Shown piece by piece: positions 1 to 64,000 of a stretch of DNA of 64,000 nucleotides (the first letter of the stretch is position 1; every line of letters begins with the position of its first letter). The position numbers and the translations under genes were made by a program. This DNA is from Prevotella sp. (GTDB lineage Bacteria > Bacteroidota > Bacteroidia > Bacteroidales > Bacteroidaceae), in the NCBI GenBank assembly GCA_017557405.1, contig JAFYYV010000001.1:142079-206078 (forward strand). The letters are read 5' to 3'. Under the pieces are notes generated by a model. That model saw only the letters and a program-made list of their open reading frames with translations. It was not told the origin of the DNA and did no database searches.

Positions 1-2302
1 CGACAGCCGCGCGGTGGTGACAGCGAAGGGCAAGGCGGTGGAGATTGCCGTTTATTTGGACAAACCCGTACCTGAGAAACTCGCTGGCGAGGCTGGTTTC
101 AACCTCGAATTCCTTCCTTCGAAATATTGGTTGAAGACATTCATTATGGACGGTCGTTTGAATCGTTTCCCTCGTTACGCTACTAGTCAGACCATCACCC
201 GTCCGAATAGCGAGAAACCCCGTCAGTTCAAGGGTTTCAAGACCTACGACGACCGCGGAACGGATCGTTTCATCGACCCACTGCCCTTGGAGACTGGCCA
301 TCGTATCGTGATGGCTACTGACGACCCCGAACACATGATTACCATTAGCTGCGACGACGCCGAGTTGAAACTCTACGACGGTCGGATGTTGGCTCAGAAT
401 GGTTGGTTCGTGCTGCGCAGTGTGCTTCCGAAAGGAAAGACAGGAAAGGTCATCACATGGACTGTCGAACCTCATGCCATCCCCGGCTGGATTCGTGAGC
501 CGAACATCGGATTCTCTCAGATTGGCTACACGCCCGAGCAACCGAAGGTGGCCGTCATCGAACTAGACAAGACCGACACTCCGCTGACTAGCGCCTCCCT
601 CATGCGTATTCGTGAAGACGGCACCACAGAGCAGGCCTTCACGGGCAACATCAAATCGTGGGGACCGTACTTCAAATACAACTATGTGAAGTTCGACTTC
701 TCATCGGTGCGTCAGCCTGGCGTTTATTACATCCAATACGGCAAGACTCGTACCAACGACTTCCTCATCGATGAGCACGTCTATGACAAAATCACAGATG
801 CAACGACTGACGTGTGGGTGCCCATCCACATGAACCACATGTACGTGAACGAAGGATACCGCACGTGGCACGGTGAGCCTTTCAAGGAAGGTTACCTCCA
901 AGCACCTGAAAGCGACCACTTTGACTTACATCGTCAGGGTGCACAGACTGACACGAAATACAAGCCCTACGAACTCATCCCGGGCTTGAATGTCGGTGGT
1001 TTCTTCGATGCTGGCGACTTCGACATCGAGACTGGTTCTAACATCAGCGTTGTTCAGAATTTCATTCGCACGTGGGAACTCTTCAAGCCTCAACGCGATG
1101 AGACTTTTGTCAGCCAACAGCAACGCTATGTCGACCTGCATCGTCCTGACGGAGTGCCCGATGTTCTCCAATTCATCGAACATGGTACGCTAAATCTCGT
1201 GGCACAAGCCGAGCAGATTGGCCACATGGCCTCAACGCTCTCCAACTCCATCCTCGACAACTACCACCACCTCGGCGATGCTGCCAGTATTACCGATGGT
1301 TTGCATTACGACCCGTCGTTGAAACCCTATGAGGTGAGTGCAGACGGCAAACGAAGTGGTACACCCGACGACATGTGGGCTTTCACCACGCGGAATCCGA
1401 ACCTCGACTTCCAAGCCGCCACGATGTTTGCCGCAGCCAGCCGAGCCCTCGCTGGCTATAACGACGACTTGGCCCAACGTGCACTCACTCAGTCGAAGCG
1501 ACTGATGCAAGAGGCCACTGAACTGATGAACCTACGTCGTGACCCACGTGTTGACGCACAGGCACAAGCCGATGCCAACTGGCTCACGGGAAGCAATGAC
1601 AACGATAATGCTTCTACGGCGAACAACAATGCCAACCGCCGTCGTCAGGCACGTCCACGCAACAATCGTGGAGACCTTGGTACCAACCTGCAGCTCTATG
1701 CAGCCACCAAAGAAAAACAATATCTTGAGCAATTCCAACAGCAGATATGGAATGCCCTCGATCGTAATGTGGCCAACACCATGCAGACCGCTCTTGATGC
1801 AGTTCCCTATATGGACGAGGCTTACAAACAGCAACTCCGTCCGTATGTGGAGAAATACGAGACTTATATCAAGCACTTCGACGAGCAGAACCCTTATGGT
1901 GTGCCCATCGGTCTTGGCAACTGGGCTGGTGTTAATGCCGTTCTCAATTTCGGTATCACTGTCAACTACGCCCACATCTACTTCCCCGACATCGTCAGCA
2001 AAGATGAAATCTATCGTGTCAGCAACTGGCTCTATGGTTGCCATCCCTACCACAACTATTCGTTCGTGGCCGTCGTTGGTGCCACCCGCCCAAAGCAAGT
2101 GTTCTATGGAAACAACCGTGCCGACTTCTCGTTCATTCCTGGCAACGTAGCTCCCGGATTGCTCTTCCGCCAACCCGACCATTTCGAGAACTTTGATGAT
2201 TGGCCTTTCCTTTGGGGACAGAACGAAGGAACCATCGCAGGCAACACCCAGTACATCATCTTTGGCTCTGCGTTGAAAAATATCGTTAACGGGAAAAAGT
2301 AA
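1..2302 (+). CDS. Glycoside hydrolase family 9-like enzyme, 5' end outside window
   Basis: The frame stays open to the window edge. The tracked GTG at 14 has no signal peptide, so the N-terminus is probably missing. Ig-like N-module (NIGFSQIGYTPEQPKVAVIELD), then GH9-type motifs GGFFDAGDFD and WGQNEGTIAGNTQY near the C-terminus. Confidence 0.6.
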   Translation, partial: DSRAVVTAKGKAVEIAVYLDKPVPEKLAGEAGFNLEFLPSKYWLKTFIMDGRLNRFPRYATSQTITRPNSEKPRQFKGFKTYDDRGTDRFIDPLPLETGHRIVMATDDPEHMITISCDDAELKLYDGRMLAQNGWFVLRSVLPKGKTGKVITWTVEPHAIPGWIREPNIGFSQIGYTPEQPKVAVIELDKTDTPLTSASLMRIREDGTTEQAFTGNIKSWGPYFKYNYVKFDFSSVRQPGVYYIQYGKTRTNDFLIDEHVYDKITDATTDVWVPIHMNHMYVNEGYRTWHGEPFKEGYLQAPESDHFDLHRQGAQTDTKYKPYELIPGLNVGGFFDAGDFDIETGSNISVVQNFIRTWELFKPQRDETFVSQQQRYVDLHRPDGVPDVLQFIEHGTLNLVAQAEQIGHMASTLSNSILDNYHHLGDAASITDGLHYDPSLKPYEVSADGKRSGTPDDMWAFTTRNPNLDFQAATMFAAASRALAGYNDDLAQRALTQSKRLMQEATELMNLRRDPRVDAQAQADANWLTGSNDNDNASTANNNANRRRQARPRNNRGDLGTNLQLYAATKEKQYLEQFQQQIWNALDRNVANTMQTALDAVPYMDEAYKQQLRPYVEKYETYIKHFDEQNPYGVPIGLGNWAGVNAVLNFGITVNYAHIYFPDIVSKDEIYRVSNWLYGCHPYHNYSFVAVVGATRPKQVFYGNNRADFSFIPGNVAPGLLFRQPDHFENFDDWPFLWGQNEGTIAGNTQYIIFGSALKNIVNGKK

Positions 2303-2334
2303 CAACATCAGTAAAACATTAACATAAAAAAAAA

Positions 2335-4197
2335 TTGAAAAAGTTTTTTTCTATCATGCTTTTAGCTTTTACGGCAATGACCGTTCAAGCACAAGAAAAC
2401 GAAGCCCTAGAAGGTGATATAGATGAAGTAGTGGTAACAGGTACACGCAATGCTGTTGACGTGCGCCATCTTCCTATGACAGTAAATGTCATTGATCGCA
2501 AGACTCTGACCGAGCAACATCAGACAAGTATCCTGCCCACAGCGATGCAAATGGTGCCGGGACTCTTTGTCACCTCTCGCTCGATGATGGGTTATGGTGT
2601 ATCAACAGGTGCAGCTGGTGGCATCAACCTACGTGGTATTACGGGCGGTGCAGGACAATTGCTTGTACTGATTGATGGACATCCGCAATATCAAGGCATC
2701 TATGGTCACCCCATCGCTGACAGCTACCAGACGCTAATGGCCGATCGTGTAGAGGTGCTACGTGGCCCAGCCTCGGTGCTCTACGGTTCAAATGCTATGG
2801 GCGGTGTGCTGAACATCGTTACCCGTTCGATGCACGAAGACGGTGTAAAGACCAGCATCAACCTTGGTGCAGGCAGCTACGGAACCGTTCAAACAGAAGC
2901 CTCGAATCAAGTGCGAAGCGGAAAGTTCAGCAGCACTGTCGCAGCACAATATGAGCGCACCGACAACCACCGCCCACGCATGGGTTTCGAGCAATATGGT
3001 GGCTATATGAAACTTGGCTACGACCTGACAGATAATTGGAACACCTATGTCGATGCTGACATCACCCGTTTCAATGCCTCTTACCCAGGAGCCGAGACAT
3101 CGCCATTGTACGATGCCGACCAATGGATTACGCGTGGTATGGTCTCTGCGGCTCTTGAGAACCACTACAACAACACCAATGGTGCACTGAGTGTTTATTC
3201 GAACTTCGGACGCCACAAGATTGATGATGGTACAGCCGACCCATCGAAACCTACACAGCGCTTCTTCCGCTCGAAAGACGCTCTGACAGGCGTGTCATTG
3301 TATCAAAGCGCACGACTCTTCGAGGGCAACCGACTGACTGTCGGCTTCGACTACCAACACATCTATGGTAACGCCTACTACACCTCGAAGGAAACGGGCG
3401 AAGTGCTCGAAACGCCGAACAAGCAGAGTGGCAGAAGCCATCGCAACGAGGTGGCTGGTTACATCGATGTTCGTCAGGACCTCTTGTCGTGGATGACCAT
3501 TGATGCTGGACTTCGCTTCGACCACCACAGCATTACAGGTTCTGAATGGATTCCGCAGGCGGGTATTGTTGTGCGGCCCATCTCATCGGGCGAAATCAAA
3601 TTGATGGCCAGCAAGGGATTCCGCAATCCCACGATGCGCGAGATGTATCTCTATCCCCCATCGAACGAGGAATTGGAACCTGAGCGTCTTTGGAACTATG
3701 AGTTATCATGGCGTCATCGTCTAGGGCAGTTCTCCTACGGCATGAACCTCTTCTACATCAAAGGCGACAACATGATTCAGACCGTGAATCGCAAGAACGT
3801 CAATACGGGCGAGATTGAGAACTATGGTGCTGAGTTCGAGGCACAATACAGCATCAACCCCCGTTGGTCGCTCTTCACGAATCATTCTCTGCTCCATATG
3901 GAGAATCCTGTCATTGCAGCCCCCGAATACAAGGGTATGCTGGGCGTGAACTATCGTCAAGACCGTTGGAACGTGATAGCAGGTCTGCAATATATCAACG
4001 GACTTTACACCGCCATTGGTGAAAACGAGAAGAAAGAAGACTTCTGCCTGCTCAACGCCACCGTCAACTATCAACTGACAAACAGCATCACGCTGTGGGT
4101 TCGTGGCGAGAACCTTCTTGCTCAGAAATACGAAATCAATCTCGGCTATCCCATGCCACGTGCTACGTTTATGGGTGGTGTGAATGTGAATTTCTAA
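2335..4197 (+). CDS. TonB-dependent outer-membrane receptor (small CirA/BtuB-sized type, no SusD partner)
   Basis: The TTG start gives signal peptide MKKFFSIMLLAFTAMTVQAQ. Plug motifs DEVVVTGTR and LRGPASVLYGSNAMGGVLNIVT. Terminal aromatic residue (VNVNF) is typical of OM beta-barrels. Confidence 0.85.
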   Translation: MKKFFSIMLLAFTAMTVQAQENEALEGDIDEVVVTGTRNAVDVRHLPMTVNVIDRKTLTEQHQTSILPTAMQMVPGLFVTSRSMMGYGVSTGAAGGINLRGITGGAGQLLVLIDGHPQYQGIYGHPIADSYQTLMADRVEVLRGPASVLYGSNAMGGVLNIVTRSMHEDGVKTSINLGAGSYGTVQTEASNQVRSGKFSSTVAAQYERTDNHRPRMGFEQYGGYMKLGYDLTDNWNTYVDADITRFNASYPGAETSPLYDADQWITRGMVSAALENHYNNTNGALSVYSNFGRHKIDDGTADPSKPTQRFFRSKDALTGVSLYQSARLFEGNRLTVGFDYQHIYGNAYYTSKETGEVLETPNKQSGRSHRNEVAGYIDVRQDLLSWMTIDAGLRFDHHSITGSEWIPQAGIVVRPISSGEIKLMASKGFRNPTMREMYLYPPSNEELEPERLWNYELSWRHRLGQFSYGMNLFYIKGDNMIQTVNRKNVNTGEIENYGAEFEAQYSINPRWSLFTNHSLLHMENPVIAAPEYKGMLGVNYRQDRWNVIAGLQYINGLYTAIGENEKKEDFCLLNATVNYQLTNSITLWVRGENLLAQKYEINLGYPMPRATFMGGVNVNF

Positions 4198-4203
4198 ACT
4201 AAA

Positions 4204-4497
4204 GTGTAATCGCTACACGCGAACGAACGAACAGTTGAACAGTTTTTGTGTGTGAAACTGCAATAGAAGATTATTATTATATAATATATAATAATAAAAG
4301 TTTCGCGCACGCAAAAAAGAAAACTGTTCAACTGTTCGTTCGCTGTTCGTTCTCATATCCATCTTCTTTGTGGAAAAAAAGAAGCGTTGTCAAAGACCAT
4401 CTTTGACCTTGTCATTTGTGGTCTTTGATCTCCTCATTGCATAGCTTTGACCGTGTCATTGATGGTCTTTGACAACGTCATTTGTGGCCTTTGACAA
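4204..4497 (+). repeat. Composite intergenic element, copy 1: long imperfect hairpin (4220-4342) plus five tandem 22-bp units (4389-4495)
   Basis: Arm CGAACGAACGAACAGTTGAACAGTTT (4220-4245) is complementary to AAACTGTTCAACTGTTCGTTCG (4321-4342). The apex is a 12-bp A/T palindrome with a 3-nt loop (4271-4297). A near-identical copy lies at 18364-18655. Confidence 0.85.
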
Positions 4498-4532
4498 TTT
4501 TAATGTTTAGGAACAAATAGTATATACAAAAA

Positions 4533-4568
4533 AAGAGGATTTGACATTCACTATCAAATCCTTTCTTT
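4533..4568 (+). terminator. Intrinsic terminator-like hairpin downstream of the composite element
   Basis: AGGATTTGA (4536-4544), 9-nt loop, TCAAATCCT (4554-4562), followed by TTCTTT and preceded by an A-run. Confidence 0.55.
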
Positions 4569-4922
4569 GACCGATTTCCAACAGACTACGATTTATCACA
4601 AATCCTTCAATTGTCAATCGGGTCATCTAGTTCAGTTCTATAATCTCTAACTAATTAAATTACTTTATGAATTTAGCTATCAGCAATTGTTTATGGAACT
4701 AACCATTAAATATATTAAAGTTTTTGTTTTGGTTGCATTGTGTTTGCAAAGATACAGAAAGAGACGGAAAACACCGCGTTGTTTTGTATTCGATGACGGC
4801 CGTTTTGTATCCACAATACAATCGGGAGCAAAAAGGATACATTTGGTAGGGCAAAACGTTAAAAATCACTATTGATGGGCGAAAAAGGATGCTGACAAAG
4901 GAGGGTACCCGACTATTTTTGT

Positions 4923-4930
4923 TATATTTG
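4923..4930 (+). promoter_or_regulatory. Bacteroidota -7 promoter box TAtaTTTG for the HTCS gene
   Basis: Matches the TAnnTTTG consensus of Bacteroides-type sigma-A promoters, 24 nt before the ATG at 4954. Confidence 0.55.
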
Positions 4931-4953
4931 CAGAAAACAAAGACTAAAAACCA

Positions 4954-7900
4954 ATGACAACGCGTCGCTCGCTGACACACTGGGCAATCCATGCCTTTAG
5001 CATGGTCCTTAGTTGCACTCTTTTGTCGCTGCTGCCAATATGGGTGGCACGGGCTGGTATGCCCTTGGGAACTAGCCATTTCCGCACGCTGAACGTGAAA
5101 AATGGGTTGGCCGACAATTTTGTGCGTCATATATCGACCGACAGCTATGGATTCGTGTGGTTTGCTACCATCAACGGTGTCAGCCGCTTCGATGGCTACC
5201 GCTTCGTGAACTACCAACCCGTGGAGGTTGGCGCGCAAAACGACAATGTGGCATGGGTATGCGAGACTGCTGATCGAACGCTGTGGATGTCTTGCGGTGG
5301 TGAAGGTTTCACCTACGACCGACAACACAATACGTGGAGTAAGGACGGTCTTGAGCGGTTGTCGCAACTTGGCATCAAAGGCGCACCCAGTCTGCTCTAT
5401 GTAGACGATCATCACAACCTATGGGTAGCCACTGAAAGAGAACTATACCTATATGACTTCACGCAATCGCGCCTACATCGCATAGAGTATTTCAACCCTT
5501 CACCCATCGTCCACATCGTGTCGCGCAACGGAAAAACGTTGGTAGTAACAAAGAAATGCAGTGTCTATGAGGTGGCATTGGACAAACATCAGTTATTGCT
5601 GGTGGCACAACCGCCCGAACTGACGTTCACTCGCGATAGCCGGGTGTTCCTCGACAGCAAGATGACGCTGTGGGCCTACAATTCGCATGCACCGGCCTCT
5701 GCTGTATGGTGTCTGCCCCAAGGACAGCAGCTGTGGCGACAGGCGATGCCTGTAAAGCAGATGGGCAACCCGCTGGTGAACACCATTACTGAGGATAATG
5801 ATGGCCAGCTATGGGTGGGTACTGAGGATGACGGTATTCACGTGCTAACGCGATTGGCGGATGACGGCCTGACTCTGAATCCCGTGGCGCGGATGAATGC
5901 CTTCGAGTCACGCAATAGCCATATTACAAGCATCTTTCTTGACAACAACAATACGATATGGGTGGGGTCAGCGAAACTAGGTGTAGTTTTCTCCGACAGG
6001 AACATTCCACACTTCGTTTTCGTACCTACGGGTAATAGCGAAGACGTGACCTCGCTGCTCGAGGACAACGAAGGCAACCTGTGGATAGGATTCGATGGTG
6101 GTGGACTCATGAGGAAGACACCAACTGGCAACGTCACGATGTTCTCCGTACCGCCCTACTCCTCCACGTACGAGGGAACGACAGGCGGACTGGTGACAGC
6201 GCTCGCCCAACAAAAAGATGGTTCGGTGTTGGTGGGTACTTACGGGAGCGGTATTGCCCGATTCGATGGTCATCGCCTTGTACCAATGTGGCGAGACGTG
6301 ACCAGCATAAAATACGTCAAAGCCATCACCCCCGACTTGCATGGGAATCTATGGGTGGCAACAGTCGACCGAGGCGTGGTGAGAATTGATGCAGACGGGA
6401 ATACCGTCAATTTTACTACTGAGAACTCATCGCTCCTATCAGATGGTGTGCTGTGTTTGGCCTGCGACTCTCTTCACAACATTATATACATAGGAACATC
6501 GCAAGGTGTATCGGCCTATGACTGCAATCGTGACAATTTTGTCGACATCAAAGCCATCGACGGATTGAAAGGTATGTATATCTACTCGCTGATAGTGTGT
6601 CATCAAGGCAAGTTGTGGATTGGAAGCAGAGATGGCATTTGGATTTACAGCCCTTTGAATAACGGAGTCACACATCTAAGCACCGAGCAAGGCTTGTCGC
6701 ATCCTGTGGTGAGAGCACTAGCAAAGGCGGTTTATCCAGGTGGGGCATACGTTTGGGCAACCACCGACAATGGTCTGACCTGTATCTCCGTGAAAAAGAC
6801 TGACGACAACCAATGCGAATACAAATGCAATCCTTTCTTCGACACCGATGGCCTGCAAGGCATCATCTTCTCGAACAATGCTGCGCTGACGGCCAAAGAT
6901 GGTTCCGCTTTGTTGGGCTGTTTCACAGGTTATGTGAGCATTCAACCTGAAAACATGATGATTCACACGCCTAGACTCCAGGTGCGATTCACCGATTTCC
7001 GCATCAATGGACAAAGCAGCACGAATCACTCGCTCGCGAATCTCACTATCCGTCACAACGAGCGACCCACTATCTTCGTTTCAGCCATGCTGCCTGCGCT
7101 CGACCGGAAAATCAAATATCTTTATCGATTCAAAGGCGAGAAGGAATGGGAAAGAGCGCCTGACAATCACTTGTATTTTGCCTCATTGATGCCTGGTACC
7201 CACATCCTTCAGGTGAAGGCTGAACTGCCTGGGGTGGCAGAAAGCGAAATCGCAGAACTGACTATCAAGGTGCAGCCGCCCTTGTGGTTGTCGTGGCCTG
7301 CCTTGCTCTTCTATTTACTCCTGCTAGCCACGGCCGTAGGCCTCATCTTCCGCTCTGTACGACTCCGACAAAAACGCCAATTGGCCATCAGGCAACTGGA
7401 GATGAATCTGGAGAAATATGAGATGGAAGAGGAGAAAATTCGATTCTTTACTAATATCAGCCACGACCTTAAGACACCTCTCACACTAGTTGTCGCCCCA
7501 TTAGAAAAGATTCGTTCGTTCAGTCTGCCAGCTTCCATTCGCACCGAGGTGGAGGTGGCTTGGCGGAATGCTCGGCAACTCTACGACCTTGTGTTGCAAT
7601 TGCTCGACTTCCGCCGTCTTGATGAAGGAAGGGAAAAACTGAATCTCAAGCATGGCGATGTGTTGAACTTTGTAAGGCAGACGGTGCAGGGCTTTTCTTA
7701 TCTTGCCACACGCAAGCAAATCAAACTGATGCTGCAACTGCCCACCTCGTCCATCGAGGCTGCCTTCGATGAGAACAAACTGCGCCGCATCATCTCTAAT
7801 CTCCTTTCAAATGCCTTTAAATACAACACGGAAAATGGAGCTGTAACAGTATCATTAGCCATTCGACCACTCGACCACTCGACTTCTAATCACTTGCAAG

Positions 7901-9000
7901 ACAATGATTCAGAGCCTTCACCATTGTCCAACTCTTCTGAGTTGCTGCTTAGCATTGCCGACACAGGTATTGGCGTGAACGACAAGCGGCACATATTCGA
8001 TCGTTTTGTACAGGAAACGCATGGACAAGAGCAGGAGGGAAGTGGCCTTGGACTGCACATTGTCAAACAATATGTTGACATGATGGGCGGAAGCATTTCT
8101 GTCGCAGACAACAAGCCCCAGGGCACTATTTTCACCGTGAAACTGCCATTGTCGGAGACTATAAATGTCGATGATGAAGAACTGCCAACCACCAAAGCTG
8201 ATACCATCTATGAAGAGGTGAATGCCGTAGACGGCACATACGAAAAACCTATTATCCTTGTGGTCGACGATAACATCGATGCACGCCAGTTCCTCCAACG
8301 CAGTCTTGATGACGAATATCAAGTGTTGGTGGCCGAGAACGGACGCGAGGCTCTCCGCCTTTTGGCAAAGACTGATAGGGTAAGCATCATTGTCAGCGAC
8401 GTCATGATGCCCGTGATGGATGGTATTGAACTATTCCGCAGAATCAAGAATAACATTAATTATTCCCATATTCCCGTCATCTTGCTTACCGCAAAAAGTG
8501 GCGAAGAAAACATTGTTGCTGGACTAGAAGAAGGTGTCGCGGACTATATCACAAAACCTTTCAGTCTTGCCGTACTCAAACTCCGTATCCGCAAGATAAT
8601 GGAATGGTCTCAAAATGTACATAAGAGCATCGCAACAGGAATAGAAATCAAACCTAGTGAAATCACGGTCAGCTCTCTTGACGAGGAACTTATTAGCAAT
8701 GTCATCGCACGAATCGAGGCCAACATCTCTAACGCTGATTATTCTGTAGCCCAACTCAGTAGCGATGTGGGAATGACACGCGGACATCTCTATAAAAAAC
8801 TGATGGCCATCACGGGCAAGCCTCCGTTGGAAATGATGCGCATCATTAAGCTCAAGCGAGGAAAAAGTCTGCTCCAACAAGGTCGCTCTAACATTTCAGA
8901 GGTTGCCGACAAGGTGGGGCTTTCACCCAAGCAGTTCGCTCACTATTTCAAGCTCGTTTATGGTGAAACACCATCTGACTATTTGAAAAAACAAAAATAG
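4954..9000 (+). CDS. Hybrid two-component system sensor kinase/response regulator with AraC-type HTH (HTCS)
   Basis: Long periplasmic beta-propeller/Y_Y_Y-type region, then a TM segment. HisKA motif FFTNISHDLKTPLT, HATPase GSGLGLHIVKQY, receiver ILVVDDN...DVMMPVMDG, and a C-terminal AraC HTH. Confidence 0.9.
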   Translation: MTTRRSLTHWAIHAFSMVLSCTLLSLLPIWVARAGMPLGTSHFRTLNVKNGLADNFVRHISTDSYGFVWFATINGVSRFDGYRFVNYQPVEVGAQNDNVAWVCETADRTLWMSCGGEGFTYDRQHNTWSKDGLERLSQLGIKGAPSLLYVDDHHNLWVATERELYLYDFTQSRLHRIEYFNPSPIVHIVSRNGKTLVVTKKCSVYEVALDKHQLLLVAQPPELTFTRDSRVFLDSKMTLWAYNSHAPASAVWCLPQGQQLWRQAMPVKQMGNPLVNTITEDNDGQLWVGTEDDGIHVLTRLADDGLTLNPVARMNAFESRNSHITSIFLDNNNTIWVGSAKLGVVFSDRNIPHFVFVPTGNSEDVTSLLEDNEGNLWIGFDGGGLMRKTPTGNVTMFSVPPYSSTYEGTTGGLVTALAQQKDGSVLVGTYGSGIARFDGHRLVPMWRDVTSIKYVKAITPDLHGNLWVATVDRGVVRIDADGNTVNFTTENSSLLSDGVLCLACDSLHNIIYIGTSQGVSAYDCNRDNFVDIKAIDGLKGMYIYSLIVCHQGKLWIGSRDGIWIYSPLNNGVTHLSTEQGLSHPVVRALAKAVYPGGAYVWATTDNGLTCISVKKTDDNQCEYKCNPFFDTDGLQGIIFSNNAALTAKDGSALLGCFTGYVSIQPENMMIHTPRLQVRFTDFRINGQSSTNHSLANLTIRHNERPTIFVSAMLPALDRKIKYLYRFKGEKEWERAPDNHLYFASLMPGTHILQVKAELPGVAESEIAELTIKVQPPLWLSWPALLFYLLLLATAVGLIFRSVRLRQKRQLAIRQLEMNLEKYEMEEEKIRFFTNISHDLKTPLTLVVAPLEKIRSFSLPASIRTEVEVAWRNARQLYDLVLQLLDFRRLDEGREKLNLKHGDVLNFVRQTVQGFSYLATRKQIKLMLQLPTSSIEAAFDENKLRRIISNLLSNAFKYNTENGAVTVSLAIRPLDHSTSNHLQDNDSEPSPLSNSSELLLSIADTGIGVNDKRHIFDRFVQETHGQEQEGSGLGLHIVKQYVDMMGGSISVADNKPQGTIFTVKLPLSETINVDDEELPTTKADTIYEEVNAVDGTYEKPIILVVDDNIDARQFLQRSLDDEYQVLVAENGREALRLLAKTDRVSIIVSDVMMPVMDGIELFRRIKNNINYSHIPVILLTAKSGEENIVAGLEEGVADYITKPFSLAVLKLRIRKIMEWSQNVHKSIATGIEIKPSEITVSSLDEELISNVIARIEANISNADYSVAQLSSDVGMTRGHLYKKLMAITGKPPLEMMRIIKLKRGKSLLQQGRSNISEVADKVGLSPKQFAHYFKLVYGETPSDYLKKQK

Positions 9001-9024
9001 TAACACATAAAACCTGACAAAAGT

Positions 9025-10914
9025 ATGGTCTACAAGTCTTTAAGAATAATCTTATTAATGGCTATCGTCGCCATTACCACTCTGCCTGTCCAAGCGGGGC
9101 ACTATCAAAATTTCAAAGTGTCTACTTACATTCGAGCACAAGATGTGGCACGAATGGAGGACGAGCAATTTTTGAAATCCACATGGGAGACGGTGAGCAG
9201 CCAGGTCGATCTCGACAAAATCTACATCGAGACCCATCGCGATGCCTTCACTGTGCCCGAAAAGACGCTCACGAAAGTAAAGAAGTTCTTCCTCTCAAAA
9301 GGACTAGAGGTGGGCGGTGGCATTACCTATACTCGCTCGGAACCCACCGACTTCGAGACCTACAGCTACGCTCGCGAAAACGAACGGCAACAGGTCAAAC
9401 AAGTGGCGGAATTCACTGCCAAACATTTCGACGATTTCATCCTCGATGATTTCTTCTTCATCGACCTGAAGAATGATGATGAGATTGCCGCCAAAGAACG
9501 TAGTGGCAAGAGTTGGACGGAATATCGCCTACGGCTGATGGCCGATGCTGGTCGTGAACTGGTGGTGAACCCCGCCAAGGCTGTCAATCCCAAGGTGAAG
9601 GTCATCATCAAATATCCCAACTGGTATGATCACTTCCATGGACTTGGTTTCAACCTTGAAGAAGAACCTATCTACTTCGATGGTCTTTGGACAGGCACGG
9701 AAACCCGCGACCCCGCCTCAGCGCAGCACCTGCAGAACTATCTAAGTTATAATGTCGTGCGCTATTTCGACAATATCGCCCCAGGAAAAAATGGTGGCGG
9801 ATGGGTAGATGCTGGCGGCATCAACATGAGCATGGACCGTTACGCCGAGCAATTGCACCTGACCATACTGTCGAAGACACCTGAAATAATCCTTTGGAAC
9901 TATATGCAGTTGGCCGAAGTGACGATTACTCCAGGCATGCGTGGCCGCTGGCAGTCGGCTGGTGGCAATAGTTTCCGCTACGATGAGATGGTAAAACCAT
10001 TCACTAAAAACGGGAAGACCATCACACCGACAACGATGGCTCGCTTTGCCCACGTAACACTGCACGAAACCGACAAACTGATAGGAAAATTGGGCAACCC
10101 CATCGGCCTCGTCTCCTACAAACCCTATCACTCTTCTGGCGAAGACTTTTTGCAGAACTACCTCGGCATGATTGGTCTTCCAATGGACATGTATCCGCAA
10201 TGGCAGGACGGTCGCCAGCAGATTCTGCTCACCGAGCAGGCCGCCAAAGATCCTCAGATTGTGGAGAAAATCAAAGGACAGCTTCGCAAAGGCGGTGATG
10301 TCATCATCACCACTGGTCTCCTCAAGGCCATTCGTGAGCCTCTTGCCGACATTTGTGAACTATATTGTGGCGATCTGAAGGCCATTATCAATGACTTCGG
10401 TTGGTACGGTAAGTCACCACGTGAGTTCATCATCCCGCAGGTCAAGTACTTTACCAACGACGCTTGGGAGGTGGTCAGTGCGGGTCGTCCGCTCACTGGT
10501 GGTGTTTCAGGATATCCTATCCTGCTGCGCGACACCTATTCAAAGGGTACGCTCTACGTGCTCACCATTCCCGACGACTTTGGTAACCTCTACGACTATC
10601 CTGCCAACGCGCTAAACGTCATTCGACGCACTATGAGCAAGGACGTAGGCGCATACATCGAGGGACCATCGAAGGTGGCATTGTTCCCCTATGACAACAA
10701 GACACTTGTGGTTGAGAACTTCAACGACAATCCTGTCACGTTGCGTGTGGTAATCAATGCCAAGGTCAATAGTCTACGCTACTTGCTCACCAACAAGGAA
10801 CTAAAACCGGCCGAGGTCACAATCAACAACCACCGTTATGCCCCCTATAAAGAAGGTCAGACTGTGTTCGACGTGAACCTTGCAGCCCATAGTTACATCG
10901 GACTAGGTTATTAA
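9025..10914 (+). CDS. Secreted protein of unknown function (possible glycoside-hydrolase-like three-domain protein)
   Basis: Signal peptide ending VQA|GH. No motif I can assign to a named family. Sits between the HTCS and GH3 genes on the same strand. Confidence 0.4.
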   Translation: MVYKSLRIILLMAIVAITTLPVQAGHYQNFKVSTYIRAQDVARMEDEQFLKSTWETVSSQVDLDKIYIETHRDAFTVPEKTLTKVKKFFLSKGLEVGGGITYTRSEPTDFETYSYARENERQQVKQVAEFTAKHFDDFILDDFFFIDLKNDDEIAAKERSGKSWTEYRLRLMADAGRELVVNPAKAVNPKVKVIIKYPNWYDHFHGLGFNLEEEPIYFDGLWTGTETRDPASAQHLQNYLSYNVVRYFDNIAPGKNGGGWVDAGGINMSMDRYAEQLHLTILSKTPEIILWNYMQLAEVTITPGMRGRWQSAGGNSFRYDEMVKPFTKNGKTITPTTMARFAHVTLHETDKLIGKLGNPIGLVSYKPYHSSGEDFLQNYLGMIGLPMDMYPQWQDGRQQILLTEQAAKDPQIVEKIKGQLRKGGDVIITTGLLKAIREPLADICELYCGDLKAIINDFGWYGKSPREFIIPQVKYFTNDAWEVVSAGRPLTGGVSGYPILLRDTYSKGTLYVLTIPDDFGNLYDYPANALNVIRRTMSKDVGAYIEGPSKVALFPYDNKTLVVENFNDNPVTLRVVINAKVNSLRYLLTNKELKPAEVTINNHRYAPYKEGQTVFDVNLAAHSYIGLGY

Positions 10915-10926
10915 ATACAAAATGAA

Positions 10927-13206
10927 ATGATGATTATGATGACCAAACCATCCAAACGACATCTGATAGGCCTGACACTTATCTTTTGTCATTTATCTTT
11001 CAGCCCTGCAGGGGCACAGTCATACCCCACAGATTTGTTGGGACACGAGCAGCAAATCGACGACATTATCCGTGAAATGACACTCGAGGAAAAGGTCGGA
11101 ATGCTACATGGTAAGAACATGTTTTCATCGGAAGGTATCCCACGACTAGGCATTGCCGATGTAGAATATGCCGACGGACCTTTTGGCATTCGTGAAGAGA
11201 TGGAACCTCACTCATGGAACTCCGCCCATCTGACCACTGACTCGGCCACGTTCTTTCCCACTGGTTCGGCACTTGCCGCCACTTGGAGTACCGACTGGGC
11301 GTATGCCTACGGACATAGCATGAGTCGCGAAGCACGATTGCGTGGAAAAGATATGATTCTCGGACCTGCCATCAACATACAACGCTTCCCGACAGGAGGA
11401 CGAACCTACGAATATCTGAGCGAGGACCCACTGCTGAGCGGTATGCTCGCTGTGGCCTATACACGAGGGGCGCAGGATGATGGTACTGCGGTATGTCTGA
11501 AGCATTATGCGCTGAACAACCAAGAGGACTTTCGCGGCACGGTGGATGTACGCATCTGCGACCGTGCCATGCACGAGATTTACCTACGACCATTCGAAAT
11601 GGCTGTGTGCGAGGGTGATGCTTGGGGTATAATGGCCGCTTATAACAAAGTGAACGGGCGGTGGTGCTCGGAGAACGAGCATCTGCTCAACACGGTGCTA
11701 CGTCAGCAATGGGGTTTTCCAGGTATGGTCATCAGCGATTGGGGTGGTGTCCACTCCACTGTTGATGCTGTCACAGCGGGTATGAACGTCGAGATGCCTG
11801 GCAGCCGATTCATGGGAAAGGCTTTACTCGACTCCGTGAAAGCCGGCAAAGTCAGCGAAGCCGTCATTGACCAGCGTGTCCGTGAGATTTTACGTGTGAG
11901 ACTAACTGTGAAACCCATCGCCAAGGAAGAAGCAAACAAGAAACCCGTTGGCAATCCAGAAGAGATGATGACGGCTTTGGAGGTGGCGAGACGGTCGATA
12001 GTGTTGCTCAAAAATGAAGCATTAAGAACGAAGAAAGAAGAATTGGCCTTGCTACCCATTGATACGAAGCGCATTCGAAACATTGCCATCATCGGTGAGA
12101 ATGCGATAACAAAGATGGCGCTTGGTGGTGTTGGCGCAGGAGTGAAAACACGTTGTGAGATTACGCCTCTCGAAGGTCTACAGGCCGCTTTAGGAAATAA
12201 TGTCCAATTGACATACGTTCCTGGCTACAAGAGCTTCGACAATGCCAGTCGCAACAAGCGTCAGAGTCCACAGCAACCCGCCGACCAACAGTTGATGGCC
12301 GAGGCTGTGAAAGTAGCCAAGAAAGCTGACCTCGTCATTTTCTTTGCTGGCGACAACCGCGAGGTGGAAACGGAAGGTTCTGACCGTAAGAGTATCACGC
12401 TACCCTCAGGACAAGACGAGTTGGCTGTAGCCCTCGCCAAGGCAAACAAGCGGCTTGTAACAGTCATAGTGGCTGGCGGCCCTGTCGATGTCAGCACTGT
12501 CAGCGAAGTGTCAAGCGCCTTGTTGGTTTCGTGGTTCAACGGCTCGATGGGTGGTCAAGCGCTGGCCGAAGTGCTCACAGGCAAGATTTCACCATCGGGC
12601 AAACTACCTATGACTTGGCCTAAAAAGTTGGAAGATGTGCCAGCCTACGCCATGGGAAGTTATCCTCAGAAAGCCGAGAACAACCAAGGAGATATCTTTG
12701 TGGGGCTGGTGAATAATGGAAATAATGCTGTTCGTGAGAGAAGAGGCATGGGCGTCCAACCTGTTGCTAACTACACTGAGGAGAGTCTCGTTGGTTATCG
12801 CTGGTACGATACGAAGCAGGTTTCCGTAGCCTATCCTTTTGGATTTGGTCTCTCTTACGCACAATTCCAATACAGCGATTTGAAGGTGCAACCCACAGTA
12901 GAAGGGTTTGATGTACGTTTTACGCTCGCCAACAACTCCTCAATAGATGCTGAAGAGGTGGCACAAGTGTATGTCTCCCGTCCTGCATCTCGCATCGAAC
13001 GGCCAACCAAGGAACTCAAAGGATTCCAACGCATCGCCTTGAAAGCAGGTGAACGGAAGACAGTAACTATTCCTATTCGTCGCTCCGACCTCTGCCATTG
13101 GGATGAGGCAGCCCAGACTTGGATGCTCGAACCTGGTAACCTCAACGTGCTCGTTGGTGGTTCGTCTAACAATCTACCACTCAATCAAGGTACAATCATC
13201 AAATAA
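10927..13206 (+). CDS. Glycoside hydrolase family 3 beta-glucosidase-like enzyme
   Basis: Signal peptide. GH3 nucleotide-like core with the nucleophile context GMVISDWGG. C-terminal Fn3-like domain (ELKGFQRIALKAGE). Confidence 0.9.
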   Translation: MMIMMTKPSKRHLIGLTLIFCHLSFSPAGAQSYPTDLLGHEQQIDDIIREMTLEEKVGMLHGKNMFSSEGIPRLGIADVEYADGPFGIREEMEPHSWNSAHLTTDSATFFPTGSALAATWSTDWAYAYGHSMSREARLRGKDMILGPAINIQRFPTGGRTYEYLSEDPLLSGMLAVAYTRGAQDDGTAVCLKHYALNNQEDFRGTVDVRICDRAMHEIYLRPFEMAVCEGDAWGIMAAYNKVNGRWCSENEHLLNTVLRQQWGFPGMVISDWGGVHSTVDAVTAGMNVEMPGSRFMGKALLDSVKAGKVSEAVIDQRVREILRVRLTVKPIAKEEANKKPVGNPEEMMTALEVARRSIVLLKNEALRTKKEELALLPIDTKRIRNIAIIGENAITKMALGGVGAGVKTRCEITPLEGLQAALGNNVQLTYVPGYKSFDNASRNKRQSPQQPADQQLMAEAVKVAKKADLVIFFAGDNREVETEGSDRKSITLPSGQDELAVALAKANKRLVTVIVAGGPVDVSTVSEVSSALLVSWFNGSMGGQALAEVLTGKISPSGKLPMTWPKKLEDVPAYAMGSYPQKAENNQGDIFVGLVNNGNNAVRERRGMGVQPVANYTEESLVGYRWYDTKQVSVAYPFGFGLSYAQFQYSDLKVQPTVEGFDVRFTLANNSSIDAEEVAQVYVSRPASRIERPTKELKGFQRIALKAGERKTVTIPIRRSDLCHWDEAAQTWMLEPGNLNVLVGGSSNNLPLNQGTIIK

Positions 13207-13215
13207 CATACGACT

Positions 13216-14238
13216 ATGAAAATACTAATTATAGGTGGAACCGGCACCATCAGCAGTGCTATCACCCGTCAGTTGGCAGCAAGCGACCACGACCTATGGC
13301 TGTTGAACCGCGGAAATCACAAGGACGAGGTGCCAAGCAACGTGAAACAAGTCATTACAGACATCGACAACGAAAACGAAGTGCTTCGTCTGCTTGGCAA
13401 CGAACAATTCGATGCTGTCTGCGAGTTCATCGGCTTTTTGCCTTCACAAGTTGAGCGTGACATTCGACTTTTCAAAGGGCGCACCCGCCAATACGTATAT
13501 ATTAGTTCGGCATCTGCTTACAACAAACCAGCTGCCAGTCATATGATAACCGAAGGTACTACGCTCGCCAATCCTTATTGGGAATACTCCCGCAACAAGA
13601 TTGCATGCGAGGAACTGCTGATGCATGAGTATCGAGAGAATAGTTTCCCCGTCACCATCGTGCGCCCCAGCCATACCTATTGTGAGCGTGGTGTGCCTGT
13701 GAGCGTACATGGCCTGAAAGGCAGTTGGCAGGTTCTGAAACGCATGATGGAGGGCAAACCCGTGTTGGTACATGGCGATGGAAGTTCGCTTTGGACATTG
13801 ACATGGAACGAAGACTTTGCACGTGGTTTCATCGGTCTGTTGGGTAATCCGAAGACCATTGGCGAAGCGTTCCAAATAATGAGCGACGAGTCGTTGACTT
13901 GGAATCAAATCTATCAGTGTGTGGCAAATGCGCTAGGAGTAGAGTTTCGTCCTTACTATGTCGCTTCGGAGTTTCTCGCTGCTGTAGCACCTAAGTCATA
14001 CGACTTCACTGGCAATCTTTTGGGAGACAAATCTGTTACCGTCATCTTCAACTGCAGCAAACTGAAGCGTGCTGTTCCTGGTTTCCAAGCCACTACTCGT
14101 TTCGATGAGGGTGTATGTCGTTGTGTCGCCTATTTGCTGGCCCATCCTGAACTGCAAATAGAAGACCCCGAATTCGACGCGTGGTGTGATCGAGTCATCG
14201 AAGCACAAGAACAAACAAAAAAATCATTAACTAAATAA
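13216..14238 (+). CDS. NAD-dependent epimerase/dehydratase (extended SDR) family protein
   Basis: N-terminal Rossmann motif MKILIIGGTGTISSAI; length and YxxxK-type core (YSRNK). Confidence 0.8.
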   Translation: MKILIIGGTGTISSAITRQLAASDHDLWLLNRGNHKDEVPSNVKQVITDIDNENEVLRLLGNEQFDAVCEFIGFLPSQVERDIRLFKGRTRQYVYISSASAYNKPAASHMITEGTTLANPYWEYSRNKIACEELLMHEYRENSFPVTIVRPSHTYCERGVPVSVHGLKGSWQVLKRMMEGKPVLVHGDGSSLWTLTWNEDFARGFIGLLGNPKTIGEAFQIMSDESLTWNQIYQCVANALGVEFRPYYVASEFLAAVAPKSYDFTGNLLGDKSVTVIFNCSKLKRAVPGFQATTRFDEGVCRCVAYLLAHPELQIEDPEFDAWCDRVIEAQEQTKKSLTK

Positions 14239-14242
14239 GACA

Positions 14243-15427
14243 ATGAAAGACTTTATTTACTATGCACCGACGGAAGTGGTGTTCGGTAAACAATCAGAGG
14301 AGCAAGTGGCTCGTCTAATTAAGAAATATGGTGGCACAAAAGTGCTGGTACATTATGGTGGACAAAGCGCCATACGTTCTGGGCTACTTGACAAGGTTTG
14401 TGGCTTGCTCAACGAAGGTGGTGTGGATTTTGTTAAGCTAGGTGGCGTAGTGCCCAATCCAAGGCTCTCGCTGGCCCAAAAAGGTATCGAACTGTGCCGT
14501 AAGGAGAATATAGATTTCATCCTTGCTGTGGGTGGCGGAAGTGTCATCGACTCTGCGAAGTGCATTGCCTATGGTGTCTGCTTCAGCGGTAACGTGTGGG
14601 ACATCTATCTGGGCAAGGCTGTACCAACGGCAATGTTGCCATTGGCAGCAGTGTTGACCATCCCCGCTGCTGGTAGCGAGATGAGCGAGTCAAGTGTCAT
14701 TACCAATGAGGATGGCGATGTCAAGCTGGGTTATTCCAACGATTTGTCGCGCCCCAAGTTCGCCATCATGAATCCACGCCGCACATTCACCCTACCTCCT
14801 TACCAAACGGCAGCTGGCGTGACCGACATGATCATGCACACAATGGAACGTTATTTCACCAAGGACGATGATATGGATTTGACCACCGACTTGGCTGAAA
14901 CGGTGATGCGCCGCATGAAGACTGCCGTGTTCGATGTGCTGCGCACCCCCGAGGACTATCGACAGCGTGCGCAAATCATGTGGGGTGGCAGTTTAGCTCA
15001 CAACGGATTGACAGGCTGCGGTATCAGCGATGACTGGGCCACGCATCAGTTGGAACATGAACTGAGTGGTATGTTCGACGTGACGCATGGAGCCGGCCTT
15101 GCCGCCATCTGGCCGAGTTGGGCTCGCTATGTGATGCACGAGAACTTGAGCCGATTTGTTCGCTTTGCCGTCAACGTGATGGATGTTCCTAACGATTTCG
15201 CAGATCCCGAAGGCACTGCTCTCAAAGGCATCGAGGCGATGGAACGCTTCTACCACGCCATCGGAATGCCCACCAACATCCGCGAACTCATTGGCCGCGA
15301 CATCACCGATGATGAAATCAAGGAAATGACCCGCAAATGCAGCCGCAACTATACTGCTACCTGTGGTTGCCTGAAAGTGCTCAAGGCTGATGATATGGAA
15401 GCCATCTACAAAATGGCAAGAGGATAA
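14243..15427 (+). CDS. Iron-containing alcohol dehydrogenase (butanol dehydrogenase/YqhD-like)
   Basis: Fe-ADH motifs AVGGGSVIDSAK and histidine cluster HQLEHELS...THGAGL. Confidence 0.85.
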   Translation: MKDFIYYAPTEVVFGKQSEEQVARLIKKYGGTKVLVHYGGQSAIRSGLLDKVCGLLNEGGVDFVKLGGVVPNPRLSLAQKGIELCRKENIDFILAVGGGSVIDSAKCIAYGVCFSGNVWDIYLGKAVPTAMLPLAAVLTIPAAGSEMSESSVITNEDGDVKLGYSNDLSRPKFAIMNPRRTFTLPPYQTAAGVTDMIMHTMERYFTKDDDMDLTTDLAETVMRRMKTAVFDVLRTPEDYRQRAQIMWGGSLAHNGLTGCGISDDWATHQLEHELSGMFDVTHGAGLAAIWPSWARYVMHENLSRFVRFAVNVMDVPNDFADPEGTALKGIEAMERFYHAIGMPTNIRELIGRDITDDEIKEMTRKCSRNYTATCGCLKVLKADDMEAIYKMARG

Positions 15428-15451
15428 TAAAGCACTATTTCTATTGTTTTT

Positions 15452-18328
15452 ATGCGATATTTCACACTTATATGTGCCTTCTGGCTTCTGTCCACTCTTG
15501 TCGTTCAAGCGCAAAATGATGAAGACAGAGGTCTGACCGTCAGCGGAACCGTACAGGATGCTGAATTGAAAGAAGCGATAGCGCAAGCTACTGTGCAACT
15601 GTTCCGTTCGAAGGATAGTACGTTCGTTGGCGGCTCCATAACCGATTTGCGCGGTAATTTCTCAGTCGAAGCACCTGCGAATGGCATCTACCGACTGAAG
15701 ATTTCATCGATAGGATTCCAACCGATAGAACGTGAGGTTACACTACGACGCAACCAAAGTCAGGATTTGGGTAACCTATTGATGTCGCCCGACGCCGTCA
15801 TGCTGAAGGAGACCGTTGTTACGGGACGAGCAGCACAAGTGATTGTAAGAAAAGACACGCTGGTTTATAATCCAGACGCCTTCCGCACGCCTGAGGGGTC
15901 GCCTATCGAAGAACTCATCAAACGAATGCCTGGTGCCGAGGTCGATGAGGATGGTAACATCACCGTCAACGGAAAGGTGGTGCAGAAGATCCTGCTCGAT
16001 GGAAAAGAGTTCATGCTAGGCGACGTAGAGACGGCATTGAAAAACCTACCCGTTTCCATCATTCAGAATGTGAAATTCTACGACCAGCAAAGCGATCAAG
16101 CCCGTATCACCGGCATTGAGGACGGTAACAAGGAAACTGTGCTCGACTTCACGATTAAAAAGGGTATGAACCGCGGTTATATGACCAACCTCGATCTCGC
16201 TGGAGGCACCAAACATCGCTATGCTTCGCGCGGTATGGGTAGCAGCTTTACGGACAAGACGCGCTTCGTGTTGATGGGCAATCTGAACAATAAGGAAGAG
16301 AATGCAGGATGGTGGAACCGACGCGGATTGAACGCACGGAAGATGTTGGGTACTAACCTGAACTATGATGATGGCAAAAAACTGAAGATTGATGCCTCTG
16401 TGCGTTGGAATCATCGTGACGGCGACAACGAAAACGAGAACGCCAGTGAGAACTTCTATAGCCAAGATTATCGCACCTTCTCGAATAGTCGATCGAAGAG
16501 TCTCTCGCGTAGTAACAACTGGAACGGAAACATGCGCGTAGAATGGAAGCCCGATACGCTGACGAACATCTTGCTGCGCGCCAACGGCAGCCTTGGCACC
16601 AACGATGGTATTTCAACATCTGCTAGCGCCACGTTCTCGGAGGATCCGTATCTCTATACCGAAGACCCGTTAGGATCGTTAACCTCATTGTCTCCCTATC
16701 TCGTCAACCACAACCAAAGCGCCAGCCTCTCCTACGGCGAGAACAAGAACGCTTGGGCCATGTTGCAGTTGTATCGTCGCTTGAACCCAAGAGGCCGTAA
16801 CATCACTTTGCGTGTAGAAGGTAGCATGGGCGACAGCAAGAACCGCAACACCTCTAACAACGAGGTTCATTTGTTCCGTGTGAAAAACATTGCAGGCGAG
16901 GATTCCACCTATTTTACTGCCCGCTACAACACTACACCATCGGACAATCAGGGTTACGTGCTCAGCGCCAATTATAGCGAACCGCTTTGGAATGGTGCAC
17001 ATTTGCAAGCCAACTACGAGTTGCGATACAATCAGAACAAGAGTGACCGCCAGACTTACGACTTCAGTCTTCTGCCTCAGAATCCTTTTGCAGGCATTGC
17101 TCCCGAATACCGCGAATGGACCCCTTGGATTGACGACCTCTCACCTCTCGATGGCTATCTCGACAGGAATCTCAGTCGCTATTCCGAGTATAAGAACTAC
17201 ACGCACAATATCCGACTCACCTTGCGACATTATCAGGAGAAATACGACTACAACATTGGTTTCCTCGTACAGCCCCAGCACTCGAACTTCATCCAGGACT
17301 ATCGAGGCATCTATGTCGACACCATACGCAATGTCACCAACCTGACTCCCACGTTCGACTTCCATTATAAGTTCACCGACCAGCACGACATCTGGCTGCA
17401 CTATCGTGGCGACACTCGCCAGCCTGATATCACCCAGTTGCTCGACATCACCGACGATTCGAACCCGCTTTACATCACGCAAGGTAATCCGGGCTTGAAA
17501 CCGCAGTTTACCAACTCGCTGAACGTCTATTACAAGAACTACATCTCGAAATACAAGCGTTCTATCGTACTCTACGGAAACTATCGCCACATCCGCAACA
17601 GCATCTCGAATCTCGTACGCTACAACGCCGAAACGGGTGGAAGCTTGTCGCGACCGGAGAACATCAATGGTAACTGGAATGCCGACGGTGGTTTCACGTT
17701 TAACACCGCCCTCGATTCTGCAGCCCATTGGAACATCGGTACTGACACTCGTTTGCGCTACAACAACTACGTGAGTTATGTGGCTCAACGTGCTGCTGAT
17801 GCACAGAAGAACACCACGCGCACCACCAACCTGAACCAGCGGCTGAACCTCAGTTTCCGCAACGATTGGTTGGAAGTGACCATCGATGGTAACGTGAACT
17901 ACCAACACTCTCGCAACGAGTTGCAACCCACTGCCGACCTCGACACTTGGCATTTCAGCTATGGCGGACAAATCATGCTTCGTCTGCCTTACAACTTCGA
18001 GATTTCAACGAATTTGCACGAAAACAGCCGACGAGGATATAACGACCCGTCGTCGAACACGAACGAGCTTATTTGGAATGGGCAAGTATCGAAGACTTTC
18101 CTCAAAAGCAAGACGCTCGTCGTAGCACTCAACTTCTACGACCTCCTCAACCAACAGAGCAACTATGAGCGATGGGTTAATGCTACTGGTCGCAGCGATA
18201 CTCGCTATAACAGCATCAATAGCTACGCCATGCTCCACGTACGCTACCGCCTGAACATGTTCGGTGGAAAGGTCGACACTGAAGGCCGCTACGAAAAGAA
18301 ATGGGGTAACAACGATAGACGTCGTTGA
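15452..18328 (+). CDS. Outer-membrane beta-barrel family protein with N-terminal CarboxypepD_reg-like domain (TonB-dependent-receptor-like)
   Basis: Signal peptide ..VVQAQ. Carboxypeptidase-regulatory-like domain (GTVQDAELKEAIAQATVQLF), plug-like segment, then a long Asn/Tyr-rich beta-strand region. Confidence 0.8.
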   Translation: MRYFTLICAFWLLSTLVVQAQNDEDRGLTVSGTVQDAELKEAIAQATVQLFRSKDSTFVGGSITDLRGNFSVEAPANGIYRLKISSIGFQPIEREVTLRRNQSQDLGNLLMSPDAVMLKETVVTGRAAQVIVRKDTLVYNPDAFRTPEGSPIEELIKRMPGAEVDEDGNITVNGKVVQKILLDGKEFMLGDVETALKNLPVSIIQNVKFYDQQSDQARITGIEDGNKETVLDFTIKKGMNRGYMTNLDLAGGTKHRYASRGMGSSFTDKTRFVLMGNLNNKEENAGWWNRRGLNARKMLGTNLNYDDGKKLKIDASVRWNHRDGDNENENASENFYSQDYRTFSNSRSKSLSRSNNWNGNMRVEWKPDTLTNILLRANGSLGTNDGISTSASATFSEDPYLYTEDPLGSLTSLSPYLVNHNQSASLSYGENKNAWAMLQLYRRLNPRGRNITLRVEGSMGDSKNRNTSNNEVHLFRVKNIAGEDSTYFTARYNTTPSDNQGYVLSANYSEPLWNGAHLQANYELRYNQNKSDRQTYDFSLLPQNPFAGIAPEYREWTPWIDDLSPLDGYLDRNLSRYSEYKNYTHNIRLTLRHYQEKYDYNIGFLVQPQHSNFIQDYRGIYVDTIRNVTNLTPTFDFHYKFTDQHDIWLHYRGDTRQPDITQLLDITDDSNPLYITQGNPGLKPQFTNSLNVYYKNYISKYKRSIVLYGNYRHIRNSISNLVRYNAETGGSLSRPENINGNWNADGGFTFNTALDSAAHWNIGTDTRLRYNNYVSYVAQRAADAQKNTTRTTNLNQRLNLSFRNDWLEVTIDGNVNYQHSRNELQPTADLDTWHFSYGGQIMLRLPYNFEISTNLHENSRRGYNDPSSNTNELIWNGQVSKTFLKSKTLVVALNFYDLLNQQSNYERWVNATGRSDTRYNSINSYAMLHVRYRLNMFGGKVDTEGRYEKKWGNNDRRR

Positions 18329-18363
18329 TAAAAATGAATGAGAAAGTGTTCTCGTTTTATTTG

Positions 18364-18655
18364 GTGTAATATTTACACGCGAACGAACAGTTGAACAGTT
18401 TGTGTGTGTGAAACTGCAATGGAAGGTTATTATTATATTAAATATAATAATAAAAGTCTTGCGCACGTGAAAAAGAAAACTGTTCAACTGTTCGTTTGTT
18501 CGCTGTTCGTTCACATACCCCTATTCTTTTTGAAACAAGTGGCGTTGTCATTGATAATCTTTGACCTTGTCATTTGTGGCTTTTGACCTCGTCATTGCAT
18601 AGCTTTGACCGTGTCATTGATGGCCTTTGACAACGCCATTTGTGGTCTTTGACAA
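18364..18655 (+). repeat. Composite intergenic element, copy 2: long hairpin (18380-18496) plus five tandem 22-bp units (18547-18653)
   Basis: Collinear with 4204-4497, with scattered substitutions and small indels. Same arm, apex and unit order. The apex arms are conserved while the 3-nt loop differs (TAA vs AAT). Confidence 0.85.
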
Positions 18656-18706
18656 GGCTAAACTGTTTTACTTTGGCTACGTCCAAGATACCCTCGCTCA
18701 ACAATA

Positions 18707-18732
18707 AAAACAAAAAATCGGTTTTTTGTTTT
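18707..18732 (+). terminator. Weak A/T-rich hairpin, terminator-like
   Basis: AAAACAAAAAA, loop TCGG, TTTTTTGTTTT; lies about 50 nt after the repeat array. Confidence 0.35.
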
Positions 18733-18752
18733 GTATTGTTCTCGCTTATTCG

Positions 18753-18760
18753 TATCTTTG
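18753..18760 (+). promoter_or_regulatory. -7 promoter box TAtcTTTG for mnmG
   Basis: TAnnTTTG match 28 nt upstream of the ATG at 18789. Confidence 0.55.
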
Positions 18761-18788
18761 CGTCGTTAAAGAAGATTCTTTCTGAACA

Positions 18789-20696
18789 ATGACATTCAAT
18801 TACGATGTGATTATAATCGGCGGCGGCCATGCTGGATGCGAGGCTGCAGCGGCATCTGCACGCATGGGAGCGAAGACATGTCTCATCACAATGGACATGA
18901 ACAAAATTGCCCAAATGTCGTGCAATCCTGCTGTTGGAGGCATCGCCAAAGGACAGATGGTGCGCGAAATCGATGCATTGGGCGGCGAAATGGGTCGCGT
19001 GACCGATGCTACTGCTATACAATTCCGTATGCTCAACCGAGGGAAAGGTCCTGCTGTGTGGAGCCCAAGAGCACAATGCGACCGCGGAAAATTCATCTGG
19101 AAATGGCGCGAGACCCTCGATGGAATCGATAATTTGTTTATTTGGCAAGATCAAGCCGATGAACTATTGGTTGAACAAGGCGAGGTGGTCGGAGTGCGCA
19201 CCATTTGGGGAGCTGAGTTTCACGCCAAAAGTGTGGTTGTGACGGCTGGCACTTTCCTCAACGGACTCCTTCATGTAGGTCGTAAAATGGTGCCAGGAGG
19301 ACGTTGTGCAGAACCCGCGGTGCCCCATTTCACCGAGAGTATCACACGACATGGTGTCCGCTCGGCTCGAATGAAAACAGGTACGCCTGTACGTATCGAC
19401 CGCAGAAGCGTTCATTTCGAGGACATGGAGATACAACCTGGCGAAGCCGACTTCCATCAATTCAGCTACTATGCACCTCATCGACAGCTGCAACAATTGC
19501 CTTGCTGGACTTGCAATACCAATGCCGAGGTTCACGAAACGCTACGTTCGGGATTGGCCGATTCGCCCTTGTATAATGGACAAATACAGAGCATCGGACC
19601 TCGTTATTGCCCTTCTATCGAGACAAAACTGGTCACTTTCCCCGACCGAGAGCAACATCCGCTATTCTTGGAACCAGAGGGCGAAAACACGAACGAGATG
19701 TACCTGAATGGTTTCTCGTCGAGTATGCCGATGGATGTGCAACTAATGGCGTTGAGAAAGATTCCTGCACTTCGCGATGTACAAATCTATCGTCCTGGCT
19801 ATGCTATTGAATACGATTTCTTCGATCCCACCCAACTCGACCATTCATTGCAATCGAAAGTGGTGCGCGGCTTGTTCATGGCTGGTCAGGTAAACGGTAC
19901 AACAGGATATGAAGAGGCTGCTGGACAAGGTTTGGTGGCAGGTGTGAATGCCGCTCTCTATAGTCAATCCATCTCTTCTGCAATAAATGACGATTCCATC
20001 GCCACGCCATCTTCGTTCACTTTGGCTCGCGATGAAGCCTATATTGGCGTATTGATTGACGACCTAGTGACAAAAGGTGTCGATGAACCCTACAGAATGT
20101 TTACGTCTCGAGCCGAATATCGCATACTGCTACGACAGGATGATGCTGATGCCCGACTTACCGAACGAGCCTATGAACTCGGATTGGTAAGTCGCGAACG
20201 ATATGATTGGTGGATGGAGAAGAAGGAAATGGTCGATAGAATCATTCATTTCTGCGAAAACACTCCCGTTAAACCAAGCGCCATCAATGGTGCTTTGGAG
20301 GCTCTTGGTACCACTCCCCTGCGGTTTGGTTGCAAGGTCGCTGACTTGATTGCCCGTCCACAACTGACCATGCAGAACTTAGCTGACATGCTCCCAAAGC
20401 TGAAAGAATTACTGAATTCACCGAAAAACCGCAAGGAAGAGATAGCAGAAGCAGCCGAAATAAAGATAAAATACAAAGGCTATATCGAACGCGAAAAAAT
20501 GGTTGCAGAGAAAATGCACCGGTTGGAGAACATCAAAATAAAAGGACGTTTCAACTATTCGGAGTTGCATGAAATCTCAACCGAAGGAAGACAGAAACTG
20601 GAAAGAATCCAACCAGAAACCTTAGCTCAAGCAAGTCGGATTCCAGGTGTTTCTCCTTCCGACATCAACGTGCTGCTCGTCTTGCTTGGTCGCTGA
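18789..20696 (+). CDS. mnmG: tRNA uridine 5-carboxymethylaminomethyl modification enzyme MnmG (GidA)
   Basis: FAD motif DVIIIGGGHAGCEAA; CNPAVGGIAKGQMVREIDALGG; full-length collinear GidA architecture. Confidence 0.97.
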   Translation: MTFNYDVIIIGGGHAGCEAAAASARMGAKTCLITMDMNKIAQMSCNPAVGGIAKGQMVREIDALGGEMGRVTDATAIQFRMLNRGKGPAVWSPRAQCDRGKFIWKWRETLDGIDNLFIWQDQADELLVEQGEVVGVRTIWGAEFHAKSVVVTAGTFLNGLLHVGRKMVPGGRCAEPAVPHFTESITRHGVRSARMKTGTPVRIDRRSVHFEDMEIQPGEADFHQFSYYAPHRQLQQLPCWTCNTNAEVHETLRSGLADSPLYNGQIQSIGPRYCPSIETKLVTFPDREQHPLFLEPEGENTNEMYLNGFSSSMPMDVQLMALRKIPALRDVQIYRPGYAIEYDFFDPTQLDHSLQSKVVRGLFMAGQVNGTTGYEEAAGQGLVAGVNAALYSQSISSAINDDSIATPSSFTLARDEAYIGVLIDDLVTKGVDEPYRMFTSRAEYRILLRQDDADARLTERAYELGLVSRERYDWWMEKKEMVDRIIHFCENTPVKPSAINGALEALGTTPLRFGCKVADLIARPQLTMQNLADMLPKLKELLNSPKNRKEEIAEAAEIKIKYKGYIEREKMVAEKMHRLENIKIKGRFNYSELHEISTEGRQKLERIQPETLAQASRIPGVSPSDINVLLVLLGR

Positions 20697-20716
20697 ACGA
20701 CCTCTAAACGCCTTCA

Positions 20717-20732
20717 TGTTTCACGTGAAACA
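20717..20732. promoter_or_regulatory. Perfect 16-bp palindrome TGTTTCACGTGAAACA
   Basis: Read directly from the sequence, 20 nt after the mnmG stop and 34 nt before the apt ATG. A one-mismatch copy lies at 21369-21384. Confidence 0.5.
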
Positions 20733-20765
20733 AATAACGAAAACATAAATTATAACTGATTGAAA

Positions 20766-21296
20766 ATGAACAACCAACTTTTACTCGACAATCTGCGTTG
20801 CATTCCAGATTGGCCCATCAAGGGCGTCAACTTCAGAGACGTCACCACCCTCTTTAAGAACAAAGAGTGTGTAAAGGAAATCGAAAAAGAGATGTACGAA
20901 ATCTACAAAGACAAAGGCATCACGAAAATCGTGGGAATCGAGTCACGTGGATTCGTCATGTCGTCGGCTCTTGCCATTCATCTTGGTGCAGGTATCGTGC
21001 TGTGTCGCAAACCAGGTAAACTGCCTTGCGAAACAGTTCAACAGAGTTATGCAAAGGAATATGGAATCGATACCATCGAAATCCACAAAGACGCCATCAA
21101 CGAAGACGACATCGTGTTGCTTCACGATGACTTGTTGGCAACAGGTGGAACGATGAAGGCCGCTTGCGACTTGGTCAAGAAATTCCACCCCAAAAAGGTT
21201 TATGCCAACTTCATCATCGAATTGGTGAACGAAGGTTTGAATGGGCGCGCTGCTTTTGATGATGACATTGAAGTGACCACACTCATTCAAATTTAA
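20766..21296 (+). CDS. apt: Adenine phosphoribosyltransferase
   Basis: PRPP-binding motif VLLHDDLLATGGT; IESRGF core. I prefer the ATG at 20766 over the tracked TTG at 20760. Confidence 0.93.
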   Translation: MNNQLLLDNLRCIPDWPIKGVNFRDVTTLFKNKECVKEIEKEMYEIYKDKGITKIVGIESRGFVMSSALAIHLGAGIVLCRKPGKLPCETVQQSYAKEYGIDTIEIHKDAINEDDIVLLHDDLLATGGTMKAACDLVKKFHPKKVYANFIIELVNEGLNGRAAFDDDIEVTTLIQI

Positions 21297-21328
21297 CACG
21301 ATTGGCAACGCTCGAAATGCCACACCAC

Positions 21329-21362
21329 AAAAGGTAGAGGAACGCGAACCCTCTACCTTTTT
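21329..21362 (+). terminator. Rho-independent terminator after apt
   Basis: AAAAGGTAGAGG, 9-nt loop, CCTCTACCTTTT, then T-run. Confidence 0.75.
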
Positions 21363-21368
21363 GCAAAA

Positions 21369-21384
21369 TGTTCCACGTGAAACA
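21369..21384. promoter_or_regulatory. Near-perfect copy of the CACGTG palindrome (TGTTCCACGTGAAACA)
   Basis: 15/16 identical to 20717-20732. The flanks are also shared (ATGTTYCACGTGAAACAAA). Lies 39 nt upstream of the uvrC ATG. Confidence 0.5.
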
Positions 21385-21422
21385 AAGCGTTGCTAAAAGG
21401 CTTATAATAAAGAGGAAAACGA

Positions 21423-23255
21423 ATGACGAAAGAGGAAAACGAGAAACGACTAACCTATCTCAAGAACATCGTAGCAAACCTTCCCGATAAACCAGGAAGC
21501 TACCAATTCTATGATGTTGACCACACTATTATTTATGTGGGAAAGGCCAAAAGTCTGAAGAATCGTGTTTCTTCTTATTTCCACAAGGAAGTCGATCGTT
21601 TCAAGACAAAAGTACTTGTTAGCAAGATCTACGACATCAGTTATACGGTAGTAAACACGGAAGAAGATGCCTTACTGCTCGAAAACAGCCTGATCAAGAA
21701 GTACAATCCGCGTTATAACGTACTTCTGAAAGATGGGAAGACCTATCCGAGCATTTGTATAACCAAAGAATACTTCCCAAGAATCTTCAAAACTCGCACG
21801 ATAAACAAGAAGACCGGAACGTATTTCGGCCCCTACTCCAATGTAGGCGCTATGTACGCCATTCTCGACTTAATCAAGAAACTATACAAGCCTCGTACTT
21901 GCCGTTTTCCTATTTCACAAGAAGGAATCGAAAAAGGTAAATACAAACCTTGTCTGGAATATCATCTCAAAAACTGTGATGCCCCATGTCTTGGAAAACA
22001 AAGCTATGAAGATTATCAGGCAAACATGCTGCAAGCACGCGAGATATTGAAGGGAAATACTCGTGAAATCAGCAAAATAGTGTATGAATTGATGCTACAA
22101 AAAGCATCAGAAATGAAGTTTGAGGAAGCAGAAATTCTGAAAAACAGGTATGTGCTGATAGAGAATTTCTGCTCGAAAAGCGAAGTTGTCAGCCATACCA
22201 TCAACGATATTGACGTGTTTACCATCGTTGATGATGACAATAAATCAAACGCTTACATCAACTATATTCACGTTGCAAACGGAACCATTACACAAAGCTT
22301 TACGTACGAATACAAGCGGAAATTGGATGAAACCGATCAAGATTTGCTAATTACAGCTATTCCAGAGATTCGTGAACGATTCAACTCGACAGCAAAAGAG
22401 ATAATAGTGCCCTTTGAAATGGAGTGGAAACTGAAAGATGCTTCGTTCTTCATTCCACAACGAGGCGATAAAAAACATCTTTTGGAATTGTCTGAGATGA
22501 ACGGAAAACAATACAAATTCGATCGTTTGAAACAATCGGAAAAGCTAAATCCTGAACAGAAACAGACTCGTTTGATGAAGGAGTTGCAGGAGAAACTTCA
22601 ACTGCCAAAGATACCCTATCAGATAGAGTGTTTTGACAATTCCAACATCTCGGGCAGCGATGCAGTAGCGGCTTGCGTGGTCTTCAAGGCGATGAAACCA
22701 TCGAAAAAAGACTATCGCAAATACAATATCAAGACAGTTGTAGGACCTGATGATTACGCATCTATGCAGGAAGTCGTGCGCCGCCGATACACTCGTATGA
22801 TGGAAGATGGAACTCCCCTACCCGACCTCATTATTACTGATGGCGGACAAGGTCAAATGTCGGTTGTACGTGAAGTGGTGGAAAACGAACTCGGCTTGCA
22901 AATCGCTATCGCTGGATTGGCAAAAAACGATCGACATCGCACCAACGAACTGCTATATGGTAATCCGCCTGTAACCATTGGAATTGATATCAAGAGCGAA
23001 CTCTTCCACATACTCACACAAATACAAGACGAAGTACACCGCTTTGCCATTACTTTCCATCGCGACAAACGATCGAAACACGCCCTGCATAGCGAACTCG
23101 ATGACATTCCAGGAATTGGGCCCAAGACTCGCGACTTGCTATTGCAAAAGCTGAAGAGTGTAAAACGAATAAAAGTCGCTGATATTCAATCACTTACGGA
23201 GATAATAGGGGCTAAGAAAGCCGAGATAGTATACAACCATTTTCACCAGATATAA
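21423..23255 (+). CDS. uvrC: Excinuclease ABC subunit C
   Basis: GIY-YIG module (GSYQFYDVDHTIIYVGKAKSLKNRVSSYF), UvrBC-interaction region, and a C-terminal RNase H-like plus HhH region. Confidence 0.96.
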   Translation: MTKEENEKRLTYLKNIVANLPDKPGSYQFYDVDHTIIYVGKAKSLKNRVSSYFHKEVDRFKTKVLVSKIYDISYTVVNTEEDALLLENSLIKKYNPRYNVLLKDGKTYPSICITKEYFPRIFKTRTINKKTGTYFGPYSNVGAMYAILDLIKKLYKPRTCRFPISQEGIEKGKYKPCLEYHLKNCDAPCLGKQSYEDYQANMLQAREILKGNTREISKIVYELMLQKASEMKFEEAEILKNRYVLIENFCSKSEVVSHTINDIDVFTIVDDDNKSNAYINYIHVANGTITQSFTYEYKRKLDETDQDLLITAIPEIRERFNSTAKEIIVPFEMEWKLKDASFFIPQRGDKKHLLELSEMNGKQYKFDRLKQSEKLNPEQKQTRLMKELQEKLQLPKIPYQIECFDNSNISGSDAVAACVVFKAMKPSKKDYRKYNIKTVVGPDDYASMQEVVRRRYTRMMEDGTPLPDLIITDGGQGQMSVVREVVENELGLQIAIAGLAKNDRHRTNELLYGNPPVTIGIDIKSELFHILTQIQDEVHRFAITFHRDKRSKHALHSELDDIPGIGPKTRDLLLQKLKSVKRIKVADIQSLTEIIGAKKAEIVYNHFHQI

Positions 23256-23310
23256 GCTCTTGCAATTGTAGAAGCCCCTTCTGAAATCATCAAACGATAT
23301 ATTTGGTAAA

Positions 23311-23373
23311 GTAAAATAGTCTATTTTAGTCAGTAAAATAGTCTATTTTGCTCGGTAAAATAATCTATTTTAC
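23311..23373 (+). repeat. Three tandem 22-bp units of a second palindromic repeat (GTAAAATAGTCTATTTTAC type)
   Basis: Units start at 23311, 23333 and 23355. Each has 7-bp arms GTAAAAT/ATTTTAC around a 5-bp core. Confidence 0.8.
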
Positions 23374-23485
23374 TTTTTCAAAGGATATATCTGACAACAT
23401 CAAAGAGATGCTATAGAAAAGAAAGAAGGATGTTCTGATATCAGTAAAAATAGCATTTTTATTTTGTTAATCCATTTTTTTACTC

Positions 23486-23493
23486 TATCTTTG
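23486..23493 (+). promoter_or_regulatory. -7 promoter box TAtcTTTG for dtd operon
   Basis: TAnnTTTG match 23 nt upstream of the ATG at 23517. Confidence 0.55.
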
Positions 23494-23516
23494 CAGAAAA
23501 CAATAGAAAGATACGA

Positions 23517-23969
23517 ATGAGAGCAGTCGTACAGCGAGTGAGCCACGCCAGCGTTACCATCGAAGGCGAAGTAAAAGCCAAGATTGGACAGGGATACCTG
23601 ATACTGTTAGGCATCTGCGATGAAGACACGATGGAAGACGTGGAATGGCTGGTGAAGAAGATTGCCAATCTGCGTGTATTCGGCGATGAAAACGATGTGA
23701 TGAATCGCAGCATTCTGGATGTAGATGGTGAAGCACTGATAGTCAGTCAGTTCACGCTCTACGCCAGCTATAAAAAAGGTAACCGCCCATCGTGGTTCCG
23801 AGCAGGTTCGCACGAGCACTCTATCCCACTCTACGAGGCTTTCTGCAAGCTATTAACTGAAGCTATCGGCAAACCTGTAGGCACAGGAGAATTCGGCGCC
23901 GACATGAAAGTAGAACTGCTCAACGATGGACCTGTTACCATTTGCATGGACACGAAGAACAAAGAATAA
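23517..23969 (+). CDS. dtd: D-aminoacyl-tRNA deacylase
   Basis: MRAVVQRV...SQFTLYA and C-terminal NDGPVT motif. Confidence 0.95.
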   Translation: MRAVVQRVSHASVTIEGEVKAKIGQGYLILLGICDEDTMEDVEWLVKKIANLRVFGDENDVMNRSILDVDGEALIVSQFTLYASYKKGNRPSWFRAGSHEHSIPLYEAFCKLLTEAIGKPVGTGEFGADMKVELLNDGPVTICMDTKNKE

Positions 23970-24203
23970 ATGATTCAGAAATTCATGCTCTATTGGGCGA
24001 TACCTGTTTCCATTGTATTAATGATTGGAGGCTTGATTGCCGATATTGAATGGATAAGCATGATCGGCTATTACCTATTCATGCTGTATGCTGTGCTGAG
24101 AGTGACCATCTGGAGGAGTAAGAGTAAATCAAAAAATGTATTCTATACATTAATCATCATCATAACATTCATGCTTCTTCTTTTTAAAACTGAAATCATA
24201 TAA
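23970..24203 (+). CDS. Small membrane protein (77 aa, about three hydrophobic helices), unknown function
   Basis: The ATG directly abuts the dtd stop codon; strongly hydrophobic segments. Confidence 0.5.
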   Translation: MIQKFMLYWAIPVSIVLMIGGLIADIEWISMIGYYLFMLYAVLRVTIWRSKSKSKNVFYTLIIIITFMLLLFKTEII

Positions 24204-24221
24204 CCATAAACAAAGAATAAC

Positions 24222-24506
24222 ATGAAAAAAAGCATCAGACCCCTATTTTACATCGGTGCCATTGCCTTCATAATTGGCTGGGCACTATGGCGTTTTGCAG
24301 ACATTTCTGCTGGCGCGATTGTCCAATATGTCGGACTCGTTCTCATGATACCATATTGGTTGGGCCAATTCTTCAAGTTGTTCAGCATCGGAAAATACCC
24401 TGCTGACCAGAAGAAAACGGTTGCAATTATTGGCATTATGAGCTTAATTGCCCTTATACTCGCCATTCTGTTCATCATCATCCTGGTTAAAGCATTGGCC
24501 GTATGA
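24222..24506 (+). CDS. Small membrane protein (94 aa, about three hydrophobic helices), unknown function
   Basis: Hydrophobic helices; the stop overlaps the next gene's start (ATGA at 24503-24506). Confidence 0.55.
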   Translation: MKKSIRPLFYIGAIAFIIGWALWRFADISAGAIVQYVGLVLMIPYWLGQFFKLFSIGKYPADQKKTVAIIGIMSLIALILAILFIIILVKALAV

Positions 24507-24829
24507 CCATCAAGGAAGCACAAGAGGCTGTTGATCAATGGATTAAGACCTATGGCGTGCGCTATTTCTCGGAACTGACCAATATGGCGGTGCTTACCGA
24601 GGAAGTGGGTGAATTGGCGCGTGTAATTGCACGAAAATACGGCGATCAGAGCTTCAAGAAGGGCGAGAAAGAAAACTTAGGAGAGGAAATGGCCGATATA
24701 CTGTGGGTTTTGCTCTGTTTGGCAAACCAGACAGGCGTGGATCTAACCACAGAATTGCGCCATTCCATCGAGAAAAAAACTCACCGCGATGCACTTCGCC
24801 ACATTGAAAATCCAAAACTGAAAGCGTGA
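24503..24829 (+). CDS. MazG-type nucleotide pyrophosphohydrolase domain protein
   Basis: EEVGELARVI...EEMADILWVLLCLAN, the EExxE/D metal-binding pattern of small MazG proteins. Confidence 0.85.
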   Translation: MTIKEAQEAVDQWIKTYGVRYFSELTNMAVLTEEVGELARVIARKYGDQSFKKGEKENLGEEMADILWVLLCLANQTGVDLTTELRHSIEKKTHRDALRHIENPKLKA

Positions 24830-24879
24830 AACACTCTCAAAAAGAATAAACCTGAACAACGAATAAAAAGATTGATATT

Positions 24880-25788
24880 ATGGCAAACGAAACATTTAAC
24901 AACATCAGCAAGATTGAAGAGGCTCTGGGCAAGTACAACCTCAACATTGACGATGCTCAAGTGAAGGAAGCTGTCAAGCGAATCATCGCTGAAAAAGTGC
25001 CGGAAAATGACACAATGGAAGTGAAGAAATTCCTCTTTGGAAGCATCGAACTCACCACTTTGAAGACCACCGACAGCGAAGAAAGCGTGTTAGCTTTTAC
25101 TGAGCGTGTGAACGACTTCGATGCACAATTTCCTGATCTGCCACACGTTGCAACCATCTGCGTTTATCCTTGCTTCGCAAAAACTGTCAGCCATTCACTC
25201 GAAGTCGATGGTGTGGAAATCGCTTGCGTGAGCGGTAGTTTCCCCTCTTCCCAAGCACTCATCGAGGTAAAAGTGGCTGAAACGGCACTTGCTGTGAAAG
25301 ACGGAGCCACCGAAATCGACATCGTAATGCCGGTTGGAAAGTTCCTCTCGGGCGACTATGAAGGCGTTGCCGACGACATTAGCGAATTGAAGAACGCATG
25401 TGGAAAGGACGTAGCTATGAAGGTGATCCTTGAAACAGGATGTCTTGGAACGGCTGCAAACATCAAAAAAGCATCGATTTTATCGATGTATGCAGGCGGC
25501 GACTACATCAAGACTTCAACAGGAAAAGAGAAGATTTCAGCCACTCCTGAAGCTGCATACGTCATGTGCCAGGCTATTCGCGAATTCTACGATGAAACCG
25601 GCATTCAGATTGGTTTCAAACCCGCTGGTGGCATCAACACCGTGATGGACGCCATTACCTATTACACCATCGTGAAAGAGGTGTTGGGCGAAAAATGGCT
25701 CACGAACAAGTGGTTCCGCATGGGTACTTCACGTCTTGCCAACTTGCTACTCTCTGAAATCGAGGGCGAAGAAATCAAGTTCTTCTGA
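24880..25788 (+). CDS. deoC: Deoxyribose-phosphate aldolase (long form)
   Basis: Schiff-base lysine context YIKTSTGKE; TIM-barrel DeoC layout. Confidence 0.85.
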   Translation: MANETFNNISKIEEALGKYNLNIDDAQVKEAVKRIIAEKVPENDTMEVKKFLFGSIELTTLKTTDSEESVLAFTERVNDFDAQFPDLPHVATICVYPCFAKTVSHSLEVDGVEIACVSGSFPSSQALIEVKVAETALAVKDGATEIDIVMPVGKFLSGDYEGVADDISELKNACGKDVAMKVILETGCLGTAANIKKASILSMYAGGDYIKTSTGKEKISATPEAAYVMCQAIREFYDETGIQIGFKPAGGINTVMDAITYYTIVKEVLGEKWLTNKWFRMGTSRLANLLLSEIEGEEIKFF

Positions 25789-25814
25789 TTCCCGATGTTT
25801 TCATCAAAACAAAA

Positions 25815-25847
25815 GCAGCGAATATGAGTTTTATTCGCTGCTTTTTT
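25815..25847. terminator. Bidirectional intrinsic terminator between convergent deoC and polyprenyl synthase genes
   Basis: GCAGCGAATA, 7-nt loop, TATTCGCTGC, flanked by AAAA and TTTTTT. Confidence 0.75.
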
Positions 25848-25865
25848 ATTATTTCATATGCTCTC

Positions 25866-26843
25866 CTATTTCTTTCGCTCGATAACGAAATCAAGATAAG
25901 CATGCAAAGCCGTTGCAACCGTCTCATCTTTCACATATTTCTCGATGAAACCAGCTGCTTCTGCATGGAACTCCCACATACGACGCTCTGCATATTCAAT
26001 ACCACCCGCATGCTTGGCAAAATCAACCAAAACAGCGATTTCATCGGGATTGATGGTACCTTGTTTCACTTTTCGTGCCAAAGTCATAAACGACTCTATC
26101 CCATTTTGTCTGAGGGCATAAATCACCGGAAGCGTCAGTTTTCCTTCAGCCATATCGTTGCCTGTAGGTTTCCCAATCTCAGACGAGTCGTAATAATCAA
26201 AGATATCATCGCGAATTTGGAAGATGGTTCCCAAATTCTGACCGAACTTCTTGGCTGCTTCAATGGCTTCATCAGAAGCTCCACTCGAAATGGCGCCAAT
26301 AGCTGCACAAGCCTCGAAGAGAGCCGCTGTCTTTTGGCGAATCACTTGATAATACACTTCCTCCGAAATCTCTTGGTTCTGTATGTTCGTCAGTTGAAGA
26401 ATCTCACCATTTGACAACGTCCTACCTAACTCTGCCAGATAGCGTATAATTTGCTCGTTGTGGGTATAGGACACCTGAAGCAAAGCGGTGGAAAGGATGA
26501 AATCACCCACCAGCACAGCCACCTTATTATCGTATGTCGCATTGACAGAAGCCTGTCCACGACGTTCACTGCTCTCGTCAACAACATCATCGTGAACGAG
26601 AGAAGCTGTGTGAAGCAATTCCAAACCTACAGCAGCATGCTGGGTAACCTCGCTGATTTGCCCGAAGTTCTTGGCTATCAAGAGGATAAGCATGGGTCGC
26701 ATTCGTTTTCCTGCACGCTGACGAATGTGAGCGAGTGCCTGTCCAAGCATGTTGTCTTCGTGAGTCAGCGACCTGTTGAACAAGTCGACGAAATCTTCAA
26801 ATTCGCTGTTGATAGGTTGCTTGATGAGCGATATATAGTCCAT
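25866..26843 (-). CDS. Polyprenyl diphosphate synthase (IspB/octaprenyl-type)
   Basis: Two aspartate-rich motifs, LVHDDVVDES and FQIRDDIFDY. Confidence 0.9.
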   Translation of the reverse strand: MDYISLIKQPINSEFEDFVDLFNRSLTHEDNMLGQALAHIRQRAGKRMRPMLILLIAKNFGQISEVTQHAAVGLELLHTASLVHDDVVDESSERRGQASVNATYDNKVAVLVGDFILSTALLQVSYTHNEQIIRYLAELGRTLSNGEILQLTNIQNQEISEEVYYQVIRQKTAALFEACAAIGAISSGASDEAIEAAKKFGQNLGTIFQIRDDIFDYYDSSEIGKPTGNDMAEGKLTLPVIYALRQNGIESFMTLARKVKQGTINPDEIAVLVDFAKHAGGIEYAERRMWEFHAEAAGFIEKYVKDETVATALHAYLDFVIERKK

Positions 26844-26931
26844 ATGCTTCAGAATTTTGTTACAAAATTACGTATTTTATCGGGATAAATGCAAAATATT
26901 TTGTAATTTTACGCATTAAATCACGTAAATT

Positions 26932-29694
26932 ATGGATAAACTGTTCCTTTTAGACGCATACGCACTCATCTATCGCGCCTATTACGCCTTTATCAAAAAC
27001 CCGCGCATCAACTCGAAAGGATTGAATACATCGGCCATCATGGGGTTTGTAAATACCTTGAACGAGGTCATCAGCAAGGAGAAACCCACTCATATCGGTG
27101 TGGCCTTCGATCACGGAAAGACCTTCCGCAACGAAGCATTCCCTGAATACAAGGCGCAACGCGAGGAAACACCTGAAGATATTCGTCGTTCGGTGCCTAT
27201 CATCAAGCAATTGCTCGAAGCCTGGCACATTCCTTGCTTGCAAGTAGATGGCTTCGAAGCCGACGATGTTATCGGAACCCTCGCGATGAAATCGGGCATT
27301 TTGGGTGTTGAGACCTATATGTTGACACCCGATAAGGATTATGGTCAACTGGTGCGCGAGAACGTTTTCCAATTCCGCCCTCGTCACGGAGGTGGTTATG
27401 AAAAAATGGGACCAACTGAGGTGTGCGCCAAATATGGAATCGAAAATACAAACCAAGTGATCGACCTGTTGGCTTTGATGGGCGATTCATCGGATAACTT
27501 CCCAGGTTGTCCTGGTGTTGGTGAGAAGACTGCCGTAAAACTCATCGAGGAGTTTGGTTCCATTGACAACCTACTCGAACATACGGATCAGATCAAAGGC
27601 AAGTTGCGCGAAAAAGTGGAAACTCATGTCGACGACATTCGTATGTCACAATTCTTGGCAACCATCCGAACCGATGTTCCGATTGACCTCGACATGAACG
27701 CTCTCCTACTCCGCGACCCCGATGATGAAAAATTGCGTGCGCTCTTCACCGAACTCGAGTTCAAATCACTCGCCGAGAAGATTCTTAAAAAGCCCCAACA
27801 AGTGGTAAAACCTGTTAACGGACAGCTCGATTTATTCGCAGAATTTGCGACCGAGAGCCCAGAAGAATCAAAAAATGGCGATTTTTCGACCCTAAAAACG
27901 ACATCTCACGATTACCAACTGATTGATAATCATGAGGAAATGCAACGGATTTGTGACTTTTTTATTACAAAAAAAATTCTCAGTCTAGATACGGAAACCA
28001 CTTCAACGAACCCAATTGATGCCGAATTGGTCGGTTTGAGCTTCTCTGTGGAGCCTTCGAAGGCATTTTATGTTCCGATTCCGAGCAATCGTAAAGAAGC
28101 GCAAACAATTGTTAACATATTTAAAAAGGTGTATGAAGACCCCGAAGTGCTCAAAGTTGGACAGAACATCAAGTACGACTTGGAGGTACTGCGCAATTAT
28201 GGCGTAGAGTTGAAAGGCAAGATGTGGGACACGATGCTCGCCCACTACATCCTCCAACCTGAACTGCGGCACAATATGGATTACATGGCCGAGACACTTT
28301 TGAACTACCAGACGATTCACATTGACGAACTCATCGGACCTCGCGGAAAGAATCAACGTTCGATGCGCGACCTCAATCCGAGTGAAGTTTATGAATACGC
28401 CGCCGAAGATGCTGACGTTACTTTGAAATTGAAAAACGTGTTGGAACCCAAACTGCGCGAAGCAGGTCTTCTGCAATTGTTCGAGGAAATAGAAATGCCT
28501 TTGGTGCCCGTGTTGGCAGAAATGGAGATGAACGGCGTGCTGATTGATACTGAAGCATTGCGCGAAACGTCAAAACTTTTCACAGAAAGAATGCTTCAAC
28601 TGGAAGCGAAAATCTACGAACAAGCAGGTGGACCTTTCAACATCTCGAGCCCCAAACAAGTGGGTGACATCTTGTTTGGAAAGATGAAGATTGTAGAAAA
28701 GCCAAAGAAGACAAAAACGGGACAATATGTGACTAGTGAAGAAGTTTTGCAACAACTGCGCTCGAAAGCTCCTATTATTGCAGATATACTTGATTATCGT
28801 GGACTTAAGAAGCTGTTAGGAACTTACATCGATGCGCTTCCTAAACTTATCAATCCACGAACGGGACACATTCACACTTCATTCAACCAAGCTGTTACAG
28901 CTACTGGAAGACTCTCAAGTAGTGACCCGAATTTGCAGAACATTCCTGTGCGAGGCGAGGATGGAAAAGAGATTCGCAAATGTTTCATACCCGAACCAAA
29001 TTGTCAATTCTTTTCAGCGGATTATAGTCAGATTGAATTGCGCGTGATGGCTCATCTTTCAGGCGATGAAAATATGCTTCGCGTATTCCGTGAAGGCAAA
29101 GACTTGCATGCTGCAACTGCCGCCACCATTTATAAAAAGGCGATTGAGGATGTGAGCCGCGATGAGCGAACCAAATCGAAACGCGCCAATTTCGGTATCA
29201 TATACGGTATCACGATATTCGGATTGGCTGAACGTTTGGAGATCTCACGCGATGAATCTCGACTGCTCATCGATGGATTCTTCAAAACCTTCCCACAGGT
29301 GCGCGACTACATGGAGCAATCGAAACAAATAGCTCGCGAACGTGGGTATGCAGAAACATTGTTCCACCGCAGACGCTATCTGCCTGACATCAATTCGCAC
29401 AATGCAACTGTGCGCAACTTCACCGAACGCAACGCCATCAATGCACCCATTCAAGGCTCTGCGGCCGATATCATCAAGGTGGCTATGATTCGCATTCATC
29501 AGCGTTTCAAAGAAGAGGGTATCCGCTCGAAGATGATTCTTCAGGTTCACGATGAACTGAACTTCTCGGTGTATCCCGAAGAACGTGAGCGTGTGGAGCA
29601 CATCGTGCTCGAAGAGATGCAAAACGCCTATCCGCTCAAAGTGCCTCTGGTGGCCGATTGCGGATGGGGAGACAACTGGCTTGAAGCGCATTGA
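26932..29694 (+). CDS. polA: DNA polymerase I
   Basis: 5'-3' exonuclease N-domain, 3'-5' exo-like domain, and polymerase motifs DYSQIELRVMAH and QVHDELNF. Confidence 0.97.
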   Translation: MDKLFLLDAYALIYRAYYAFIKNPRINSKGLNTSAIMGFVNTLNEVISKEKPTHIGVAFDHGKTFRNEAFPEYKAQREETPEDIRRSVPIIKQLLEAWHIPCLQVDGFEADDVIGTLAMKSGILGVETYMLTPDKDYGQLVRENVFQFRPRHGGGYEKMGPTEVCAKYGIENTNQVIDLLALMGDSSDNFPGCPGVGEKTAVKLIEEFGSIDNLLEHTDQIKGKLREKVETHVDDIRMSQFLATIRTDVPIDLDMNALLLRDPDDEKLRALFTELEFKSLAEKILKKPQQVVKPVNGQLDLFAEFATESPEESKNGDFSTLKTTSHDYQLIDNHEEMQRICDFFITKKILSLDTETTSTNPIDAELVGLSFSVEPSKAFYVPIPSNRKEAQTIVNIFKKVYEDPEVLKVGQNIKYDLEVLRNYGVELKGKMWDTMLAHYILQPELRHNMDYMAETLLNYQTIHIDELIGPRGKNQRSMRDLNPSEVYEYAAEDADVTLKLKNVLEPKLREAGLLQLFEEIEMPLVPVLAEMEMNGVLIDTEALRETSKLFTERMLQLEAKIYEQAGGPFNISSPKQVGDILFGKMKIVEKPKKTKTGQYVTSEEVLQQLRSKAPIIADILDYRGLKKLLGTYIDALPKLINPRTGHIHTSFNQAVTATGRLSSSDPNLQNIPVRGEDGKEIRKCFIPEPNCQFFSADYSQIELRVMAHLSGDENMLRVFREGKDLHAATAATIYKKAIEDVSRDERTKSKRANFGIIYGITIFGLAERLEISRDESRLLIDGFFKTFPQVRDYMEQSKQIARERGYAETLFHRRRYLPDINSHNATVRNFTERNAINAPIQGSAADIIKVAMIRIHQRFKEEGIRSKMILQVHDELNFSVYPEERERVEHIVLEEMQNAYPLKVPLVADCGWGDNWLEAH

Positions 29695-29702
29695 TCAGTT
29701 TT

Positions 29703-29831
29703 GTCAAAGGCCATCAATGACGTTGTCAAAGACCACAAATGAGGCGGTCAAAGCTATGCTTTAAGCGTGTCAAAGCTATGCTATGAGAAGGTCAAAAGCC
29801 ACAAATGACAGGCTTAAAGACCATCAATGAC
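29703..29831 (-). repeat. Array of six 22-bp mosaic repeat units (reverse orientation)
   Basis: GTCAAAGGCCATCAATGAC, GTCAAAGACCACAAATGAG, GTCAAAGCTATGCTTTAAG, GTCAAAGCTATGCTATGAG, GTCAAAAGCCACAAATGAC, CTTAAAGACCATCAATGAC at 22-bp spacing, starting 9 nt after the polA stop. Confidence 0.85.
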
Positions 29832-29913
29832 AAATGTTATGGATTCATAGGGCGGCAAAAGCGGCATTCTGCACAAAAGAATTAGAAAATTTGGCAAATC
29901 GCCTGCTTCTTTG

Positions 29914-29921
29914 TACCTTTG
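29914..29921 (+). promoter_or_regulatory. -7 promoter box TAccTTTG for ychF
   Basis: TAnnTTTG match 26 nt upstream of the ATG at 29948. Confidence 0.55.
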
Positions 29922-29947
29922 CAACCAAATAATAAACATAAAAGAAA

Positions 29948-31048
29948 ATGGCATTAAAATGTGGTATTGTGGGACTCCCCAATGTGGGAAAGTCCACTTT
30001 GTTCAACTGCTTATCGAGTGCAAAGGCACAGGCAGCGAACTTTCCTTTTTGTACGATTGAACCAAATGTAGGCGTTATTACAGTTCCTGACGAGCGACTT
30101 ACAAAGCTTGCCGAACTGGTACATCCTAGTCGCATCGTACCTGCTACTTGTGAGATTGTGGATATTGCAGGTCTTGTAAAAGGTGCATCGAAAGGTGAAG
30201 GATTAGGAAACAAATTCCTCGGAAACATACGTGAAACCGATGCTATTATACACGTGCTGCGCTGTTTCGAAGATGACAATATCACGCACGTTGATGGTAC
30301 TATCGACCCTATTCGCGATAAAGAAATCATTGACACCGAACTTCAACTGAAAGACTTGGAAACTATCGAAGGCAGGTTGGCAAAAACCGAGAAGGCCGCT
30401 GCTGCCGGCAACAAAGATGCAAAGGTGGAAGTGAGCGTTTTGAAAGCTTACAAAGAGGTGCTTGAACAAGGGAAAAACGCCCGCATCGTGGAGTTCGACA
30501 CCAAAGATGAGCAAGATTGTGCTCGCGGATTGTTCCTTTTGACTTCAAAGCCCGTGCTTTATGTTTGCAATGTTTCGGAAGCTGAAGCAAAGACAGGCAA
30601 CGCCTTCACGCAGAAAATCGAGGCTTTGGCGAAGGATGAAGGTGCAGAAGCAATGATTATCGCCGCCAAGACCGAAGAAGACATTGCTGAATTGGAGTCG
30701 TACGAAGACAAATTGATGTTTTTGGAAGAACTAGGACTCGAGGAAAGTGGTGTGAACCGACTCATCAAGAAAGCATATTCCCTGTTGAATCTCGAAACCT
30801 TCATCACTGCAGGCCCGATGGAAGTGAAAGCGTGGACCTACAAACGTGGTTGGAAGGCCCCACAATGTGCTGGCGTCATTCACACCGACTTCGAAAAAGG
30901 TTTCATTCGCGCCGAGGTCATCAAATACGACGACTACATCCAATATGGCTCTGAAGCCGCCGTGCGCGAAGCTGGAAAAATGGGAATCGAAGGCAAGGAT
31001 TACGTGGTGCAAGACGGTGATATCATGCACTTCCGCTTTAATGTTTAA
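29948..31048 (+). CDS. ychF: Redox-regulated ATPase YchF
   Basis: P-loop GIVGLPNVGKSTLFN; C-terminal TGS-like domain with DGDIMHFRFNV. Confidence 0.96.
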   Translation: MALKCGIVGLPNVGKSTLFNCLSSAKAQAANFPFCTIEPNVGVITVPDERLTKLAELVHPSRIVPATCEIVDIAGLVKGASKGEGLGNKFLGNIRETDAIIHVLRCFEDDNITHVDGTIDPIRDKEIIDTELQLKDLETIEGRLAKTEKAAAAGNKDAKVEVSVLKAYKEVLEQGKNARIVEFDTKDEQDCARGLFLLTSKPVLYVCNVSEAEAKTGNAFTQKIEALAKDEGAEAMIIAAKTEEDIAELESYEDKLMFLEELGLEESGVNRLIKKAYSLLNLETFITAGPMEVKAWTYKRGWKAPQCAGVIHTDFEKGFIRAEVIKYDDYIQYGSEAAVREAGKMGIEGKDYVVQDGDIMHFRFNV

Positions 31049-31079
31049 GCAAAACATCCATAACCCCAAACAATGAATT

Positions 31080-31991
31080 ATGAACCTTGAACTGTTATTC
31101 ATCAACTGGAATCCCAGCGAGATAATCGGCCATCTGGGGCCTATCACGTTGCGTTGGTACGGCATGTGCTGGTTGGTGGGCATTGTGGGCGCCTACTTCA
31201 TGGTGCGCTGGTTGTATAAAGACCAGAAAGTGAAAGATGAACTATTCGACCCATTGTTCATCTATGCGTTCATCGGCATTCTTGTAGGTGCTCGGTTGGG
31301 TCATTGCCTGTTCTACGAACCTGACTATTTTCTTTCATCTGGCACCCATTTCATAGAGATGTTCGTACCCATACACAAGATGGCCGACGGTTCATGGAAA
31401 TACACGGGTTATGCAGGATTGGCAAGTCACGGCGGAACACTCGGTTTGATGATAGCCTTGTGGCTCTATTGCCGACACACCAAGATGAACATCTGGCACG
31501 TGCTCGACAACATTGCAATTGCCACCCCCATCACCGCTTGCTGCATTCGATTGGGCAATCTGATGAACTCTGAAATCATTGGTAAACCTACTGATGTGCC
31601 TTGGGCGTTCATCTTTGAACAAGTGGACAATGTACCGCGACATCCAGGTCAACTATACGAAGCTATCGCCTACTTCATATTCATCTTCGTGATGCTTTTC
31701 TTCTATCTTAGAAGTAGAAAATCGGATGAAAAAGTAAATGCTGATAAACCTTCTTCCGTCATCCTTCATCCTTCATCTAAAACGGTGGGTAGCGGATTCT
31801 TCTTCGGCCTTGTATTGACGCTCATTTTCACATTCCGATTCTTCATCGAATACACCAAAGACGTTCAAGTGGACTTCGAGAACGGAATGCTTTTTAATAT
31901 GGGACAATTGCTTTCTGTTCCCTTCATTATCATTGGAATCGCCAGTATGATAGGCGGAAAATGGATGAAGAAAGTTCCTGGAGCTAAATAG
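31080..31991 (+). CDS. lgt: Prolipoprotein diacylglyceryl transferase
   Basis: Multi-pass membrane protein with Lgt motifs ([30 protein letters not shown]). Confidence 0.9.
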
Positions 31992-32030
31992 CAAATATAA
32001 TTGACTATAATTACTAACGGTTGACTCTTT

Positions 32031-32849
32031 ATGGCACATCGAAGATTCTCGGAAATCTCTCCCCTCGCCTATCGCATTGCTGTGGAGAAAAACATCCTGC
32101 AACGCAAGATGAAAGACCTATTTAGCAACCAACATTTCGCGCATCAACGACAAAACGAACCGTTACCTGTTCTCATTTATAAACACAGTTCGCTCATACG
32201 AAGAAGACTGGGCAATGTGGACATGCGATTACAGGAAAACAAAGCCGTCAACCTAGGTTTGGCTGCCCCTCAAGTGAATGGTATCATTATCCGTCCTGGT
32301 GAGACTTTTTCTTTCTGGAGATTGGTTGGACGCGATTGTAAACGGCGTGGATTCCGAGAAGGATTGACTATTGCTAACGGCAAACCATCTAGCGGCATTG
32401 GTGGAGGCATGTGCCAATTCACCAATCTCATCCATTGGATGGTGCTCCATTCGGAACTTACTATTACCGAACATCACCACCACGATGGTCTCGACCTCTT
32501 TCCCGATTTCAACCGTCAGATTCCTTTTGGAACGGGTACCAGCATTGTCTATAACTACCGCGATTACCGTGTGACCAACAACACGCAAAACACCTATCAA
32601 CTGCTGGTTCATGTGACCGATACTCATCTATGCGGCGAATTGAGGGCCATTGAGCAAGAAACGCACACTTTCCACATCATCATCGAAGACGAACATTTCA
32701 CACGCGAAAATGATATCGTCTATCGCAATGGCGTTGTCAGTAGGCAGACCATTGACCGACAAACGGGCCAATGCATCCATTCAGAAGTGATACGGCGTAA
32801 CCACGCACAAGTGATGTACGATACTTCGAATTTGGTGATATCGGAATAA
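32031..32849 (+). CDS. VanW family protein
   Basis: VanW-domain core GIGGGMCQFTNLIHW and following HHHHDG segment. Confidence 0.75.
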   Translation: MAHRRFSEISPLAYRIAVEKNILQRKMKDLFSNQHFAHQRQNEPLPVLIYKHSSLIRRRLGNVDMRLQENKAVNLGLAAPQVNGIIIRPGETFSFWRLVGRDCKRRGFREGLTIANGKPSSGIGGGMCQFTNLIHWMVLHSELTITEHHHHDGLDLFPDFNRQIPFGTGTSIVYNYRDYRVTNNTQNTYQLLVHVTDTHLCGELRAIEQETHTFHIIIEDEHFTRENDIVYRNGVVSRQTIDRQTGQCIHSEVIRRNHAQVMYDTSNLVISE

Positions 32850-32964
32850 AACACCACTTCATTAATAGTTTGTTTAAAGGGCTTTCTGATGATTTAAGAG
32901 GTATAGAGTTGCCATCTGGCAATTCCACTGATACAAAGTGAAAATGATATATGCTAGCTTTGGA

Positions 32965-32989
32965 AAAGTAAAATAGACTATTTTACTTT
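32965..32989. terminator. Perfect 12-bp-arm palindrome AAAGTAAAATAG-A-CTATTTTACTTT between convergent VanW-like and mutS genes (single unit of the second repeat family)
   Basis: Read directly from the sequence; same core as the 23311-23373 units. Confidence 0.6.
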
Positions 32990-33056
32990 CTTATAGTTAT
33001 GGTATATGGGTTTCAAAGCAAAGGAGTAGCAGGACTACTTTTAATCTAAATCAAGA

Positions 33057-35684
33057 CTATCCCTTTCCTTTGACAATGCGTTTGATTTCATTGAGCTTGT
33101 TGAGAGCCTCAACAGGTGTGAGATTGTTGATGTCAAGACCCAAAATCTCATCGCGAATTTGAGTGAGAACAGGGTCATCGAGTTGGAAGAACGATAGTTG
33201 CATACCCTCACGGCTTTGGTTGAGAGTGTCAACTGAAGGTTTCGTAACAGTACGGCTACCACTGTTGTTCTGCTCCAATTGCTTCAAAATGACATTCGCA
33301 CGTTTCACGATGGATTTTGGCATACCTGCAATCTCAGCCACATGGATTCCGAATGAGTGCTCACTCCCACCCCGCTCCAATTTACGCAAGAAAATCACCT
33401 TGCCATCCATTTCCTTCACGCTCACGTTGTAGTTCTTGATGCGCTTGAACGACTTCTCCATTTCGTTCAACTCATGATAATGGGTGGCAAATAGCGTGCG
33501 CGCCTGTGCTTTGGGATGTTCGTGCAGATATTCCACGATGGCCCACGCAATAGAAATACCATCGTAAGTCGAGGTTCCACGTCCGAGTTCATCAAAGAGC
33601 ACCAACGAATGAGGTGAAACGTTGTTGAGGATGTCGGCAGCCTCTATCATCTCCACCATGAAAGTGGATTCACCAAGTGAAATATTGTCGCTGGCACCCA
33701 CACGAGTGAAAATTTTGTCCACTAAGCCTATTTTCGCGCTCTCTGCGGGCACGAAGCACCCTACCTGCGCCAACAGTACTATCAAAGCCGTTTGACGCAA
33801 CAGAGCGGATTTACCGGCCATATTGGGACCTGTAATGATGACTATTTGCTGCCTTTCGGTATCGAGTTGTATATTGTTAGGTATATATTTTTCGCCTACA
33901 GGCAATTGTTGTTCTATGACAGGATGACGCCCTTGACGTATATCGAGTTCGTCATCGGTTGCAATTACAGGACGCACATATCGGTTTTCCTCAGCCGTCT
34001 TGGCAAACGAGAGCAGACAATCCAATTTCGCCACGATGTTGGCATTGATTTGGATTTGTGGGATGAACTCCTGCATCGCCACAACGAGTTCACTATATAG
34101 TTTCTCTTCGAGCGCCTGAATCTTCTCATCAGCGCCAAGAATCTTGTCCTCGTATTCCTTTAATTCCTGCGTGATGTAGCGCTCTGCTTGAGCCAATGTC
34201 TGCTTGCGAATCCAATCTGCAGGAACCTTGTCCTTATACGTGTTGCGCACTTCCAAATAGTAGCCGAAGACATTGTTGAAACCGATTTTCAACGAAGAAA
34301 TGCCCGTCTTTTCTATCTCTTGCTCCTGCAAGTGCATCAAGTAACTACGGCTGTTGTTCGAGATTTGCCTCAGTTCATCGAGTTCCTCCGACCATCCATC
34401 GGCTATGACGCCACCCTTTGCCAACAGTTGTGGTGGATCGGGTTGTATCTCCTTTGCAATGCGGTCGCGAATACTCTCACAAAGGTTCAACTGCTCCCCT
34501 ATCCTCTTCAGACTTTCGTTGTCAGCATCAAGACAAACGGCCTTGATGGGAGCGATGGCTTGCAATGCGTTCTTCAACTGCACAACTTCACGCGGAGACA
34601 CTCTTCCAACGGCAACCCTCGAAACAATGCGTTCCAAGTCGCCAATACGATGTAATTGCTCATCGACAACAGCACGGAAGTCGGGTTTGCGGAAGAAATA
34701 TTCCACCACATCGAGACGCTGGTTGATGAGTCGTTCGTCTTTCAATGGGAAGATGAGCCAACGGCGCAACATACGACCTCCCATAGGAGTCGTAGTGTGG
34801 TCGATGACACCCAATAACGATTGACCATCATCCTGCATCGGAGCAACAATTTCCAACGAACGAATGGTGAATTTGTCAAGCCTCACATAGCGTTCCTCCT
34901 CTATACGCTTCAGGCTTGTTATATGGCCTATTTGCTTGTGCAACGTCAGTTCGAGATACTGCATGATGGCACCTGCCGCTATCACCCCGCTATGCAGATG
35001 ATCCACACCGAAACCTTTTAGGTTTTTCGTGCCAAAATGTTTCAGAAGCTTCTGTCGTGCACTCTGTTCGGTGAACACCCAGTCATCCAACTCGAACGTG
35101 CAGATTCGCGTACCAAAATAGCGTTCAATATCTTGTTTGCGAGTGCGCTCATAGAGAACTTCCTTGGGTTGGAAATTCCCCAAAAGTTTCTCCACATAGT
35201 CGTAAGTGCCCTCACCTGTCAGGAATTCACCCGTTGAGATATCCAAGAAGGCCACACCACATGCCGTGCGCCCGAAATTTACAGCCGCCAGGAAGTTGTT
35301 TTCCTTGTAGTTCAGCACGTTATCGCTCATGGCTACACCGGGTGTAACCAATTCCGTGATACCACGTTTAACGAGCTTTTTCGTCAGTTTAGGGTCTTCC
35401 AATTGGTCGCAGATGGCCACTCTCCTACCCGCCCTGATGAGTTTTGGCAGATAGGTATCGAGCGCATGATGAGGGAAACCAGCCATCTCATCACCCTTCA
35501 CACCTGCACCATTATTGCGCTTTGTGAGGGTGATGCCTAGTATCTTCGAGGCTGTTACGGCATCATCGCAATAAGTCTCATAGAAATCGCCACAACGAAA
35601 CAGCAGTAATGCATCAGGATATTTCTCCTTGAACGAGAAAAACTGCTGCATCATCGGTGTCAATCCATTGTCTTTCTTTGCCAT
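33057..35684 (-). CDS. mutS: DNA mismatch repair protein MutS
   Basis: N-terminal TPMMQQFF, Walker [22 protein letters not shown] prefer the start at 35684 ([14 protein letters not shown]) because a TAccTTTG box at 35708-35715 lies inside the longer tracked ORF. Confidence 0.95.
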
Positions 35685-35707
35685 CTGTTCGTCAATTCTT
35701 TTGACCG

Positions 35708-35715
35708 CAAAGGTA
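35708..35715 (-). promoter_or_regulatory. -7 promoter box TAccTTTG for mutS
   Basis: The reverse complement of CAAAGGTA gives a TAnnTTTG match 23 nt upstream of the ATG at 35684. Confidence 0.5.
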
Positions 35716-35777
35716 GCTTTTTTTTTCTGAAACCACAAATTTCAGCGAAACAAAATGGGGATGACACCTTTTAACGC

Positions 35778-38700
35778 CTATTCCTTTTTCAGAATGATGT
35801 TGGTCAAAACTGTAATATCTGTCACATTCACATCGCCATCACCATTGAGATCGGCCTCGCGTTTGTTTGTCATCGTGAGATCCTTGCCCAAAATATAATT
35901 GGTTAGAATCGTGACATCCACTATGTTCACCAAACCATCGTGGTTAAGGTCGCCACGCAAGTAGGAGAGGGGAACGTAGGCGATGAATTTGCAGAAAGTG
36001 GCGTTTTGATAGAGTTCATAACTCCACGTACCATCTGCATTGGCATAAACATAACCTTCGTCATAGTTGGTTTCCTTACCAAGACTCAAGTCAGCTTTAT
36101 AATAGACAATAGTTTGTTCATTTCCCAATTCCGAAGCCGAAACTGTGGTGTTTCCTTTAGTGTAGTTATGCCCGATTCCAAAACTCTCAACAAGATGATA
36201 TTCATAATTTCCGTTATCTGAGAAGTTGAGTACGGCTGCAGCATCCAAATAGCCACCACGTTGTCCACTTGCTACCATTACATAACTATCACCGTATGTT
36301 GCATTGGCCTTGCCCCAGTTTGCCCAACGCGAAGTGAAACTTGCTGAATTAAAGTTGCTACCCAAAACCGTTGCTGCATCAGCGGCTTGAATCTCATTGT
36401 ATGCAGGCGTCTCCTTGAGTATCTTGTATGGCTTGTCAACCGTGTAACTAGTTGATTTAGACTCGAATCCATTGAGCGAAGCTGTTATTGTAAGTGTGCC
36501 TGGACGTGTGAAAGCATAAGAAGAGAAATCATCGGCCGATTTGATAAGAATGTTATCGAGTTTCAACGTTGAATAATATCTTGCAGCCACCAGATAGAAA
36601 CCATCAAACTCTGCGCTTGTTCCTTCGGGCAAATTGAACGTACCTGAACTTCCATTGGATATTGCCCATGTTACTATACGAGAATCCTTATTGACTGTCA
36701 ATGTATAATGATACCATTTGTCCGAATCCAATATCGTGGTGGTTGAAGTACCATTCACCGTATATTCTGTTGTTGTTCCCACGCTGGTAATATCGAATAG
36801 CATGTTGGCATTTCCATTGATGGCGGCATAATTGTCCCATTTGTTTGAAGGATTAGTTCCTCCTTTGCTCATCACGCAGAATTCCATAGGTTCCCTGGTT
36901 GATGGCTTTATTGCCAAATCGAACTCTACAGTATATGTATTACAAGAACTTACATCAACATTCAATCGAGTGTATGCATAACGAGTATTAGTATCTCCTG
37001 TATTCACATAGAAATAATTTCCATTAGTTGCATCGCCAGTTCCAAGACTGATAGGAGCACCGCTATTGGTCCAACCTGCGCTTGCATCGGTTACATTCTC
37101 ATAGTTTTCACTATACAGCGTTTGTTGTTCTGTACTACCCACAAAGGTCGTGTTGCCCTCAGTGTCGGTAAATGTGGCGGATAGGGTAGGGGTGTAGGAT
37201 CCCATAGATGTGTTCGTTTTGTTGTTAATAATCGACACAACGGGAAGATAGCATTGCACACCAGCTGCTGTCGGATAGAGGTCGGAGAGGTCACCGCAAG
37301 GGGCCATTGCCTTAAATTCGATGGTGGGAGGGTTGAGGGTTGGCGTACCTCCGACAACAAGACATAGTTTCCCATCGACCGAATCCAAGAAATACTTGCT
37401 ACCGCTATTGGCAGGAACAACACCTTCGATGACCACACGACTGAGTTCGCCTTCATAGCTGGAAAGTGTACCTATTGGATAAACGCCATCAGCCAGCGAA
37501 GACCTGCAATTGAATTGGAAAACAGGTGCACTATACTGGGGACCATTCTCCCAATCGCGTGGATTGATGGTCAATGTTGTCAGGTTCAGCAGGTCGTTTT
37601 GAGAGGAGTCAGTACTATTGAGGTCAAGCACGATGCGAGCGCCATAATTGAGTGTGAGGTCGGAGATGGTCACTGTGGAGAGCGTTTGTGCGGTTGCACC
37701 TCCAACATTGAGTGTAGCACCATATTCCATCGTCATACCGCCATTGAAAGAGCCACCAGTGGAATTGAGCGTGGTAAAACGTTTCATGGAAACACGACTA
37801 GCCGTCAGAGTACCATCGAAGTTGACAGTTCCTCCCCATATTTCAGTAGGTCCTGTATAGGTGAGGGTCTTCTTGGGCATGTTGAGAATGCCATCACCCT
37901 GCTTGACAAAATACATGTCGCCTTGTAGGGTACTATTGCTACCACTATACGAAAGCGTGTGGGTATAAGTAGTCGTGGTGATGTTGTTGTTATCGTCATG
38001 ACCTTGCACCCATGTTGGTGTATTGATGGTAAGTGAAGTAGGGGAGACCTGACTGGTAAACGTCAGTGTGGCATTACTTTGCGGACAGAACAACAAATGT
38101 TTACCATCCATTTCCGTTCCAAATGATGCGCCAGCACTCAATTCTGTGCGATTACGGGTGGTGAGTGAAGGTGGTGCTTGAGTGTATCCTTCTGACTCTC
38201 CGAGGAAATAACTCAGATGAGGAGGTTGGTTATAAGCCATCATCTGCCAAACCATCGCCTGACGATACTGATGGTCATACCATAGAGAAGGCAAAGCATA
38301 TGCAGTAGAAGAAGCACTCGTATATACACGCACATTGGAACCACAACGCACCACAATCTCCTCGCGCCAATCACCCAACAAATCGCCTTGGAAGCAAGGA
38401 TTGTTCTTCGAATCGTTGTTCATGTTGCAACCTGAAGAATTGAACAACCTACCAACCCCAGGTTTATCTATTTTCGCATCCCTTGCTGTTCCTGGAGAGT
38501 TCAGCACCTCCGAGCAGAGATCACCATCCCAATAGATGCGGAAATTACAATCACTCCAAGCAATCAAATCGCTTATTTCCGTGAGATCTTGGTCGGTCAC
38601 ACAACTAATCATACCGTGTTTGCTAGAACGCCCTATCGACCCAGGATAATTGTTCAGGAAATTAGCTGCGATACACCGCCCATCATCATCAGAACTCGTG

Positions 38701-40058
38701 AATTTGTAATAGATTTCACCTGTAGTGGCGTTTCTATAATCGAAACCCCAATAAGGAGAATCCTCCAAGCAACCGAAGAACTCCAATCCTTTGCGCCAAG
38801 GGTCCAAATCGCTCACATGCTGAGCATCACCATGACCAAAGCTTGTAGTATGAAGACCTTTGCCGTTATCATCGATGACCATCGAACCATAGACAATCTC
38901 ATCACGGCCATCCTCATCAACATCGGCAACCACAAAGTTATGATAACCTTGTCCATACCAAGAACTACTTGTGTTTGTACAGTTCCATCTCCAACGCTGA
39001 CTCCATTGATGCGTATCACGGTTCAAATCCATCGCAATCATCTTGTGGGTGCCATAAATGCCGCGAGCCATGAACAAACTGGCTTTGCGACCATCGAGGA
39101 AAGGAGCTCCAAAGAAATACTTCGAGGAGTTATGACCATAGCCTCTGCCACCCCATTCAGCCGATAGGGTAGAGGCATATTCCAACCGTTTGAGCGGATA
39201 TTCGACCACTTGATACTTGGCACCTGTCTGTCCGTTCATGTAGATAAGATATTCGGCTCCCGTATGTGTCCAAGCATATTGCGCGCCATTGCCAGGGTCA
39301 AACGTATCGCGGGTATTCACAGACATGTCGCCAATCGTATAAAGACGATTCTTGCCATTGCTGCCATAAACAATCATATTGTCGGCACCACGCAACACCA
39401 CTTCGGCTTTTCCATCCTCATCCCAGTCGTAGGCGATGATATCGATCTCTGTGGAATTGAGAGAGACCATATTAGGACCGCAATCGATGCGCCACATCAA
39501 CGTAGCGGCTCCTGTCTTCCAGTTGATGTCGTATGCATCAAGAACCACGAATTCCGTGGTATTCGACTGAGGATAAACATTGGCAGCATCCACCGTATTA
39601 AGTCGCTTGATAATCATCTCCAACTGCCCATCGCCATCAAGGTCGGCAAATTCGGCATCGTTGGGTTCGTAATTGGCTGAAACATCATTGCCATTACGGT
39701 CGTATACGGCAGTCAAAGTGATGTTTAGCATTCCAGCATTCAACTCGCTGCTCCACGGAGTAACGGCTGCACATTGACTCTGCTCGACACCGTTTACCAC
39801 AGCACTCACCGAATAGCTCGAACCAACGCTCGTATCGGTGTAGTTGGAAACAGTCAAACCCTCCTTTATTTTCGTACCATTGCGATAAACATTATATGTA
39901 ACTCCATGATATTCATCTACTTGCACACGCCATGAAAGAAACACAGAACTACCTGTATTCACGGCCACAAGACCACGATCGAGATTGTCTGTAAATCTCT
40001 GCGCCATTGCCATGATGCTAGTTGTCAGCATCACAAGTACGATTATTAGTTTTCTCAT
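35778..40058 (-). CDS. Multidomain secreted rhamnogalacturonan lyase (PL11-like) with beta-strand-repeat, LamG/CBM-like regions and a C-terminal dockerin-like module
   Basis: Signal peptide. The N-terminal region resembles YesW-type PL11 (DNLDRGLVAVNTGSSVFLSWR...YNVYRNG, FG-GAP-like DxDGDG repeats). The mid region has autotransporter-associated beta-strand-repeat character. The last ~58 aa carry two DLNxDGxVNxxDxxxLxNxIL repeats. Confidence 0.75.
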   Translation of the reverse strand: MRKLIIVLVMLTTSIMAMAQRFTDNLDRGLVAVNTGSSVFLSWRVQVDEYHGVTYNVYRNGTKIKEGLTVSNYTDTSVGSSYSVSAVVNGVEQSQCAAVTPWSSELNAGMLNITLTAVYDRNGNDVSANYEPNDAEFADLDGDGQLEMIIKRLNTVDAANVYPQSNTTEFVVLDAYDINWKTGAATLMWRIDCGPNMVSLNSTEIDIIAYDWDEDGKAEVVLRGADNMIVYGSNGKNRLYTIGDMSVNTRDTFDPGNGAQYAWTHTGAEYLIYMNGQTGAKYQVVEYPLKRLEYASTLSAEWGGRGYGHNSSKYFFGAPFLDGRKASLFMARGIYGTHKMIAMDLNRDTHQWSQRWRWNCTNTSSSWYGQGYHNFVVADVDEDGRDEIVYGSMVIDDNGKGLHTTSFGHGDAQHVSDLDPWRKGLEFFGCLEDSPYWGFDYRNATTGEIYYKFTSSDDDGRCIAANFLNNYPGSIGRSSKHGMISCVTDQDLTEISDLIAWSDCNFRIYWDGDLCSEVLNSPGTARDAKIDKPGVGRLFNSSGCNMNNDSKNNPCFQGDLLGDWREEIVVRCGSNVRVYTSASSTAYALPSLWYDHQYRQAMVWQMMAYNQPPHLSYFLGESEGYTQAPPSLTTRNRTELSAGASFGTEMDGKHLLFCPQSNATLTFTSQVSPTSLTINTPTWVQGHDDNNNITTTTYTHTLSYSGSNSTLQGDMYFVKQGDGILNMPKKTLTYTGPTEIWGGTVNFDGTLTASRVSMKRFTTLNSTGGSFNGGMTMEYGATLNVGGATAQTLSTVTISDLTLNYGARIVLDLNSTDSSQNDLLNLTTLTINPRDWENGPQYSAPVFQFNCRSSLADGVYPIGTLSSYEGELSRVVIEGVVPANSGSKYFLDSVDGKLCLVVGGTPTLNPPTIEFKAMAPCGDLSDLYPTAAGVQCYLPVVSIINNKTNTSMGSYTPTLSATFTDTEGNTTFVGSTEQQTLYSENYENVTDASAGWTNSGAPISLGTGDATNGNYFYVNTGDTNTRYAYTRLNVDVSSCNTYTVEFDLAIKPSTREPMEFCVMSKGGTNPSNKWDNYAAINGNANMLFDITSVGTTTEYTVNGTSTTTILDSDKWYHYTLTVNKDSRIVTWAISNGSSGTFNLPEGTSAEFDGFYLVAARYYSTLKLDNILIKSADDFSSYAFTRPGTLTITASLNGFESKSTSYTVDKPYKILKETPAYNEIQAADAATVLGSNFNSASFTSRWANWGKANATYGDSYVMVASGQRGGYLDAAAVLNFSDNGNYEYHLVESFGIGHNYTKGNTTVSASELGNEQTIVYYKADLSLGKETNYDEGYVYANADGTWSYELYQNATFCKFIAYVPLSYLRGDLNHDGLVNIVDVTILTNYILGKDLTMTNKREADLNGDGDVNVTDITVLTNIILKKE

Positions 40059-40092
40059 AGTTTTCTATATAGATTTGTTTTTGTTTTCCTTT

Positions 40093-42774
40093 TTATTTCG
40101 TCACTTTTCTGCCATCAACAATGTAGATGGAGGGTAGGGGAGAAGTGAAAGAAGATAAATTAGAGGGGAGCCGGCGACCTTGAAGGTCGTAGACGGGGGT
40201 GGGGTAGGGATTGAAAGGGGTAGGGTGTTGGTTGAAATTTCTGATGCCTGTAACTTGACTGGAACAGAGAATGTTGAAGGTGCGAGTGAGTGAAATACCA
40301 TCTTCAGATGCAGTGACTATGAAAAAGGAGAGTTGTTCTGCAGGGGCATTAACGGTCAACAAACTACCTTTCAGCATTGCACTCATACCATTGGGGACAT
40401 CGATGCTGTAAACTGGGTTCTTGTATCCAGCAAAAAAGTCCTGCAGGTTGAAAACTGGCGTATCGTTGGCAGCAACCATCAAATGTGGTTCCGCCATCCA
40501 ATTAAGGTATTCCTCAAGGTCGGTAAAGCCATCACCATCTGAATCCTCGTTGTTGTTGGCCACATTGGGATTCCATCCTTTCACGGTTTCAAAAATGTCG
40601 GGAATGCCATCTTGGTCAATATCCCACGTTGCAGGACGCTCCTCTTCCACGATGTTCAAACCATTGAAACCCTCTGAATCATCCTCGTGATCAATAAGGC
40701 CTTTTAAGCGTGATTTCGAACCAACGGTGGTGGTGGTTCCGAGAAGCGTCTCTTGAACCATACGACCATCGTGGTTATCAAGTGCAGGTTGATTGCAACC
40801 CACATCTGATAGCACATTCTTGAAAGCTGCCTCTGCGGTTTCGATGTCGGCATAACTTTCAAAGAAAGGCTGGTCGACAAACACCTCCCATTGCTGGGTA
40901 TGCTGCGCCTTCACCACCTTGTTGTACGTCTCGTTCTCCTTGTCCTGCGTTTTTGAGCCATTGAGGTTCTCGCGGATGTTGCCGCTCACATAATAGCTCT
41001 GCGTACCGGGGTGAGGACCTTCCAGCGTGGCTTCTAATAGCATTTTCTTTTGCGTAGAAGGCCCCATTTTGTAGTAGTTGGCCACAAACTGACCTTCGTG
41101 GGTTCCGCCGTCTGTAGCGCGTTTTCCCCAGTTGTAACACACGTTGTTGAACATGTCGTGATGACCGTCGTAATAGCCAGCACCATCCAATCCGCCACTC
41201 ATACTCCAGTTGCGTCCTTCGTTGTGGGCGAGCAGGTTATGATGGAAACTAGCGCCTTTACCACCATTCTCACCACCGCCTATCGTGGCTGCATAGCCGT
41301 GAGCCGTTCCAGCGGGATAGTTGGGATGTCCGGCAATGTTCAGCGCTTCGCTGATAAGAGTGCGCTGCAGGGTAATGTTCTTCGCTCCACGGCTAGAGAA
41401 ACCCTCATCAATCGTCCATGAGATGGAACAATGGTCCATAATAGCATTGTCGTTACCTGCCATTCCAAGACCATCAAGACCTTTGTTGGCATCCGCTTCA
41501 TCGATAATGTGTCCACGTCGCATACGGATGAAACGAGTGATGCCATCGTTAGCCATACCGAAAGGAGCCCCACGCAGCATGATGCCTCGTCCAGGAGCCG
41601 TCTGGCCAGCCACAGTCACAAAGGGGTCGTTGCAGGTCAATCGACTCTGCAGATGAATCACGCCCGCCACATCGAACACGATGGTGCGCGCTCCCTTTTC
41701 TTTCGTGATACCATAGCGGAATGTACCGGGTTGAGGGTTCTGGGCATCGTCATCGAGCGACGTCACATGATAAACCTTGCCACCACGTCCGCCAATGGCA
41801 AAACGACCATAGCCCTCAGCGCCAGGAAATGCCTCACGACGCGGTTGAAAACTCCACACCACACCTTTATAGGTCTCTCCGTCAATCGCCTCGTCTACGC
41901 GCCAGAAATAGCGTTTCAGGGGAGATAATCCACTTTGCACCATCGAGGGTTCGTTGACGATGGTTCCATTCGTAGCATTGGCCACCGCCAGCGAGTCTTC
42001 GCCAAAATAGCACACGTGGCTCGTAGCTCCTGCGGCTGGCGTCCAGCTCAAAGTGATTCCATTATCAGCGTCTGCATGAAGATCCTGATCAATAGGGTTG
42101 GGGTCTTGCGCCAACTTGTCAACAGGCGTCTGTGGGTCGAACTCCAACGAATTGACATAGAAGCTGGTGGTCGTATAGGTTGTGGAGGCATCTGGAGCCG
42201 TATAAAAGGCGATAACCACCGCCTTGGAGGATGATTCCACCTCGAAGCCGATAGTTGAATGTGCGGCAGCAGAAGCCGTCTGTGAGCGACATGTCTGCTC
42301 GATTCCTGTGGCCACCTCTACGCCATCCACCGCTACATTCACCGCAGGCAGCACCGCCGTGCCTGGATTGTAGTCGACATTGTTGTGATAAGCCTGAAGC
42401 GTGTGATGTCCTGCAGAGAGCCCTGTGACGGTCATTTCCAAAACCACCTGCCCTTTGGGTTCGGTTCGGTTGCCATCGGCTTGCAACACCTTTGGTGTAA
42501 CACCATCGTTCACCAGCACATCATATTTGTTCACGCCATCCTTCCACCAGTTGGCATAAACGCAGGTGGCAGTAGAACCCTTGCCGTTCTTTATCGAAAT
42601 CTTCACATCGCCGAATGTCTGCGAAGCGCTTGTACCGGTCGGCACAAACCACGAAGTGAAGTTCTGTGCTGTCTTCCGACTGTTGTTATCGAAATCAATG
42701 TTCTGCGCCAAGACATTGGAAAACAACATCCAACATCCCACGCTCAACACTATTTTCGTTATCGTTTTTCTCAT
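40093..42774 (-). CDS. Pectate lyase (PL1-like beta-helix) with N-terminal CBM-like domains, TSP3-like calcium-binding repeats and a T9SS C-terminal sorting domain
   Basis: Signal peptide. AFPGAEGYGRFAIGGRGGKVYHVTSLDD...TIVFDVAG pectate-lyase entry. DQDGIPD/DSDGDGFTD repeats. The tail VYDLQGRRL...IYIVDGRKVTK is typical of T9SS CTDs. Confidence 0.75.
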   Translation of the reverse strand: MRKTITKIVLSVGCWMLFSNVLAQNIDFDNNSRKTAQNFTSWFVPTGTSASQTFGDVKISIKNGKGSTATCVYANWWKDGVNKYDVLVNDGVTPKVLQADGNRTEPKGQVVLEMTVTGLSAGHHTLQAYHNNVDYNPGTAVLPAVNVAVDGVEVATGIEQTCRSQTASAAAHSTIGFEVESSSKAVVIAFYTAPDASTTYTTTSFYVNSLEFDPQTPVDKLAQDPNPIDQDLHADADNGITLSWTPAAGATSHVCYFGEDSLAVANATNGTIVNEPSMVQSGLSPLKRYFWRVDEAIDGETYKGVVWSFQPRREAFPGAEGYGRFAIGGRGGKVYHVTSLDDDAQNPQPGTFRYGITKEKGARTIVFDVAGVIHLQSRLTCNDPFVTVAGQTAPGRGIMLRGAPFGMANDGITRFIRMRRGHIIDEADANKGLDGLGMAGNDNAIMDHCSISWTIDEGFSSRGAKNITLQRTLISEALNIAGHPNYPAGTAHGYAATIGGGENGGKGASFHHNLLAHNEGRNWSMSGGLDGAGYYDGHHDMFNNVCYNWGKRATDGGTHEGQFVANYYKMGPSTQKKMLLEATLEGPHPGTQSYYVSGNIRENLNGSKTQDKENETYNKVVKAQHTQQWEVFVDQPFFESYADIETAEAAFKNVLSDVGCNQPALDNHDGRMVQETLLGTTTTVGSKSRLKGLIDHEDDSEGFNGLNIVEEERPATWDIDQDGIPDIFETVKGWNPNVANNNEDSDGDGFTDLEEYLNWMAEPHLMVAANDTPVFNLQDFFAGYKNPVYSIDVPNGMSAMLKGSLLTVNAPAEQLSFFIVTASEDGISLTRTFNILCSSQVTGIRNFNQHPTPFNPYPTPVYDLQGRRLPSNLSSFTSPLPSIYIVDGRKVTK

Positions 42775-42832
42775 GCGTTATTGTTTGTAAAAGTAGAATA
42801 GTGTCTGCACATCAGCATAGCTGATTCGGTTG

Positions 42833-42840
42833 CAAAGATA
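42833..42840 (-). promoter_or_regulatory. -7 promoter box TAtcTTTG for the pectate lyase gene
   Basis: The reverse complement of CAAAGATA, about 58 nt upstream of the ATG at 42774. Confidence 0.5.
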
Positions 42841-43004
42841 CAAATTAAAATGAGAAATGAAAATTTTATGCAAAAAAAATATGACGAAAGCGTAAAAAAG
42901 AAAGATGAAAGCATCCCAGCAGACGAACTATTAACAGGAAAAAGACACTCTCTGTAGACAACCAAAACAGGAAAGAAACACCCAAGCCCAAGAAGACGAA
43001 CCGG

Positions 43005-43238
43005 GAATGACAAATGACAAAATGACAAATGACAATAAGGTACCTTACAACATTCCATATATGTAGTAGTGTATATATATTGTATAAATATGTATATATA
43101 GTAATAATATAATTATATAATATTATTATAATATATATAATATATGTTAATATATACTACCCCCCAGCATGCTCCCTAGGCGTTTTCGGCGTTTGCAACC
43201 TATGAACCTTGCTTATTGTCATTTGTCATTTGTCATTC
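43005..43238. repeat. Inverted repeats of ATGACAA heptad runs (43005-43040 / 43207-43238) flanking an ~165-bp segment dominated by A/T palindromes
   Basis: GAATGACAAATGACAAAATGACAAATGACAATAAGG versus CCTTGCTTATTGTCATTTGTCATTTGTCATTC. The core contains TAATAATAT...ATATTATTA. Confidence 0.8.
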
Positions 43239-43251
43239 TGTCATCGGAAGT

Positions 43252-43314
43252 GTCATAGCTATGCAATGACAAGGTCAAAGCTATGCAATGAGCCGCTTAA
43301 AGGCCACAAATGGC
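43252..43314 (-). repeat. Three 22-bp mosaic repeat units (reverse orientation)
   Basis: GTCATAGCTATGCAATGAC, GTCAAAGCTATGCAATGAG, CTTAAAGGCCACAAATGGC at 22-bp spacing. Confidence 0.75.
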
Positions 43315-43713
43315 GTGATGAAAGAGCATCTCTGACAAATCATGTGAAAAAACATCAGAAAAAGTGTGTTCGCGAAGGGTAAAAAAACAATATTTTGGAA
43401 GCAAAAAATCGCAATTCCCTGAACTTTTTTTCTCACGAACGCAAAAATCATGATGAAAATGCCAAACTTGAAAAATTGGAGTTGTGAACGAATGTTAATC
43501 ATTAAAGTTAACAAATGTAAATAATCAAAGACAGAAGAGTGAATAAAAATTGAGATAAAACCGAAACAAAATGGTTGCAATTCGTGCAGAGTGGGATGCA
43601 ATTGGAAGAAAATGCGGTATTTTTCGCTGAATTTCGCTTGATTTGAACTAAAAACTCACACGCGAGAATGCAAATTTATTTGTATTCTCTTCGTTTATCA
43701 CATTTTTTTGCAC

Positions 43714-43721
43714 TACCTTTG
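43714..43721 (+). promoter_or_regulatory. -7 promoter box TAccTTTG for leuS
   Basis: TAnnTTTG match 29 nt upstream of the ATG at 43751. Confidence 0.55.
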
Positions 43722-43750
43722 CAGCCAAATACACAATATTAAATAGAATC

Positions 43751-46618
43751 ATGGAATATAATTTCAGAGAAATTGAGAAGAAATGGCAACAAAAGTGGGT
43801 GGATGAGAAGACCTACAAAGTGAAGGAAGACGAGACGAAAAAGAAATTCTACGTGCTCAACATGTTCCCTTATCCGAGCGGAGCAGGACTGCACGTGGGA
43901 CACCCGCTTGGCTACATTGCCAGCGACATTTACGCACGATTCAAACGGCAGCAGGGCTTCAACGTGCTCAACCCGATGGGATACGATGCATACGGCCTGC
44001 CCGCCGAGCAATTCGCCATACAGACAGGACAACACCCAGCCATCACGACCGAAGCCAACATCAAGCGCTATCGTGAGCAGTTGGACAAGATAGGATTCTG
44101 CTTCGACTGGGATCGCGAGGTGCGCACCTGCGAGCCTGGCTACTACCATTGGACGCAATGGGCTTTCCAGAAGATGTTCAACTCCTTCTATTGCAACAAA
44201 CAGCTGAAAGCACTGCCCATAGAGAAACTCGTTGAGCGCTTCAAAACCAAAGGAACCCTTAGCGATGACGGTGGAATCATCGATGTGGCTTGCAGCGAGG
44301 AATTGCAGTTCACGGCCGAAGAATGGAATTCATGGGACGAGAAACGCCAGCAAGAAGTGTTGATGAACTATCGCATCGCTTATCTGGGTGAAACGATGGT
44401 GAACTGGTGTGCTGGTTTGGGTACTGTGCTGGCCAACGATGAGGTGGTGGACGGTGTGTCCGTGCGCGGTGGTTTTCCCGTTGTACAGAAGAAGATGCGC
44501 CAGTGGTGCCTCCGTGTGTCAGCCTACGCTCAACGTTTGCTTGACGGACTTGAAACCATCGATTGGACGGACTCTTTGAAAGAAACACAACGCAACTGGA
44601 TTGGTCGCTCAGAAGGTACTGAGATGCAGTTCAAAGTGGCCGACAGCGATTTCGATTTCACTATTTTCACCACTCGTGCCGATACCATTTTTGGAGTGAC
44701 CTTCATGGTGCTCGCACCTGAGAGTGAGTTGGTGGAAAAGCTCACACGCCCCGAGCAGAAAGCGGAGGTGGAGGAGTATCTTGCCTACGTGAAGAAACGC
44801 ACAGAACGCGACCGTCAGATGGATCATCGTGTAACGGGTGTGTTCTCTGGCTCTTATGCCATCAACCCCTTCACAGGCGAAAACATCCCCATTTGGATTA
44901 GCGAATACGTGCTTGCCGGATATGGAACGGGAGCCATCATGGCCGTACCTGCCCACGACTCGCGCGACTATGCTTTTGCAAAGCACTTCAATCTGCCCAT
45001 CATCCCGTTGATTGAGGGTGCAGACATCAGCGAAGAGAGTTTCGATGCCAAGGAGGGAATTGTGATGAACTCGCCGATGGCTAGCAAGACCGCTCTTGAC
45101 GGATTCAGCTTGAATGGTTTGACCGTGAAAGAAGCCATCCAGGCAACCAAGGATTTTGTCACATCCCACCAGTTGGGTCGGGTGAAGGTGAACTTCCGTC
45201 TGCGCGATGCCATCTTCTCACGCCAACGCTATTGGGGTGAGCCGTTCCCTGTTTACTACAAGGATGGAATGCCCTACATGATTCCCGAGGAGTGTCTGCC
45301 GCTCGAACTGCCTGAAATCAAGACCTATCAGCCCACTGAGACGGGTGAACCGCCATTGGGACATGCTGAGGTTTGGGCTTGGGACACGACGAAGAATGCC
45401 GTTGTTGACAAGAAGCTCATTGACAACGTGAACATCTTCCCGCTCGAACTCAACACGATGCCTGGATTCGCTGGTTCAAGCGCCTACTATCTGAGATATA
45501 TGGACCCGCACAATAACAAGGCTCTGGTATCGAAAGAAGCCGATGAATATTGGCAGAACGTTGACCTCTATGTGGGTGGAACCGAGCATGCAACGGGCCA
45601 CCTGATCTACTCGCGCTTCTGGAACAAATTCTTGCACGACCTCGGTGCGAGTTGCAAAGAAGAGCCATTCCAGAAACTCGTCAACCAAGGAATGATTCAA
45701 GGCCGCTCGAATTTTGTGTATCGCGACAACAAAGCCAGCGAGAAAGCTGGACATCCCATGTTCGTCAGTTTGAACTTGGTACCCAAAGACCAACAAGCCG
45801 AATATACTCCGATTCATGTCGATGTGAACATCGTTTCGAACGATATTCTTGACATCGAAGCCTTCAAGGCATGGCGCCCCGAATATGCAAACGCCGAATT
45901 CACACTCGAAGACGGCAAATACATCTGCGGATGGGCCATCGAGAAGATGTCGAAATCGATGTTCAACGTGGTAAATCCTGATATGATAGTCGAGCGCTAT
46001 GGAGCAGATACACTTCGTCTTTATGAGATGTTCCTCGGTCCTGTGGAGCAATCTAAGCCTTGGGACACCAACGGCATTGATGGTTGCCACCGCTTCCTGA
46101 AGAAGTTTTGGAACCTTTGCTCTTCTGCAAGTGCAGAGGCTGTCGAGCCTACCAAAGAGGAATTGAAGAGCATACACAAACTCATCAAGAAGGTGACTGC
46201 CGACATTCAAAACTTCTCGTACAACACAGCCATCTCGGCCTTCATGATTTGCGTGAACGAGCTCTCGCAACTGAAATGTAAGAACAAAGAGTTGTTGAGT
46301 CAGTTGGTTGTTTCCATCGCTCCATTTGCCCCACACATCGCCGAAGAATTGTGGAGCCAGATGGGAGGCGAGGGTAGTGTTTGCGATGCAAAATGGCCTG
46401 AGTGGAACGAGGCGTATCTCGTTGAGAACACCGTGAAGCTGGGCGTGGCCTTCAACGGAAAAACCCGTTTCGACATGGAGTTCGCAGCCGATGCAGACAA
46501 TAAAACCATCGAGGAAAGCGTGATGGCTGATGAACGTGCTGCACGCTACATCGAAGGCAAACAAATCATCAAGGTTATCATCGTCCCTAAACGTATGGTG
46601 AACATTGTATGTAAATAA
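43751..46618 (+). CDS. leuS: Leucine--tRNA ligase
   Basis: HIGH motif (HVGHPLGY), KMSKS motif (EKMSKSMFN), and a CP1 editing domain insertion. Confidence 0.97.
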
Positions 46619-47557
46619 ATGACAGTAAATCATCAAATTATCTGGAATGAGGCTAAGGATTATATCACTATAACCCTTGGTCTCATTTTGTATTCTTTCG
46701 GATTCACATTCTTCCTGATGCCCTACGAGATTGTGACGGGAGGTGTAACGGGTGTGTCGGCCATTGTCTATTATGCAACTGGCTTCCCAAACTCGTTTAC
46801 TTACTTCCTGGTCAATGCAGCTTTGTTGATCATCGGTTTGAAGATTTTGGGATGGAAATTCCTAGTGAAAACCATCTACGCCATCCTTGTGTTGACGGTG
46901 TTGTTGGAATTCATGCGCAAAGCCATTCCTGTGGATGAAAGTGGGAATTTCGTGAAGATTCTCGGTGAAGGACAAGACTTCATGTCGCTTGTTATCGGTT
47001 GTGTGATGACAGGTATTGCATTGGGTGTCGTGTTCCTAAGTAACGGTTCGACAGGTGGTACTGACATCATTGCAGCATCGGTCAACAAATACCACAATGT
47101 TTCGTTGGGTACCGTGCTCATTTTTGTTGATTTCATCATCGTTGGCAGCTGTTTGTTCATCCCACAATTCGGCAATATGCTCGAGCGAACCACGATGGTC
47201 GTCTTCGGTTTCTGTACCATCGTCATCGAAAACTTCATGCTCGATTACATTATGGAACACCGCAGGCAATCGGTGCAATTCTTCATCTTCTCCAACAAAT
47301 GGCAGGAGATTGCCAACGCACTCGGTACGCAGACAGAACATGGTGTGACCATCCTTGATGGACACGGTTGGTACACGGGTCAACAACGGAAGGTCATCTG
47401 CTTGCTTGCCCGTAAGAACGAAAGCACTTACATTTTCCGACTCATCAAGATGATCGACCCCAATGCCTTTGTCAGCCAAAGTTCGGTCATCGGCGTTTAT
47501 GGTGAAGGATTCGACCAGATAAAAGTGAAAATACCAACAGAAAAGAAAGATGATTGA
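46619..47557 (+). CDS. YitT family membrane protein (DUF2179 C-terminal domain)
   Basis: The ATG abuts the leuS stop. Multi-pass N-region with [12 protein letters not shown]; soluble C-terminal domain. Confidence 0.8.
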
Positions 47558-48179
47558 AATTGTTTTTGCCACCAACAACAAACACAAGCTCGATGAGATT
47601 CGGCAGATTCTCGGAGAAGAGTTCAAAGTGTTGTCTCTCAACGATATAGGTTGCTATGATGAGATTCCTGAAGACCACGATACGTTGCGAGAAAATGCTC
47701 TTCAAAAGGCTCAATATGTGTTCGAATTCAAGAACATGATGACTTGTTGCTTTGCTGATGACACAGGATTGGAAGTAGATGCGTTGAATGGCGAACCTGG
47801 TGTTCATAGTGCCCGCTATGCGGAGGAAACAGATCATGATAGCGAAGCCAATATGCGCAAACTATTGGCTAAATTAGGAAATAATAACAATCGTCGTGCA
47901 CGATTTCGCACGGTTATTGCGTTAATAGAATTGGAAGAGGACGATTCAACCGAATTTCCAATACGTTCCCAAGTAACGCATTTCTTCGAAGGTATCGTTG
48001 AAGGAACCATTGCTTACGAAAAGAGCGGACACGAAGGATTCGGATATGATCCCATCTTCATTCCTGATGGCTACGACAAGTCGTTTGCTGAATTGGGAGA
48101 AGAAATCAAAAACAAGATATCCCACCGTGCTCGTGCCGTTCAGAAGTTGGCAGATTACCTCAAAAAAGAGGCTGTCTGA
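47550..48179 (+). CDS. rdgB: Non-canonical purine NTP pyrophosphatase (RdgB/HAM1 family)
   Basis: [18 protein letters not shown]...[23 protein letters not shown]...GFGYDPIF...ISHRA; overlaps the previous gene by 8 nt. Confidence 0.9.
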
Positions 48180-48204
48180 TTAAACAAAGAATTAGTTGTT
48201 ATTC

Positions 48205-50214
48205 ATGAAAAGAGTTTTCATATTATTGGCAATCGTATGGTTCTCATGCTTTGCAGCTATCACTACAAAGGCTGCGAGCATCGGAACTTGGAATGCTTAT
48301 ATGGCCTATCACGATATTACAGAGATTGAGCAGACAGGACATCTGGTGTATGTCTTGGCTTCGAAAAGTCTCTATGTCTATAACACCAACGACCAAAGTA
48401 TTCAAACTTTTGACAAAGTGAACCTGTTGAACGATTGCAACATCGCTCATATTGCTTGGTGTAAAGATGCCAAAATACTCATTATCGTATATGAAAATCA
48501 AAACATCGATTTGCTCGATAATAACAACGACATCATCAATATCTCCGACTATTATTCGAAATCGTTGACTGGCAACAAAACTGTCAACAGCATCTATATC
48601 GATGGTATTTATGCTTATCTGGCTGCTGGATTCGGAATTGTGAAGATAAACATGTCAAAAGCCGAAATCAGCGATTCCTACAATCTAGGATTCAATGTTA
48701 ACTATGTCTATATAGAAGGCGATTATATTTACGCATCTTCCAAACAAAGAGGCACCTATCGAGCCAATATGAGTACCAACTTGCTTGATAACACCAATTG
48801 GACGTGGGCGAGCGCATTTGTTGACAAAGCAAAACCGCTGGATCAACAACTATTGGCTACATTGAAAACCTTGAAACCGGGAGGTCCGCAAACGAACGAT
48901 TTCTCGTTCATGAAGTTCTATAACGGACAACTCTATACTTCCAACGGATTGACTGACAAGACGGGAAACATCCAAGTGCTCAAAGATGATGAATGGTCAA
49001 TGTTCCAAAACCAGAATATCACTCAAACCACTGGTTATACTTTCCCTGGAATCGTTTGCTTCGACATCGATCCTTTGGATGAAACCCACGTATTCGGATG
49101 CTCTAGAAATGGTGTCTATGAGTTCCGAAATGGAGAGTTTGTCAAGCATTACAATCACAAGAACTCACCCATTGAGATTTTCGATGGCATACACGATGAA
49201 TATGAGCTCGTAGAGGCCTTGAAATTCGACAATGAAGGAAATCTGTGGTGTTTGAACAGCCAAGCGCCCAACCAATGTATTTTGAAGCTTGACAGAGGCG
49301 GAAAATGGGAGAGTTTCCATCATTCTGAATTGATGAAACTGAACGATGATGTAGATAACAAGAGTTTGGCTACATTGGAACGAATGATATTGGATAGTAG
49401 GAATCTGCTTTGGTTTGTCAACGACCACTGGAATCTTCCATCGTTGTATTGCTACAATCCCAATACAGATGAAATAACCGCTTACACCAAAATCACCAAC
49501 CAAGACGCCACTTCTTATTCGTTCGATTACATTCATTGCGTGAAGGAAGACAAATCAGGTCGTATCTGGATTGGAACGAATGTAGGACCTTTCTATCTAG
49601 AACCATCCGAATTCAATAGTTCTGATCCTGTTTTCACACAGGTGAAAGTACCACGAAACGATGGAACCAACTATGCTGACTATCTGCTGAGTGGTGTTGA
49701 CATCTCGGCTATTGCTGTTGATGCAGGTGGCCGTAAATGGTTTGGTACATACGGAAATGGCGTTTATCTCATCAGCGAAGACAATCTCACCCAACTGCAG
49801 CACTTCACAACAAGTAATAGCAAACTCATCTCTGACAATATTGAAGACATCGCCATCAACGACAAAACGGGGGAAGTTTACTTTGCAACCAGCAACGGAC
49901 TTTGCTCATATATGAGCGATGCAACTACTCCCAACGAGGAGATGAACAAAGACAACGTATATGCTTATCCCAATCCAGTAACGCCTGAGTATACAGGTCT
50001 TATTACGATTGTTGGACTTTCATATAATGCCGATATCAAAATCGTAACCAGTAGCGGTCAACTCATTGCTGAAGGAAGAAGCAATGGTGGTTCGTTTACT
50101 TGGAATGGACGCGACAAAGAAGGTAAACGAGTGGCATCGGGTGTATATATGGTCATGAGTTCCACTCAAGAAGGAAAGAAAGGAACAGTATGCAAAATAG
50201 CCGTTGTCAACTGA
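48205..50214 (+). CDS. Beta-propeller protein with T9SS C-terminal domain, PorZ-like
   Basis: Signal peptide. Two-component-regulator-propeller-like repeats (RIWIGTNVGPFY, RKWFGTYGNGVYL). CTD YAYPNPVTPEYTGLITIVGL...GVYMV. I prefer the ATG at 48205 over the tracked TTG at 48196. Confidence 0.5.
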   Translation: MKRVFILLAIVWFSCFAAITTKAASIGTWNAYMAYHDITEIEQTGHLVYVLASKSLYVYNTNDQSIQTFDKVNLLNDCNIAHIAWCKDAKILIIVYENQNIDLLDNNNDIINISDYYSKSLTGNKTVNSIYIDGIYAYLAAGFGIVKINMSKAEISDSYNLGFNVNYVYIEGDYIYASSKQRGTYRANMSTNLLDNTNWTWASAFVDKAKPLDQQLLATLKTLKPGGPQTNDFSFMKFYNGQLYTSNGLTDKTGNIQVLKDDEWSMFQNQNITQTTGYTFPGIVCFDIDPLDETHVFGCSRNGVYEFRNGEFVKHYNHKNSPIEIFDGIHDEYELVEALKFDNEGNLWCLNSQAPNQCILKLDRGGKWESFHHSELMKLNDDVDNKSLATLERMILDSRNLLWFVNDHWNLPSLYCYNPNTDEITAYTKITNQDATSYSFDYIHCVKEDKSGRIWIGTNVGPFYLEPSEFNSSDPVFTQVKVPRNDGTNYADYLLSGVDISAIAVDAGGRKWFGTYGNGVYLISEDNLTQLQHFTTSNSKLISDNIEDIAINDKTGEVYFATSNGLCSYMSDATTPNEEMNKDNVYAYPNPVTPEYTGLITIVGLSYNADIKIVTSSGQLIAEGRSNGGSFTWNGRDKEGKRVASGVYMVMSSTQEGKKGTVCKIAVVN

Positions 50215-51632
50215 TTTATGGCATTATCATTGTCATACTGCTCACTCCTTTGTTTCTCGTAGGTGCTATCTCTATCCTTCCTACCTTCGATGATTGGACT
50301 TCATTGGTCTCTCCATCATTCGAACCTTTCTTTTCAAAAGAACGTTTTCTTTTCTTTGGTTATCATTGGCGACCATTTGATTCCATATTCGGTTATATTG
50401 TAGGACTCAATCCGCAAACGCTTTTCCCACTTCTCAATCACATTTGTGTGGTCTTAGGTCATGTTTGTAGCACTATACTATTGTTCATTCTTGCACGGAA
50501 GCTTCAACTAAGTAAACTTGCCTGCAACCTCGCAACACTCTTTTTCTTTCTTTCTCCGGGAATGTTGGCAACTGTACTGGCAGTTGACGGACTCAACCAA
50601 ACTTACGCCAACGTATGGGCATTAATCGCCACCTTATCCTATCTTTCAATGTCGGGTTGGAAGAAATATGTGGTTTGGCTCTTCTTCATTTTCATCGCCA
50701 CCCTTTGCAAGGAAAACGCATTGATGTGGGCATTAATCGCACCGATTATCGCATACGTTTTTGATTTTACAAACCGCACAACATTTCGCAAAGACTTGCT
50801 GATAGGAATAGGGTTAATCATCGCTTATTTCCTCGCAATTCTCTTGTTTCCCAGCAACATCGATATTCATCCTGAATACGTACCAAGCATTGGAAAGACA
50901 TTCAAGGATTTCTTCAAATTCCTGCTTTCCACTTGGTTTGCCGTTGATTTTGTCAGTTTGCTCCATCAACCCAGCAGAAATCTCATCATCGCAATAGCAA
51001 CCCTCTTGTTGTCTTTGCCGCTTGTCTATTTCATCTTCATCAAGAACTTCAAATCGTTCAGCGACAAACGTCTGATAGGTCTTGTTATCTGCTTACTGAT
51101 AGCTGTTGCCCCACATATTTTCACGGTTTTCAGCATGATGCACACCTATGCAGGATTGGCAATTGCAGCGTTGATAATCGGAGTCGTTATCACCAAACTC
51201 AATCACTCAAAAACTCAAAAACTAATATACCTTCCTTTCATCGCTTATTTCATTTCAGCTGTCTTTGTTGATGTTCATCTTTGGCATGAATCCTACAAAT
51301 CGGGATTGGTTGGTAAGCAGATGGCGCAACAAGCCATTGAGAAAACCTTGCAAGCAACGGCTGCTCCCAATTCAGTTGAAATCATCATTATAGAGGATGA
51401 TTATCCACGTCTTTCATCGTTTTGTGTAATTCCATCCGATGCATTTGGATGGGGTAGGGCGGTGCAACATGAAACCAACTATCAATGGCCTACTCAACTG
51501 AATGATACGACTATCGAACGCAATAATCAATCGAAAGAAACAGCATTGAAATTGGCGCAACAAACCATCAACGAGAAGAAAGCCGATTGTGTTTGGATTG
51601 TTGACAAAAAGGAAATTGAGGTTGTCAAATAA
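50190..51632 (+). CDS. Polytopic membrane protein, GT-C-like (ArnT/GtrC-type) glycosyltransferase candidate
   Basis: About 10 or more hydrophobic helices followed by a ~110-aa soluble tail. No diagnostic motif recognised. Overlaps the upstream gene by 25 nt. Confidence 0.4.
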   Translation: MQNSRCQLIYGIIIVILLTPLFLVGAISILPTFDDWTSLVSPSFEPFFSKERFLFFGYHWRPFDSIFGYIVGLNPQTLFPLLNHICVVLGHVCSTILLFILARKLQLSKLACNLATLFFFLSPGMLATVLAVDGLNQTYANVWALIATLSYLSMSGWKKYVVWLFFIFIATLCKENALMWALIAPIIAYVFDFTNRTTFRKDLLIGIGLIIAYFLAILLFPSNIDIHPEYVPSIGKTFKDFFKFLLSTWFAVDFVSLLHQPSRNLIIAIATLLLSLPLVYFIFIKNFKSFSDKRLIGLVICLLIAVAPHIFTVFSMMHTYAGLAIAALIIGVVITKLNHSKTQKLIYLPFIAYFISAVFVDVHLWHESYKSGLVGKQMAQQAIEKTLQATAAPNSVEIIIIEDDYPRLSSFCVIPSDAFGWGRAVQHETNYQWPTQLNDTTIERNNQSKETALKLAQQTINEKKADCVWIVDKKEIEVVK

Positions 51633-51662
51633 GATTTTTTTATAAAGCATTACTTTAGTTTT

Positions 51663-51747
51663 GTCAAAGACCACAAATGACCGTGTTAAAACATAGCTTT
51701 GACCTCGTCATTCCATAGCTTTGACGAGGTCAAAGACCATCAATGAC
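51663..51747. repeat. Four 22-bp mosaic repeat units in mixed orientation forming a 13-bp-stem hairpin
   Basis: Reverse, forward, forward, reverse units. CTTTGACCTCGTC (51697-51709) pairs with GACGAGGTCAAAG (51723-51735). Lies between convergent genes. Confidence 0.8.
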
Positions 51748-51757
51748 AAAACCTATA

Positions 51758-52687
51758 TTAAATACCTTCTTGCTCGCTTATCAAATAGACAGGACGATTC
51801 TTCGTTTCATGGAAAACACGTCCCAGATATTCACCTATAATACCTAACGACAACAACTGAACACCACCCAAGAAAAGAATGAGAATCACCAACGTTGGAT
51901 AACCTTGAACGGGTTCGCCATAAAGAATGGTCTTTACCAAAACGTAGCACATATAAATGAATGCCACCAACGAAACTACAATTCCAACAACCGTTGAAAT
52001 TCGTAGTGGAGCGGTAGTATAAGAGGTGATTCCCTCGATTGCCAGGTTGAAAAGCCGATGATAACTGAACGATGATTTTCCTTTCTCACGATCAGCTTGC
52101 TGGAAACTGATTTTCTTCTTTTTGAATCCAATCCAACAATAAAGTCCTTTCGTATAACGCTGAGTTTCACGTAGTTTCTTCAAGGAATCAATGCATTTTC
52201 TGTCCAACAATCGGAAATCTCCTACATTGGGAAGCACGTCCACTTTTGCCATTCGTTGCAACAACCGATAATAAAGCATCGAAAGTTTCCTACGCAACCA
52301 ACTTTCCTTTCCTCTGTTCAACCGTTCAGCATATACATCATCATATCCTGACTCCCATTCAGCAATCATTTCAGCCATCAAATGGGGTGGATGTTGAAGG
52401 TCAGCATCCATGATGATTACAGCATCGCCAGTTATATGATCGAAGCCGGCTAACATAGCATTCTCTTTGCCGAAATTACGGGAAAGACTGATGAAACAAA
52501 CCCTCTCATCTCGTTCACGCAATTGTTTGATGCGCGACAATGTATCATCAAAGCTTCCATCATCAACGAAAACAATCTCCCATTGATAACCATTGATTTT
52601 GGCTATGCTTTCCACAAGCGCATCATACAACTTTTCTACATTTTCCTGCTCATTATGGCAAGGAACGAGAATAGAGATTTTCTTCAT
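51758..52687 (-). CDS. Family 2 glycosyltransferase, polyprenyl-phosphate sugar synthase type (GtrB/ArnC-like)
   Basis: ISILVPCHNE, FVDDGSFD, DADLQHPP motifs, plus two C-terminal TM helices. Confidence 0.85.
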   Translation of the reverse strand: MKKISILVPCHNEQENVEKLYDALVESIAKINGYQWEIVFVDDGSFDDTLSRIKQLRERDERVCFISLSRNFGKENAMLAGFDHITGDAVIIMDADLQHPPHLMAEMIAEWESGYDDVYAERLNRGKESWLRRKLSMLYYRLLQRMAKVDVLPNVGDFRLLDRKCIDSLKKLRETQRYTKGLYCWIGFKKKKISFQQADREKGKSSFSYHRLFNLAIEGITSYTTAPLRISTVVGIVVSLVAFIYMCYVLVKTILYGEPVQGYPTLVILILFLGGVQLLSLGIIGEYLGRVFHETKNRPVYLISEQEGI

Positions 52688-52730
52688 CTCCTCTTTTATA
52701 ATTTTTTAATTTTATAATTTTATAATTACC

Positions 52731-53720
52731 CTAAGAGAGTTCCAGCATTCGATTAATGGACTTCACGGCTTCTTTAGCCACCTCTTCATCAACCTCTACT
52801 GTCGGCCATTCATATTTCAAAGTATTGTAGATTTTCTGAAGAGAATTCATCTTCATATATTCACATTCGTTGCATTGACAACCAATGCTTCCTTCGCTGA
52901 TTTCTGGTGGAACAGGATAGAAAGCAGTATCGGGACATGAACGTTGCATTTCATGCAAAATACCCGATTCTGTGGCCACTATATATTCATTCTCTGGATG
53001 CTCTTGTGCATATTTCAACATCACAGCTGTTGAACCCACCACATCAGCCAAAGCCAATACAGGACCTTTGCACTCCAAATGAGCCATTACAATCGCATCA
53101 GGATGTTCTTCCATCAATTTCACAATCTCAGCCACCGAGAAACGTTCATGAACATGACAACCTCCCTGCCAAAGAAGCATCTCACGACCTGTTACAGAAT
53201 TGATATAGGAACCCAAATTATAGTCAGGGCCAAAGATGATTTTTGCATCTTCAGGGAATGAATCGATGATTTTCTTGGCATTTCCACTTGTAACTACCAC
53301 ATCTGTCAATGCTTTCACGGCAGCTGTGGTATTCACATAGCTCACCACCTGATAACCAGGATGCTCTTCTTTGAACTTCTTCAAATCCTCAGCCTTGCAT
53401 GAATCAGCCAACGAACAACCAGCATTCAAATCAGGAGCCAATACAGTCTTCTCTGGTGAAAGTATCTTACAAGTCTCAGCCATGAAGTGAACACCACACA
53501 TGACCATCATCTTCGCATCTGTCTCAGCAGCTTTGCGAGCCAAAGCCAACGAGTCGCCCACAAAGTCGGCAATGTCTTGTATATCGCCAATGGTATAATA
53601 GTGAGCCAATATGATGGCATCTTTTTCCTCACACATACGGCGAATCTCGGCTTTTACATCAATGTCTTCAGGTAGAGGCTCATCTATATAACCTTTTTCA
53701 ATCCATTCTTTTTTCAACAT
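52731..53720 (-). CDS. nadA: Quinolinate synthase
   Basis: NadA type motifs ILAHYY, VMCGVHFMAET, three-fold repeat layout, and C-terminal cysteine pattern. Confidence 0.93.
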   Translation of the reverse strand: MLKKEWIEKGYIDEPLPEDIDVKAEIRRMCEEKDAIILAHYYTIGDIQDIADFVGDSLALARKAAETDAKMMVMCGVHFMAETCKILSPEKTVLAPDLNAGCSLADSCKAEDLKKFKEEHPGYQVVSYVNTTAAVKALTDVVVTSGNAKKIIDSFPEDAKIIFGPDYNLGSYINSVTGREMLLWQGGCHVHERFSVAEIVKLMEEHPDAIVMAHLECKGPVLALADVVGSTAVMLKYAQEHPENEYIVATESGILHEMQRSCPDTAFYPVPPEISEGSIGCQCNECEYMKMNSLQKIYNTLKYEWPTVEVDEEVAKEAVKSINRMLELS

Positions 53721-53849
53721 CGTTTATTTATTCTTTTATTTTAATTTTAAATTTATAAAAAATACAATCAGAACAAGAAGTGCTGTGAATTGGTTTAAAA
53801 CTTTTTCTCACTTTTCTTGCTTGTTTCATTATCAACCCGTGGTTTTGTA

Positions 53850-54115
53850 TTATTCACAATGACTGTTAATTTTTTTTTGTTGACTATCAATAGAATAAAT
53901 ACTTTATCCACAATTCTGCATTTCGGTGCAAATATAATAAGTTTATATCTTTTTTCGTCATGTTTTAGTGGAAAACTTGCAAAAAAGTCAATAAAAACTA
54001 TGTGGAAATCCACCTTTCGGATGGTTGGAAATTGTTTTGTGTGATTATTCACAAAGTTTTCCACATAGTTATTAACATCATTTTCCACAATTATTTGGAT
54101 GAATATCGTGAATAA
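53850..54115 (+). promoter_or_regulatory. Cluster of DnaA-box-like 9-mers (five TTWTNCACA matches in one orientation plus three 8/9 matches on the other strand)
   Basis: TTATTCACA 53850, TTATCCACA 53904, TTATTCACA 54045, TTTTCCACA 54057, TTTTCCACA 54081. The opposite strand has 8/9 matches at 53967, 54001 and 54107. An A/T-pure tract lies at 53721-53780. Confidence 0.55.
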
Positions 54116-54119
54116 ATAG

Positions 54120-54127
54120 TATTTTTG
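54120..54127 (+). promoter_or_regulatory. -7 promoter box TAttTTTG for the peptidase gene
   Basis: TAnnTTTG match 19 nt upstream of the ATG at 54147. Confidence 0.5.
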
Positions 54128-54146
54128 CAAACATAAAGAGATTGTC

Positions 54147-55220
54147 ATGAGAAAATCGATTTCATACATATTCGTGTTGATCATATTGCTTTGTTCCTGT
54201 CGGCAACAACCGACAGAGCACAAACGTATGATGTTCAAAGATGAGGTTCGATTGAAAACCACTCCTATCCAGAATCAAGGAAAAAGTCAATTATGTTGGA
54301 TTTATGCGATGCTAGGTACAATTGAGACCGAACATTTGATGCAAGGAGATTCTGTGGTATTGTCAACTGATTATGTAACTCGAATGTTTTTATTGGAACA
54401 AGCTCGTCAACGCTATTTGATGAGAACCAAAAATAGTCAGAATTCGAAAAATGAAAACATCTCTATGCGTGGTATGATGCCAATGACTATACATCTGTTG
54501 GAACAATATGGAATAGAACCAATGGCAAGTTATCATGCACCTGACAATATCAATTATGGTGTTATAGGTCGCAAAATAGATCAAATTATAAATGTGGCTT
54601 TGACTCGAAGAGTAGGTTTGAAGAACCTTGAACAACAAGTGAATGACTTGTTGGATACTTCAATAGATTATATGCCACAATTTGTTTTCATGCTTGGAGC
54701 TGAATATACACCATTGGAGTTTGCTCATAGTGTTTGTCAGAAAGATGAATATGAAGCATATACATCGTTCACACATCATCCTTTTGGCACATCTTTTGTA
54801 TTAGAGGTAGCTGACAATCAAATGAATGATAGTTTTATGAATGTGCCTCTGGATACATTGATTAATCGAATTGATAGTTCTCTTCAATCAGGTCATCCTG
54901 TTTGTTGGGAGGGAGATACCAGTGAACCAGGTTTCTCTTTTAGAAATGGTGTAGCTCAATTGGATTCTATCCAACAAGTTTCGATGAAATCTATAAAAAA
55001 TGAAGAAATCCAGACATTACGCCAACTACAATTCGAGCAATTTAAGACAACAGATGATCATTGTATGGTGCTTGTAGGAATCGCTCGTGATGAAAAAAAC
55101 GAAAAATATTATATAGCGAAGAATTCGTGGGGAAAGAATAATGTATTTGGTGGTTTTATGTATTTGTCAGAATATTATGTGAAGTTGAAAACCATTGCTG
55201 TAATATTGAGAAGGGAATGA
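54147..55220 (+). CDS. Papain-like (C1 family) cysteine peptidase lipoprotein
   Basis: Lipobox LLCSC. Catalytic Cys context NQGKSQLCWIYA; His/Asn context DHCMVLVG...KNSWG. Confidence 0.65.
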   Translation: MRKSISYIFVLIILLCSCRQQPTEHKRMMFKDEVRLKTTPIQNQGKSQLCWIYAMLGTIETEHLMQGDSVVLSTDYVTRMFLLEQARQRYLMRTKNSQNSKNENISMRGMMPMTIHLLEQYGIEPMASYHAPDNINYGVIGRKIDQIINVALTRRVGLKNLEQQVNDLLDTSIDYMPQFVFMLGAEYTPLEFAHSVCQKDEYEAYTSFTHHPFGTSFVLEVADNQMNDSFMNVPLDTLINRIDSSLQSGHPVCWEGDTSEPGFSFRNGVAQLDSIQQVSMKSIKNEEIQTLRQLQFEQFKTTDDHCMVLVGIARDEKNEKYYIAKNSWGKNNVFGGFMYLSEYYVKLKTIAVILRRE

Positions 55221-55861
55221 AGGATATAGAATGCTACATTTTTGATTTTGATGGCACGCTTGCTGATACACAGGGCATCATCACCAAAACGATGATGATG
55301 ACCATTGATAAATTGCAGTTGGAAAAACGAACTGTTGAGCAATGTCGTGCAATGATTGGATTACCACTTGCTGAAGCGTTCATTACATTGTTAGGTGTTG
55401 ACGAGCAAACGGCTGATTTATGTGCAGCCACATATCGACGTATATTCATTGATAATAATGTACAAGGTGCTGTCAAATTGTTTCCTCATGTATTCGAAAC
55501 ATTGCATCAATTGCATCAAAAAGGTTGCACATTGACAATTGCAACAAGCCGTAGTCATGCTTCTGTTGTCCAGTTCTTGGAGGATATGAATCTTTTGGAT
55601 ATTGTTTCCTATATCTTGGGAGCAGATGATGTTGAACGTGCAAAACCAAATCCTTTCCCCGTTTTGAAGACATTGGATGAATTAGGTTTTAAACCTGAAG
55701 AAACAATGGTAGTTGGGGATACTTCGTTCGATATTCTGATGGGTGTTCATGCAGGTGTTCGAACTTGTGGTGTTACCTATGGAAATGGAACGATTGAGCA
55801 GTTAGAAGAAGCTCATGCTGATTACATTATCGATGATTTTGCTTGGTTGGCAAAAGAATAG
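55217..55861 (+). CDS. HAD-superfamily hydrolase (phosphoglycolate phosphatase-like)
   Basis: Motif I FDFDGTLADT, motif II ATSR, motif IV VGDTSFD; 4-nt overlap with the upstream gene. Confidence 0.85.
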   Translation: MKDIECYIFDFDGTLADTQGIITKTMMMTIDKLQLEKRTVEQCRAMIGLPLAEAFITLLGVDEQTADLCAATYRRIFIDNNVQGAVKLFPHVFETLHQLHQKGCTLTIATSRSHASVVQFLEDMNLLDIVSYILGADDVERAKPNPFPVLKTLDELGFKPEETMVVGDTSFDILMGVHAGVRTCGVTYGNGTIEQLEEAHADYIIDDFAWLAKE

Positions 55862-55899
55862 AAAAAAGGATAAGTTGACATTATATAAAATATTATTCG

Positions 55900-55907
55900 T
55901 AACTTTG
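55900..55907 (+). promoter_or_regulatory. -7 promoter box TAacTTTG only 5 nt before the U32 ATG
   Basis: A TAnnTTTG match ends at 55907 and the ATG is at 55913. Confidence 0.45.
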
Positions 55908-55912
55908 CAGCC

Positions 55913-57157
55913 ATGAATTCATTACAAGACTTTGAGATAATGGCTCCTGTGGGGTCGCGTGATTCACTTTCTGCCGCTATCAAGGCGGGTGCAGGAAGTG
56001 TATATTTCGGCATTGGAAAGCTGAACATGCGTTCTCATTCTGCCAATCATTTCACAATTGATGACCTTCGTGAGATTGCTGAAACATGCAACGAAGTTGG
56101 CATTAAAACTTATCTCACAGTAAACACCATCATTTATGATAATGATATGGAGACGATGCGTGAGATTTGTAATGCTGCACACGAAGCTTGTATTACAGCT
56201 GTCATCGCTTCTGATGTGGCTGTAATGACCTATTGCCGTCAGATTGGTCTTGAAGTTCATTTGTCTACCCAATTGAATATCTCAAACATAGAGGCTTTGC
56301 GTTTCTATGCGCAATTTGCTGATGTGGTGGTCTTGGCTCGCGAGTTGAATATGGATCAAGTGGCCGAGATTCACAAGCAGATTATTGAACAAGATATCAG
56401 AGGTCCTCATGGTGACTTGGTTCGCATTGAGATGTTCTGTCATGGAGCCTTATGTATGGCGGTTTCTGGAAAATGCTATATGAGTCTTCACGATGCCAAC
56501 CGATCGGCTAATCGAGGTGAATGCATTCAGATTTGCCGCCGTAGTTATATATTGACTGATGCTGAAACGGGTAATGAAATAGAGGTGGACAACAAATATC
56601 TGATGAGTCCCAAGGATTTGAAAACCATTCGTTTCATCGACCGTTTGATGAATAGTGGTGTGCGAGTGTTCAAAATCGAAGGTCGCGCACGAGGTCCTGA
56701 ATATGTCTATACGGTTGTCAATTGTTACAAGGAAGCAATGAAAGCCGTACTTGATGGTACGTTCACCGAAGAGAAGAAAGATGAATGGGATCGCCAGTTG
56801 GCAACAGTTTTCAATCGTGGTTTCTGGGATGGTTATTATCAAGGTCAACGTTTGGGTGAATGGAATGAGAATTATGGATCAAATGCTACCGAGAAGAAAG
56901 TGTTGGTAGGCAAAGTGATTCGATATTTCTCTCGCATCGGCGTTGCTGAAGTAGCTGTCGAGGCAACAACTTTCAGTTTGGGTGATAAGCTTTTGATTAC
57001 AGGTCCCACAACTGGCGCATTGTGGTTAGAAGCAAAGGAAATTCGTTATGACCTGAAACCTGTTGAAACAGCATTGCAACGGCAGCGTGTTTCTATTCCT
57101 GTACCCGAGAAGGTGAGACCGAACGACAAACTTTTCAAGTTGATTAGTGTGGAATAA
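55913..57157 (+). CDS. Peptidase U32 family protein (PrtC/collagenase-like)
   Basis: EIMAPVGS...AGAGSVYFG entry, TIM-barrel-like core, and the conserved cysteine segment CHGALCMAVSGKC. Confidence 0.88.
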   Translation: MNSLQDFEIMAPVGSRDSLSAAIKAGAGSVYFGIGKLNMRSHSANHFTIDDLREIAETCNEVGIKTYLTVNTIIYDNDMETMREICNAAHEACITAVIASDVAVMTYCRQIGLEVHLSTQLNISNIEALRFYAQFADVVVLARELNMDQVAEIHKQIIEQDIRGPHGDLVRIEMFCHGALCMAVSGKCYMSLHDANRSANRGECIQICRRSYILTDAETGNEIEVDNKYLMSPKDLKTIRFIDRLMNSGVRVFKIEGRARGPEYVYTVVNCYKEAMKAVLDGTFTEEKKDEWDRQLATVFNRGFWDGYYQGQRLGEWNENYGSNATEKKVLVGKVIRYFSRIGVAEVAVEATTFSLGDKLLITGPTTGALWLEAKEIRYDLKPVETALQRQRVSIPVPEKVRPNDKLFKLISVE

Positions 57158-57171
57158 AAAAGAATAAGATA

Positions 57172-57621
57172 ATGGCAACAATAGATGAATTACAAAACGA
57201 AGTAATAGAACAATTTGCTGATTTTGACGATTGGATGGATCGTTATCAATTGCTCATTGATTTAGGAAATGATTTGGAGCCACTTGACGAGCAATATAAG
57301 ATAGAACAAAATTTGATAGATGGTTGTCAAAGTCGTGTTTGGTTGCAATGTGATGAACACGATGGAAAGCTTTGGTTTACTGCAGAAAGCGATGCACTTA
57401 TCGTGAAGGGAATCATAGCTTTGCTCATTCATGTGCTTAGTGGTCAAACACCACAAGACATTCTTGATGCTGACTTGTATTTCATTGAGAAAATAGGATT
57501 AAGTGAGCATTTGTCTCCTACGCGTTCGAATGGTCTTTTGGCGATGGTGAAGCAAATCAAAGCTTATGCATTGGCGTATTCTGTAAACAAGAAATCGTTT
57601 CCTCAAAGCGAAGAAAACTAA
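57172..57621 (+). CDS. SufE-like sulfur acceptor protein
   Basis: Active-site context IDGCQSRVWL and the SufE fold-length protein. Confidence 0.85.
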   Translation: MATIDELQNEVIEQFADFDDWMDRYQLLIDLGNDLEPLDEQYKIEQNLIDGCQSRVWLQCDEHDGKLWFTAESDALIVKGIIALLIHVLSGQTPQDILDADLYFIEKIGLSEHLSPTRSNGLLAMVKQIKAYALAYSVNKKSFPQSEEN

Positions 57622-58166
57622 TGAATCATCGCAAACTTCGTACGATCGAAATGAACCGGCTCAGCATTGAGGAATTTCATGATGCTGAAAAACTTCCACT
57701 CATCGTTGTACTCGACGATGTACGCTCTTTGTATAATGTGGGTAGTGTATTTCGTACGTGCGATGCTTTTCGAGTGAAAGCCATTTATCTTTGCGGCATT
57801 ACGGCCACTCCACCACATGTTGAGATTCATAAGACAGCGTTGGGTGCAGAAGATTCGGTAGAATGGCGTTATTTTGAAACCGCTGATGCAGCAGTAGCCG
57901 ACCTCCACCAGCAAGGTTGCTTTGTTTATTCCGTTGAGCAAGTGGAGGGTAGTACGAAATTACAGGATTTGAAGTTAGATAATAACCAACATTCAACTTG
58001 GGCAGTTGTACTAGGAAACGAAGTGAAAGGAGTGCATCAATCGGTTGTTGATGCTTCTGATGGATGTATTGAGATACCTCAGTTTGGAACCAAACATTCT
58101 ATGAATGTATCAGTAACAGCAGGTATTGTAATTTGGGAGTTTGTCCAACATTTGCAATACAAATAA
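57621..58166 (+). CDS. TrmH/SpoU family RNA 2'-O-methyltransferase
   Basis: SPOUT motifs LDDVRSLYNVGSVFRT, VLGNEVKGV, IPQFGTKHSMNVSV. Confidence 0.88.
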   Translation: MNHRKLRTIEMNRLSIEEFHDAEKLPLIVVLDDVRSLYNVGSVFRTCDAFRVKAIYLCGITATPPHVEIHKTALGAEDSVEWRYFETADAAVADLHQQGCFVYSVEQVEGSTKLQDLKLDNNQHSTWAVVLGNEVKGVHQSVVDASDGCIEIPQFGTKHSMNVSVTAGIVIWEFVQHLQYK

Positions 58167-58176
58167 AAGAGGTTTT

Positions 58177-58300
58177 GTCATTGATGGTCTTTAAGCCTCT
58201 CAAAGCAAGCTTTGACCGCCTCATTCCATAGCTTTGAGCGTCTCATTTGTGGTCTTTGACGTTGTCAAAGCTAAGCAATGACAACGCCATTTGTGGTCTT
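58177..58300 (+). repeat. Array of six 22-bp mosaic repeat units (four forward, one reverse, one forward)
   Basis: Fills the whole gap between the stop codons of convergent genes (58166 and 58301). Confidence 0.8.
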
Positions 58301-58771
58301 TTATTTGGTACCCGCTATTTCCTGGATGTTTTTAAGTGTGATGTTGCCTTTGAGGTTGATGATGCTGATTTCGTCATCTTCTTCGGCTAGCAGTGCGAAT
58401 TCGGCTTTGCCATTTTTCAGTTTCTTGTGGTAGACAGTCATGTGTTCACCATCTTCGCTCATATGCATGACGATTTCGTATTTATTCTTATAGAAGAAAT
58501 CCTGAGCTTGTTTCTTGATGCTGGGAATCATTGAGGGGCGCTCGCAATGAAGCACTCGCATCTGGTCGAGTTTCGATGCTATTTGTCCTATTTCGCGATC
58601 ACCGGCTTTCACGTTTGGAATCATCTGCAGCATGGTTTTCGAGATGAAGACAGTGGTGATACCCTCGGCATCGTTATATTTGTCGAACAGAGCATCCTGA
58701 GCCATTGTCCTGGCTGGCAAGATGAACATGAGCACCAGAGTGAGTAGTGCGGCAAATGTCTTCTGTTTCAT
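58301..58771 (-). CDS. DUF4252-like secreted protein (paralog 3)
   Basis: Signal peptide. Shares the FDKY...V.ISK.M..M.....LD.MR.L....K..YE....DGE.....KK...I.E..L......D...I.L.G.I....I pattern with the two upstream paralogs. Confidence 0.65.
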   Translation of the reverse strand: MKQKTFAALLTLVLMFILPARTMAQDALFDKYNDAEGITTVFISKTMLQMIPNVKAGDREIGQIASKLDQMRVLHCERPSMIPSIKKQAQDFFYKNKYEIVMHMSEDGEHMTVYHKKLKNGKAEFALLAEEDDEISIINLKGNITLKNIQEIAGTK

Positions 58772-58801
58772 AATTCGTGGTTTATATGTTTGTTTTAAAT
58801 A

Positions 58802-59188
58802 TTATTCAATAGCTCTGTTGATGGTTTTAGAGAATTTCATCAATGCTCGTTGTGCTTCGGCAGCTGCATCTTCAGGATTGTCGAAGGTGTCTTTTGGCTG
58901 CTGCTGGGCATAATGTTGGCGTTCGTATCGGTAGTTGACGACCAATGCCATCGAGACGATGAGCAGCAAAGAGGCAGCCACACCAGCAATCCACTTGAGC
59001 GATATGGTTCGTGCACGTCGATGGGTAGTTCGCTCAACGGTGTTCCATCCATCGATCTGCCGTTCCATCCGTTTCTCCATCTGTGTCAACAAGGCTTCTG
59101 CCTGTGCCATTTGTTCTTCGGTGGCAGTGCCCGCTTCGATTTGTTGGAGAAGGAAGTCGAGGTTGTTATTGTTGTCTTTTGTCGTCAT
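58802..59188 (-). CDS. Single-pass membrane protein, candidate anti-sigma partner
   Basis: Start overlaps the sigma gene stop by 4 nt. One central TM helix (WIAGVAASLLLIVSMALVV). Confidence 0.5.
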   Translation of the reverse strand: MTTKDNNNNLDFLLQQIEAGTATEEQMAQAEALLTQMEKRMERQIDGWNTVERTTHRRARTISLKWIAGVAASLLLIVSMALVVNYRYERQHYAQQQPKDTFDNPEDAAAEAQRALMKFSKTINRAIE

Positions 59189-59679
59189 GTTTTATAGAAT
59201 TTTTGCTTGATGTTCTTTCTTGCTCGGCTCAGCAGACTTCTGATGTTGACGGCCGAGAGGCCTGTTTCGTTTTCTATTTCACTAGCCGAGAGATTGTCAA
59301 CTGCATGCATCATGAGGATGCGTTGTTGTTGTTTGGGCAGTTGCTTGATGAGTAGGTTCACTTGTTCCGATTCATCGCGCGCCTCCAGTTGAGTCATAAG
59401 GTTGTTTCCGTCGGTTATTGCCAGCGTTTCAGGAGGACTATCAGCCATATCCAGATGTTTTCTTCGATGCTGGTCGCGGAACATATTAGTGAGGAAGGTG
59501 GTAAGATAGGCTTCATCATTGTTGATATCGCCAAGATTCTCACGTTTCGTCCAGAGTTTCAGGAAAGCCTCCTGCACCAAGTCTTCAGCGTCTTGAGTAT
59601 TGCCCGTGAGTCGCCAAGCCGTCCAAAAAAGATGGCGCCAGTGGGGCATGAAACGTTGCTTGAAGGAGGAGGCTTCCAT
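59185..59679 (-). CDS. ECF-type RNA polymerase sigma-70 factor
   Basis: Region 2 (AEDLVQEAFLKLW) and region 4 HTH (LSASEIENETGLSAVNIRSLLSRARK). I prefer the ATG at 59679 because the longer tracked ORF overlaps the upstream gene. Confidence 0.85.
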   Translation of the reverse strand: MEASSFKQRFMPHWRHLFWTAWRLTGNTQDAEDLVQEAFLKLWTKRENLGDINNDEAYLTTFLTNMFRDQHRRKHLDMADSPPETLAITDGNNLMTQLEARDESEQVNLLIKQLPKQQQRILMMHAVDNLSASEIENETGLSAVNIRSLLSRARKNIKQKFYKT

Positions 59680-59696
59680 GAGTTCGCAGGCAGGGT

Positions 59697-60173
59697 TTAT
59701 TTTATTTTTTTGATAATGTTGCTCACGTTTTCGGGTTTTATCTTCCCTTTGAGTTGCACCAAAGTGCAATCGTCATCACCCGTGTTGAGGATCAATAGTT
59801 CGCGTATGGAACTCTTCTTCTGGCGCACGAGTATCAGGGTGCGATCTCCATCTGTGTTGGAACTGACAATGGGCTCATATCCTTTTGTCGTCAATCCTTT
59901 GGCAGATTGTGCAAACTGCTGCTTCACCTTCTGGGAGCATTCTTCCAAGTCGAGCACCCGCAATGACTTGATGCCGCGCATGACTGCTTTGGCAGTGGGG
60001 TCGTCAGCATGGTGGTTGACAATAGGTTTCAGCATTTTGAACAACACACGCCCTAAGTGAACATACTCAGCGTTTTTCTTGCCTTTGTATTGCGAGAAGA
60101 GTTCATCAGGCGTCTGCGCGAAGGCTGACGCGCTGACGAACAATATCAAGAGAGAAATGATTATTTTCTTCAT
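59697..60173 (-). CDS. DUF4252-like secreted protein (paralog 2)
   Basis: The signal peptide MKKIIISLLILFVSASAFAQ starts at 60173; paralogous to 60199-60663. Confidence 0.7.
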   Translation of the reverse strand: MKKIIISLLILFVSASAFAQTPDELFSQYKGKKNAEYVHLGRVLFKMLKPIVNHHADDPTAKAVMRGIKSLRVLDLEECSQKVKQQFAQSAKGLTTKGYEPIVSSNTDGDRTLILVRQKKSSIRELLILNTGDDDCTLVQLKGKIKPENVSNIIKKIK

Positions 60174-60198
60174 AGAGTTGTACCGTTTTGACGGTGGA

Positions 60199-60663
60199 TT
60201 AATTGCCAATGTCTTGCAGTTTCTTCACATCCTCAGGGCGAATATCTCCACAAATCTGCACCATTGCACCTTCATCGCTTTCTATGTGGATGACAAGCAT
60301 TTCCTTGATGGAATCGTTCTTTGTCTTCACGAGGACTAAAGTTTTTTCACCATCTTCGTTGCTATTGACCATTTGTTCGTAGTCTTTCTTCGAGAGTTTC
60401 TGTACTTTTTCGCTGAACTCCTTCAGTAGTTGCTCATCTTCTTCTATATTCATAATGCGCATGGAATCCATCTTTTTCATCAACTCTTTTTTATCGTTGT
60501 CTTCTACGGCATTACTGGCAAGATTCATCATAGCCTTTGGGAGATTCACGAACTGAACGTTTGGTTTGTCTTTAAACGCATCGAAAATGTCATCGGCGGT
60601 TTGAGCCGAGAGATTGGTTGCTGCTGAAAGCATCAGGGCGAGCATAAAGATGATTTTCTTCAT
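60199..60663 (-). CDS. DUF4252-like secreted protein (paralog 1)
   Basis: Signal peptide MKKIIFMLALMLSAATNLSAQ; same conserved pattern as the other two paralogs. Confidence 0.7.
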   Translation of the reverse strand: MKKIIFMLALMLSAATNLSAQTADDIFDAFKDKPNVQFVNLPKAMMNLASNAVEDNDKKELMKKMDSMRIMNIEEDEQLLKEFSEKVQKLSKKDYEQMVNSNEDGEKTLVLVKTKNDSIKEMLVIHIESDEGAMVQICGDIRPEDVKKLQDIGN

Positions 60664-60746
60664 AAGTCTTATAAGTTTTAATTGTTTCTATTAATTGTTG
60701 TTTTGAATTGTCTTTTGCCGTTTTAATGAAGGGCTTTCAATTGTTC

Positions 60747-60773
60747 AGACGCATGAAAGTAGGAAAGTGTTGC
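60747..60773 (-). promoter_or_regulatory. Candidate ECF-type promoter (AAC-N17-CGTC) upstream of the DUF4252/sigma operon
   Basis: The minus strand reads TGCAACACTTTCCTACTTTCATGCGTCTGAA, about 85 nt upstream of the ATG at 60663. Confidence 0.3.
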
Positions 60774-60804
60774 ACTAAAAATATGATTTTTCTTCATTTT
60801 TTTC

Positions 60805-62496
60805 TTAAGTTATCCTTTTCCTATATTGCGAGGGCGTCATTTGTGTGGTTTGTTTGAAGATACGGCAAAAGTATGCGGTGTCGTCGTATCCGCATTTGCT
60901 GGCAATATCGCTGATACTAAGATCTTGTTTCGAATCAAGCAACCGTTTTGCATAGTTCATACGGAGTTGCGTGATGTATGTGATGGTATTATATCCTGTA
61001 ATGTTATTGATTTTTCGATTGAGTTGTGTGGTGCTGATTCTGAAGATGTTGGCAAGGGTAGTTGTGTCGAGTTTGTTCTGTCGAATGAGTGCGAAAACAG
61101 AGTCGTTGAGTTTGTTGATGAATTGTTGATCTTGGGAAGACAATTTAGTTTCTGTTTCTTGTAGATGGGAATTGATGGGAGGGTTGGAAATAGATGGAGT
61201 ACTTTCCTGGTCTTCCGTTATTGGGAATGCGTTATTGTTTGTTAGTTGTTTGCGTGTGCGGTTGTGTAGGATTGAATAGATGAGTACGATGGAGAGGAAG
61301 GCGGCGCAAATAACGGCAAAAAGTGCGATATATGCGGTTTTTTTGGCTTTTCGTTCGAGTTGAAGGTTGTTTTTGATAAGTTGTAGTTCATCTTGTTTGC
61401 GTTGGCGTTCAATGTTAATACGCATGTTTTGAACATCGTTGAGTGTTTTGATGTTGACAATGCTGTCTTGATATTCTTTTGCTTTGACAAATGCATTGAG
61501 AGCGTTTAGTGTGTCGCCTTTCTGTTTGTAGATGTTATAATAAAGCAGTTGAATGCGTTGCAAATGCTCTTTGGATTGTATGTCGTTGGCAATGGGAAGT
61601 GCTTTGTTGAGAAATTCTTGTGCAGCCGATAGGTTATTTTGTAGAATATAGATGTTGGCAAGAGGCAGAAGAGCCTCGAGAGCATGCCATTTGTCATCTT
61701 TCTTCTGCATCAGGTTGTAAGCGGTTTGATATTGGATGATGGCATCTTTGTAGTTGTGTTGTTTTTCGTAAAGACGCCCATAATGCGTATAGCAAAGTGC
61801 TACACCAAGATCGCTTTGCGCCTGTACGTTTTTCTGCATGGATAGTCGGTAATAGATCCAAGCAGAGTCTATGAGTTGTTTGTCTTCGAAGATGGAGCCG
61901 ATGTTGGCATAGTTGATGGCTTGTCCGAGAGAACTGTTTAGTTCGTGTTCACCTGCAAGTGCTTGTCGTAGAACGCTATCGGCTTGCTGTATGTTTCCGA
62001 GGGTGAGATATACATTTCCAAGTCCATTGAGCGAGATGACTCTGTTTTTCTTAGCTTGTTCTGTTTTTTTGTCGCTATATTGCATGCAGAGTTGTAAGGC
62101 GTTGTAGTGGTATTGTGCAGCAATATCATAGATGCCAAGACGGCGGTAGTCGGTTCCTACATTGTTGAGTGCCTTTACCATTTCGATGGTATCTGCAAGA
62201 AAGGTAGCCAAATTGGCAGAGCGTCGGTGGTAAGTGATGGCTTGGTTGAAATTACTTCGATCACGATAGATTTTTCCGAGTTGTCGAGACATAATCATCT
62301 CTCCCATTTGTTCGCCCGATTTGTTGTAGTTATCAATCAATGCGAGGAGTGCTTCGGGTTCTTTTTGTGCATCGGCAATGCTATCGAAGATATTGCGATG
62401 GGCTTCATCGAATATGTTTTTGGTGGTTTTATGGCCGCAGGAGAGAAGTATAAATATGGATAAAAGACTAAAGATATAAGATATTCGATAATTCAT
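60805..62496 (-). CDS. Membrane-anchored TPR-repeat / AraC-family HTH transcriptional regulator
   Basis: Lipoprotein-like N-terminus (LLSCGHK), multiple TPR-like repeats, TM helix (AYIALFAVICAAFLSIVLIYSIL), and a C-terminal AraC HTH. I prefer the ATG at 62496 (MNYRISY). Confidence 0.75.
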   Translation of the reverse strand: MNYRISYIFSLLSIFILLSCGHKTTKNIFDEAHRNIFDSIADAQKEPEALLALIDNYNKSGEQMGEMIMSRQLGKIYRDRSNFNQAITYHRRSANLATFLADTIEMVKALNNVGTDYRRLGIYDIAAQYHYNALQLCMQYSDKKTEQAKKNRVISLNGLGNVYLTLGNIQQADSVLRQALAGEHELNSSLGQAINYANIGSIFEDKQLIDSAWIYYRLSMQKNVQAQSDLGVALCYTHYGRLYEKQHNYKDAIIQYQTAYNLMQKKDDKWHALEALLPLANIYILQNNLSAAQEFLNKALPIANDIQSKEHLQRIQLLYYNIYKQKGDTLNALNAFVKAKEYQDSIVNIKTLNDVQNMRINIERQRKQDELQLIKNNLQLERKAKKTAYIALFAVICAAFLSIVLIYSILHNRTRKQLTNNNAFPITEDQESTPSISNPPINSHLQETETKLSSQDQQFINKLNDSVFALIRQNKLDTTTLANIFRISTTQLNRKINNITGYNTITYITQLRMNYAKRLLDSKQDLSISDIASKCGYDDTAYFCRIFKQTTQMTPSQYRKRIT

Positions 62497-62597
62497 AGTT
62501 GGGGAGATATAGGGATGATATTTCGTTTTATCACACAAAAATAGTAAAAGAAAATCATTTTGCTGATGAAAAAGCAAAATATTTAAGAAAAAATATA

Positions 62598-62605
62598 TAC
62601 TTTTG
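62598..62605 (+). promoter_or_regulatory. -7 promoter box TActTTTG for coaD
   Basis: TAnnTTTG match 45 nt upstream of the ATG at 62651; lies inside the longer tracked ORF. Confidence 0.5.
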
Positions 62606-62650
62606 CGCAAAGTGATGCTGCTTCACCCAATAAAAGATAAAAGTGGAAAA

Positions 62651-63100
62651 ATGAGAATAGGAATATTTGTAGGGACATTCAATCCTTTTACGATAGGGCA
62701 TGCTTCAATTGTGCGCCGCACATTGCCGTTGTTCGACAAACTGGTGATTGGCGTGGGTGTGAATACGGCAAAAGCAGGTTGCACAGAGGAGGAAGTAGCG
62801 GCTCGAGTGGAGCAAATCGCTCGATTGTATGCGACTGAAGAAAAGATAGCAGTGCGCAGTTATAGCGATTTGACGGTGGATTTTGCTCAACGTGAAGGTG
62901 CGCAGTTCATCGTGAAAGGTGTACGTTCGGTGAAGGATTTTGAATACGAACGTGAACAAGCTGACATCAATCGACGTTTGTCGGGATTGGAAACGATTCT
63001 TTTGTTTGCCGAACCTGGTATGGAAGCAGTTTCATCGAGTTTGGTGAGGGAATTGCAACGCTTTGGACGCGATGTATCGGAGTTCTTGGTGAAAGACTAA
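62651..63100 (+). CDS. coaD: Phosphopantetheine adenylyltransferase
   Basis: GIFVGTFNPFTIGH nucleotidyltransferase motif; SSSLVRE near the C-terminus. I prefer the start at 62651. Confidence 0.93.
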   Translation: MRIGIFVGTFNPFTIGHASIVRRTLPLFDKLVIGVGVNTAKAGCTEEEVAARVEQIARLYATEEKIAVRSYSDLTVDFAQREGAQFIVKGVRSVKDFEYEREQADINRRLSGLETILLFAEPGMEAVSSSLVRELQRFGRDVSEFLVKD

Positions 63101-63113
63101 TAGACATAGAGAT

Positions 63114-63527
63114 ATGATAACATACAATGTGGATGGTGTGCGCATGCCGAAAATAAAGAAGCGCGAGACGACAGCTTGGATTAAGGCTGTTGCTTCCACT
63201 TATGGTAAAAAAGTAGGCGAGATCGGCTATATGTTTGTAGGCGATGAGCAGATTTTGCAAGTGAACCGCGAGTATCTGGGGCATGATTATTACACGGACA
63301 TCATCACATTCGATTACGATGAAGGCGACATAATCAATGGCGATATTGTCATTTCACTCGATACAGTTCGTTCGAATGCCGAGCAATTGGGAAAGTCATA
63401 CGATGAAGAGTTGCATCGCGTGATTATTCACGGTATTCTCCACTTGTGTGGAATCAACGACAAAGGTCCTGGTGAGCGCGAAATCATGGAAGCCGCCGAG
63501 AATCGTGCGCTTTCCATAAAAGGCTGA
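63114..63527 (+). CDS. ybeY: rRNA maturation RNase YbeY
   Basis: Zinc-binding motif HGILHLCGINDKG. Confidence 0.92.
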   Translation: MITYNVDGVRMPKIKKRETTAWIKAVASTYGKKVGEIGYMFVGDEQILQVNREYLGHDYYTDIITFDYDEGDIINGDIVISLDTVRSNAEQLGKSYDEELHRVIIHGILHLCGINDKGPGEREIMEAAENRALSIKG

Positions 63528-64000
63528 GAAGGAAATAGAAAAGAATGCCGACAATAAGCCCAGCAATAGCATCGATGAGATAATGGGCGCGGATATAAAC
63601 CGTTGATGCGAACATAAGCAGGAAGAAGGGCACGAATGTCCAAAAGAGCCAACGGTTGCGTGAGTGCCAAGCGAGTAGCAAGACAACGACTGTCACACCA
63701 ATATGTGAACTGGGGAATGCTGCAGTAGGACGTTCACCAGCATCGTGGGCTTCTACTACGCGATGATAGAAGAATCCATCGGTCCATCCTGGTGTGGGAA
63801 GTCTATCGAGATGATGCGCGAAATAGTCGTGAATATTGGGGAACACGCCTTTTGCGATGTTCTCCAATCCAGCAGCTCCATAATAATATTGCGGTCCTGT
63901 TACGGGCAGGAAGATGAAGATGACGTAGCAGAGGAAAAACGAGCCGAGAACAATGAATGCGGCGCGTTCGAACTCTTTATATCTGCAAAGGAAATAGAAG
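63484..64000 (-). CDS. PAP2-family phosphatase, 5' end outside window
   Basis: PAP2 motifs PSSH and RAHYLIDAIAG. The frame stays open to base 64000. The 3' end overlaps the ybeY 3' end by 44 nt (convergent). Confidence 0.75.
   Translation of the reverse strand, partial: FYFLCRYKEFERAAFIVLGSFFLCYVIFIFLPVTGPQYYYGAAGLENIAKGVFPNIHDYFAHHLDRLPTPGWTDGFFYHRVVEAHDAGERPTAAFPSSHIGVTVVVLLLAWHSRNRWLFWTFVPFFLLMFASTVYIRAHYLIDAIAGLIVGILFYFLLSLLWKAHDSRRLP

Follow-up and report, generated by a model that had tools for sequence, protein, structure and literature searches.

A probable REP/BIME-like mosaic repeat, built of a long palindrome and 22-bp tandem units, behind two outer-membrane receptor genes of Prevotella

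Background

What is the long, AT-cored hairpin with its train of 22-bp units that follows a TonB-dependent receptor gene in a Prevotella genome: an RNA element dedicated to receptor mRNAs, a mobile element, or one assembly drawn from a wider repeat system? The locus lies in a 64-kb stretch of DNA that was analysed as a whole (64,000 nt; hereafter the window), in which an initial annotation had noted one composite element behind two outer-membrane (OM) receptor genes and named three candidate roles: a 3'UTR stabiliser or 3'UTR-derived sRNA, a REP/BIME-like mosaic, or a non-autonomous mobile element. Prevotella is dominant in the rumen and in many human guts, and its non-coding repeats are almost undescribed: the BrickBuilt repeat of Porphyromonas was the only close precedent found in the searchable literature, and no described Prevotella repeat of the present type was found there.

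Architecture of the composite block

The element is present in two copies, c1 (4204-4497) and c2 (18364-18655), both ~292 bp long and with their parts in the same order. The upstream context of c1, outside the repeat, is a TonB-dependent receptor gene with Plug and beta-barrel domains (2335-4197, + strand; ORF list, Pfam PF07715 and PF00593). In the c1/c2 alignment homology starts on the left at 4204, with a mini-hairpin, GTGTA-ATCGC-TACAC (module S, 4204-4218, + strand; supported by the fold), and ends on the right at 4497. GTGTA...TACAC hairpins with differing loops are also found in c2 and at the homologous loci L027 and L014.

Module S is followed by module H (4220-4346, + strand), a 127-bp AT-cored palindrome supported by RNA and DNA folds, by 11 homologues and by a consensus structure. 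Across its copies H measures 125-140 bp and its arms consist of short tandem repeats; in c1 the outer arms are tandem repeats of CGAA and GAACAGTT, the interior is asymmetric and the apex reads TTATTATTATAT-AAT-ATATAATAATAA. The receptor end at 4197, the outer stem that pairs 4220-4245 with 4321-4342, the inner stem that pairs 4248-4259 with 4299-4310 and the AT apex at 4271-4297 are all as the initial annotation had drawn them. A linker (4347-4385, + strand), which starts with CTGTTCGTTC and runs into an A-rich tract, is the part that differs most between copies (c1 and c2 are 82% identical here; aligning c2 with L027 gives 8 mismatches and 12 gap columns).

Module U of c1 (4386-4497, + strand; TRF period 22, motif matches) is the array of 22-bp units. 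Five units had been placed at 4389-4495, and five are present, but the first of them, GTCAAAGACCATCTTTGAC, is a palindromic junction unit and only the other four are direct repeats. With its termini TTGTCA...TGACAA the array closes as a hairpin with a 16-bp stem (z = -6.2). Beyond the repeat, at 4533-4568, stands a terminator-like hairpin preceded by an A-run and followed by a T-run, which is without counterpart at c2. It had been taken for a conventional intrinsic terminator: a hairpin with a T-run is indeed there (core 4536-4562; + strand tail TTCTTTGA), but the terminator scan called it on the - strand only. Inside c1 the scan, under loose criteria, picked out the junction unit at 4389-4407 alone, and around c2 it called none. 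The whole region 4198-4575 folds as RNA to -133.4 kcal/mol on the + strand (z = -11.3) and to -125 kcal/mol on the - strand (z = -9.5). Both copies fold far better than shuffled sequence. The description of c1 as a composite, non-coding and strongly structured repeat that follows a stop codon and precedes a terminator-like hairpin was sound.

In c2, modules S and H (18364-18502, + strand) begin 35 nt 3' of the stop codon of a receptor gene (15452-18328, + strand) that is, as had been noted, a different OM barrel receptor (CarboxypepD_reg and OMP_b-brl_3 by domain annotation). Its U array (18545-18655, + strand; alignment, TRF and motif matches) has five direct 22-bp units whose subtypes follow each other as in c1. 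The second copy had been called near-identical, which holds for the order of parts but is generous for the sequence: identity is ~86-89% overall (86% over 298 columns in blastn), with 92% in H and 89% in U. A conspecific strain (L027) carries c2 at the identical site.

Independent distribution of the palindrome and the 22-bp units

Searching the whole 64-kb window for GTCATT-N6-CTTTGAC with up to two mismatches gave 28 matches against 2.85 expected, a number reached by none of 100 shuffles, and identified 25 U units of mixed orientation in six arrays. Array c3 (29697-29835, - strand; six units, mostly -) starts ~3 nt beyond the stop codon of polA, upstream of ychF, and H is absent there. Array c4 (43252-43340, - strand; 3-4 units by motif matches, in - orientation) lies upstream of leuS between divergent genes and adjoins a second kind of AT-cored long hairpin (43006-43244; z = -6.3) with (AATGACA)x4 / (TGTCATT)x4 arms and a TA-rich core. 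Arrays c5 and c6, both of mixed unit orientation, each span an entire convergent gap: c5 (51654-51760; fold z = -6.9 on the + and -5.3 on the - strand) that between the stop codons at 51632 and 51758, and c6 (58164-58301) that between a SpoU-methylase gene and a DUF4252 gene. Together c3-c6 flank polA/ychF, leuS, GT2, SpoU and DUF4252 genes. These four arrays, like the hairpin at 43006-43244, had escaped the initial annotation.

Outside the window U arrays were found in RUG11493, one of the H-carrying MAGs, and in 10 metagenome contigs. Most arrays begin with TTTTGTCA and finish with TGACAAAA. Conservation within the unit sits in (G)TCATT and CTTTGAC, i.e., in a palindrome TTTGAC-N3-GTCATT that recurs every 22 bp (two helical turns), while the 6-nt core and the 3-nt linker vary freely; the cores are lineage-specific, and some arrays in RUG11493 and the metagenome contigs are homogenised. 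Three arrays (L037, L040 and L045) consist of direct units only and are incapable of forming long hairpins. Of the 17 U arrays, nine have a stop codon no more than 36 nt away. Divergent 5' regions hold two arrays and three H copies.

Module H, on the other hand, has 11 further loci, 76-84% identical, spread over at least seven other MAG species of rumen Prevotella(ceae), and in most of them it stands without U (9 of the 11 lack U arrays); L008 holds a solo, degenerate H arm. Module shuffling is seen in three arrangements: i) in L004 and L014 the interior of H is inverted with respect to U (the inversion against the U array is seen in RUG11493); ii) a different 22/23-bp array comes after H in L013; iii) at 43006-43340 another hairpin stands beside U. 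H and U are therefore not a single element, as had been assumed, but separate families of non-coding repeats, mostly found apart, that are joined in c1 and c2.

A mosaic intergenic repeat as the favoured explanation

The explanation that we consider likely is that c1 and c2 are a lineage-specific intergenic mosaic repeat resembling REP/BIME, BOX and BrickBuilt, co-transcribed into the 3' flanks of genes and probably acting as a structural barrier or terminator. Among the three roles proposed initially, the REP/BIME-like mosaic fits best. The repeat is modular; its modules are dispersed over genomes and gene contexts irrespective of strand and gene type, could form very strong hairpins or cruciforms on either strand, are frequently placed directly after stop codons, and are absent at orthologous sites in related species.

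S, H and U would be drawn from an intergenic repeat system of uncultured rumen Prevotella, in which one S-H-U block would have been copied whole into two gene 3' flanks of the source species while H and U spread separately. The modules may be selfish or neutral DNA, propagated probably by recombination or by transposition in trans, with arrays growing by replication slippage and the symmetry of the palindrome presumably kept by the copying process itself; they would persist at places that tolerate an insertion, downstream of a stop codon and ahead of the next signal. Since they lie upstream of a terminator or replace it, the modules would be transcribed with the upstream gene. By analogy with REP/BIME, the most likely effect is that a stable 3' stem-loop bars the way to 3'-5' exonucleases and causes transcription to pause or terminate; at c5 and c6, where the array is the sole structure between convergent genes, such an effect would work in both directions. 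A role based on hairpins cannot be universal, since arrays of direct units only form no long ones, and the conserved palindromic half-sites with their free spacer would, as a sequence pattern, fit protein-DNA recognition at least as well as RNA structure.

Mobility and the question of a transposon

An alternative that we hold to be unlikely, and yet the strongest of those considered, is that H, the U arrays or both are MITEs in the strict sense, non-autonomous transposons moved by a transposase encoded elsewhere. The transposase would recognise the inverted termini CGAACGAACAGTTGAACAG...CTGTTCAACTGTTCGTTCG of H and TTTTGTCA...TGACAAAA of U, and each 22-bp unit would provide one of several binding sites for it, as at the ends of Mu and Tn7. 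Several features agree with this: the H arms form ~25-bp perfect inverted repeats, i.e., terminal inverted repeats as in a MITE; inverted termini also bound most arrays; the copies are dispersed, non-coding and partly incomplete; both composites sit where gene order departs from that of relatives; and MITEs are abundant in Bacteroidota, with tens of thousands in a bulk catalogue (PMC11602168).

The borders argue otherwise. The initial annotation had advised looking for target-site duplications; direct reading revealed none at any border read, the search covering 2-9 bp direct repeats in the flanks of c1, c2, c3, c5, c6 and the H copies. Orthologues of both receptors (86-92% identical proteins) lack the element, with a different gene order at both copies, and the ychF loci of relatives lack arrays and have different neighbours; no precise, clean empty site was found among these receptor and ychF loci. 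No transposase gene was seen in the annotated parts of the window, and a genome scan, which covered only 60-90 nt between the arms, detected no IS with matching ends. The S-H-U composite as a whole is without convincing inverted termini (GTGTAAT against TTGTCAA, 4 of 7 positions matching), and the arrays of direct units lack an inverted arrangement of ends. Moreover, an identity of ~86% between c1 and c2 is low for an active mobile element, which also speaks against active mobility under the mosaic explanation. There too movement can only be inferred, because empty site, target-site duplication and cognate transposase were all missing from the searches.

Extrachromosomal sources gave no lead either: c1 matched nothing in plasmid and phage collections (blastn), and scans of IMG/VR for the U pattern were empty. 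Three H-arm matches in IMG/VR lack the H hairpin and were discarded as chance; by eye two of them are coding-like, and the third lies within a GTTGA-type octamer run. Three further readings were rejected on architecture and copy number: a transposon end of the Tn7/Mu type, for which a paired opposite end and a 5-bp duplication are missing, a CRISPR-like array, for which spacers are missing, and a replication origin made of iterons and an AT-rich region.

Possible phased protein-binding sites

It is rather improbable, in our judgement, that the U arrays are operators, 15-bp palindromes (WWTGAC-N3-GTCAWW) that recur every 22 bp, all face the same side of the helix and are bound by a putative dimeric protein (a nucleoid-associated, boundary, termination or recombination factor), with H as a cruciform-prone partner. 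The evidence for it is the unit itself: information is concentrated in (G)TCATT and CTTTGAC, with core and linker free; the half-sites stay constant in lineages with different cores; the units repeat at precisely 22 bp; orientation is immaterial; and pure direct arrays exist. The heptamer arms of the hairpin at 43006-43244 even reuse AATGACA. On the other hand, there is no candidate protein, and concerted evolution of a selfish minisatellite can yield the same pattern of conservation. The arrays are, in addition, restricted to certain lineages, being absent from most H loci (see above) and from every locus of a receptor or ychF orthologue, which is unexpected for a core chromosomal function. 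A broader version, to which we give equally little credence, has such phased sites marking gene 3' ends and convergent boundaries through the dimeric protein, with H and the hairpin at 43006-43244 as cruciform partners whose interiors can flip. Long hairpins with (GTTGAACA)n arms also occur in several other phyla, a hint that palindromes armed with tandem repeats may form a wider, undescribed class.

The proposed RNA element of receptor mRNAs

The most specific proposal had been a sense-strand 3'UTR RNA element, stabiliser or sRNA, dedicated to OM receptor mRNAs, and its distribution largely refutes it, so that we regard it as very improbable. Both composites are indeed in sense orientation, after OM barrel genes and before a terminator-like or A/U hairpin. 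These two cases are, however, copies of one block, and no receptor gene was found beside the other 11 H copies or the other U arrays (~17 arrays tabulated). The neighbours are diverse, with glycoside hydrolases, polA/ychF, leuS, GT2, SpoU, an ABC transporter and a methyltransferase among others, and the idea of a receptor-specific element was rejected on that basis.

The second pillar of the proposal was an inner stem that closes through G-U wobbles in the sense transcript only. For 12 of 13 copies, H does fold better as RNA on the + strand than on the - strand, and its MFE structure has three G-U pairs on the + strand against one on the - strand. Yet H is found 3' and 5' of genes across the MAGs, in sense and antisense; at five loci or more it is antisense or 5' (L009 and L021 have it antisense to the genes on either side, and L008, L016 and L025 have it in a divergent 5' region). 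The orientation of U units relative to the upstream gene is mixed as well. The strand asymmetry follows the conserved left-arm sequence and so may be inherited rather than selected. With the orientation of H to genes mixed as well, the sense-strand argument is weak. A conserved wobble-paired inner stem was rejected: the GUGUGUG/CGCGCAC stem falls outside the consensus structure of the H copies, which retains only the outer stem, whose invariance across copies is in part an effect of the search pattern, and the AT apex, which stays symmetric through substitutions on both sides. H also folds strongly as single-stranded DNA. The view that no described RNA family is involved stands: Rfam gave no match over the whole window at gathering thresholds, and at E<=1 within 4150-4650 it returned only generic long-hairpin models of miRNA precursors (12-32 bits against thresholds of 37-200).

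A possible promoter-carrying repeat

Similarly remote is the prospect that GCATAGCTTTGAC units, through the TAnnTTTG they contain, drive outward transcription. We take this motif to be the Bacteroidetes -7 box; in Bacteroides promoters the spacing from TTTG to the box is 19-21 nt. The nearest upstream TTTG in the arrays is 13 or 22 nt from the box and thus outside that range, most arrays sit at gene 3' ends or in convergent gaps, where initiation would produce antisense RNA, and mnmG has a box of its own, TATCTTTG, outside the element. What recommends the idea is that the window has 62 copies of TAnnTTTG, 10 of them in arrays that make up ~1% of the sequence, and that BrickBuilt segments are reported to have shown bidirectional promoter activity (PMC4596501).

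Implications

Such repeats have practical consequences for genomics: they break short-read assemblies (two Logan contigs terminate inside H), may make gene callers over-extend ORFs (in the ORF list c2 is overlapped by spurious ones), and mark differences in gene order between close species. They could serve as strain-typing markers. If their role is that of a 3' barrier or terminator, or of a protein-binding array, the expression of neighbouring polysaccharide-utilisation and housekeeping genes would be affected.

Comparison with described repeat systems

REP/BIME elements of Enterobacteria are extragenic mosaics of direct and inverted units. They are co-transcribed, usually sit immediately 3' of a stop codon and in gaps between convergent genes, and stabilise the upstream mRNA, aid termination and bind IHF, gyrase and Pol I. 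The Prevotella U arrays resemble them as high-copy extragenic units that occur in both orientations and form mosaics at gene 3' ends. The REP unit, however, is an imperfect palindrome of 20-40 nt with a conserved GTAG-type head and is tied to RAYT transposases, whereas the U unit has an inverted repeat of only 4 bp (GTCA/TGAC), lacks the GTAG head and shows no sequence kinship.

BOX of Streptococcus pneumoniae (boxB, 45 bp) and NIME of Neisseria (20-bp dRS3 flanking RS units of 50-150 bp) are, like the Prevotella repeat, intergenic modules with a tandem middle module of variable number and stable folds, and they are often found next to genes for surface proteins, though not specific to these. 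Their sequences are unrelated to ours, their unit sizes are different, and they lack a long AT-cored palindrome. Iteron origins of the R6K type (22-bp iterons beside an AT-rich region in gamma ori) are alike in architecture only, in that direct 22-bp repeats adjoin an AT-rich, easily melted segment; unlike such origins, the Prevotella repeat comes as at least three composites and six arrays in 64 kb of chromosome, among housekeeping genes, with no adjacent rep gene and no plasmid or phage match.

The closest described analogue, of the same build, is BrickBuilt, a MITE/minisatellite of P. gingivalis reported only from that species and P. gulae (Klein et al. 2015; PMC4596501). It consists of a 23-nt repeat with a leader, a tail and IS5-type ends, GAGACCTTTGCA / TGCAAAGGTCTC (PMC4596501). 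Homology to it was rejected: on the + strand these ends, at up to two mismatches, are absent from 4100-4700 and 18300-18800, i.e., in and near c1 and c2, and window-wide each pattern has 2-3 matches per strand, those on the - strand being counted without placement relative to the element. Both repeats belong to the order Bacteroidales, are intergenic and lineage-limited, and have predicted secondary structure; both are made of spacerless, imperfect tandem units of ~22-23 nt with some conserved positions, and of non-repeat "leader" or "tail" segments that may be complete, partial or absent. They share no sequence similarity and differ in period (22 against 23 nt). The Prevotella arrays, unlike BrickBuilt, mix both unit orientations within one array, have as partner a long AT-cored palindrome that is itself dispersed in several species, and are locally denser (six arrays in 64 kb, against 19 BrickBuilt per 2.3-Mb genome). 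The searchable literature yielded nothing on the S, H and U modules; comparable mosaics are already known in other phyla, and in that company the Prevotella repeat is nothing fundamentally surprising.

Composite repeats behind two receptor genes

Direct reading of the sequence confirmed the composite and its coordinates, with the stems and AT apex exactly as listed in the initial annotation. Behind a TonB-dependent receptor ORF (Plug and barrel) that ends at 4197, the first copy (c1) consists of a 15-nt mini-hairpin (module S, 4204-4218), a long AT-cored hairpin (module H, 4220-4346) and an array of 22-bp units (module U, 4386-4497). The second copy that had been claimed (c2) is present at 18364-18655, 3' of a CarboxypepD_reg/OMP_b-brl_3 barrel gene, with identical order of parts and 86% overall identity to c1 (H 92%, linker 82%, U 89%). 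A terminator had also been proposed beyond c1: its hairpin stands between an A-run and a T-run at 4536-4562, but the scan called a terminator on the - strand only. Folding of the c1 region as RNA was far stronger than that of shuffled sequences on both strands (z = -11.3 and -9.5), and H folded strongly as single-stranded DNA too (z = -11.9 and -8.0).

Receptor loci across strains and relatives

In L027, a strain of the same species whose receptor is 97% identical, c2 occupies the same site, with the element 91% and the downstream flank 98.6% identical; c1 matches the c2 copy of either strain equally often. In related species with receptor proteins 86-92% identical, other genes start 5-90 nt after both receptor genes: the TonB receptor (91-92% identical in L032-L034) is followed 5 nt later by an esterase gene and then by GH and GH3 genes, and the OMP receptor by radical-SAM, GH9 or sufC, differing in every relative examined. 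These sites thus lack the element, and gene order has changed at both copies. In the source genome, c1 and a 1348-aa hybrid two-component-system gene (4954-9000) stand in place of the esterase gene.

Both composite copies lie at synteny breakpoints (window 4198-9000 versus L032-L034; the second receptor versus relatives). A 629-aa ORF at 9025-10914 (+) matches the position of a gene of the relatives that is labelled GH_cat/SSO3021_2nd/GH_C in precomputed annotation; this ORF and two others in the window, of 893 aa at 40093-42774 (-) and 480 aa at 50190-51632 (+), matched no Pfam family at E<=0.001.

The inverted termini would fit a strict MITE, but this explanation is weakened: neither target-site duplications at the element borders read nor a clean empty site at the receptor and ychF loci of the relatives examined were obtained, and no parent IS was seen in a genome scan spanning 60-90 nt between the H arms.

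The 22-bp unit and its arrays

Tandem-repeat and repeat searches, with direct reading, located four further arrays of the c1/c2 unit in the window, at 29697-29835 (c3), 43252-43340 (c4), 51654-51760 (c5) and 58164-58301 (c6). The pattern GTCATT-N6-CTTTGAC (<=2 mismatches) matched 28 times in the window versus 2.85 expected, almost always within the six arrays. Neighbours of c3-c6 were polA and ychF, leuS (divergent 5' region), a GT2 glycosyltransferase, a SpoU methylase and a DUF4252 protein, with no receptor gene among them; c5 and c6 each occupy the whole gap between convergent stop codons. At the ychF loci of the relatives examined, no U arrays were found. In the divergent 5' region of leuS, c4 adjoins a second type of AT-cored long hairpin (43006-43244, ~240 nt, z = -6.3), whose arms, (AATGACA)x4 and (TGTCATT)x4, share the AATGAC motif with the 22-bp units.

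Cutting the arrays into aligned units gave the consensus NNN-GTCATT-NNNNNN-CTTTGAC, with information content high in (G)TCATT and CTTTGAC and low in the 3-nt linker and the 6-nt core, which has three subtypes (TGTGGY, GATGGY and SCATAG). Read over the junction between two units, what is conserved is the palindrome TTTGAC-N3-GTCATT, repeated every 22 bp. Both unit orientations occur within arrays, which usually start with TTTTGTCA and end with TGACAAAA; arrays with these ends close into a single long hairpin (z from -1.8 to -6.9).

Beyond the window, a two-unit pattern matched 10 metagenome contigs, in which GTCAYT...CTTTGAC is retained and the cores are lineage-specific; some arrays are homogenised (six direct GCATAG units in L045, five TGTGGC units in L040). 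Several are purely direct, so a long hairpin is impossible for them. The viral contigs scanned held no U array, and c1 had no match in plasmid and phage collections. Of the 17 arrays whose neighbours are known, 10 are flanked by same-direction, four by convergent and two by divergent genes, the one further array in this tally resting on just two mismatch-tolerant matches; 9/17 are <=36 nt from a stop codon, and units point in either direction relative to the gene upstream. In L038 and L041-L044 (metagenome Ga0129313 and others), the unit has a GC-core variant, GTCACTACGGCCCTTTGAC / GTCATTTGGCCCCTTTGAC; a conserved segment, TTGACAAAATGATAGTGCC.TTTGG, adjoins it in every case, which suggests another composite element from a different organism.

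The conservation pattern of the unit and the existence of purely direct arrays might also be explained if the arrays were phased series of palindromic sites bound by a protein, an idea weakened by the narrow lineage range. Such binding-site arrays, or cruciform modules, appear improbable. A different array of 22-bp period lies at 23302-23382: three tandem copies of a 19-bp palindrome, GTAAAATAGTCTATTTTAC, placed ~130 nt 5' of a TATCTTTG box that resembles a promoter and of a gene that starts near 23517. With a single copy at 32967-32985 (region 32959-33015), these palindromes look like a putative repeated operator for a regulator. A promoter-carrying repeat, as in BrickBuilt of Porphyromonas gingivalis, was considered since SCATAGCTTTGAC units hold TAnnTTTG and the arrays hold 10/62 such boxes of the window; the distance to the TTTG motifs upstream, together with the 3' placement of the arrays, argues against it.

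Module H as an independently dispersed repeat

A scan for GTTGAACAGTT-N60-90-AACTGTTCAAC in GTDB genomes, one per species, returned 23 loci, 11 of which were true H homologues (76-84% identity) spread over seven rumen Prevotella(ceae) MAG species (RUG11493, RUG12005, RGIG2926, RGIG10252, RUG176, RUG10753 and RUG036). U arrays accompany H only at two RUG11493 loci, where the interior of H is inverted with respect to the array as compared with c1; L008 holds an additional degenerate or solo H arm. In L013 (2500-2690, RGIG10252) H is followed by a different array, three 22/23-bp units in tandem whose sequence (GGAGTTTGGTTCGTCCAAAGTG) is unrelated; thus the build of AT-cored palindrome plus ~22-bp array recurs with interchangeable modules.

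The scan also returned tandem-octamer-armed long hairpins, (GTTGAACA)n ... (TGTTCAAC)n, at L006, L007, L011, L012, L015, L019, L023, L024 and L026, from unrelated phyla: Pyrinomonadaceae, Thermoanaerobaculia (3 loci, one MAG), Melainabacteria/Vampirovibrio, Endomicrobiaceae and Geobacter MAGs. They far exceed the ~2 chance matches estimated by hand from pattern length and collection size, the pattern itself favouring tandem octamers; their inverted arrangement is real, and GTTSAAC is a 7-bp palindrome.

Genes flanking H, their functions read from translations, include glycoside hydrolases, SDR, ABC transporter, helicase, methyltransferase and others. Between same-direction genes H is sense at c1, c2, L004 and L013 and antisense at L009 and L021; it lies between convergent genes at L005 and in divergent 5' regions at L008, L016 and L025, and in L014, L017 and L020 it stands at the locus edge.

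In the H consensus structure the outer stem is invariant, partly because the search pattern demanded it, and the AT apex is kept, three sequences having changed on both sides with pairing retained; the number of arm repeats, CGAA and GAACAGTT, differs among copies. The GUGUGUG/CGCGCAC inner stem, initially taken as a feature of the element, is absent from this structure. Folded as RNA, 12/13 copies are more stable on the + than on the - strand, with more numerous G-U pairs on the +, and the advantage tracks the conserved left-arm sequence TTTTGTGTGAGAAA. Two short-read Logan contigs with the second receptor gene (L002 and L003) end inside H, a palindrome that appears to break assemblies.

The distribution of H and U copies largely refutes the reading of c1 in the initial annotation as a receptor-specific 3'UTR RNA: i) it is not a single element, since H and U mostly occur apart, U being absent from 9/11 loci with H homologues; ii) it is not receptor-specific, since c3-c6 and the H homologues flank varied non-receptor genes; iii) it is probably not a sense-RNA device, since H orientations are mixed and the strand asymmetry, which follows the conserved left arm, is more readily taken as inherited than as selected in a sense transcript. 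What was right was the suggestion of a REP/BIME-like mosaic.

Interpretation and comparison with known systems

On balance we favour, with some reserve, a mosaic of S, H and U modules from a lineage-specific system of intergenic repeats. The modules are dispersed and independent of strand and gene type; their potential to form hairpins is extreme on either strand, and they tend to lie directly after stop codons. One S-H-U block would have been copied once within the species of the window. The modules may be selfish or neutral DNA, spreading by recombination or transposition in trans and growing by slippage. They would be co-transcribed with the upstream gene, from which REP/BIME-like behaviour most likely follows: as 3' stem-loops the modules would impede exonucleases and make transcription pause or stop, with c5 and c6 acting in both directions. 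This functional step is the weakest part of the overall reading.

Analogues in both function and architecture are REP/BIME, pneumococcal BOX and neisserial NIME/dRS3 arrays. REPs are defined by a palindromic unit headed by GTAG and by a RAYT gene; the 22-bp unit is not a GTAG-headed palindrome of this kind. Rfam has no family for the composite, and the literature searched gave no description of these Prevotella S/H/U modules; a bulk catalogue contains many MITEs in Bacteroidota without individual description (PMC11602168). Among described elements BrickBuilt comes closest (PMC4596501): it is intergenic and MITE-like, and its 23-nt minisatellite, whose units follow one another without spacers, may be joined by a leader and a tail. 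The S-H-U composite has the same build but a different sequence, and no IS5-type ends of the BrickBuilt kind were found on the + strand in or near its two copies.

What the first reader, a model, noticed from the sequence alone, without database searches (positions are those of the whole stretch)
18364..18655. Copy 2 of the composite element: structure-preserving differences relative to copy 1
This copy sits after the 958-aa OM beta-barrel gene (stop 18328) and is collinear with 4204-4497. The differences are informative. The left arm has one fewer GAAC repeat, while the right arm carries an extra TGTTCG-type repeat, so pairing can still register. The apical 12-bp A/T arms are identical but the 3-nt loop differs (TAA here, AAT in copy 1). 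The inner stem again needs G-U wobbles on the + strand (GTGTGTGAAACT against AGTCTTGCGCAC). The five 22-bp units occur in the same type order as copy 1: CATTGAT-type, CATTTGTGG-type, CATTGCATAG-type, CATTGATGG-type, CATTTGTGG-type. A weak A/T hairpin (18707-18732) follows, mirroring the terminator after copy 1. Conserved stems with a drifting loop is the signature expected of a selected secondary structure rather than a decaying duplicate.
Basis: seen in the sequence. Interest (0 to 1): 0.65.

Follow-up and report, generated by a model that had tools for sequence, protein, structure and literature searches.

The report
Modular palindromic intergenic repeat in rumen Prevotella
The flagged 290 bases are one copy of a non-coding, dispersed repeat in a rumen or gut Prevotella genome, made of a mini hairpin, a long DNA palindrome and five 22-bp units; its symmetry is real, but the evidence favours a DNA-level repeat over a selected RNA.

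Summary
Window 18364-18655 is collinear with 4204-4497 at about 90% identity, with sharp ends. It has three modules: a mini hairpin (GTGTA-N5-TACAC), a ~133-bp palindrome, and five 22-bp units.

The palindrome (module A) belongs to a family found in about 30 loci of many rumen Prevotellaceae MAGs. The 22-bp units (module B) also occur without A at four more intergenic sites in this window.

Among four alleles, paired columns vary far less than unpaired ones (9% vs 35%). So "conserved stems, drifting loops" is true.

The RNA reading is not supported:
- There are no compensatory changes in 91 predicted pairs.
- The "G-U inner stem" decays in sister strains and is unpaired across the family.
- G.T and A.C mismatches arise equally often.
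- Orientation and context relative to genes are not fixed.
- There is no Rfam match and no RNA data.

The A/T core is a perfect DNA palindrome, usually with a 0-1 nt centre. It differs between copies but is always self-complementary.

Best reading: a non-autonomous REP/BIME-, BOX- or BrickBuilt-like modular repeat. It is probably carried passively in the 3' UTR of the outer-membrane gene. It is a new family of a known kind and of moderate interest.

The parts
18364..18378 (+). Mini hairpin GTGTAA-TAT-TTACAC. It is the first module of the composite and begins 36 nt after the stop codon of the OMP gene.
   Evidence: The GTGTA/TACAC stem is invariant in WIN1, WIN2, L124, L133, L001 and L057. The loop differs in each (ATATT, ATCGC, ACAAT, GTGGT, GTGTT, GCGTT).
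18380..18401 (+). Left outer arm of palindrome A: CGAACGAACAGTTGAACAGTTT, built of tandem CGAA and GAACAGTT units.
   Evidence: The same arm occurs in about 30 loci of rumen Prevotellaceae MAGs, each with a partner arm 58-130 nt downstream.
18402..18426 (+). Left inner segment (GTGTGTGTGAAACTGCAATGGAAGG).
   Evidence: It pairs with G.U wobbles in the window copies, decays in L124 and L133, and is unpaired at family level.
18427..18453 (.). Pure A/T perfect palindrome: 13-bp arms (TTATTATTATATT / AATATAATAATAA) around one central base at 18440.
   Evidence: Every family copy has a perfect A/T palindrome of 2 x 6-24 bp, usually with a 0-1 nt centre. Over the first 13 positions, within-copy pairing is 76-100% against 40-51% between copies.
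18454..18476 (+). Right inner segment (AAGTCTTGCGCACGTGAAAAAGA), including an unpaired A-rich bulge.
18477..18512 (+). Right outer arm AAACTGTTCAACTGTTCGTTTGTTCGCTGTTCGTTC. It is longer than the left arm.
   Evidence: No target-site duplication lies outside the arms.
18513..18546 (+). Linker between palindrome A and the 22-bp array. It is the most variable part and carries a 10-column deletion in L124.
   Evidence: It is homologous to the linker in copy 1 and in L003 of another species.
18547..18655 (+). Module B: five head-to-tail 22-bp units, each (G/C)TCATTK-N4-5-YCTTTGAC plus a 3-nt spacer. Each unit is a small imperfect palindrome, and the array as a whole folds into a long imperfect hairpin.
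18700..18740 (.). A/T hairpin with A-tract and T-tract (AACAATAAAAACAAAAAA-TCGGT-TTTTTGTTTTGTATTGTT). It is the probable original terminator of the OMP gene and is followed by a TAtcTTTG promoter-like box (18753-18760) before mnmG.
   Evidence: The stretch is nearly identical in sister strains. The terminator and promoter roles are inferred from the general Bacteroidetes consensus, from my own knowledge.
4204..4497 (+). Copy 1 of the same composite. Mini hairpin 4204-4218, palindrome A 4220-4352, linker, B array 4389-4497. It starts 7 nt after the stop of a TonB-dependent receptor gene and is followed by terminator-like hairpin 4536-4562.
29697..29835 (-). B array alone: six units in opposite orientation, starting 3 nt after the polA stop and lying before ychF.
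43251..43340 (-). B array of four units next to a different long palindrome (43005-43244; AATGACA-repeat arms, TA-rich centre). It lies in a divergent intergenic region before leuS.
51654..51752 (.). B array of mixed orientation that fills the gap between convergent genes (50190-51632 on +, glycosyltransferase 51758-52687 on -). It contains a 14-bp perfect inverted repeat.
58164..58301 (.). B array of mixed orientation that fills the entire gap between convergent SpoU methylase (stop 58166) and the DUF4252 gene (stop 58301).

Best explanation
The finding is one copy of a ~290-bp non-coding, non-autonomous, modular dispersed repeat of a rumen or gut Prevotellaceae genome.

It has three modules plus a linker:
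- a 15-nt mini hairpin;
- a ~133-bp foldback palindrome ('A'). Its outer arms are tandem CGAA/GAACAGTT units, its inner segments are degenerate, and its A/T core is a perfect palindrome with no spacer;
- a short linker, followed by five 22-bp REP-like units ('B').

Shown: A is a multi-species repeat family. B is a separate, much more abundant, lineage-restricted intergenic repeat that also occurs without A. A-linker-B also occurs as a unit in another species. No transposase or other partner gene is linked to it.

Inferred:
- The composite spread or was duplicated as DNA, by trans-mobilisation or recombination. No target duplication is visible.
- Its symmetry is kept at the DNA level. Candidate processes are hairpin- or cruciform-templated correction near the palindrome tip, slippage of the tandem arm units, patchy conversion from other units, and possibly recognition of the arms by a dimeric protein.
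- In this locus it lies between the stop codon of the outer-membrane gene and that gene's own A/T terminator hairpin. It is therefore probably co-transcribed as a 3' UTR.
- If so, it would fold into a ~130-nt hairpin plus the B hairpins. Like REP/BIME elements, it could impede 3'-5' exonucleases or help termination as a side effect.
- It is not an independent sRNA gene.
For: - Sharp-edged duplicate: the two copies are 89-92% identical with abrupt ends.
- A family: a scan of one genome per species with one 17-nt arm returned 114 loci. In 33 of them, nearly all rumen Prevotella/Prevotellaceae or related MAGs, the partner arm lies 58-337 nt downstream.
- No linked gene: no protein family recurs beside these copies. 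The window holds only housekeeping genes, with no transposase or recombinase.
- B family: about 30 units in 6 arrays within 64 kb, all intergenic. A pattern scan found 32 matches against 7.9 expected. Contig depth over B in gut metagenomes is about 55 times the local baseline.
- Lineage restriction: no A or B units were found in about 50 kb fetched around orthologous genes from relatives at 84-92% protein identity.
- Composite in another species: L003 carries A, a homologous linker and a B array.
- DNA-type symmetry: the A/T core is perfect, has a 0-1 nt centre in most copies, and differs between copies.
- Central-base flip: the central base is A in the window and T in L124, and L133 has a spacer-less form.
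- Patch conversion: unit 1 in this copy differs from the other three alleles by 5 clustered changes, which turn it into another unit type.
- No RNA-specific signal.
- Motif and paired positions are conserved relative to loops.
- Position in the locus: the element sits between the stop codon and an A/T hairpin that is conserved in sister strains.
Against: - No empty site was recovered. The element is present in all three strain-level alleles, and more distant relatives have a different downstream gene, so mobility is inferred and not shown.
- No target-site duplication and no matching autonomous element were found.
- The + strand folds 5-7 kcal/mol better than the - strand in both window copies, through G.U pairs. 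Both copies follow outer-membrane barrel genes in the same orientation. Both facts would fit an RNA role in this lineage.
- Strong conservation of the outer arms across species could mean a host function (a protein-binding site) and not a selfish repeat. Part of that conservation is built in, because the copies were found with an exact 17-mer from the arm.
- Gene calls around family copies were crude (longest-ORF heuristic).
Confidence: 0.6

Rival explanations
1. A cis-acting RNA structure selected at the RNA level. The composite would be a 3' UTR module of outer-membrane receptor mRNAs (a stabiliser, terminator or processing site), or the precursor of a 3'-UTR-derived sRNA. Its stems would be kept by selection on the + strand transcript.
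For: - Both window copies sit just after OM barrel genes, in the same orientation.
- The + strand is more stable than the - strand in WIN1, WIN2 and L124 through G.U pairs.
- One left T to G change together with a right C to T change turns a T.C mismatch into G.U between the copies (read).
- Paired columns are 4-fold less variable than unpaired ones.
- B arrays fill two convergent-gene gaps where no other terminator is visible.
Against: - 0 of 91 pairs show a compensatory change, and the covariation term is positive.
- The inner stem breaks in L124 (3 mismatches). L133 has two uncompensated A.C mismatches in the outer arms, which would be wobbles only on the - strand.
- At family level the inner segments are unpaired.
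- About 10 of 21 family copies with both flanks known lie in divergent promoter regions, and strand stability has no consistent sign.
- L003 has the composite in the opposite order, beyond a terminator.
- B arrays occur in both orientations relative to transcription.
- The core palindrome has no loop.
- There is no Rfam match above threshold, and no conserved promoter box upstream. Copy 1 starts 7 nt after a stop codon.
Confidence: 0.15
2. A functional DNA-level site of the host or of a resident mobile element. Arrays of direct repeats at a 22-bp period (two helical turns), next to inverted k-mer-repeat arms that flank an easily melted A/T palindrome, would bind an oligomeric protein. The architecture resembles iteron-type origins, partition sites or transposon ends. 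It could act in chromosome organisation, replication or recombination, or as the recognition site of a trans-acting transposase.
For: - The period of 21-22 bp recurs next to palindrome A with unrelated unit sequences: 7 of 30 copies in other genomes within 150 nt, about 6% expected, P ~ 0.002.
- A second palindrome in the window has the same plan with different arms (AATGACA repeats) and also abuts a B array.
- L030 nests a third arm type (GCCACTTT repeats).
- The spacer-less perfect A/T core and the cross-species conservation of the arms fit DNA recognition.
- Independence from context and orientation.
Against: - No initiator, partition, recombinase or transposase gene lies near any copy.
- There are many copies per genome, and B occurs alone.
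- The repeat families may simply accumulate in the same permissive intergenic gaps.
- Several of the 22-bp arrays are B-like and may share descent, which would explain the common period.
- No binding data exist.
Confidence: 0.15
3. A decaying segmental duplicate or chance similarity with no maintenance of any kind.
For: - Only two close copies lie in the window.
- The linker and the inner segments drift freely.
Against: - The family is spread over many species and loci.
- Variation is strongly non-uniform.
- The perfect cores are copy-specific.
- Fold z-scores are -8.8 and -6.3.
Confidence: 0.03
4. An invertible (phase-variable) DNA switch. The 22-36-bp inverted arms would be recombinase sites that flip the ~75-bp centre.
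For: - The inverted repeats contain GTTCG motifs. From memory these are loosely like Bacteroides invertase sites; this was not tested.
- One 'opposite strands' joint appeared in the metagenome contigs.
Against: - All four alleles have the centre in the same orientation.
- No TAnnTTTG promoter box lies inside the element (read).
- The 75-bp spacer is very short for inversion.
- No recombinase gene lies in the 64-kb window.
- The joint is explained by a palindromic paralogue aligning in reverse (records 4, 5, 14, 15).
Confidence: 0.03

Closest known systems
REP / BIME elements of Enterobacteria and Pseudomonas
   Same: - Module B consists of short imperfect palindromic units that are strictly extragenic and present in many copies.
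- They cluster in arrays, often right after stop codons or filling convergent-gene gaps, and are sometimes in mixed orientation.
- The expected effects are the same: 3'-end hairpins, mRNA protection, recombination substrates.
   Different: - The unit is 19 nt plus a 3-nt spacer at a strict 22-bp period, and most arrays are head-to-tail and not alternating.
- There is no GTAG or CGTC tag (PMC3733652).
- No RAYT gene could be looked for outside the window.
- There is no sequence relation.
BrickBuilt MITE of Porphyromonas gingivalis (PMC4596501)
   Same: - It is also from the Bacteroidales and is strictly intergenic.
- It is modular, with flanking modules plus an internal tandem array of ~23-nt units without spacers.
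- It has tens of copies, is lineage-restricted, and is often found next to TonB receptor and leuS-type housekeeping genes.
   Different: - BrickBuilt has IS5-type 12-bp terminal inverted repeats (GAGACCTTTGCA) and long leader and tail modules. Neither is present here.
- BrickBuilt has no long foldback palindrome with an A/T core.
- Its unit is 23 nt and unrelated in sequence.
- Promoter activity was shown for BrickBuilt. Nothing of the kind is shown here.
BOX elements of Streptococcus pneumoniae (from my own knowledge)
   Same: A modular intergenic repeat: end modules that can pair, and a tandemly repeated middle module of variable copy number. It has no coding capacity, and its mobilisation is unknown.
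   Different: - The module order and sizes differ (boxA 59, boxB 45, boxC 50 nt).
- There is no perfect A/T palindrome.
- The phylum is different and there is no sequence relation.
Correia (NEMIS) and ERIC elements (from my own knowledge)
   Same: Palindromic repeats of 100-150 bp with ~26-bp inverted ends. They are co-transcribed with neighbouring genes and fold into long hairpins.
   Different: - Correia elements have a TA target duplication and an IHF site. No target duplication is found here.
- The arms here are tandem k-mers.
- The core here is a copy-specific perfect A/T palindrome.
Iteron-type plasmid origins such as R6K gamma and RK2 oriV (from my own knowledge)
   Same: Direct repeats at a 22-bp period next to an A/T-rich, easily melted segment and inverted repeats.
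   Different: - There are many chromosomal copies.
- There is no adjacent initiator gene.
- The units are themselves small palindromes.
- This is a resemblance of layout only.

Membership tests
REP/BIME | Short (20-40 nt) imperfect palindromic unit | tested here: met
   The B unit is (G/C)TCATTK-N4-5-YCTTTGAC: 19 nt with GTCA/TGAC ends plus one outer G-C pair.
REP/BIME | High copy number, strictly extragenic | tested here: met
   About 30 units in 6 arrays in 64 kb, all between ORFs. Metagenome contig depth over B is about 55 times the baseline. A whole-genome count was not possible.
REP/BIME | Clusters of units in alternating orientation | tested here: inconclusive
   Four arrays are head-to-tail. 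Two arrays (51654-51752 and 58164-58301) are of mixed orientation.
REP/BIME | Conserved GTAG or CGTC tetranucleotide at one end of the unit (PMC3733652) | tested here: not met
   Units begin with GTCA or CTCA, and no GTAG or CGTC tag is seen.
REP/BIME | Cognate RAYT (Y1 transposase) gene flanked by the units | not testable with these tools
   None in the window. The rest of the genome could not be read.
MITE | Terminal inverted repeats, small size, no ORF | tested here: met
   Arms of 22-36 nt, element 130-290 bp, no coding capacity.
MITE | Target-site duplication flanking the ends | tested here: not met
   Of 34 copies, 21 have no direct repeat outside the arms, 8 have 1 nt, and none has more than 3 nt.
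MITE | Autonomous element with the same ends, or linked transposase | tested here: inconclusive
   No recurrent neighbouring protein in 33 loci. No match in phage or plasmid collections. Whole genomes were not searched.
MITE | Presence/absence polymorphism with a clean empty site | tested here: inconclusive
   Present in all three strain alleles. Absent beside orthologues at 84-92% identity, but the downstream gene differs there.
Structured RNA (Rfam-type cis element or sRNA) | Match to a curated RNA family | tested here: not met
   0 hits at gathering score in the window. Only sub-threshold hits to generic long-hairpin miRNA precursor models.
Structured RNA (Rfam-type cis element or sRNA) | Compensatory base-pair changes supporting the stems | tested here: not met
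   0 of 91 pairs among 4 alleles. 0 of 14 in the 27-copy family alignment. Covariation is seen only in the A/T core, which has no loop.
Structured RNA (Rfam-type cis element or sRNA) | Fixed orientation relative to transcription, and strand-specific stability | tested here: not met
   Mixed gene contexts, and 5 sense against 3 antisense loci. Opposite order in L003. B arrays occur on both strands.
Structured RNA (Rfam-type cis element or sRNA) | A transcript | not testable with these tools
   No RNA run holds the region.
BrickBuilt (P. gingivalis) | IS5-like 12-bp TIR GAGACCTTTGCA plus a 23-nt unit | tested here: not met
   Neither motif is present in 18364-18655 (compared with PMC4596501 Table 2).
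Iteron-type replication origin | Adjacent initiator (Rep) gene; one site per replicon | tested here: not met
   The neighbours are housekeeping genes. The window holds six arrays.
Invertible promoter (inverton) | Both orientations present; promoter inside; nearby recombinase | tested here: not met
   Same orientation in four alleles. No TAnnTTTG box inside. No recombinase gene in the window.

The most novel reading that the evidence does not exclude
The recurring layout may be a functional DNA module or a new class of bacterial foldback mobile element recognised by an unlinked protein, with the perfect core regenerated at each mobilisation or replication event. The layout is a tandem array at a 22-bp period, followed by inverted arms made of 7-8-nt tandem repeats, around a copy-specific, spacer-less perfect A/T palindrome. 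It is seen with at least three unrelated arm sequences and several unrelated 22-bp units. On this reading it would not be a passive REP-like repeat.
Probability: 0.1. Interest if true: 0.7.

Novelty: new member of a known kind. Interest (0 to 1): 0.35.

Why it matters
Rumen Prevotellaceae are among the most abundant gut bacteria and are known almost only from MAGs. A dense family of modular intergenic repeats has four consequences:
- It breaks assemblies. Contigs end in it.
- It marks lineages. It is present in this species group and absent from relatives at 84-92% protein identity.
- It supplies ~290-bp direct repeats that could drive rearrangements. Here two copies bracket a 14-kb polysaccharide-utilisation-type gene block where gene order differs from relatives.
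- It adds large hairpins to 3' UTRs.

The finding also shows how a DNA palindrome can mimic an RNA with "conserved stems and drifting loops". If the layout of 22-bp arrays plus a perfect A/T palindrome proved to be a protein-recognised site, it would point to an undescribed DNA transaction in Bacteroidota.

Tried and rejected
- Rfam at gathering score on the whole window gave nothing, and at E <= 10 on the locus gave only noise.
- Two metagenome-collection scans failed. An inner-segment 22-mer gave 0 loci. A B-unit 19-mer gave 14 loci that were essentially single chance-like matches, apart from L148 with 3 units.
- A viral-contig scan with the arm gave 9 single-arm matches and no evidence of an element there. 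Partner arms in those loci were not checked.
- Phage and plasmid BLAST gave no match.
- Searches for RNA runs found none.
- Laying metagenome contigs gave copy-depth and indel information but no empty site. The one 'opposite strands' joint is a palindromic paralogue.
- The search for a partner gene by clustering all ORFs of 33 family loci found none.
- The search for target-site duplications found none.
- An apparent 8-bp direct repeat (GTCTACAT) around the palindrome in L003 turned out to be part of the element's own conserved flank and linker.
- The search for an orthologous empty site used all 12 look-ups. Relatives lack the element but also lack the same downstream gene.
- An oriC-like reading suggested by the adjacent mnmG/gidA was dropped. 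There are two identical-type copies 14 kb apart, many family copies, and no GC-skew switch at the site.
- A literature search found no description of these sequences. Bulk MITE catalogues of Bacteroidota exist (PMC11602168) and may contain them.

Full report
**What is there.** The ORF 15452-18328 encodes a 958-aa outer-membrane barrel protein with CarboxypepD_reg and OMP_b-brl_3 domains. The next gene is mnmG/gidA at 18789. The stretch 18364-18655 aligns with 4204-4497, which follows a TonB-dependent receptor gene. Homology begins abruptly at GTGTAA and ends at CTTTGACAA. The repeat finder gives 92% identity over the palindrome part and 89% over the array part. The unit has four pieces. The first is a mini hairpin at 18364-18378. 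The second is a long palindrome 'A' at 18380-18512, with outer arms CGAACGAACAGTTGAACAGTTT / AAACTGTTCAACTGTTCG..., ~24-nt inner segments, and an A/T-only core. The third is a 34-nt linker. The fourth is five 22-bp units 'B' at 18547-18655. An A/T hairpin at 18700-18740 and a TAtcTTTG box precede mnmG. Unit 1 is of a different type in the two copies. The apex is better read as 13-bp arms around one central base, so the 'loop difference' is a compensated swap of the innermost pair.

**It is made of two repeat families.** B units occur in four further intergenic arrays of the window, without any A: 29697-29835, 43251-43340, 51654-51752 and 58164-58301. A pattern scan gives 32 matches against 7.9 expected, and every match with two or fewer mismatches lies inside an array. 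The arrays lie after polA, before leuS, and fill two convergent-gene gaps completely. They occur in either orientation. Contig depth over B in gut metagenomes that carry this strain is about 55 times the local baseline, against 2-6 times over A.

**Family A in other genomes.** One A arm (17 nt) was scanned against one genome per species and returned 114 loci. In 33 of these, nearly all rumen Prevotella/Prevotellaceae or related MAGs, the partner arm lies 58-337 nt downstream. The neighbouring genes are unrelated from locus to locus. The whole window encodes housekeeping functions only. In one other species (L003, RUG11493) A, a homologous linker and a B array occur together. The composite is therefore a unit and not a chance adjacency.

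**Test of the 'selected RNA structure' reading.** Orthologous copies were fetched from sister strains. L129-131 are identical to the window. L124/L132 and L133/L134 are two further alleles, with the flanking protein 97-98% identical. Across the four alleles, 17 of 182 paired columns vary against 26 of 75 unpaired columns outside the linker (p = 4e-6). The mini-hairpin stem is invariant while its loop is different in every copy. The descriptive claim therefore holds. Several results argue against an RNA-level cause:

- RNAalifold finds 0 of 91 pairs with a two-sided compensatory change, and a positive covariation term.
- In the 12-bp 'G-U stem' the variant events are 2 G-C to G.T, 2 to A.C or C.A, and 2 transversion breaks.
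- L124 has 3 mismatches in that stem.
- L133 carries two uncompensated A.C mismatches in the outer arms. These would be wobbles only on the opposite strand.
- Across 29 independent family copies aligned on the palindrome centre, positions 19-36 pair 17-48% within a copy and 22-37% between copies. The inner segments are therefore not a conserved stem.
- The 27-copy alignment keeps only 14 outer-arm pairs, without covariation.
- The + strand is 5-7 kcal/mol more stable in the two window copies and equal in L133. Over independent co-directional loci the more stable strand is the sense strand in 5 and the antisense strand in 3.
- By a crude gene call, about 10 of 21 family copies with both flanks known lie between divergent gene starts.
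- In L003 the composite lies in the reverse order, beyond a terminator hairpin.
- No Rfam family matches, and no RNA run holds the region.

**What the symmetry looks like instead.** Every family copy has a perfect A/T palindrome of 2 x 6-24 bp at its geometric centre, mostly with a 0-1 nt spacer. Its sequence differs from copy to copy. Within-copy complementarity is 76-100% over the first 13 positions against 40-51% between copies, and A-T and T-A are about equally frequent at each position. An RNA hairpin needs a loop. A spacer-less perfect palindrome is a DNA-type symmetry. Between sister strains the centre changes by a central-base flip (A in the window, T in L124) or by a one-base insertion that gives a spacer-less form (L133). 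Such changes fit intrastrand template switching in quasi-palindromes; that interpretation rests on my own knowledge. The arms are tandem 4- and 8-nt units whose number varies. Unit 1 of this copy differs from the other three alleles by 5 clustered changes that turn it into another unit type, which indicates patch conversion. No target-site duplication flanks the arms.

**Layout seen elsewhere.** Arrays with a 21-22-bp period lie within 150 nt of 7 of 30 A copies in other genomes. Their units are partly B-like and partly unrelated. About 6% would be expected, giving P ~ 0.002. The window has a second long palindrome at 43005-43244, with AATGACA-repeat arms and a TA-rich centre, that also abuts a B array. 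L030 nests a third arm type. This recurrence may reflect co-accumulation in permissive gaps or a mechanistic link. It is the basis of the 'novel case'.

**Distribution.** No A or B units were found in about 50 kb fetched around orthologues at 84-92% protein identity. There the receptor or OMP gene is followed within 5-87 nt, or after 425 nt of unrelated sequence, by a different gene. The repeats are therefore lineage-restricted. Both window copies sit where gene order differs from relatives. No clean empty site was obtained, so mobility is inferred and not shown.

**Conclusion.** The most likely reading (confidence about 0.6) is a new family of non-autonomous, modular, palindromic intergenic repeats. 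In kind it is closest to REP/BIME, BOX and the Bacteroidales BrickBuilt MITE (PMC4596501), and it is unrelated to them in sequence. At this locus it lies between the stop codon and the gene's own A/T hairpin and is probably co-transcribed. There it may act REP-like on the mRNA 3' end as a by-product. An RNA-selected element (0.15) and a protein-recognised DNA site (0.15) remain open. The first needs transcript data and the second needs binding data.

Noticed in passing
window 43005-43244: A second kind of long palindrome. Its arms are four tandem AATGACA units and their complement, separated by ~170 nt of TA-rich sequence with nested palindromes. A B array (43251-43340) follows directly. It lies in the divergent region before leuS. 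The arm unit resembles the B half-site AATGAC.
   Followed up: partly
window 23302-23382 and 32967-32987: The palindromic 19-mer GTAAAATAGTCTATTTTAC occurs three times at a 22-bp period just downstream of uvrC, and once more before mutS. PMC8040213 reports Prevotella-only overlapping (palindromic) candidate RNAs near uvrC (HMP2_6893/HMP2_905), which may be the same thing.
   Followed up: partly
window 18718-18768: The T-tract of the A/T hairpin plus the promoter-like stretch before mnmG has 100-200 times the local contig depth in four gut metagenomes. It shows loose ends on both sides and 'goes back' joints separated by 20-38 nt. It looks like another widely repeated ~40-60-nt module. Only one copy is in the window.
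   Followed up: partly
window 4204-4497 and 18364-18655: The two composite copies are direct repeats 14,158 bp apart. They bracket a hybrid two-component regulator, GH3, epimerase, Fe-ADH and the OMP gene. Gene order at both ends differs from relatives at 84-92% identity. The copies could be substrates for deletion or duplication by homologous recombination.
   Followed up: partly
L045 2840-2990, L072 7366-7449 and 7650-7710, L001/L057/L101 flanks: A further recurrent motif, (A)GTCAACC-TTTTC/TATTC-AGGAAAAGACA and arrays of GAAAAGGTTGAC, lies beside palindrome A in several other Prevotellaceae genomes. It may be another module of the same repeat system.
   Followed up: no
window 18547-18565: Unit 1 of this copy differs from copy 1 and from both sister-strain alleles by five clustered changes (AAAGACC to TTGATAA). 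This indicates patch conversion from another unit and not point mutation.
   Followed up: yes

Follow-up and report, generated by a model that had tools for sequence, protein, structure and literature searches.

A conserved DnaA-box cluster upstream of nadA is the probable chromosomal replication origin of an uncultured rumen Prevotellaceae bacterium

Results

The gap between nadA and a C1-like peptidase gene

In the 64-kb stretch of Prevotella DNA analysed here (the window), a 426-bp gap of 26.5% GC separates two divergent genes. On its left lies nadA, encoding quinolinate synthase (52731-53720, minus strand; Pfam PF02445, E = 3e-119), the conserved neighbour of the proposed origin. On its right lies a gene for a C1-like peptidase (54147-55220, plus strand). 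The gene coordinates agree with an earlier reading of the sequence alone (the sequence-only reading), in which both genes point away from the gap. The peptidase frame opens with an ATG at 54147 (357 aa), and the public gene call places the start at 54231 (329 aa); the choice of start sets the length of the gap at 426 or 510 bp, respectively. A plus-strand TAnnTTTG sequence, TATTTTTG (54120-54127), is the likely promoter of the peptidase gene, as a motif match only.

An identical NadA is encoded on a 304.5-kb metagenome scaffold (ENA ERZ28654131). By NadA, the closest genomes are those of uncultured rumen Prevotellaceae, at 95% and 87% identity; many Prevotella and Segatella species follow at 78-82% identity, including four complete S. 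copri chromosomes. The window itself contains no dnaA gene, as the sequence-only reading had stated: a DnaA signature is absent from the six-frame translation of the window, and dnaA is absent among the 30 of ~42 predicted window genes that were scanned against Pfam. Among the genes of the window, neither dnaA, dnaN nor gidA adjoins the cluster of DnaA boxes described below. The gidA/mnmG gene (18789-20696), a classical origin neighbour in many bacteria, is 33 kb away from this cluster, and the gap upstream of it has no box cluster.

DnaA boxes in the gap

The gap holds five exact matches to the DnaA-box pattern TTWTNCACA, all on the plus strand, beginning at 53850, 53904, 54045, 54057 and 54081. 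The same five had been listed beforehand, with coordinates and sequences that are all correct. The box at 53904-53912 is TTATCCACA, the perfect E. coli consensus, as had also been recognised. Three minus-strand 8/9 matches reported with them are present as well: TTTTCCACT at 53967-53975, ATTTCCACA at 54001-54009 and TTATTCACG at 54107-54115, the last in a part of the gap that is unconserved in relatives. In total, 426 bp of non-coding DNA carry 5 exact and ~7 weaker boxes. When boxes with up to one mismatch are counted, the 64 kb reach their highest density per 300 bp here.

Exact matches to TTWTNCACA number 8 in the whole window, against 7.7 expected. Five of them fall within 240 bp (53850-54089), and the remaining 63.6 kb hold three. 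Under a Poisson model with the background rate, five or more boxes in the 426-bp gap have a probability of 2.7e-11. When the gap was shuffled 20,000 times with its dinucleotides preserved, five boxes never arose (mean 0.18, maximum 4), which upholds the earlier statement that five boxes in ~240 bp are far beyond chance.

A sixth plus-strand box, TTATTAACA at 54069-54077, completes a run of four with a period of exactly 12 bp. In this head-to-tail array (54045-54089), the boxes at 54045, 54057, 54069 and 54081 read TTATTCACA, TTTTCCACA, TTATTAACA and TTTTCCACA, and the counterpart in relatives is a set of tandem boxes, ~12 bp apart, at -368/-356/-344 from the nadA ATG. Nearer to nadA, exact matching and alignment identify TTATTCACA at 53850-53858 as a conserved box at -138 and the perfect box at 53904-53912 as a near-invariant box at -192. 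In relatives, the -192 box is almost always TTATCCACA or TTATCAACA, and the sequence TGTGGATAA at this box is nearly invariant across 20 aligned sequences. Two poorer matches are conserved in position: the weak plus-strand box TTATCAACC (53829-53837), where relatives have GTGGATAAC at about -117, and the DnaA-box-like TTTTCCACT on the minus strand, where relatives have TTTTCCAC at about -254.

Two of the boxes are also paired in an inverted repeat (53996-54070), whose arms are AACTATGTGGAAAT (53996-54009) and TTTTCCACATAGTT (54057-54070). Each arm contains one DnaA box, and the cores of the 14-bp repeat are the opposed boxes at 54001-54009 (minus) and 54057-54065 (plus). The S. copri counterpart has arms of ~20 bp, TAATAACTTTGTGGATATCC and GGATATCCACAGGGTTATTA. 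In the window, a small GC-rich hairpin sits between the two arms. The repeat recurs in L018, L016, L023 and other related loci at about -330 to -270 from nadA, and its spacer of ~40 bp often has a small GC-rich hairpin of its own, with a sequence that differs between species. The whole window gave no match to Rfam at gathering thresholds. A permissive Rfam scan of the gap placed AdoCbl-II on the inverted repeat with 19 bits against 36.5 (E = 0.12), a sub-threshold score that we take as chance.

A candidate unwinding module and an A/T tract next to nadA

The left edge of the gap had been described as almost pure A/T and similar to an unwinding element. This tract (53721-53771) runs to the nadA start codon and has 45 A/T in 50 positions. 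At -48.5 kcal/mol (mean -68.6 +/- 4.7), it is less stable than all but one 50-mer of the 64 kb, and an A/T tract occupies the same position in all 20 aligned relatives. We consider it a candidate DNA-unwinding element (DUE).

On the side away from nadA, nine consecutive NAN triplets that resemble DnaA-trios can be read directly from the plus strand at 53754-53780. From the box outward, 3'->5', they are GAA GAA CAA GAC TAA CAT AAA AAA TAT; the trios of relatives at that position are TAG TAG TAG GAA TAT TAG. A 3-bp spacer, GCA on the minus strand (53781-53783), separates them from a proximal box; in published modules this spacer, or gap region, is 4 bp long on average. The proximal box belongs to a degenerate minus-strand 9+8 pair (53784-53800) made up of TTTTAAACC (53792-53800) and then AATTCACA (53784-53791), which aligns with TTATCCAC-TTATCCACG of S. 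copri and with TTATCAAC-CAATTCACA of L003, the closest relative.

This arrangement can be compared with the published search rule for a basal unwinding system (BUS), which calls for a box with at most two mismatches (or a pair with at most two and at most four), a spacer no longer than 16 bp, three or more NAN trios and an A/T tract. The spacer of 3 bp, the nine trios and the A/T tract of the window all fall within the rule. The proximal boxes TTTTAAACC and AATTCACA have 4 and 3 mismatches to TTATCCACA, one more than the rule allows, and the 9-mer CAATTCACA has 2 when position 5 is counted as N. L003 and S. copri satisfy the rule. The entries for E. coli and B. subtilis in Table S1 of Pelliciari et al. 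(2021) served to check the geometry of the module; there, the trios lie 3' of the box 5'-TTATCCACA-3' on the complementary strand (PMC8287927). The order on the nadA side of the window, box pair, spacer, trios and A/T tract, is the published one.

Elsewhere in the gap, a weaker alternative module at 53850-53880 has a box and five NTN triplets, a T9 run among them, set apart by a 4-bp spacer. A module to the right of the last plus-strand box (54089 onward) was rejected, as no run of at least three NTN triplets occurs within 16 bp.

Other unstable segments of the window were seen in the course of this analysis. The least stable 50-mer is part of an almost pure (TA)-rich tract at 43041-43143 (49/50 A/T), which has no DnaA boxes nearby and lies in a 1-kb gap (42775-43750) 5' of a gene for a 955-aa class-I aminoacyl-tRNA synthetase. 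Two near-identical A/T-rich palindromes of ~50 bp, at 4254-4304 and 18410-18460, are also among the least stable segments. With the consensus GAAACTGCAATrGAAGrTTATTATTATAT...AATAATAAAAGTyTy, they resemble copies of a dispersed repeat or of a terminator-like element common to both sites.

A predicted promoter among the boxes

The longest run of invariant columns in our alignment of 20 sequences (A1) is a near-invariant block at 53926-53956, GAAAAAAGATATAAACTTATTATATTTGCAC on the minus strand (also written GAAAAAAGATATAAACTTATTAnnTTTGCAC and GATATAAACTTATTAnnTTTGCAC). The block contains TAnnTTTG, the Bacteroidota-type -7 promoter motif (Bacteroides promoter consensus), on the minus strand at plus coordinates 53929-53936, facing the boxes, the DUE and nadA. 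The near-invariant TGTGGATAA lies ~15-25 bp downstream of the block, and no other canonical -7 motif occurs between the block and nadA. Judged from its sequence, this block is probably the nadA promoter, and the transcript, with a predicted start near 53920 on the minus strand, would probably run over both the -192 and the -138 box and then over the unwinding module and the DUE before it enters nadA. A scan for sigma-70 promoters and terminators, which does not cover Bacteroidota promoters, returned nothing above shuffles.

Conservation across Prevotella and Segatella

The sequence-only reading had proposed to look for the box cluster in the orthologous gap of related genomes, and there it is conserved. 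Our informative loci were the 77 related Prevotella and Segatella loci that include sequence upstream of nadA. In 72 of them, the 400 bp directly upstream of nadA are richer in boxes (at most one mismatch) than any other 400 bp of the ~21-kb locus. The boxes stand at fixed offsets from the nadA ATG: -380, -368/-356/-344, -328, -290, -192, -138 and -81/-73, where the -81/-73 boxes are an abutting pair on the other strand in the S. copri group. The shared architecture comprises the phased tandem array, the near-invariant TGTGGATAA, the nadA-proximal pair, the NAN trios and the A/T tract. The gene on the far side is not conserved; a C1 peptidase adjoins the gap only in L001-L003, that is, in the window's own genome and in L003. 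Since the peptidase gene is not syntenic, we take nadA and the non-coding region as the unit that is kept together.

In alignment A1, the gap breaks up into box-sized conserved blocks and variable spacers with indels, which is not how a coding region is conserved. This bears on a gene call in the public assembly, a 129-aa frame on the minus strand (53795-54184; 9537-9926 in L001) that spans the whole box cluster. The call carries no Pfam hit, and the frame is not kept open in relatives, which show only shorter frames of varying strand and frame. Given the lack of a Pfam hit, the shorter frames of relatives and the box-sized conserved blocks with indels, we reject this frame as a gene; it is most likely spurious.

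A homologous element has been catalogued as an origin on a complete genome. A BUS was predicted for P. ruminicola 23 (DoriC ORI93030288, 3,065,774-3,065,819; Pelliciari et al., 2021, NAR 49:7525, Table S1, PMC8287927) as 3'-AATAGTTCT ATAAGTGC CGTA TAG TAT GAT GAA TAA GAT AAA AAT-5'. We searched its complement against every nadA locus. Of the 40 loci that matched best, the great majority have their top hit 78-83 bp upstream of the nadA ATG, and the closest hits of all are in L063 and L064, with 6 and 7 mismatches in 45. Because the P. ruminicola BUS maps upstream of nadA in this group, the gap there corresponds to what Ori-Finder/DoriC designates as the chromosomal origin in a complete Prevotella genome.

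Some loci depart from the common pattern in position or in label. In L009 and L012, the densest box cluster is ~0.9-1.3 kb upstream of nadA, ~1 kb farther than elsewhere, and L009 has three copies of TTATCCACA at -1081/-970/-960. An insertion may have entered the origin in these two loci, or the displaced boxes may form a second cluster. Seven contigs binned as Firmicutes (L012, L016, L030, L040, L043, L049 and L066; the bins are Subdoligranulum, Waltera, Acutalibacteraceae, Lachnospiraceae, Clostridia, Oribacterium and Firmicutes CAG:103) have the oriC architecture described above together with a nadA of Prevotella type (80-82% identity), and are probably Segatella or Prevotella contigs placed in the wrong bins.

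Strand composition around the gap

GC skew changes sign across the gap, from -0.19 (52-54 kb) to +0.17 (54-56 kb). We followed the skew over 73.5 kb, comprising the 64-kb window and a further 9.5 kb of the contig on its right. The cumulative G-C minimum of this region is at 53924, inside the gap. From left to right the skew turns from negative to positive, which is the polarity of an origin as opposed to a terminus. We also regressed skew at third codon positions (GC3) on gene strand and side, comparing all breakpoints between genes. After this correction for strand, the gap outperforms every other single breakpoint, again with origin polarity (coefficients of +0.08 for side and -0.12 for strand), and the positive skew persists over minus-strand genes at 58.3-62.6 kb.

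The sequence-only reading had expected the skew minimum to coincide with the gap. The minimum and its origin polarity stand within the 73.5 kb; a lasting positive domain to the right does not, as it fades after ~12 kb. Five plus-strand genes beyond the window (12685-20382 of L083, equal to window coordinates 65798-73495) have GC3 skews of -0.04 to -0.30, and from these negative values beyond 65.8 kb we take the strongly positive domain right of the gap to be only ~12 kb long. A model with a block at 54.2-63 kb explains 41% of the variance, compared with 22% for a single switch. Such a short domain could stem from a rearrangement close to the origin or from genes that are atypical locally. Skew to the left of the gap averages only -0.02, and of the coding length in the 73.5 kb only ~35% is co-oriented with forks leaving the gap.

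We also located the cumulative-skew minimum of each locus in 49 full-length relatives. In 23 of them, it lies between -700 and +100 of the nadA ATG, compared with ~1.9 expected under uniform placement; in the other 26, the local minimum is not at the gap. The strand-composition evidence for an origin is supportive, not decisive.

Discussion

The gap between nadA and the C1 peptidase gene is very probably the DnaA-dependent chromosomal oriC of an uncultured rumen Prevotellaceae bacterium. This was the leading proposal of the sequence-only reading, which also placed an unwinding element at the A/T-rich left edge, and it gains support from the conservation of the box positions, from homology to the P. 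ruminicola BUS, from the geometry of the module and from the skew. The element is an ortholog of the origin catalogued computationally for P. ruminicola and has the standard design of DnaA boxes, trios and DUE.

We infer DnaA binding, a site of unwinding and promoter activity at the gap, and on this basis initiation might proceed as follows. DnaA would occupy the strong plus-strand boxes at 53904, 53850, 54045, 54057 and 54081, together with the weaker conserved sites, and would oligomerise on the 12-bp phased array. From the proximal pair (53784-53800, minus strand), a DnaA filament would extend onto the plus-strand NAN triplets at 53754-53780 and melt the A/T tract at 53721-53771, where the helicase would be loaded for bidirectional replication. 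The predicted promoter at 53926-53956 (minus strand) would read into nadA by way of the -192 box, the -138 box and the unwinding site. Since this embedded promoter would transcribe through the origin, origin firing and nadA expression may affect each other.

One could carry this idea further and envision a Prevotellaceae origin that is built into the nadA leader. The invariant promoter inside oriC would read through two strong boxes, the module and the DUE into nadA, so that DnaA gates the expression of NAD biosynthesis and the promoter, in turn, opens or occludes the origin. In the lineage of the window, where the boxes adjacent to the trios have decayed, unwinding may require DnaA from the distal, 12-bp phased, one-orientation array in place of the canonical proximal pair. 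We offer this combined model as a speculation that is rather unlikely to hold.

The promoter also suggests a simpler alternative, in which DnaA acts only as a transcription factor on the nadA promoter at 53926-53956 and the locus is not an origin. The transcript from the near-invariant TAnnTTTG block would start just upstream of the perfect box at 53904-53912, TGTGGATAA follows ~15-25 bp downstream, and the sequence up to nadA has no further canonical -7 motif, all of which fits such regulation. One operator would do for this purpose, however, and we see ~12 conserved box positions over 300 bp, along with a phased array, a BUS-like module and a low-stability tract. In addition, the cumulative-skew minimum is in the gap, and the homologous element is catalogued as the oriC of P. 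ruminicola. We therefore think it improbable that regulation is the only function of the locus. Regulation by DnaA is compatible with origin function, and both regulation and titration of DnaA remain minor rivals or additional roles.

Somewhat less probable still is a DnaA titration or reactivation locus in the manner of E. coli datA or DARS, with the true origin elsewhere. High-affinity boxes are dense here, with no adjacent dnaA, dnaN or gidA, and the skew evidence is local only. Against this, datA- and DARS-type sites can do without an unwinding element or trios and would not be expected to sit at a skew minimum, and the gap has all three. Moreover, in a complete genome, the region homologous to the gap is the one that Ori-Finder/DoriC called as origin. 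The missing linkage to dnaA, dnaN and gidA does not count against oriC, since a large distance between origin and dnaA is regarded as usual in Bacteroidetes (PMC4755523). Lastly, although the gap is A/T-rich, as is the box pattern, and the window-wide number of matches is as expected, an artefact of composition giving rise to TTWTNCACA-like words, or a set of sites for an unrelated factor, is effectively refuted by the shuffles, none of which reached the observed count, and by box positions that stay in place, between diverging spacers, in species with NadA identities of 78-95%.

A Prevotella oriC does not change the understanding of how origins work. Its location on a metagenome-assembled contig does provide an anchor for growth-rate estimates from coverage (peak-to-trough ratio), and it helps to orient or rotate assemblies and to build oriC-based vectors for poorly tractable Prevotella and Segatella. 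The linkage of oriC to nadA, the fixed offsets, the embedded promoter and the paired inverted boxes offer a map for a first experimental dissection of a Bacteroidota origin. The embedded conserved promoter, the oriC-nadA linkage and the decay of the trio-proximal boxes in the lineage of the window are features that may be worth experiment. In the literature, we found nothing specific on oriC-nadA linkage or on DnaA-trios in Bacteroidota.

The closest known system is the origin of P. ruminicola 23, itself a computational prediction in DoriC. The two elements are homologous, and the window aligns over the whole gap to the loci that match the P. ruminicola BUS. They share the order of a 9+8 box pair, a 3-4 bp spacer, NAN trios and an A/T tract. 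In the window and L003, by contrast, the proximal boxes and trios have diverged: the window has TTTTAAACC/AATTCACA where P. ruminicola has TTATCAAGA/TATTCACG, and trios of the GAA/CAA type in place of TAG/TAT/GAT. An ungapped comparison with the P. ruminicola BUS gives 24 mismatches in 45, a rough upper bound, as it is anchored one base off the box register. The rows for melaninogenica, denticola and intermedia in Table S1 of the same study list different BUS strings, for which no relation to the window locus was established. A separate prediction exists for chromosome 1 of P. intermedia OMA14, where an oriC of ~476 bp (1,498,452-1,498,927) has multiple DnaA boxes and a GC-skew transition and lies far from dnaA, a distance that its authors call usual in Bacteroidetes (PMC4755523). 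By description and not by sequence, its size and logic match those of the 426-bp gap.

Beyond the Bacteroidota, the module resembles the basal unwinding system at incC of B. subtilis (Richardson et al., 2016, 2019; PMC6669920), which likewise combines a tandem 9+8 pair (AATAGGTGT-TTAGGTGT, 3'->5', in B. subtilis), a short spacer, NAN trios and an A/T-rich tract, and which also has distal boxes that are able to act at a distance. B. subtilis differs in its consensus-grade proximal boxes, its GAT-type trios and its place between dnaA and dnaN, whereas the window has weak proximal boxes, trios of the GAA/CAA type and nadA as its neighbour. With the oriC of E. coli, the gap shares arrays of boxes in opposed orientations and a DUE beside a terminal box (the E. 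coli trios are TAG GAT TAT); unlike it, the gap has no GATC clusters, and its array has a period of 12 bp. The E. coli origin is flanked by the promoters of gidA and mioC, and transcription from them modulates initiation. In the window, the predicted promoter lies inside the origin itself and would read through the DUE.
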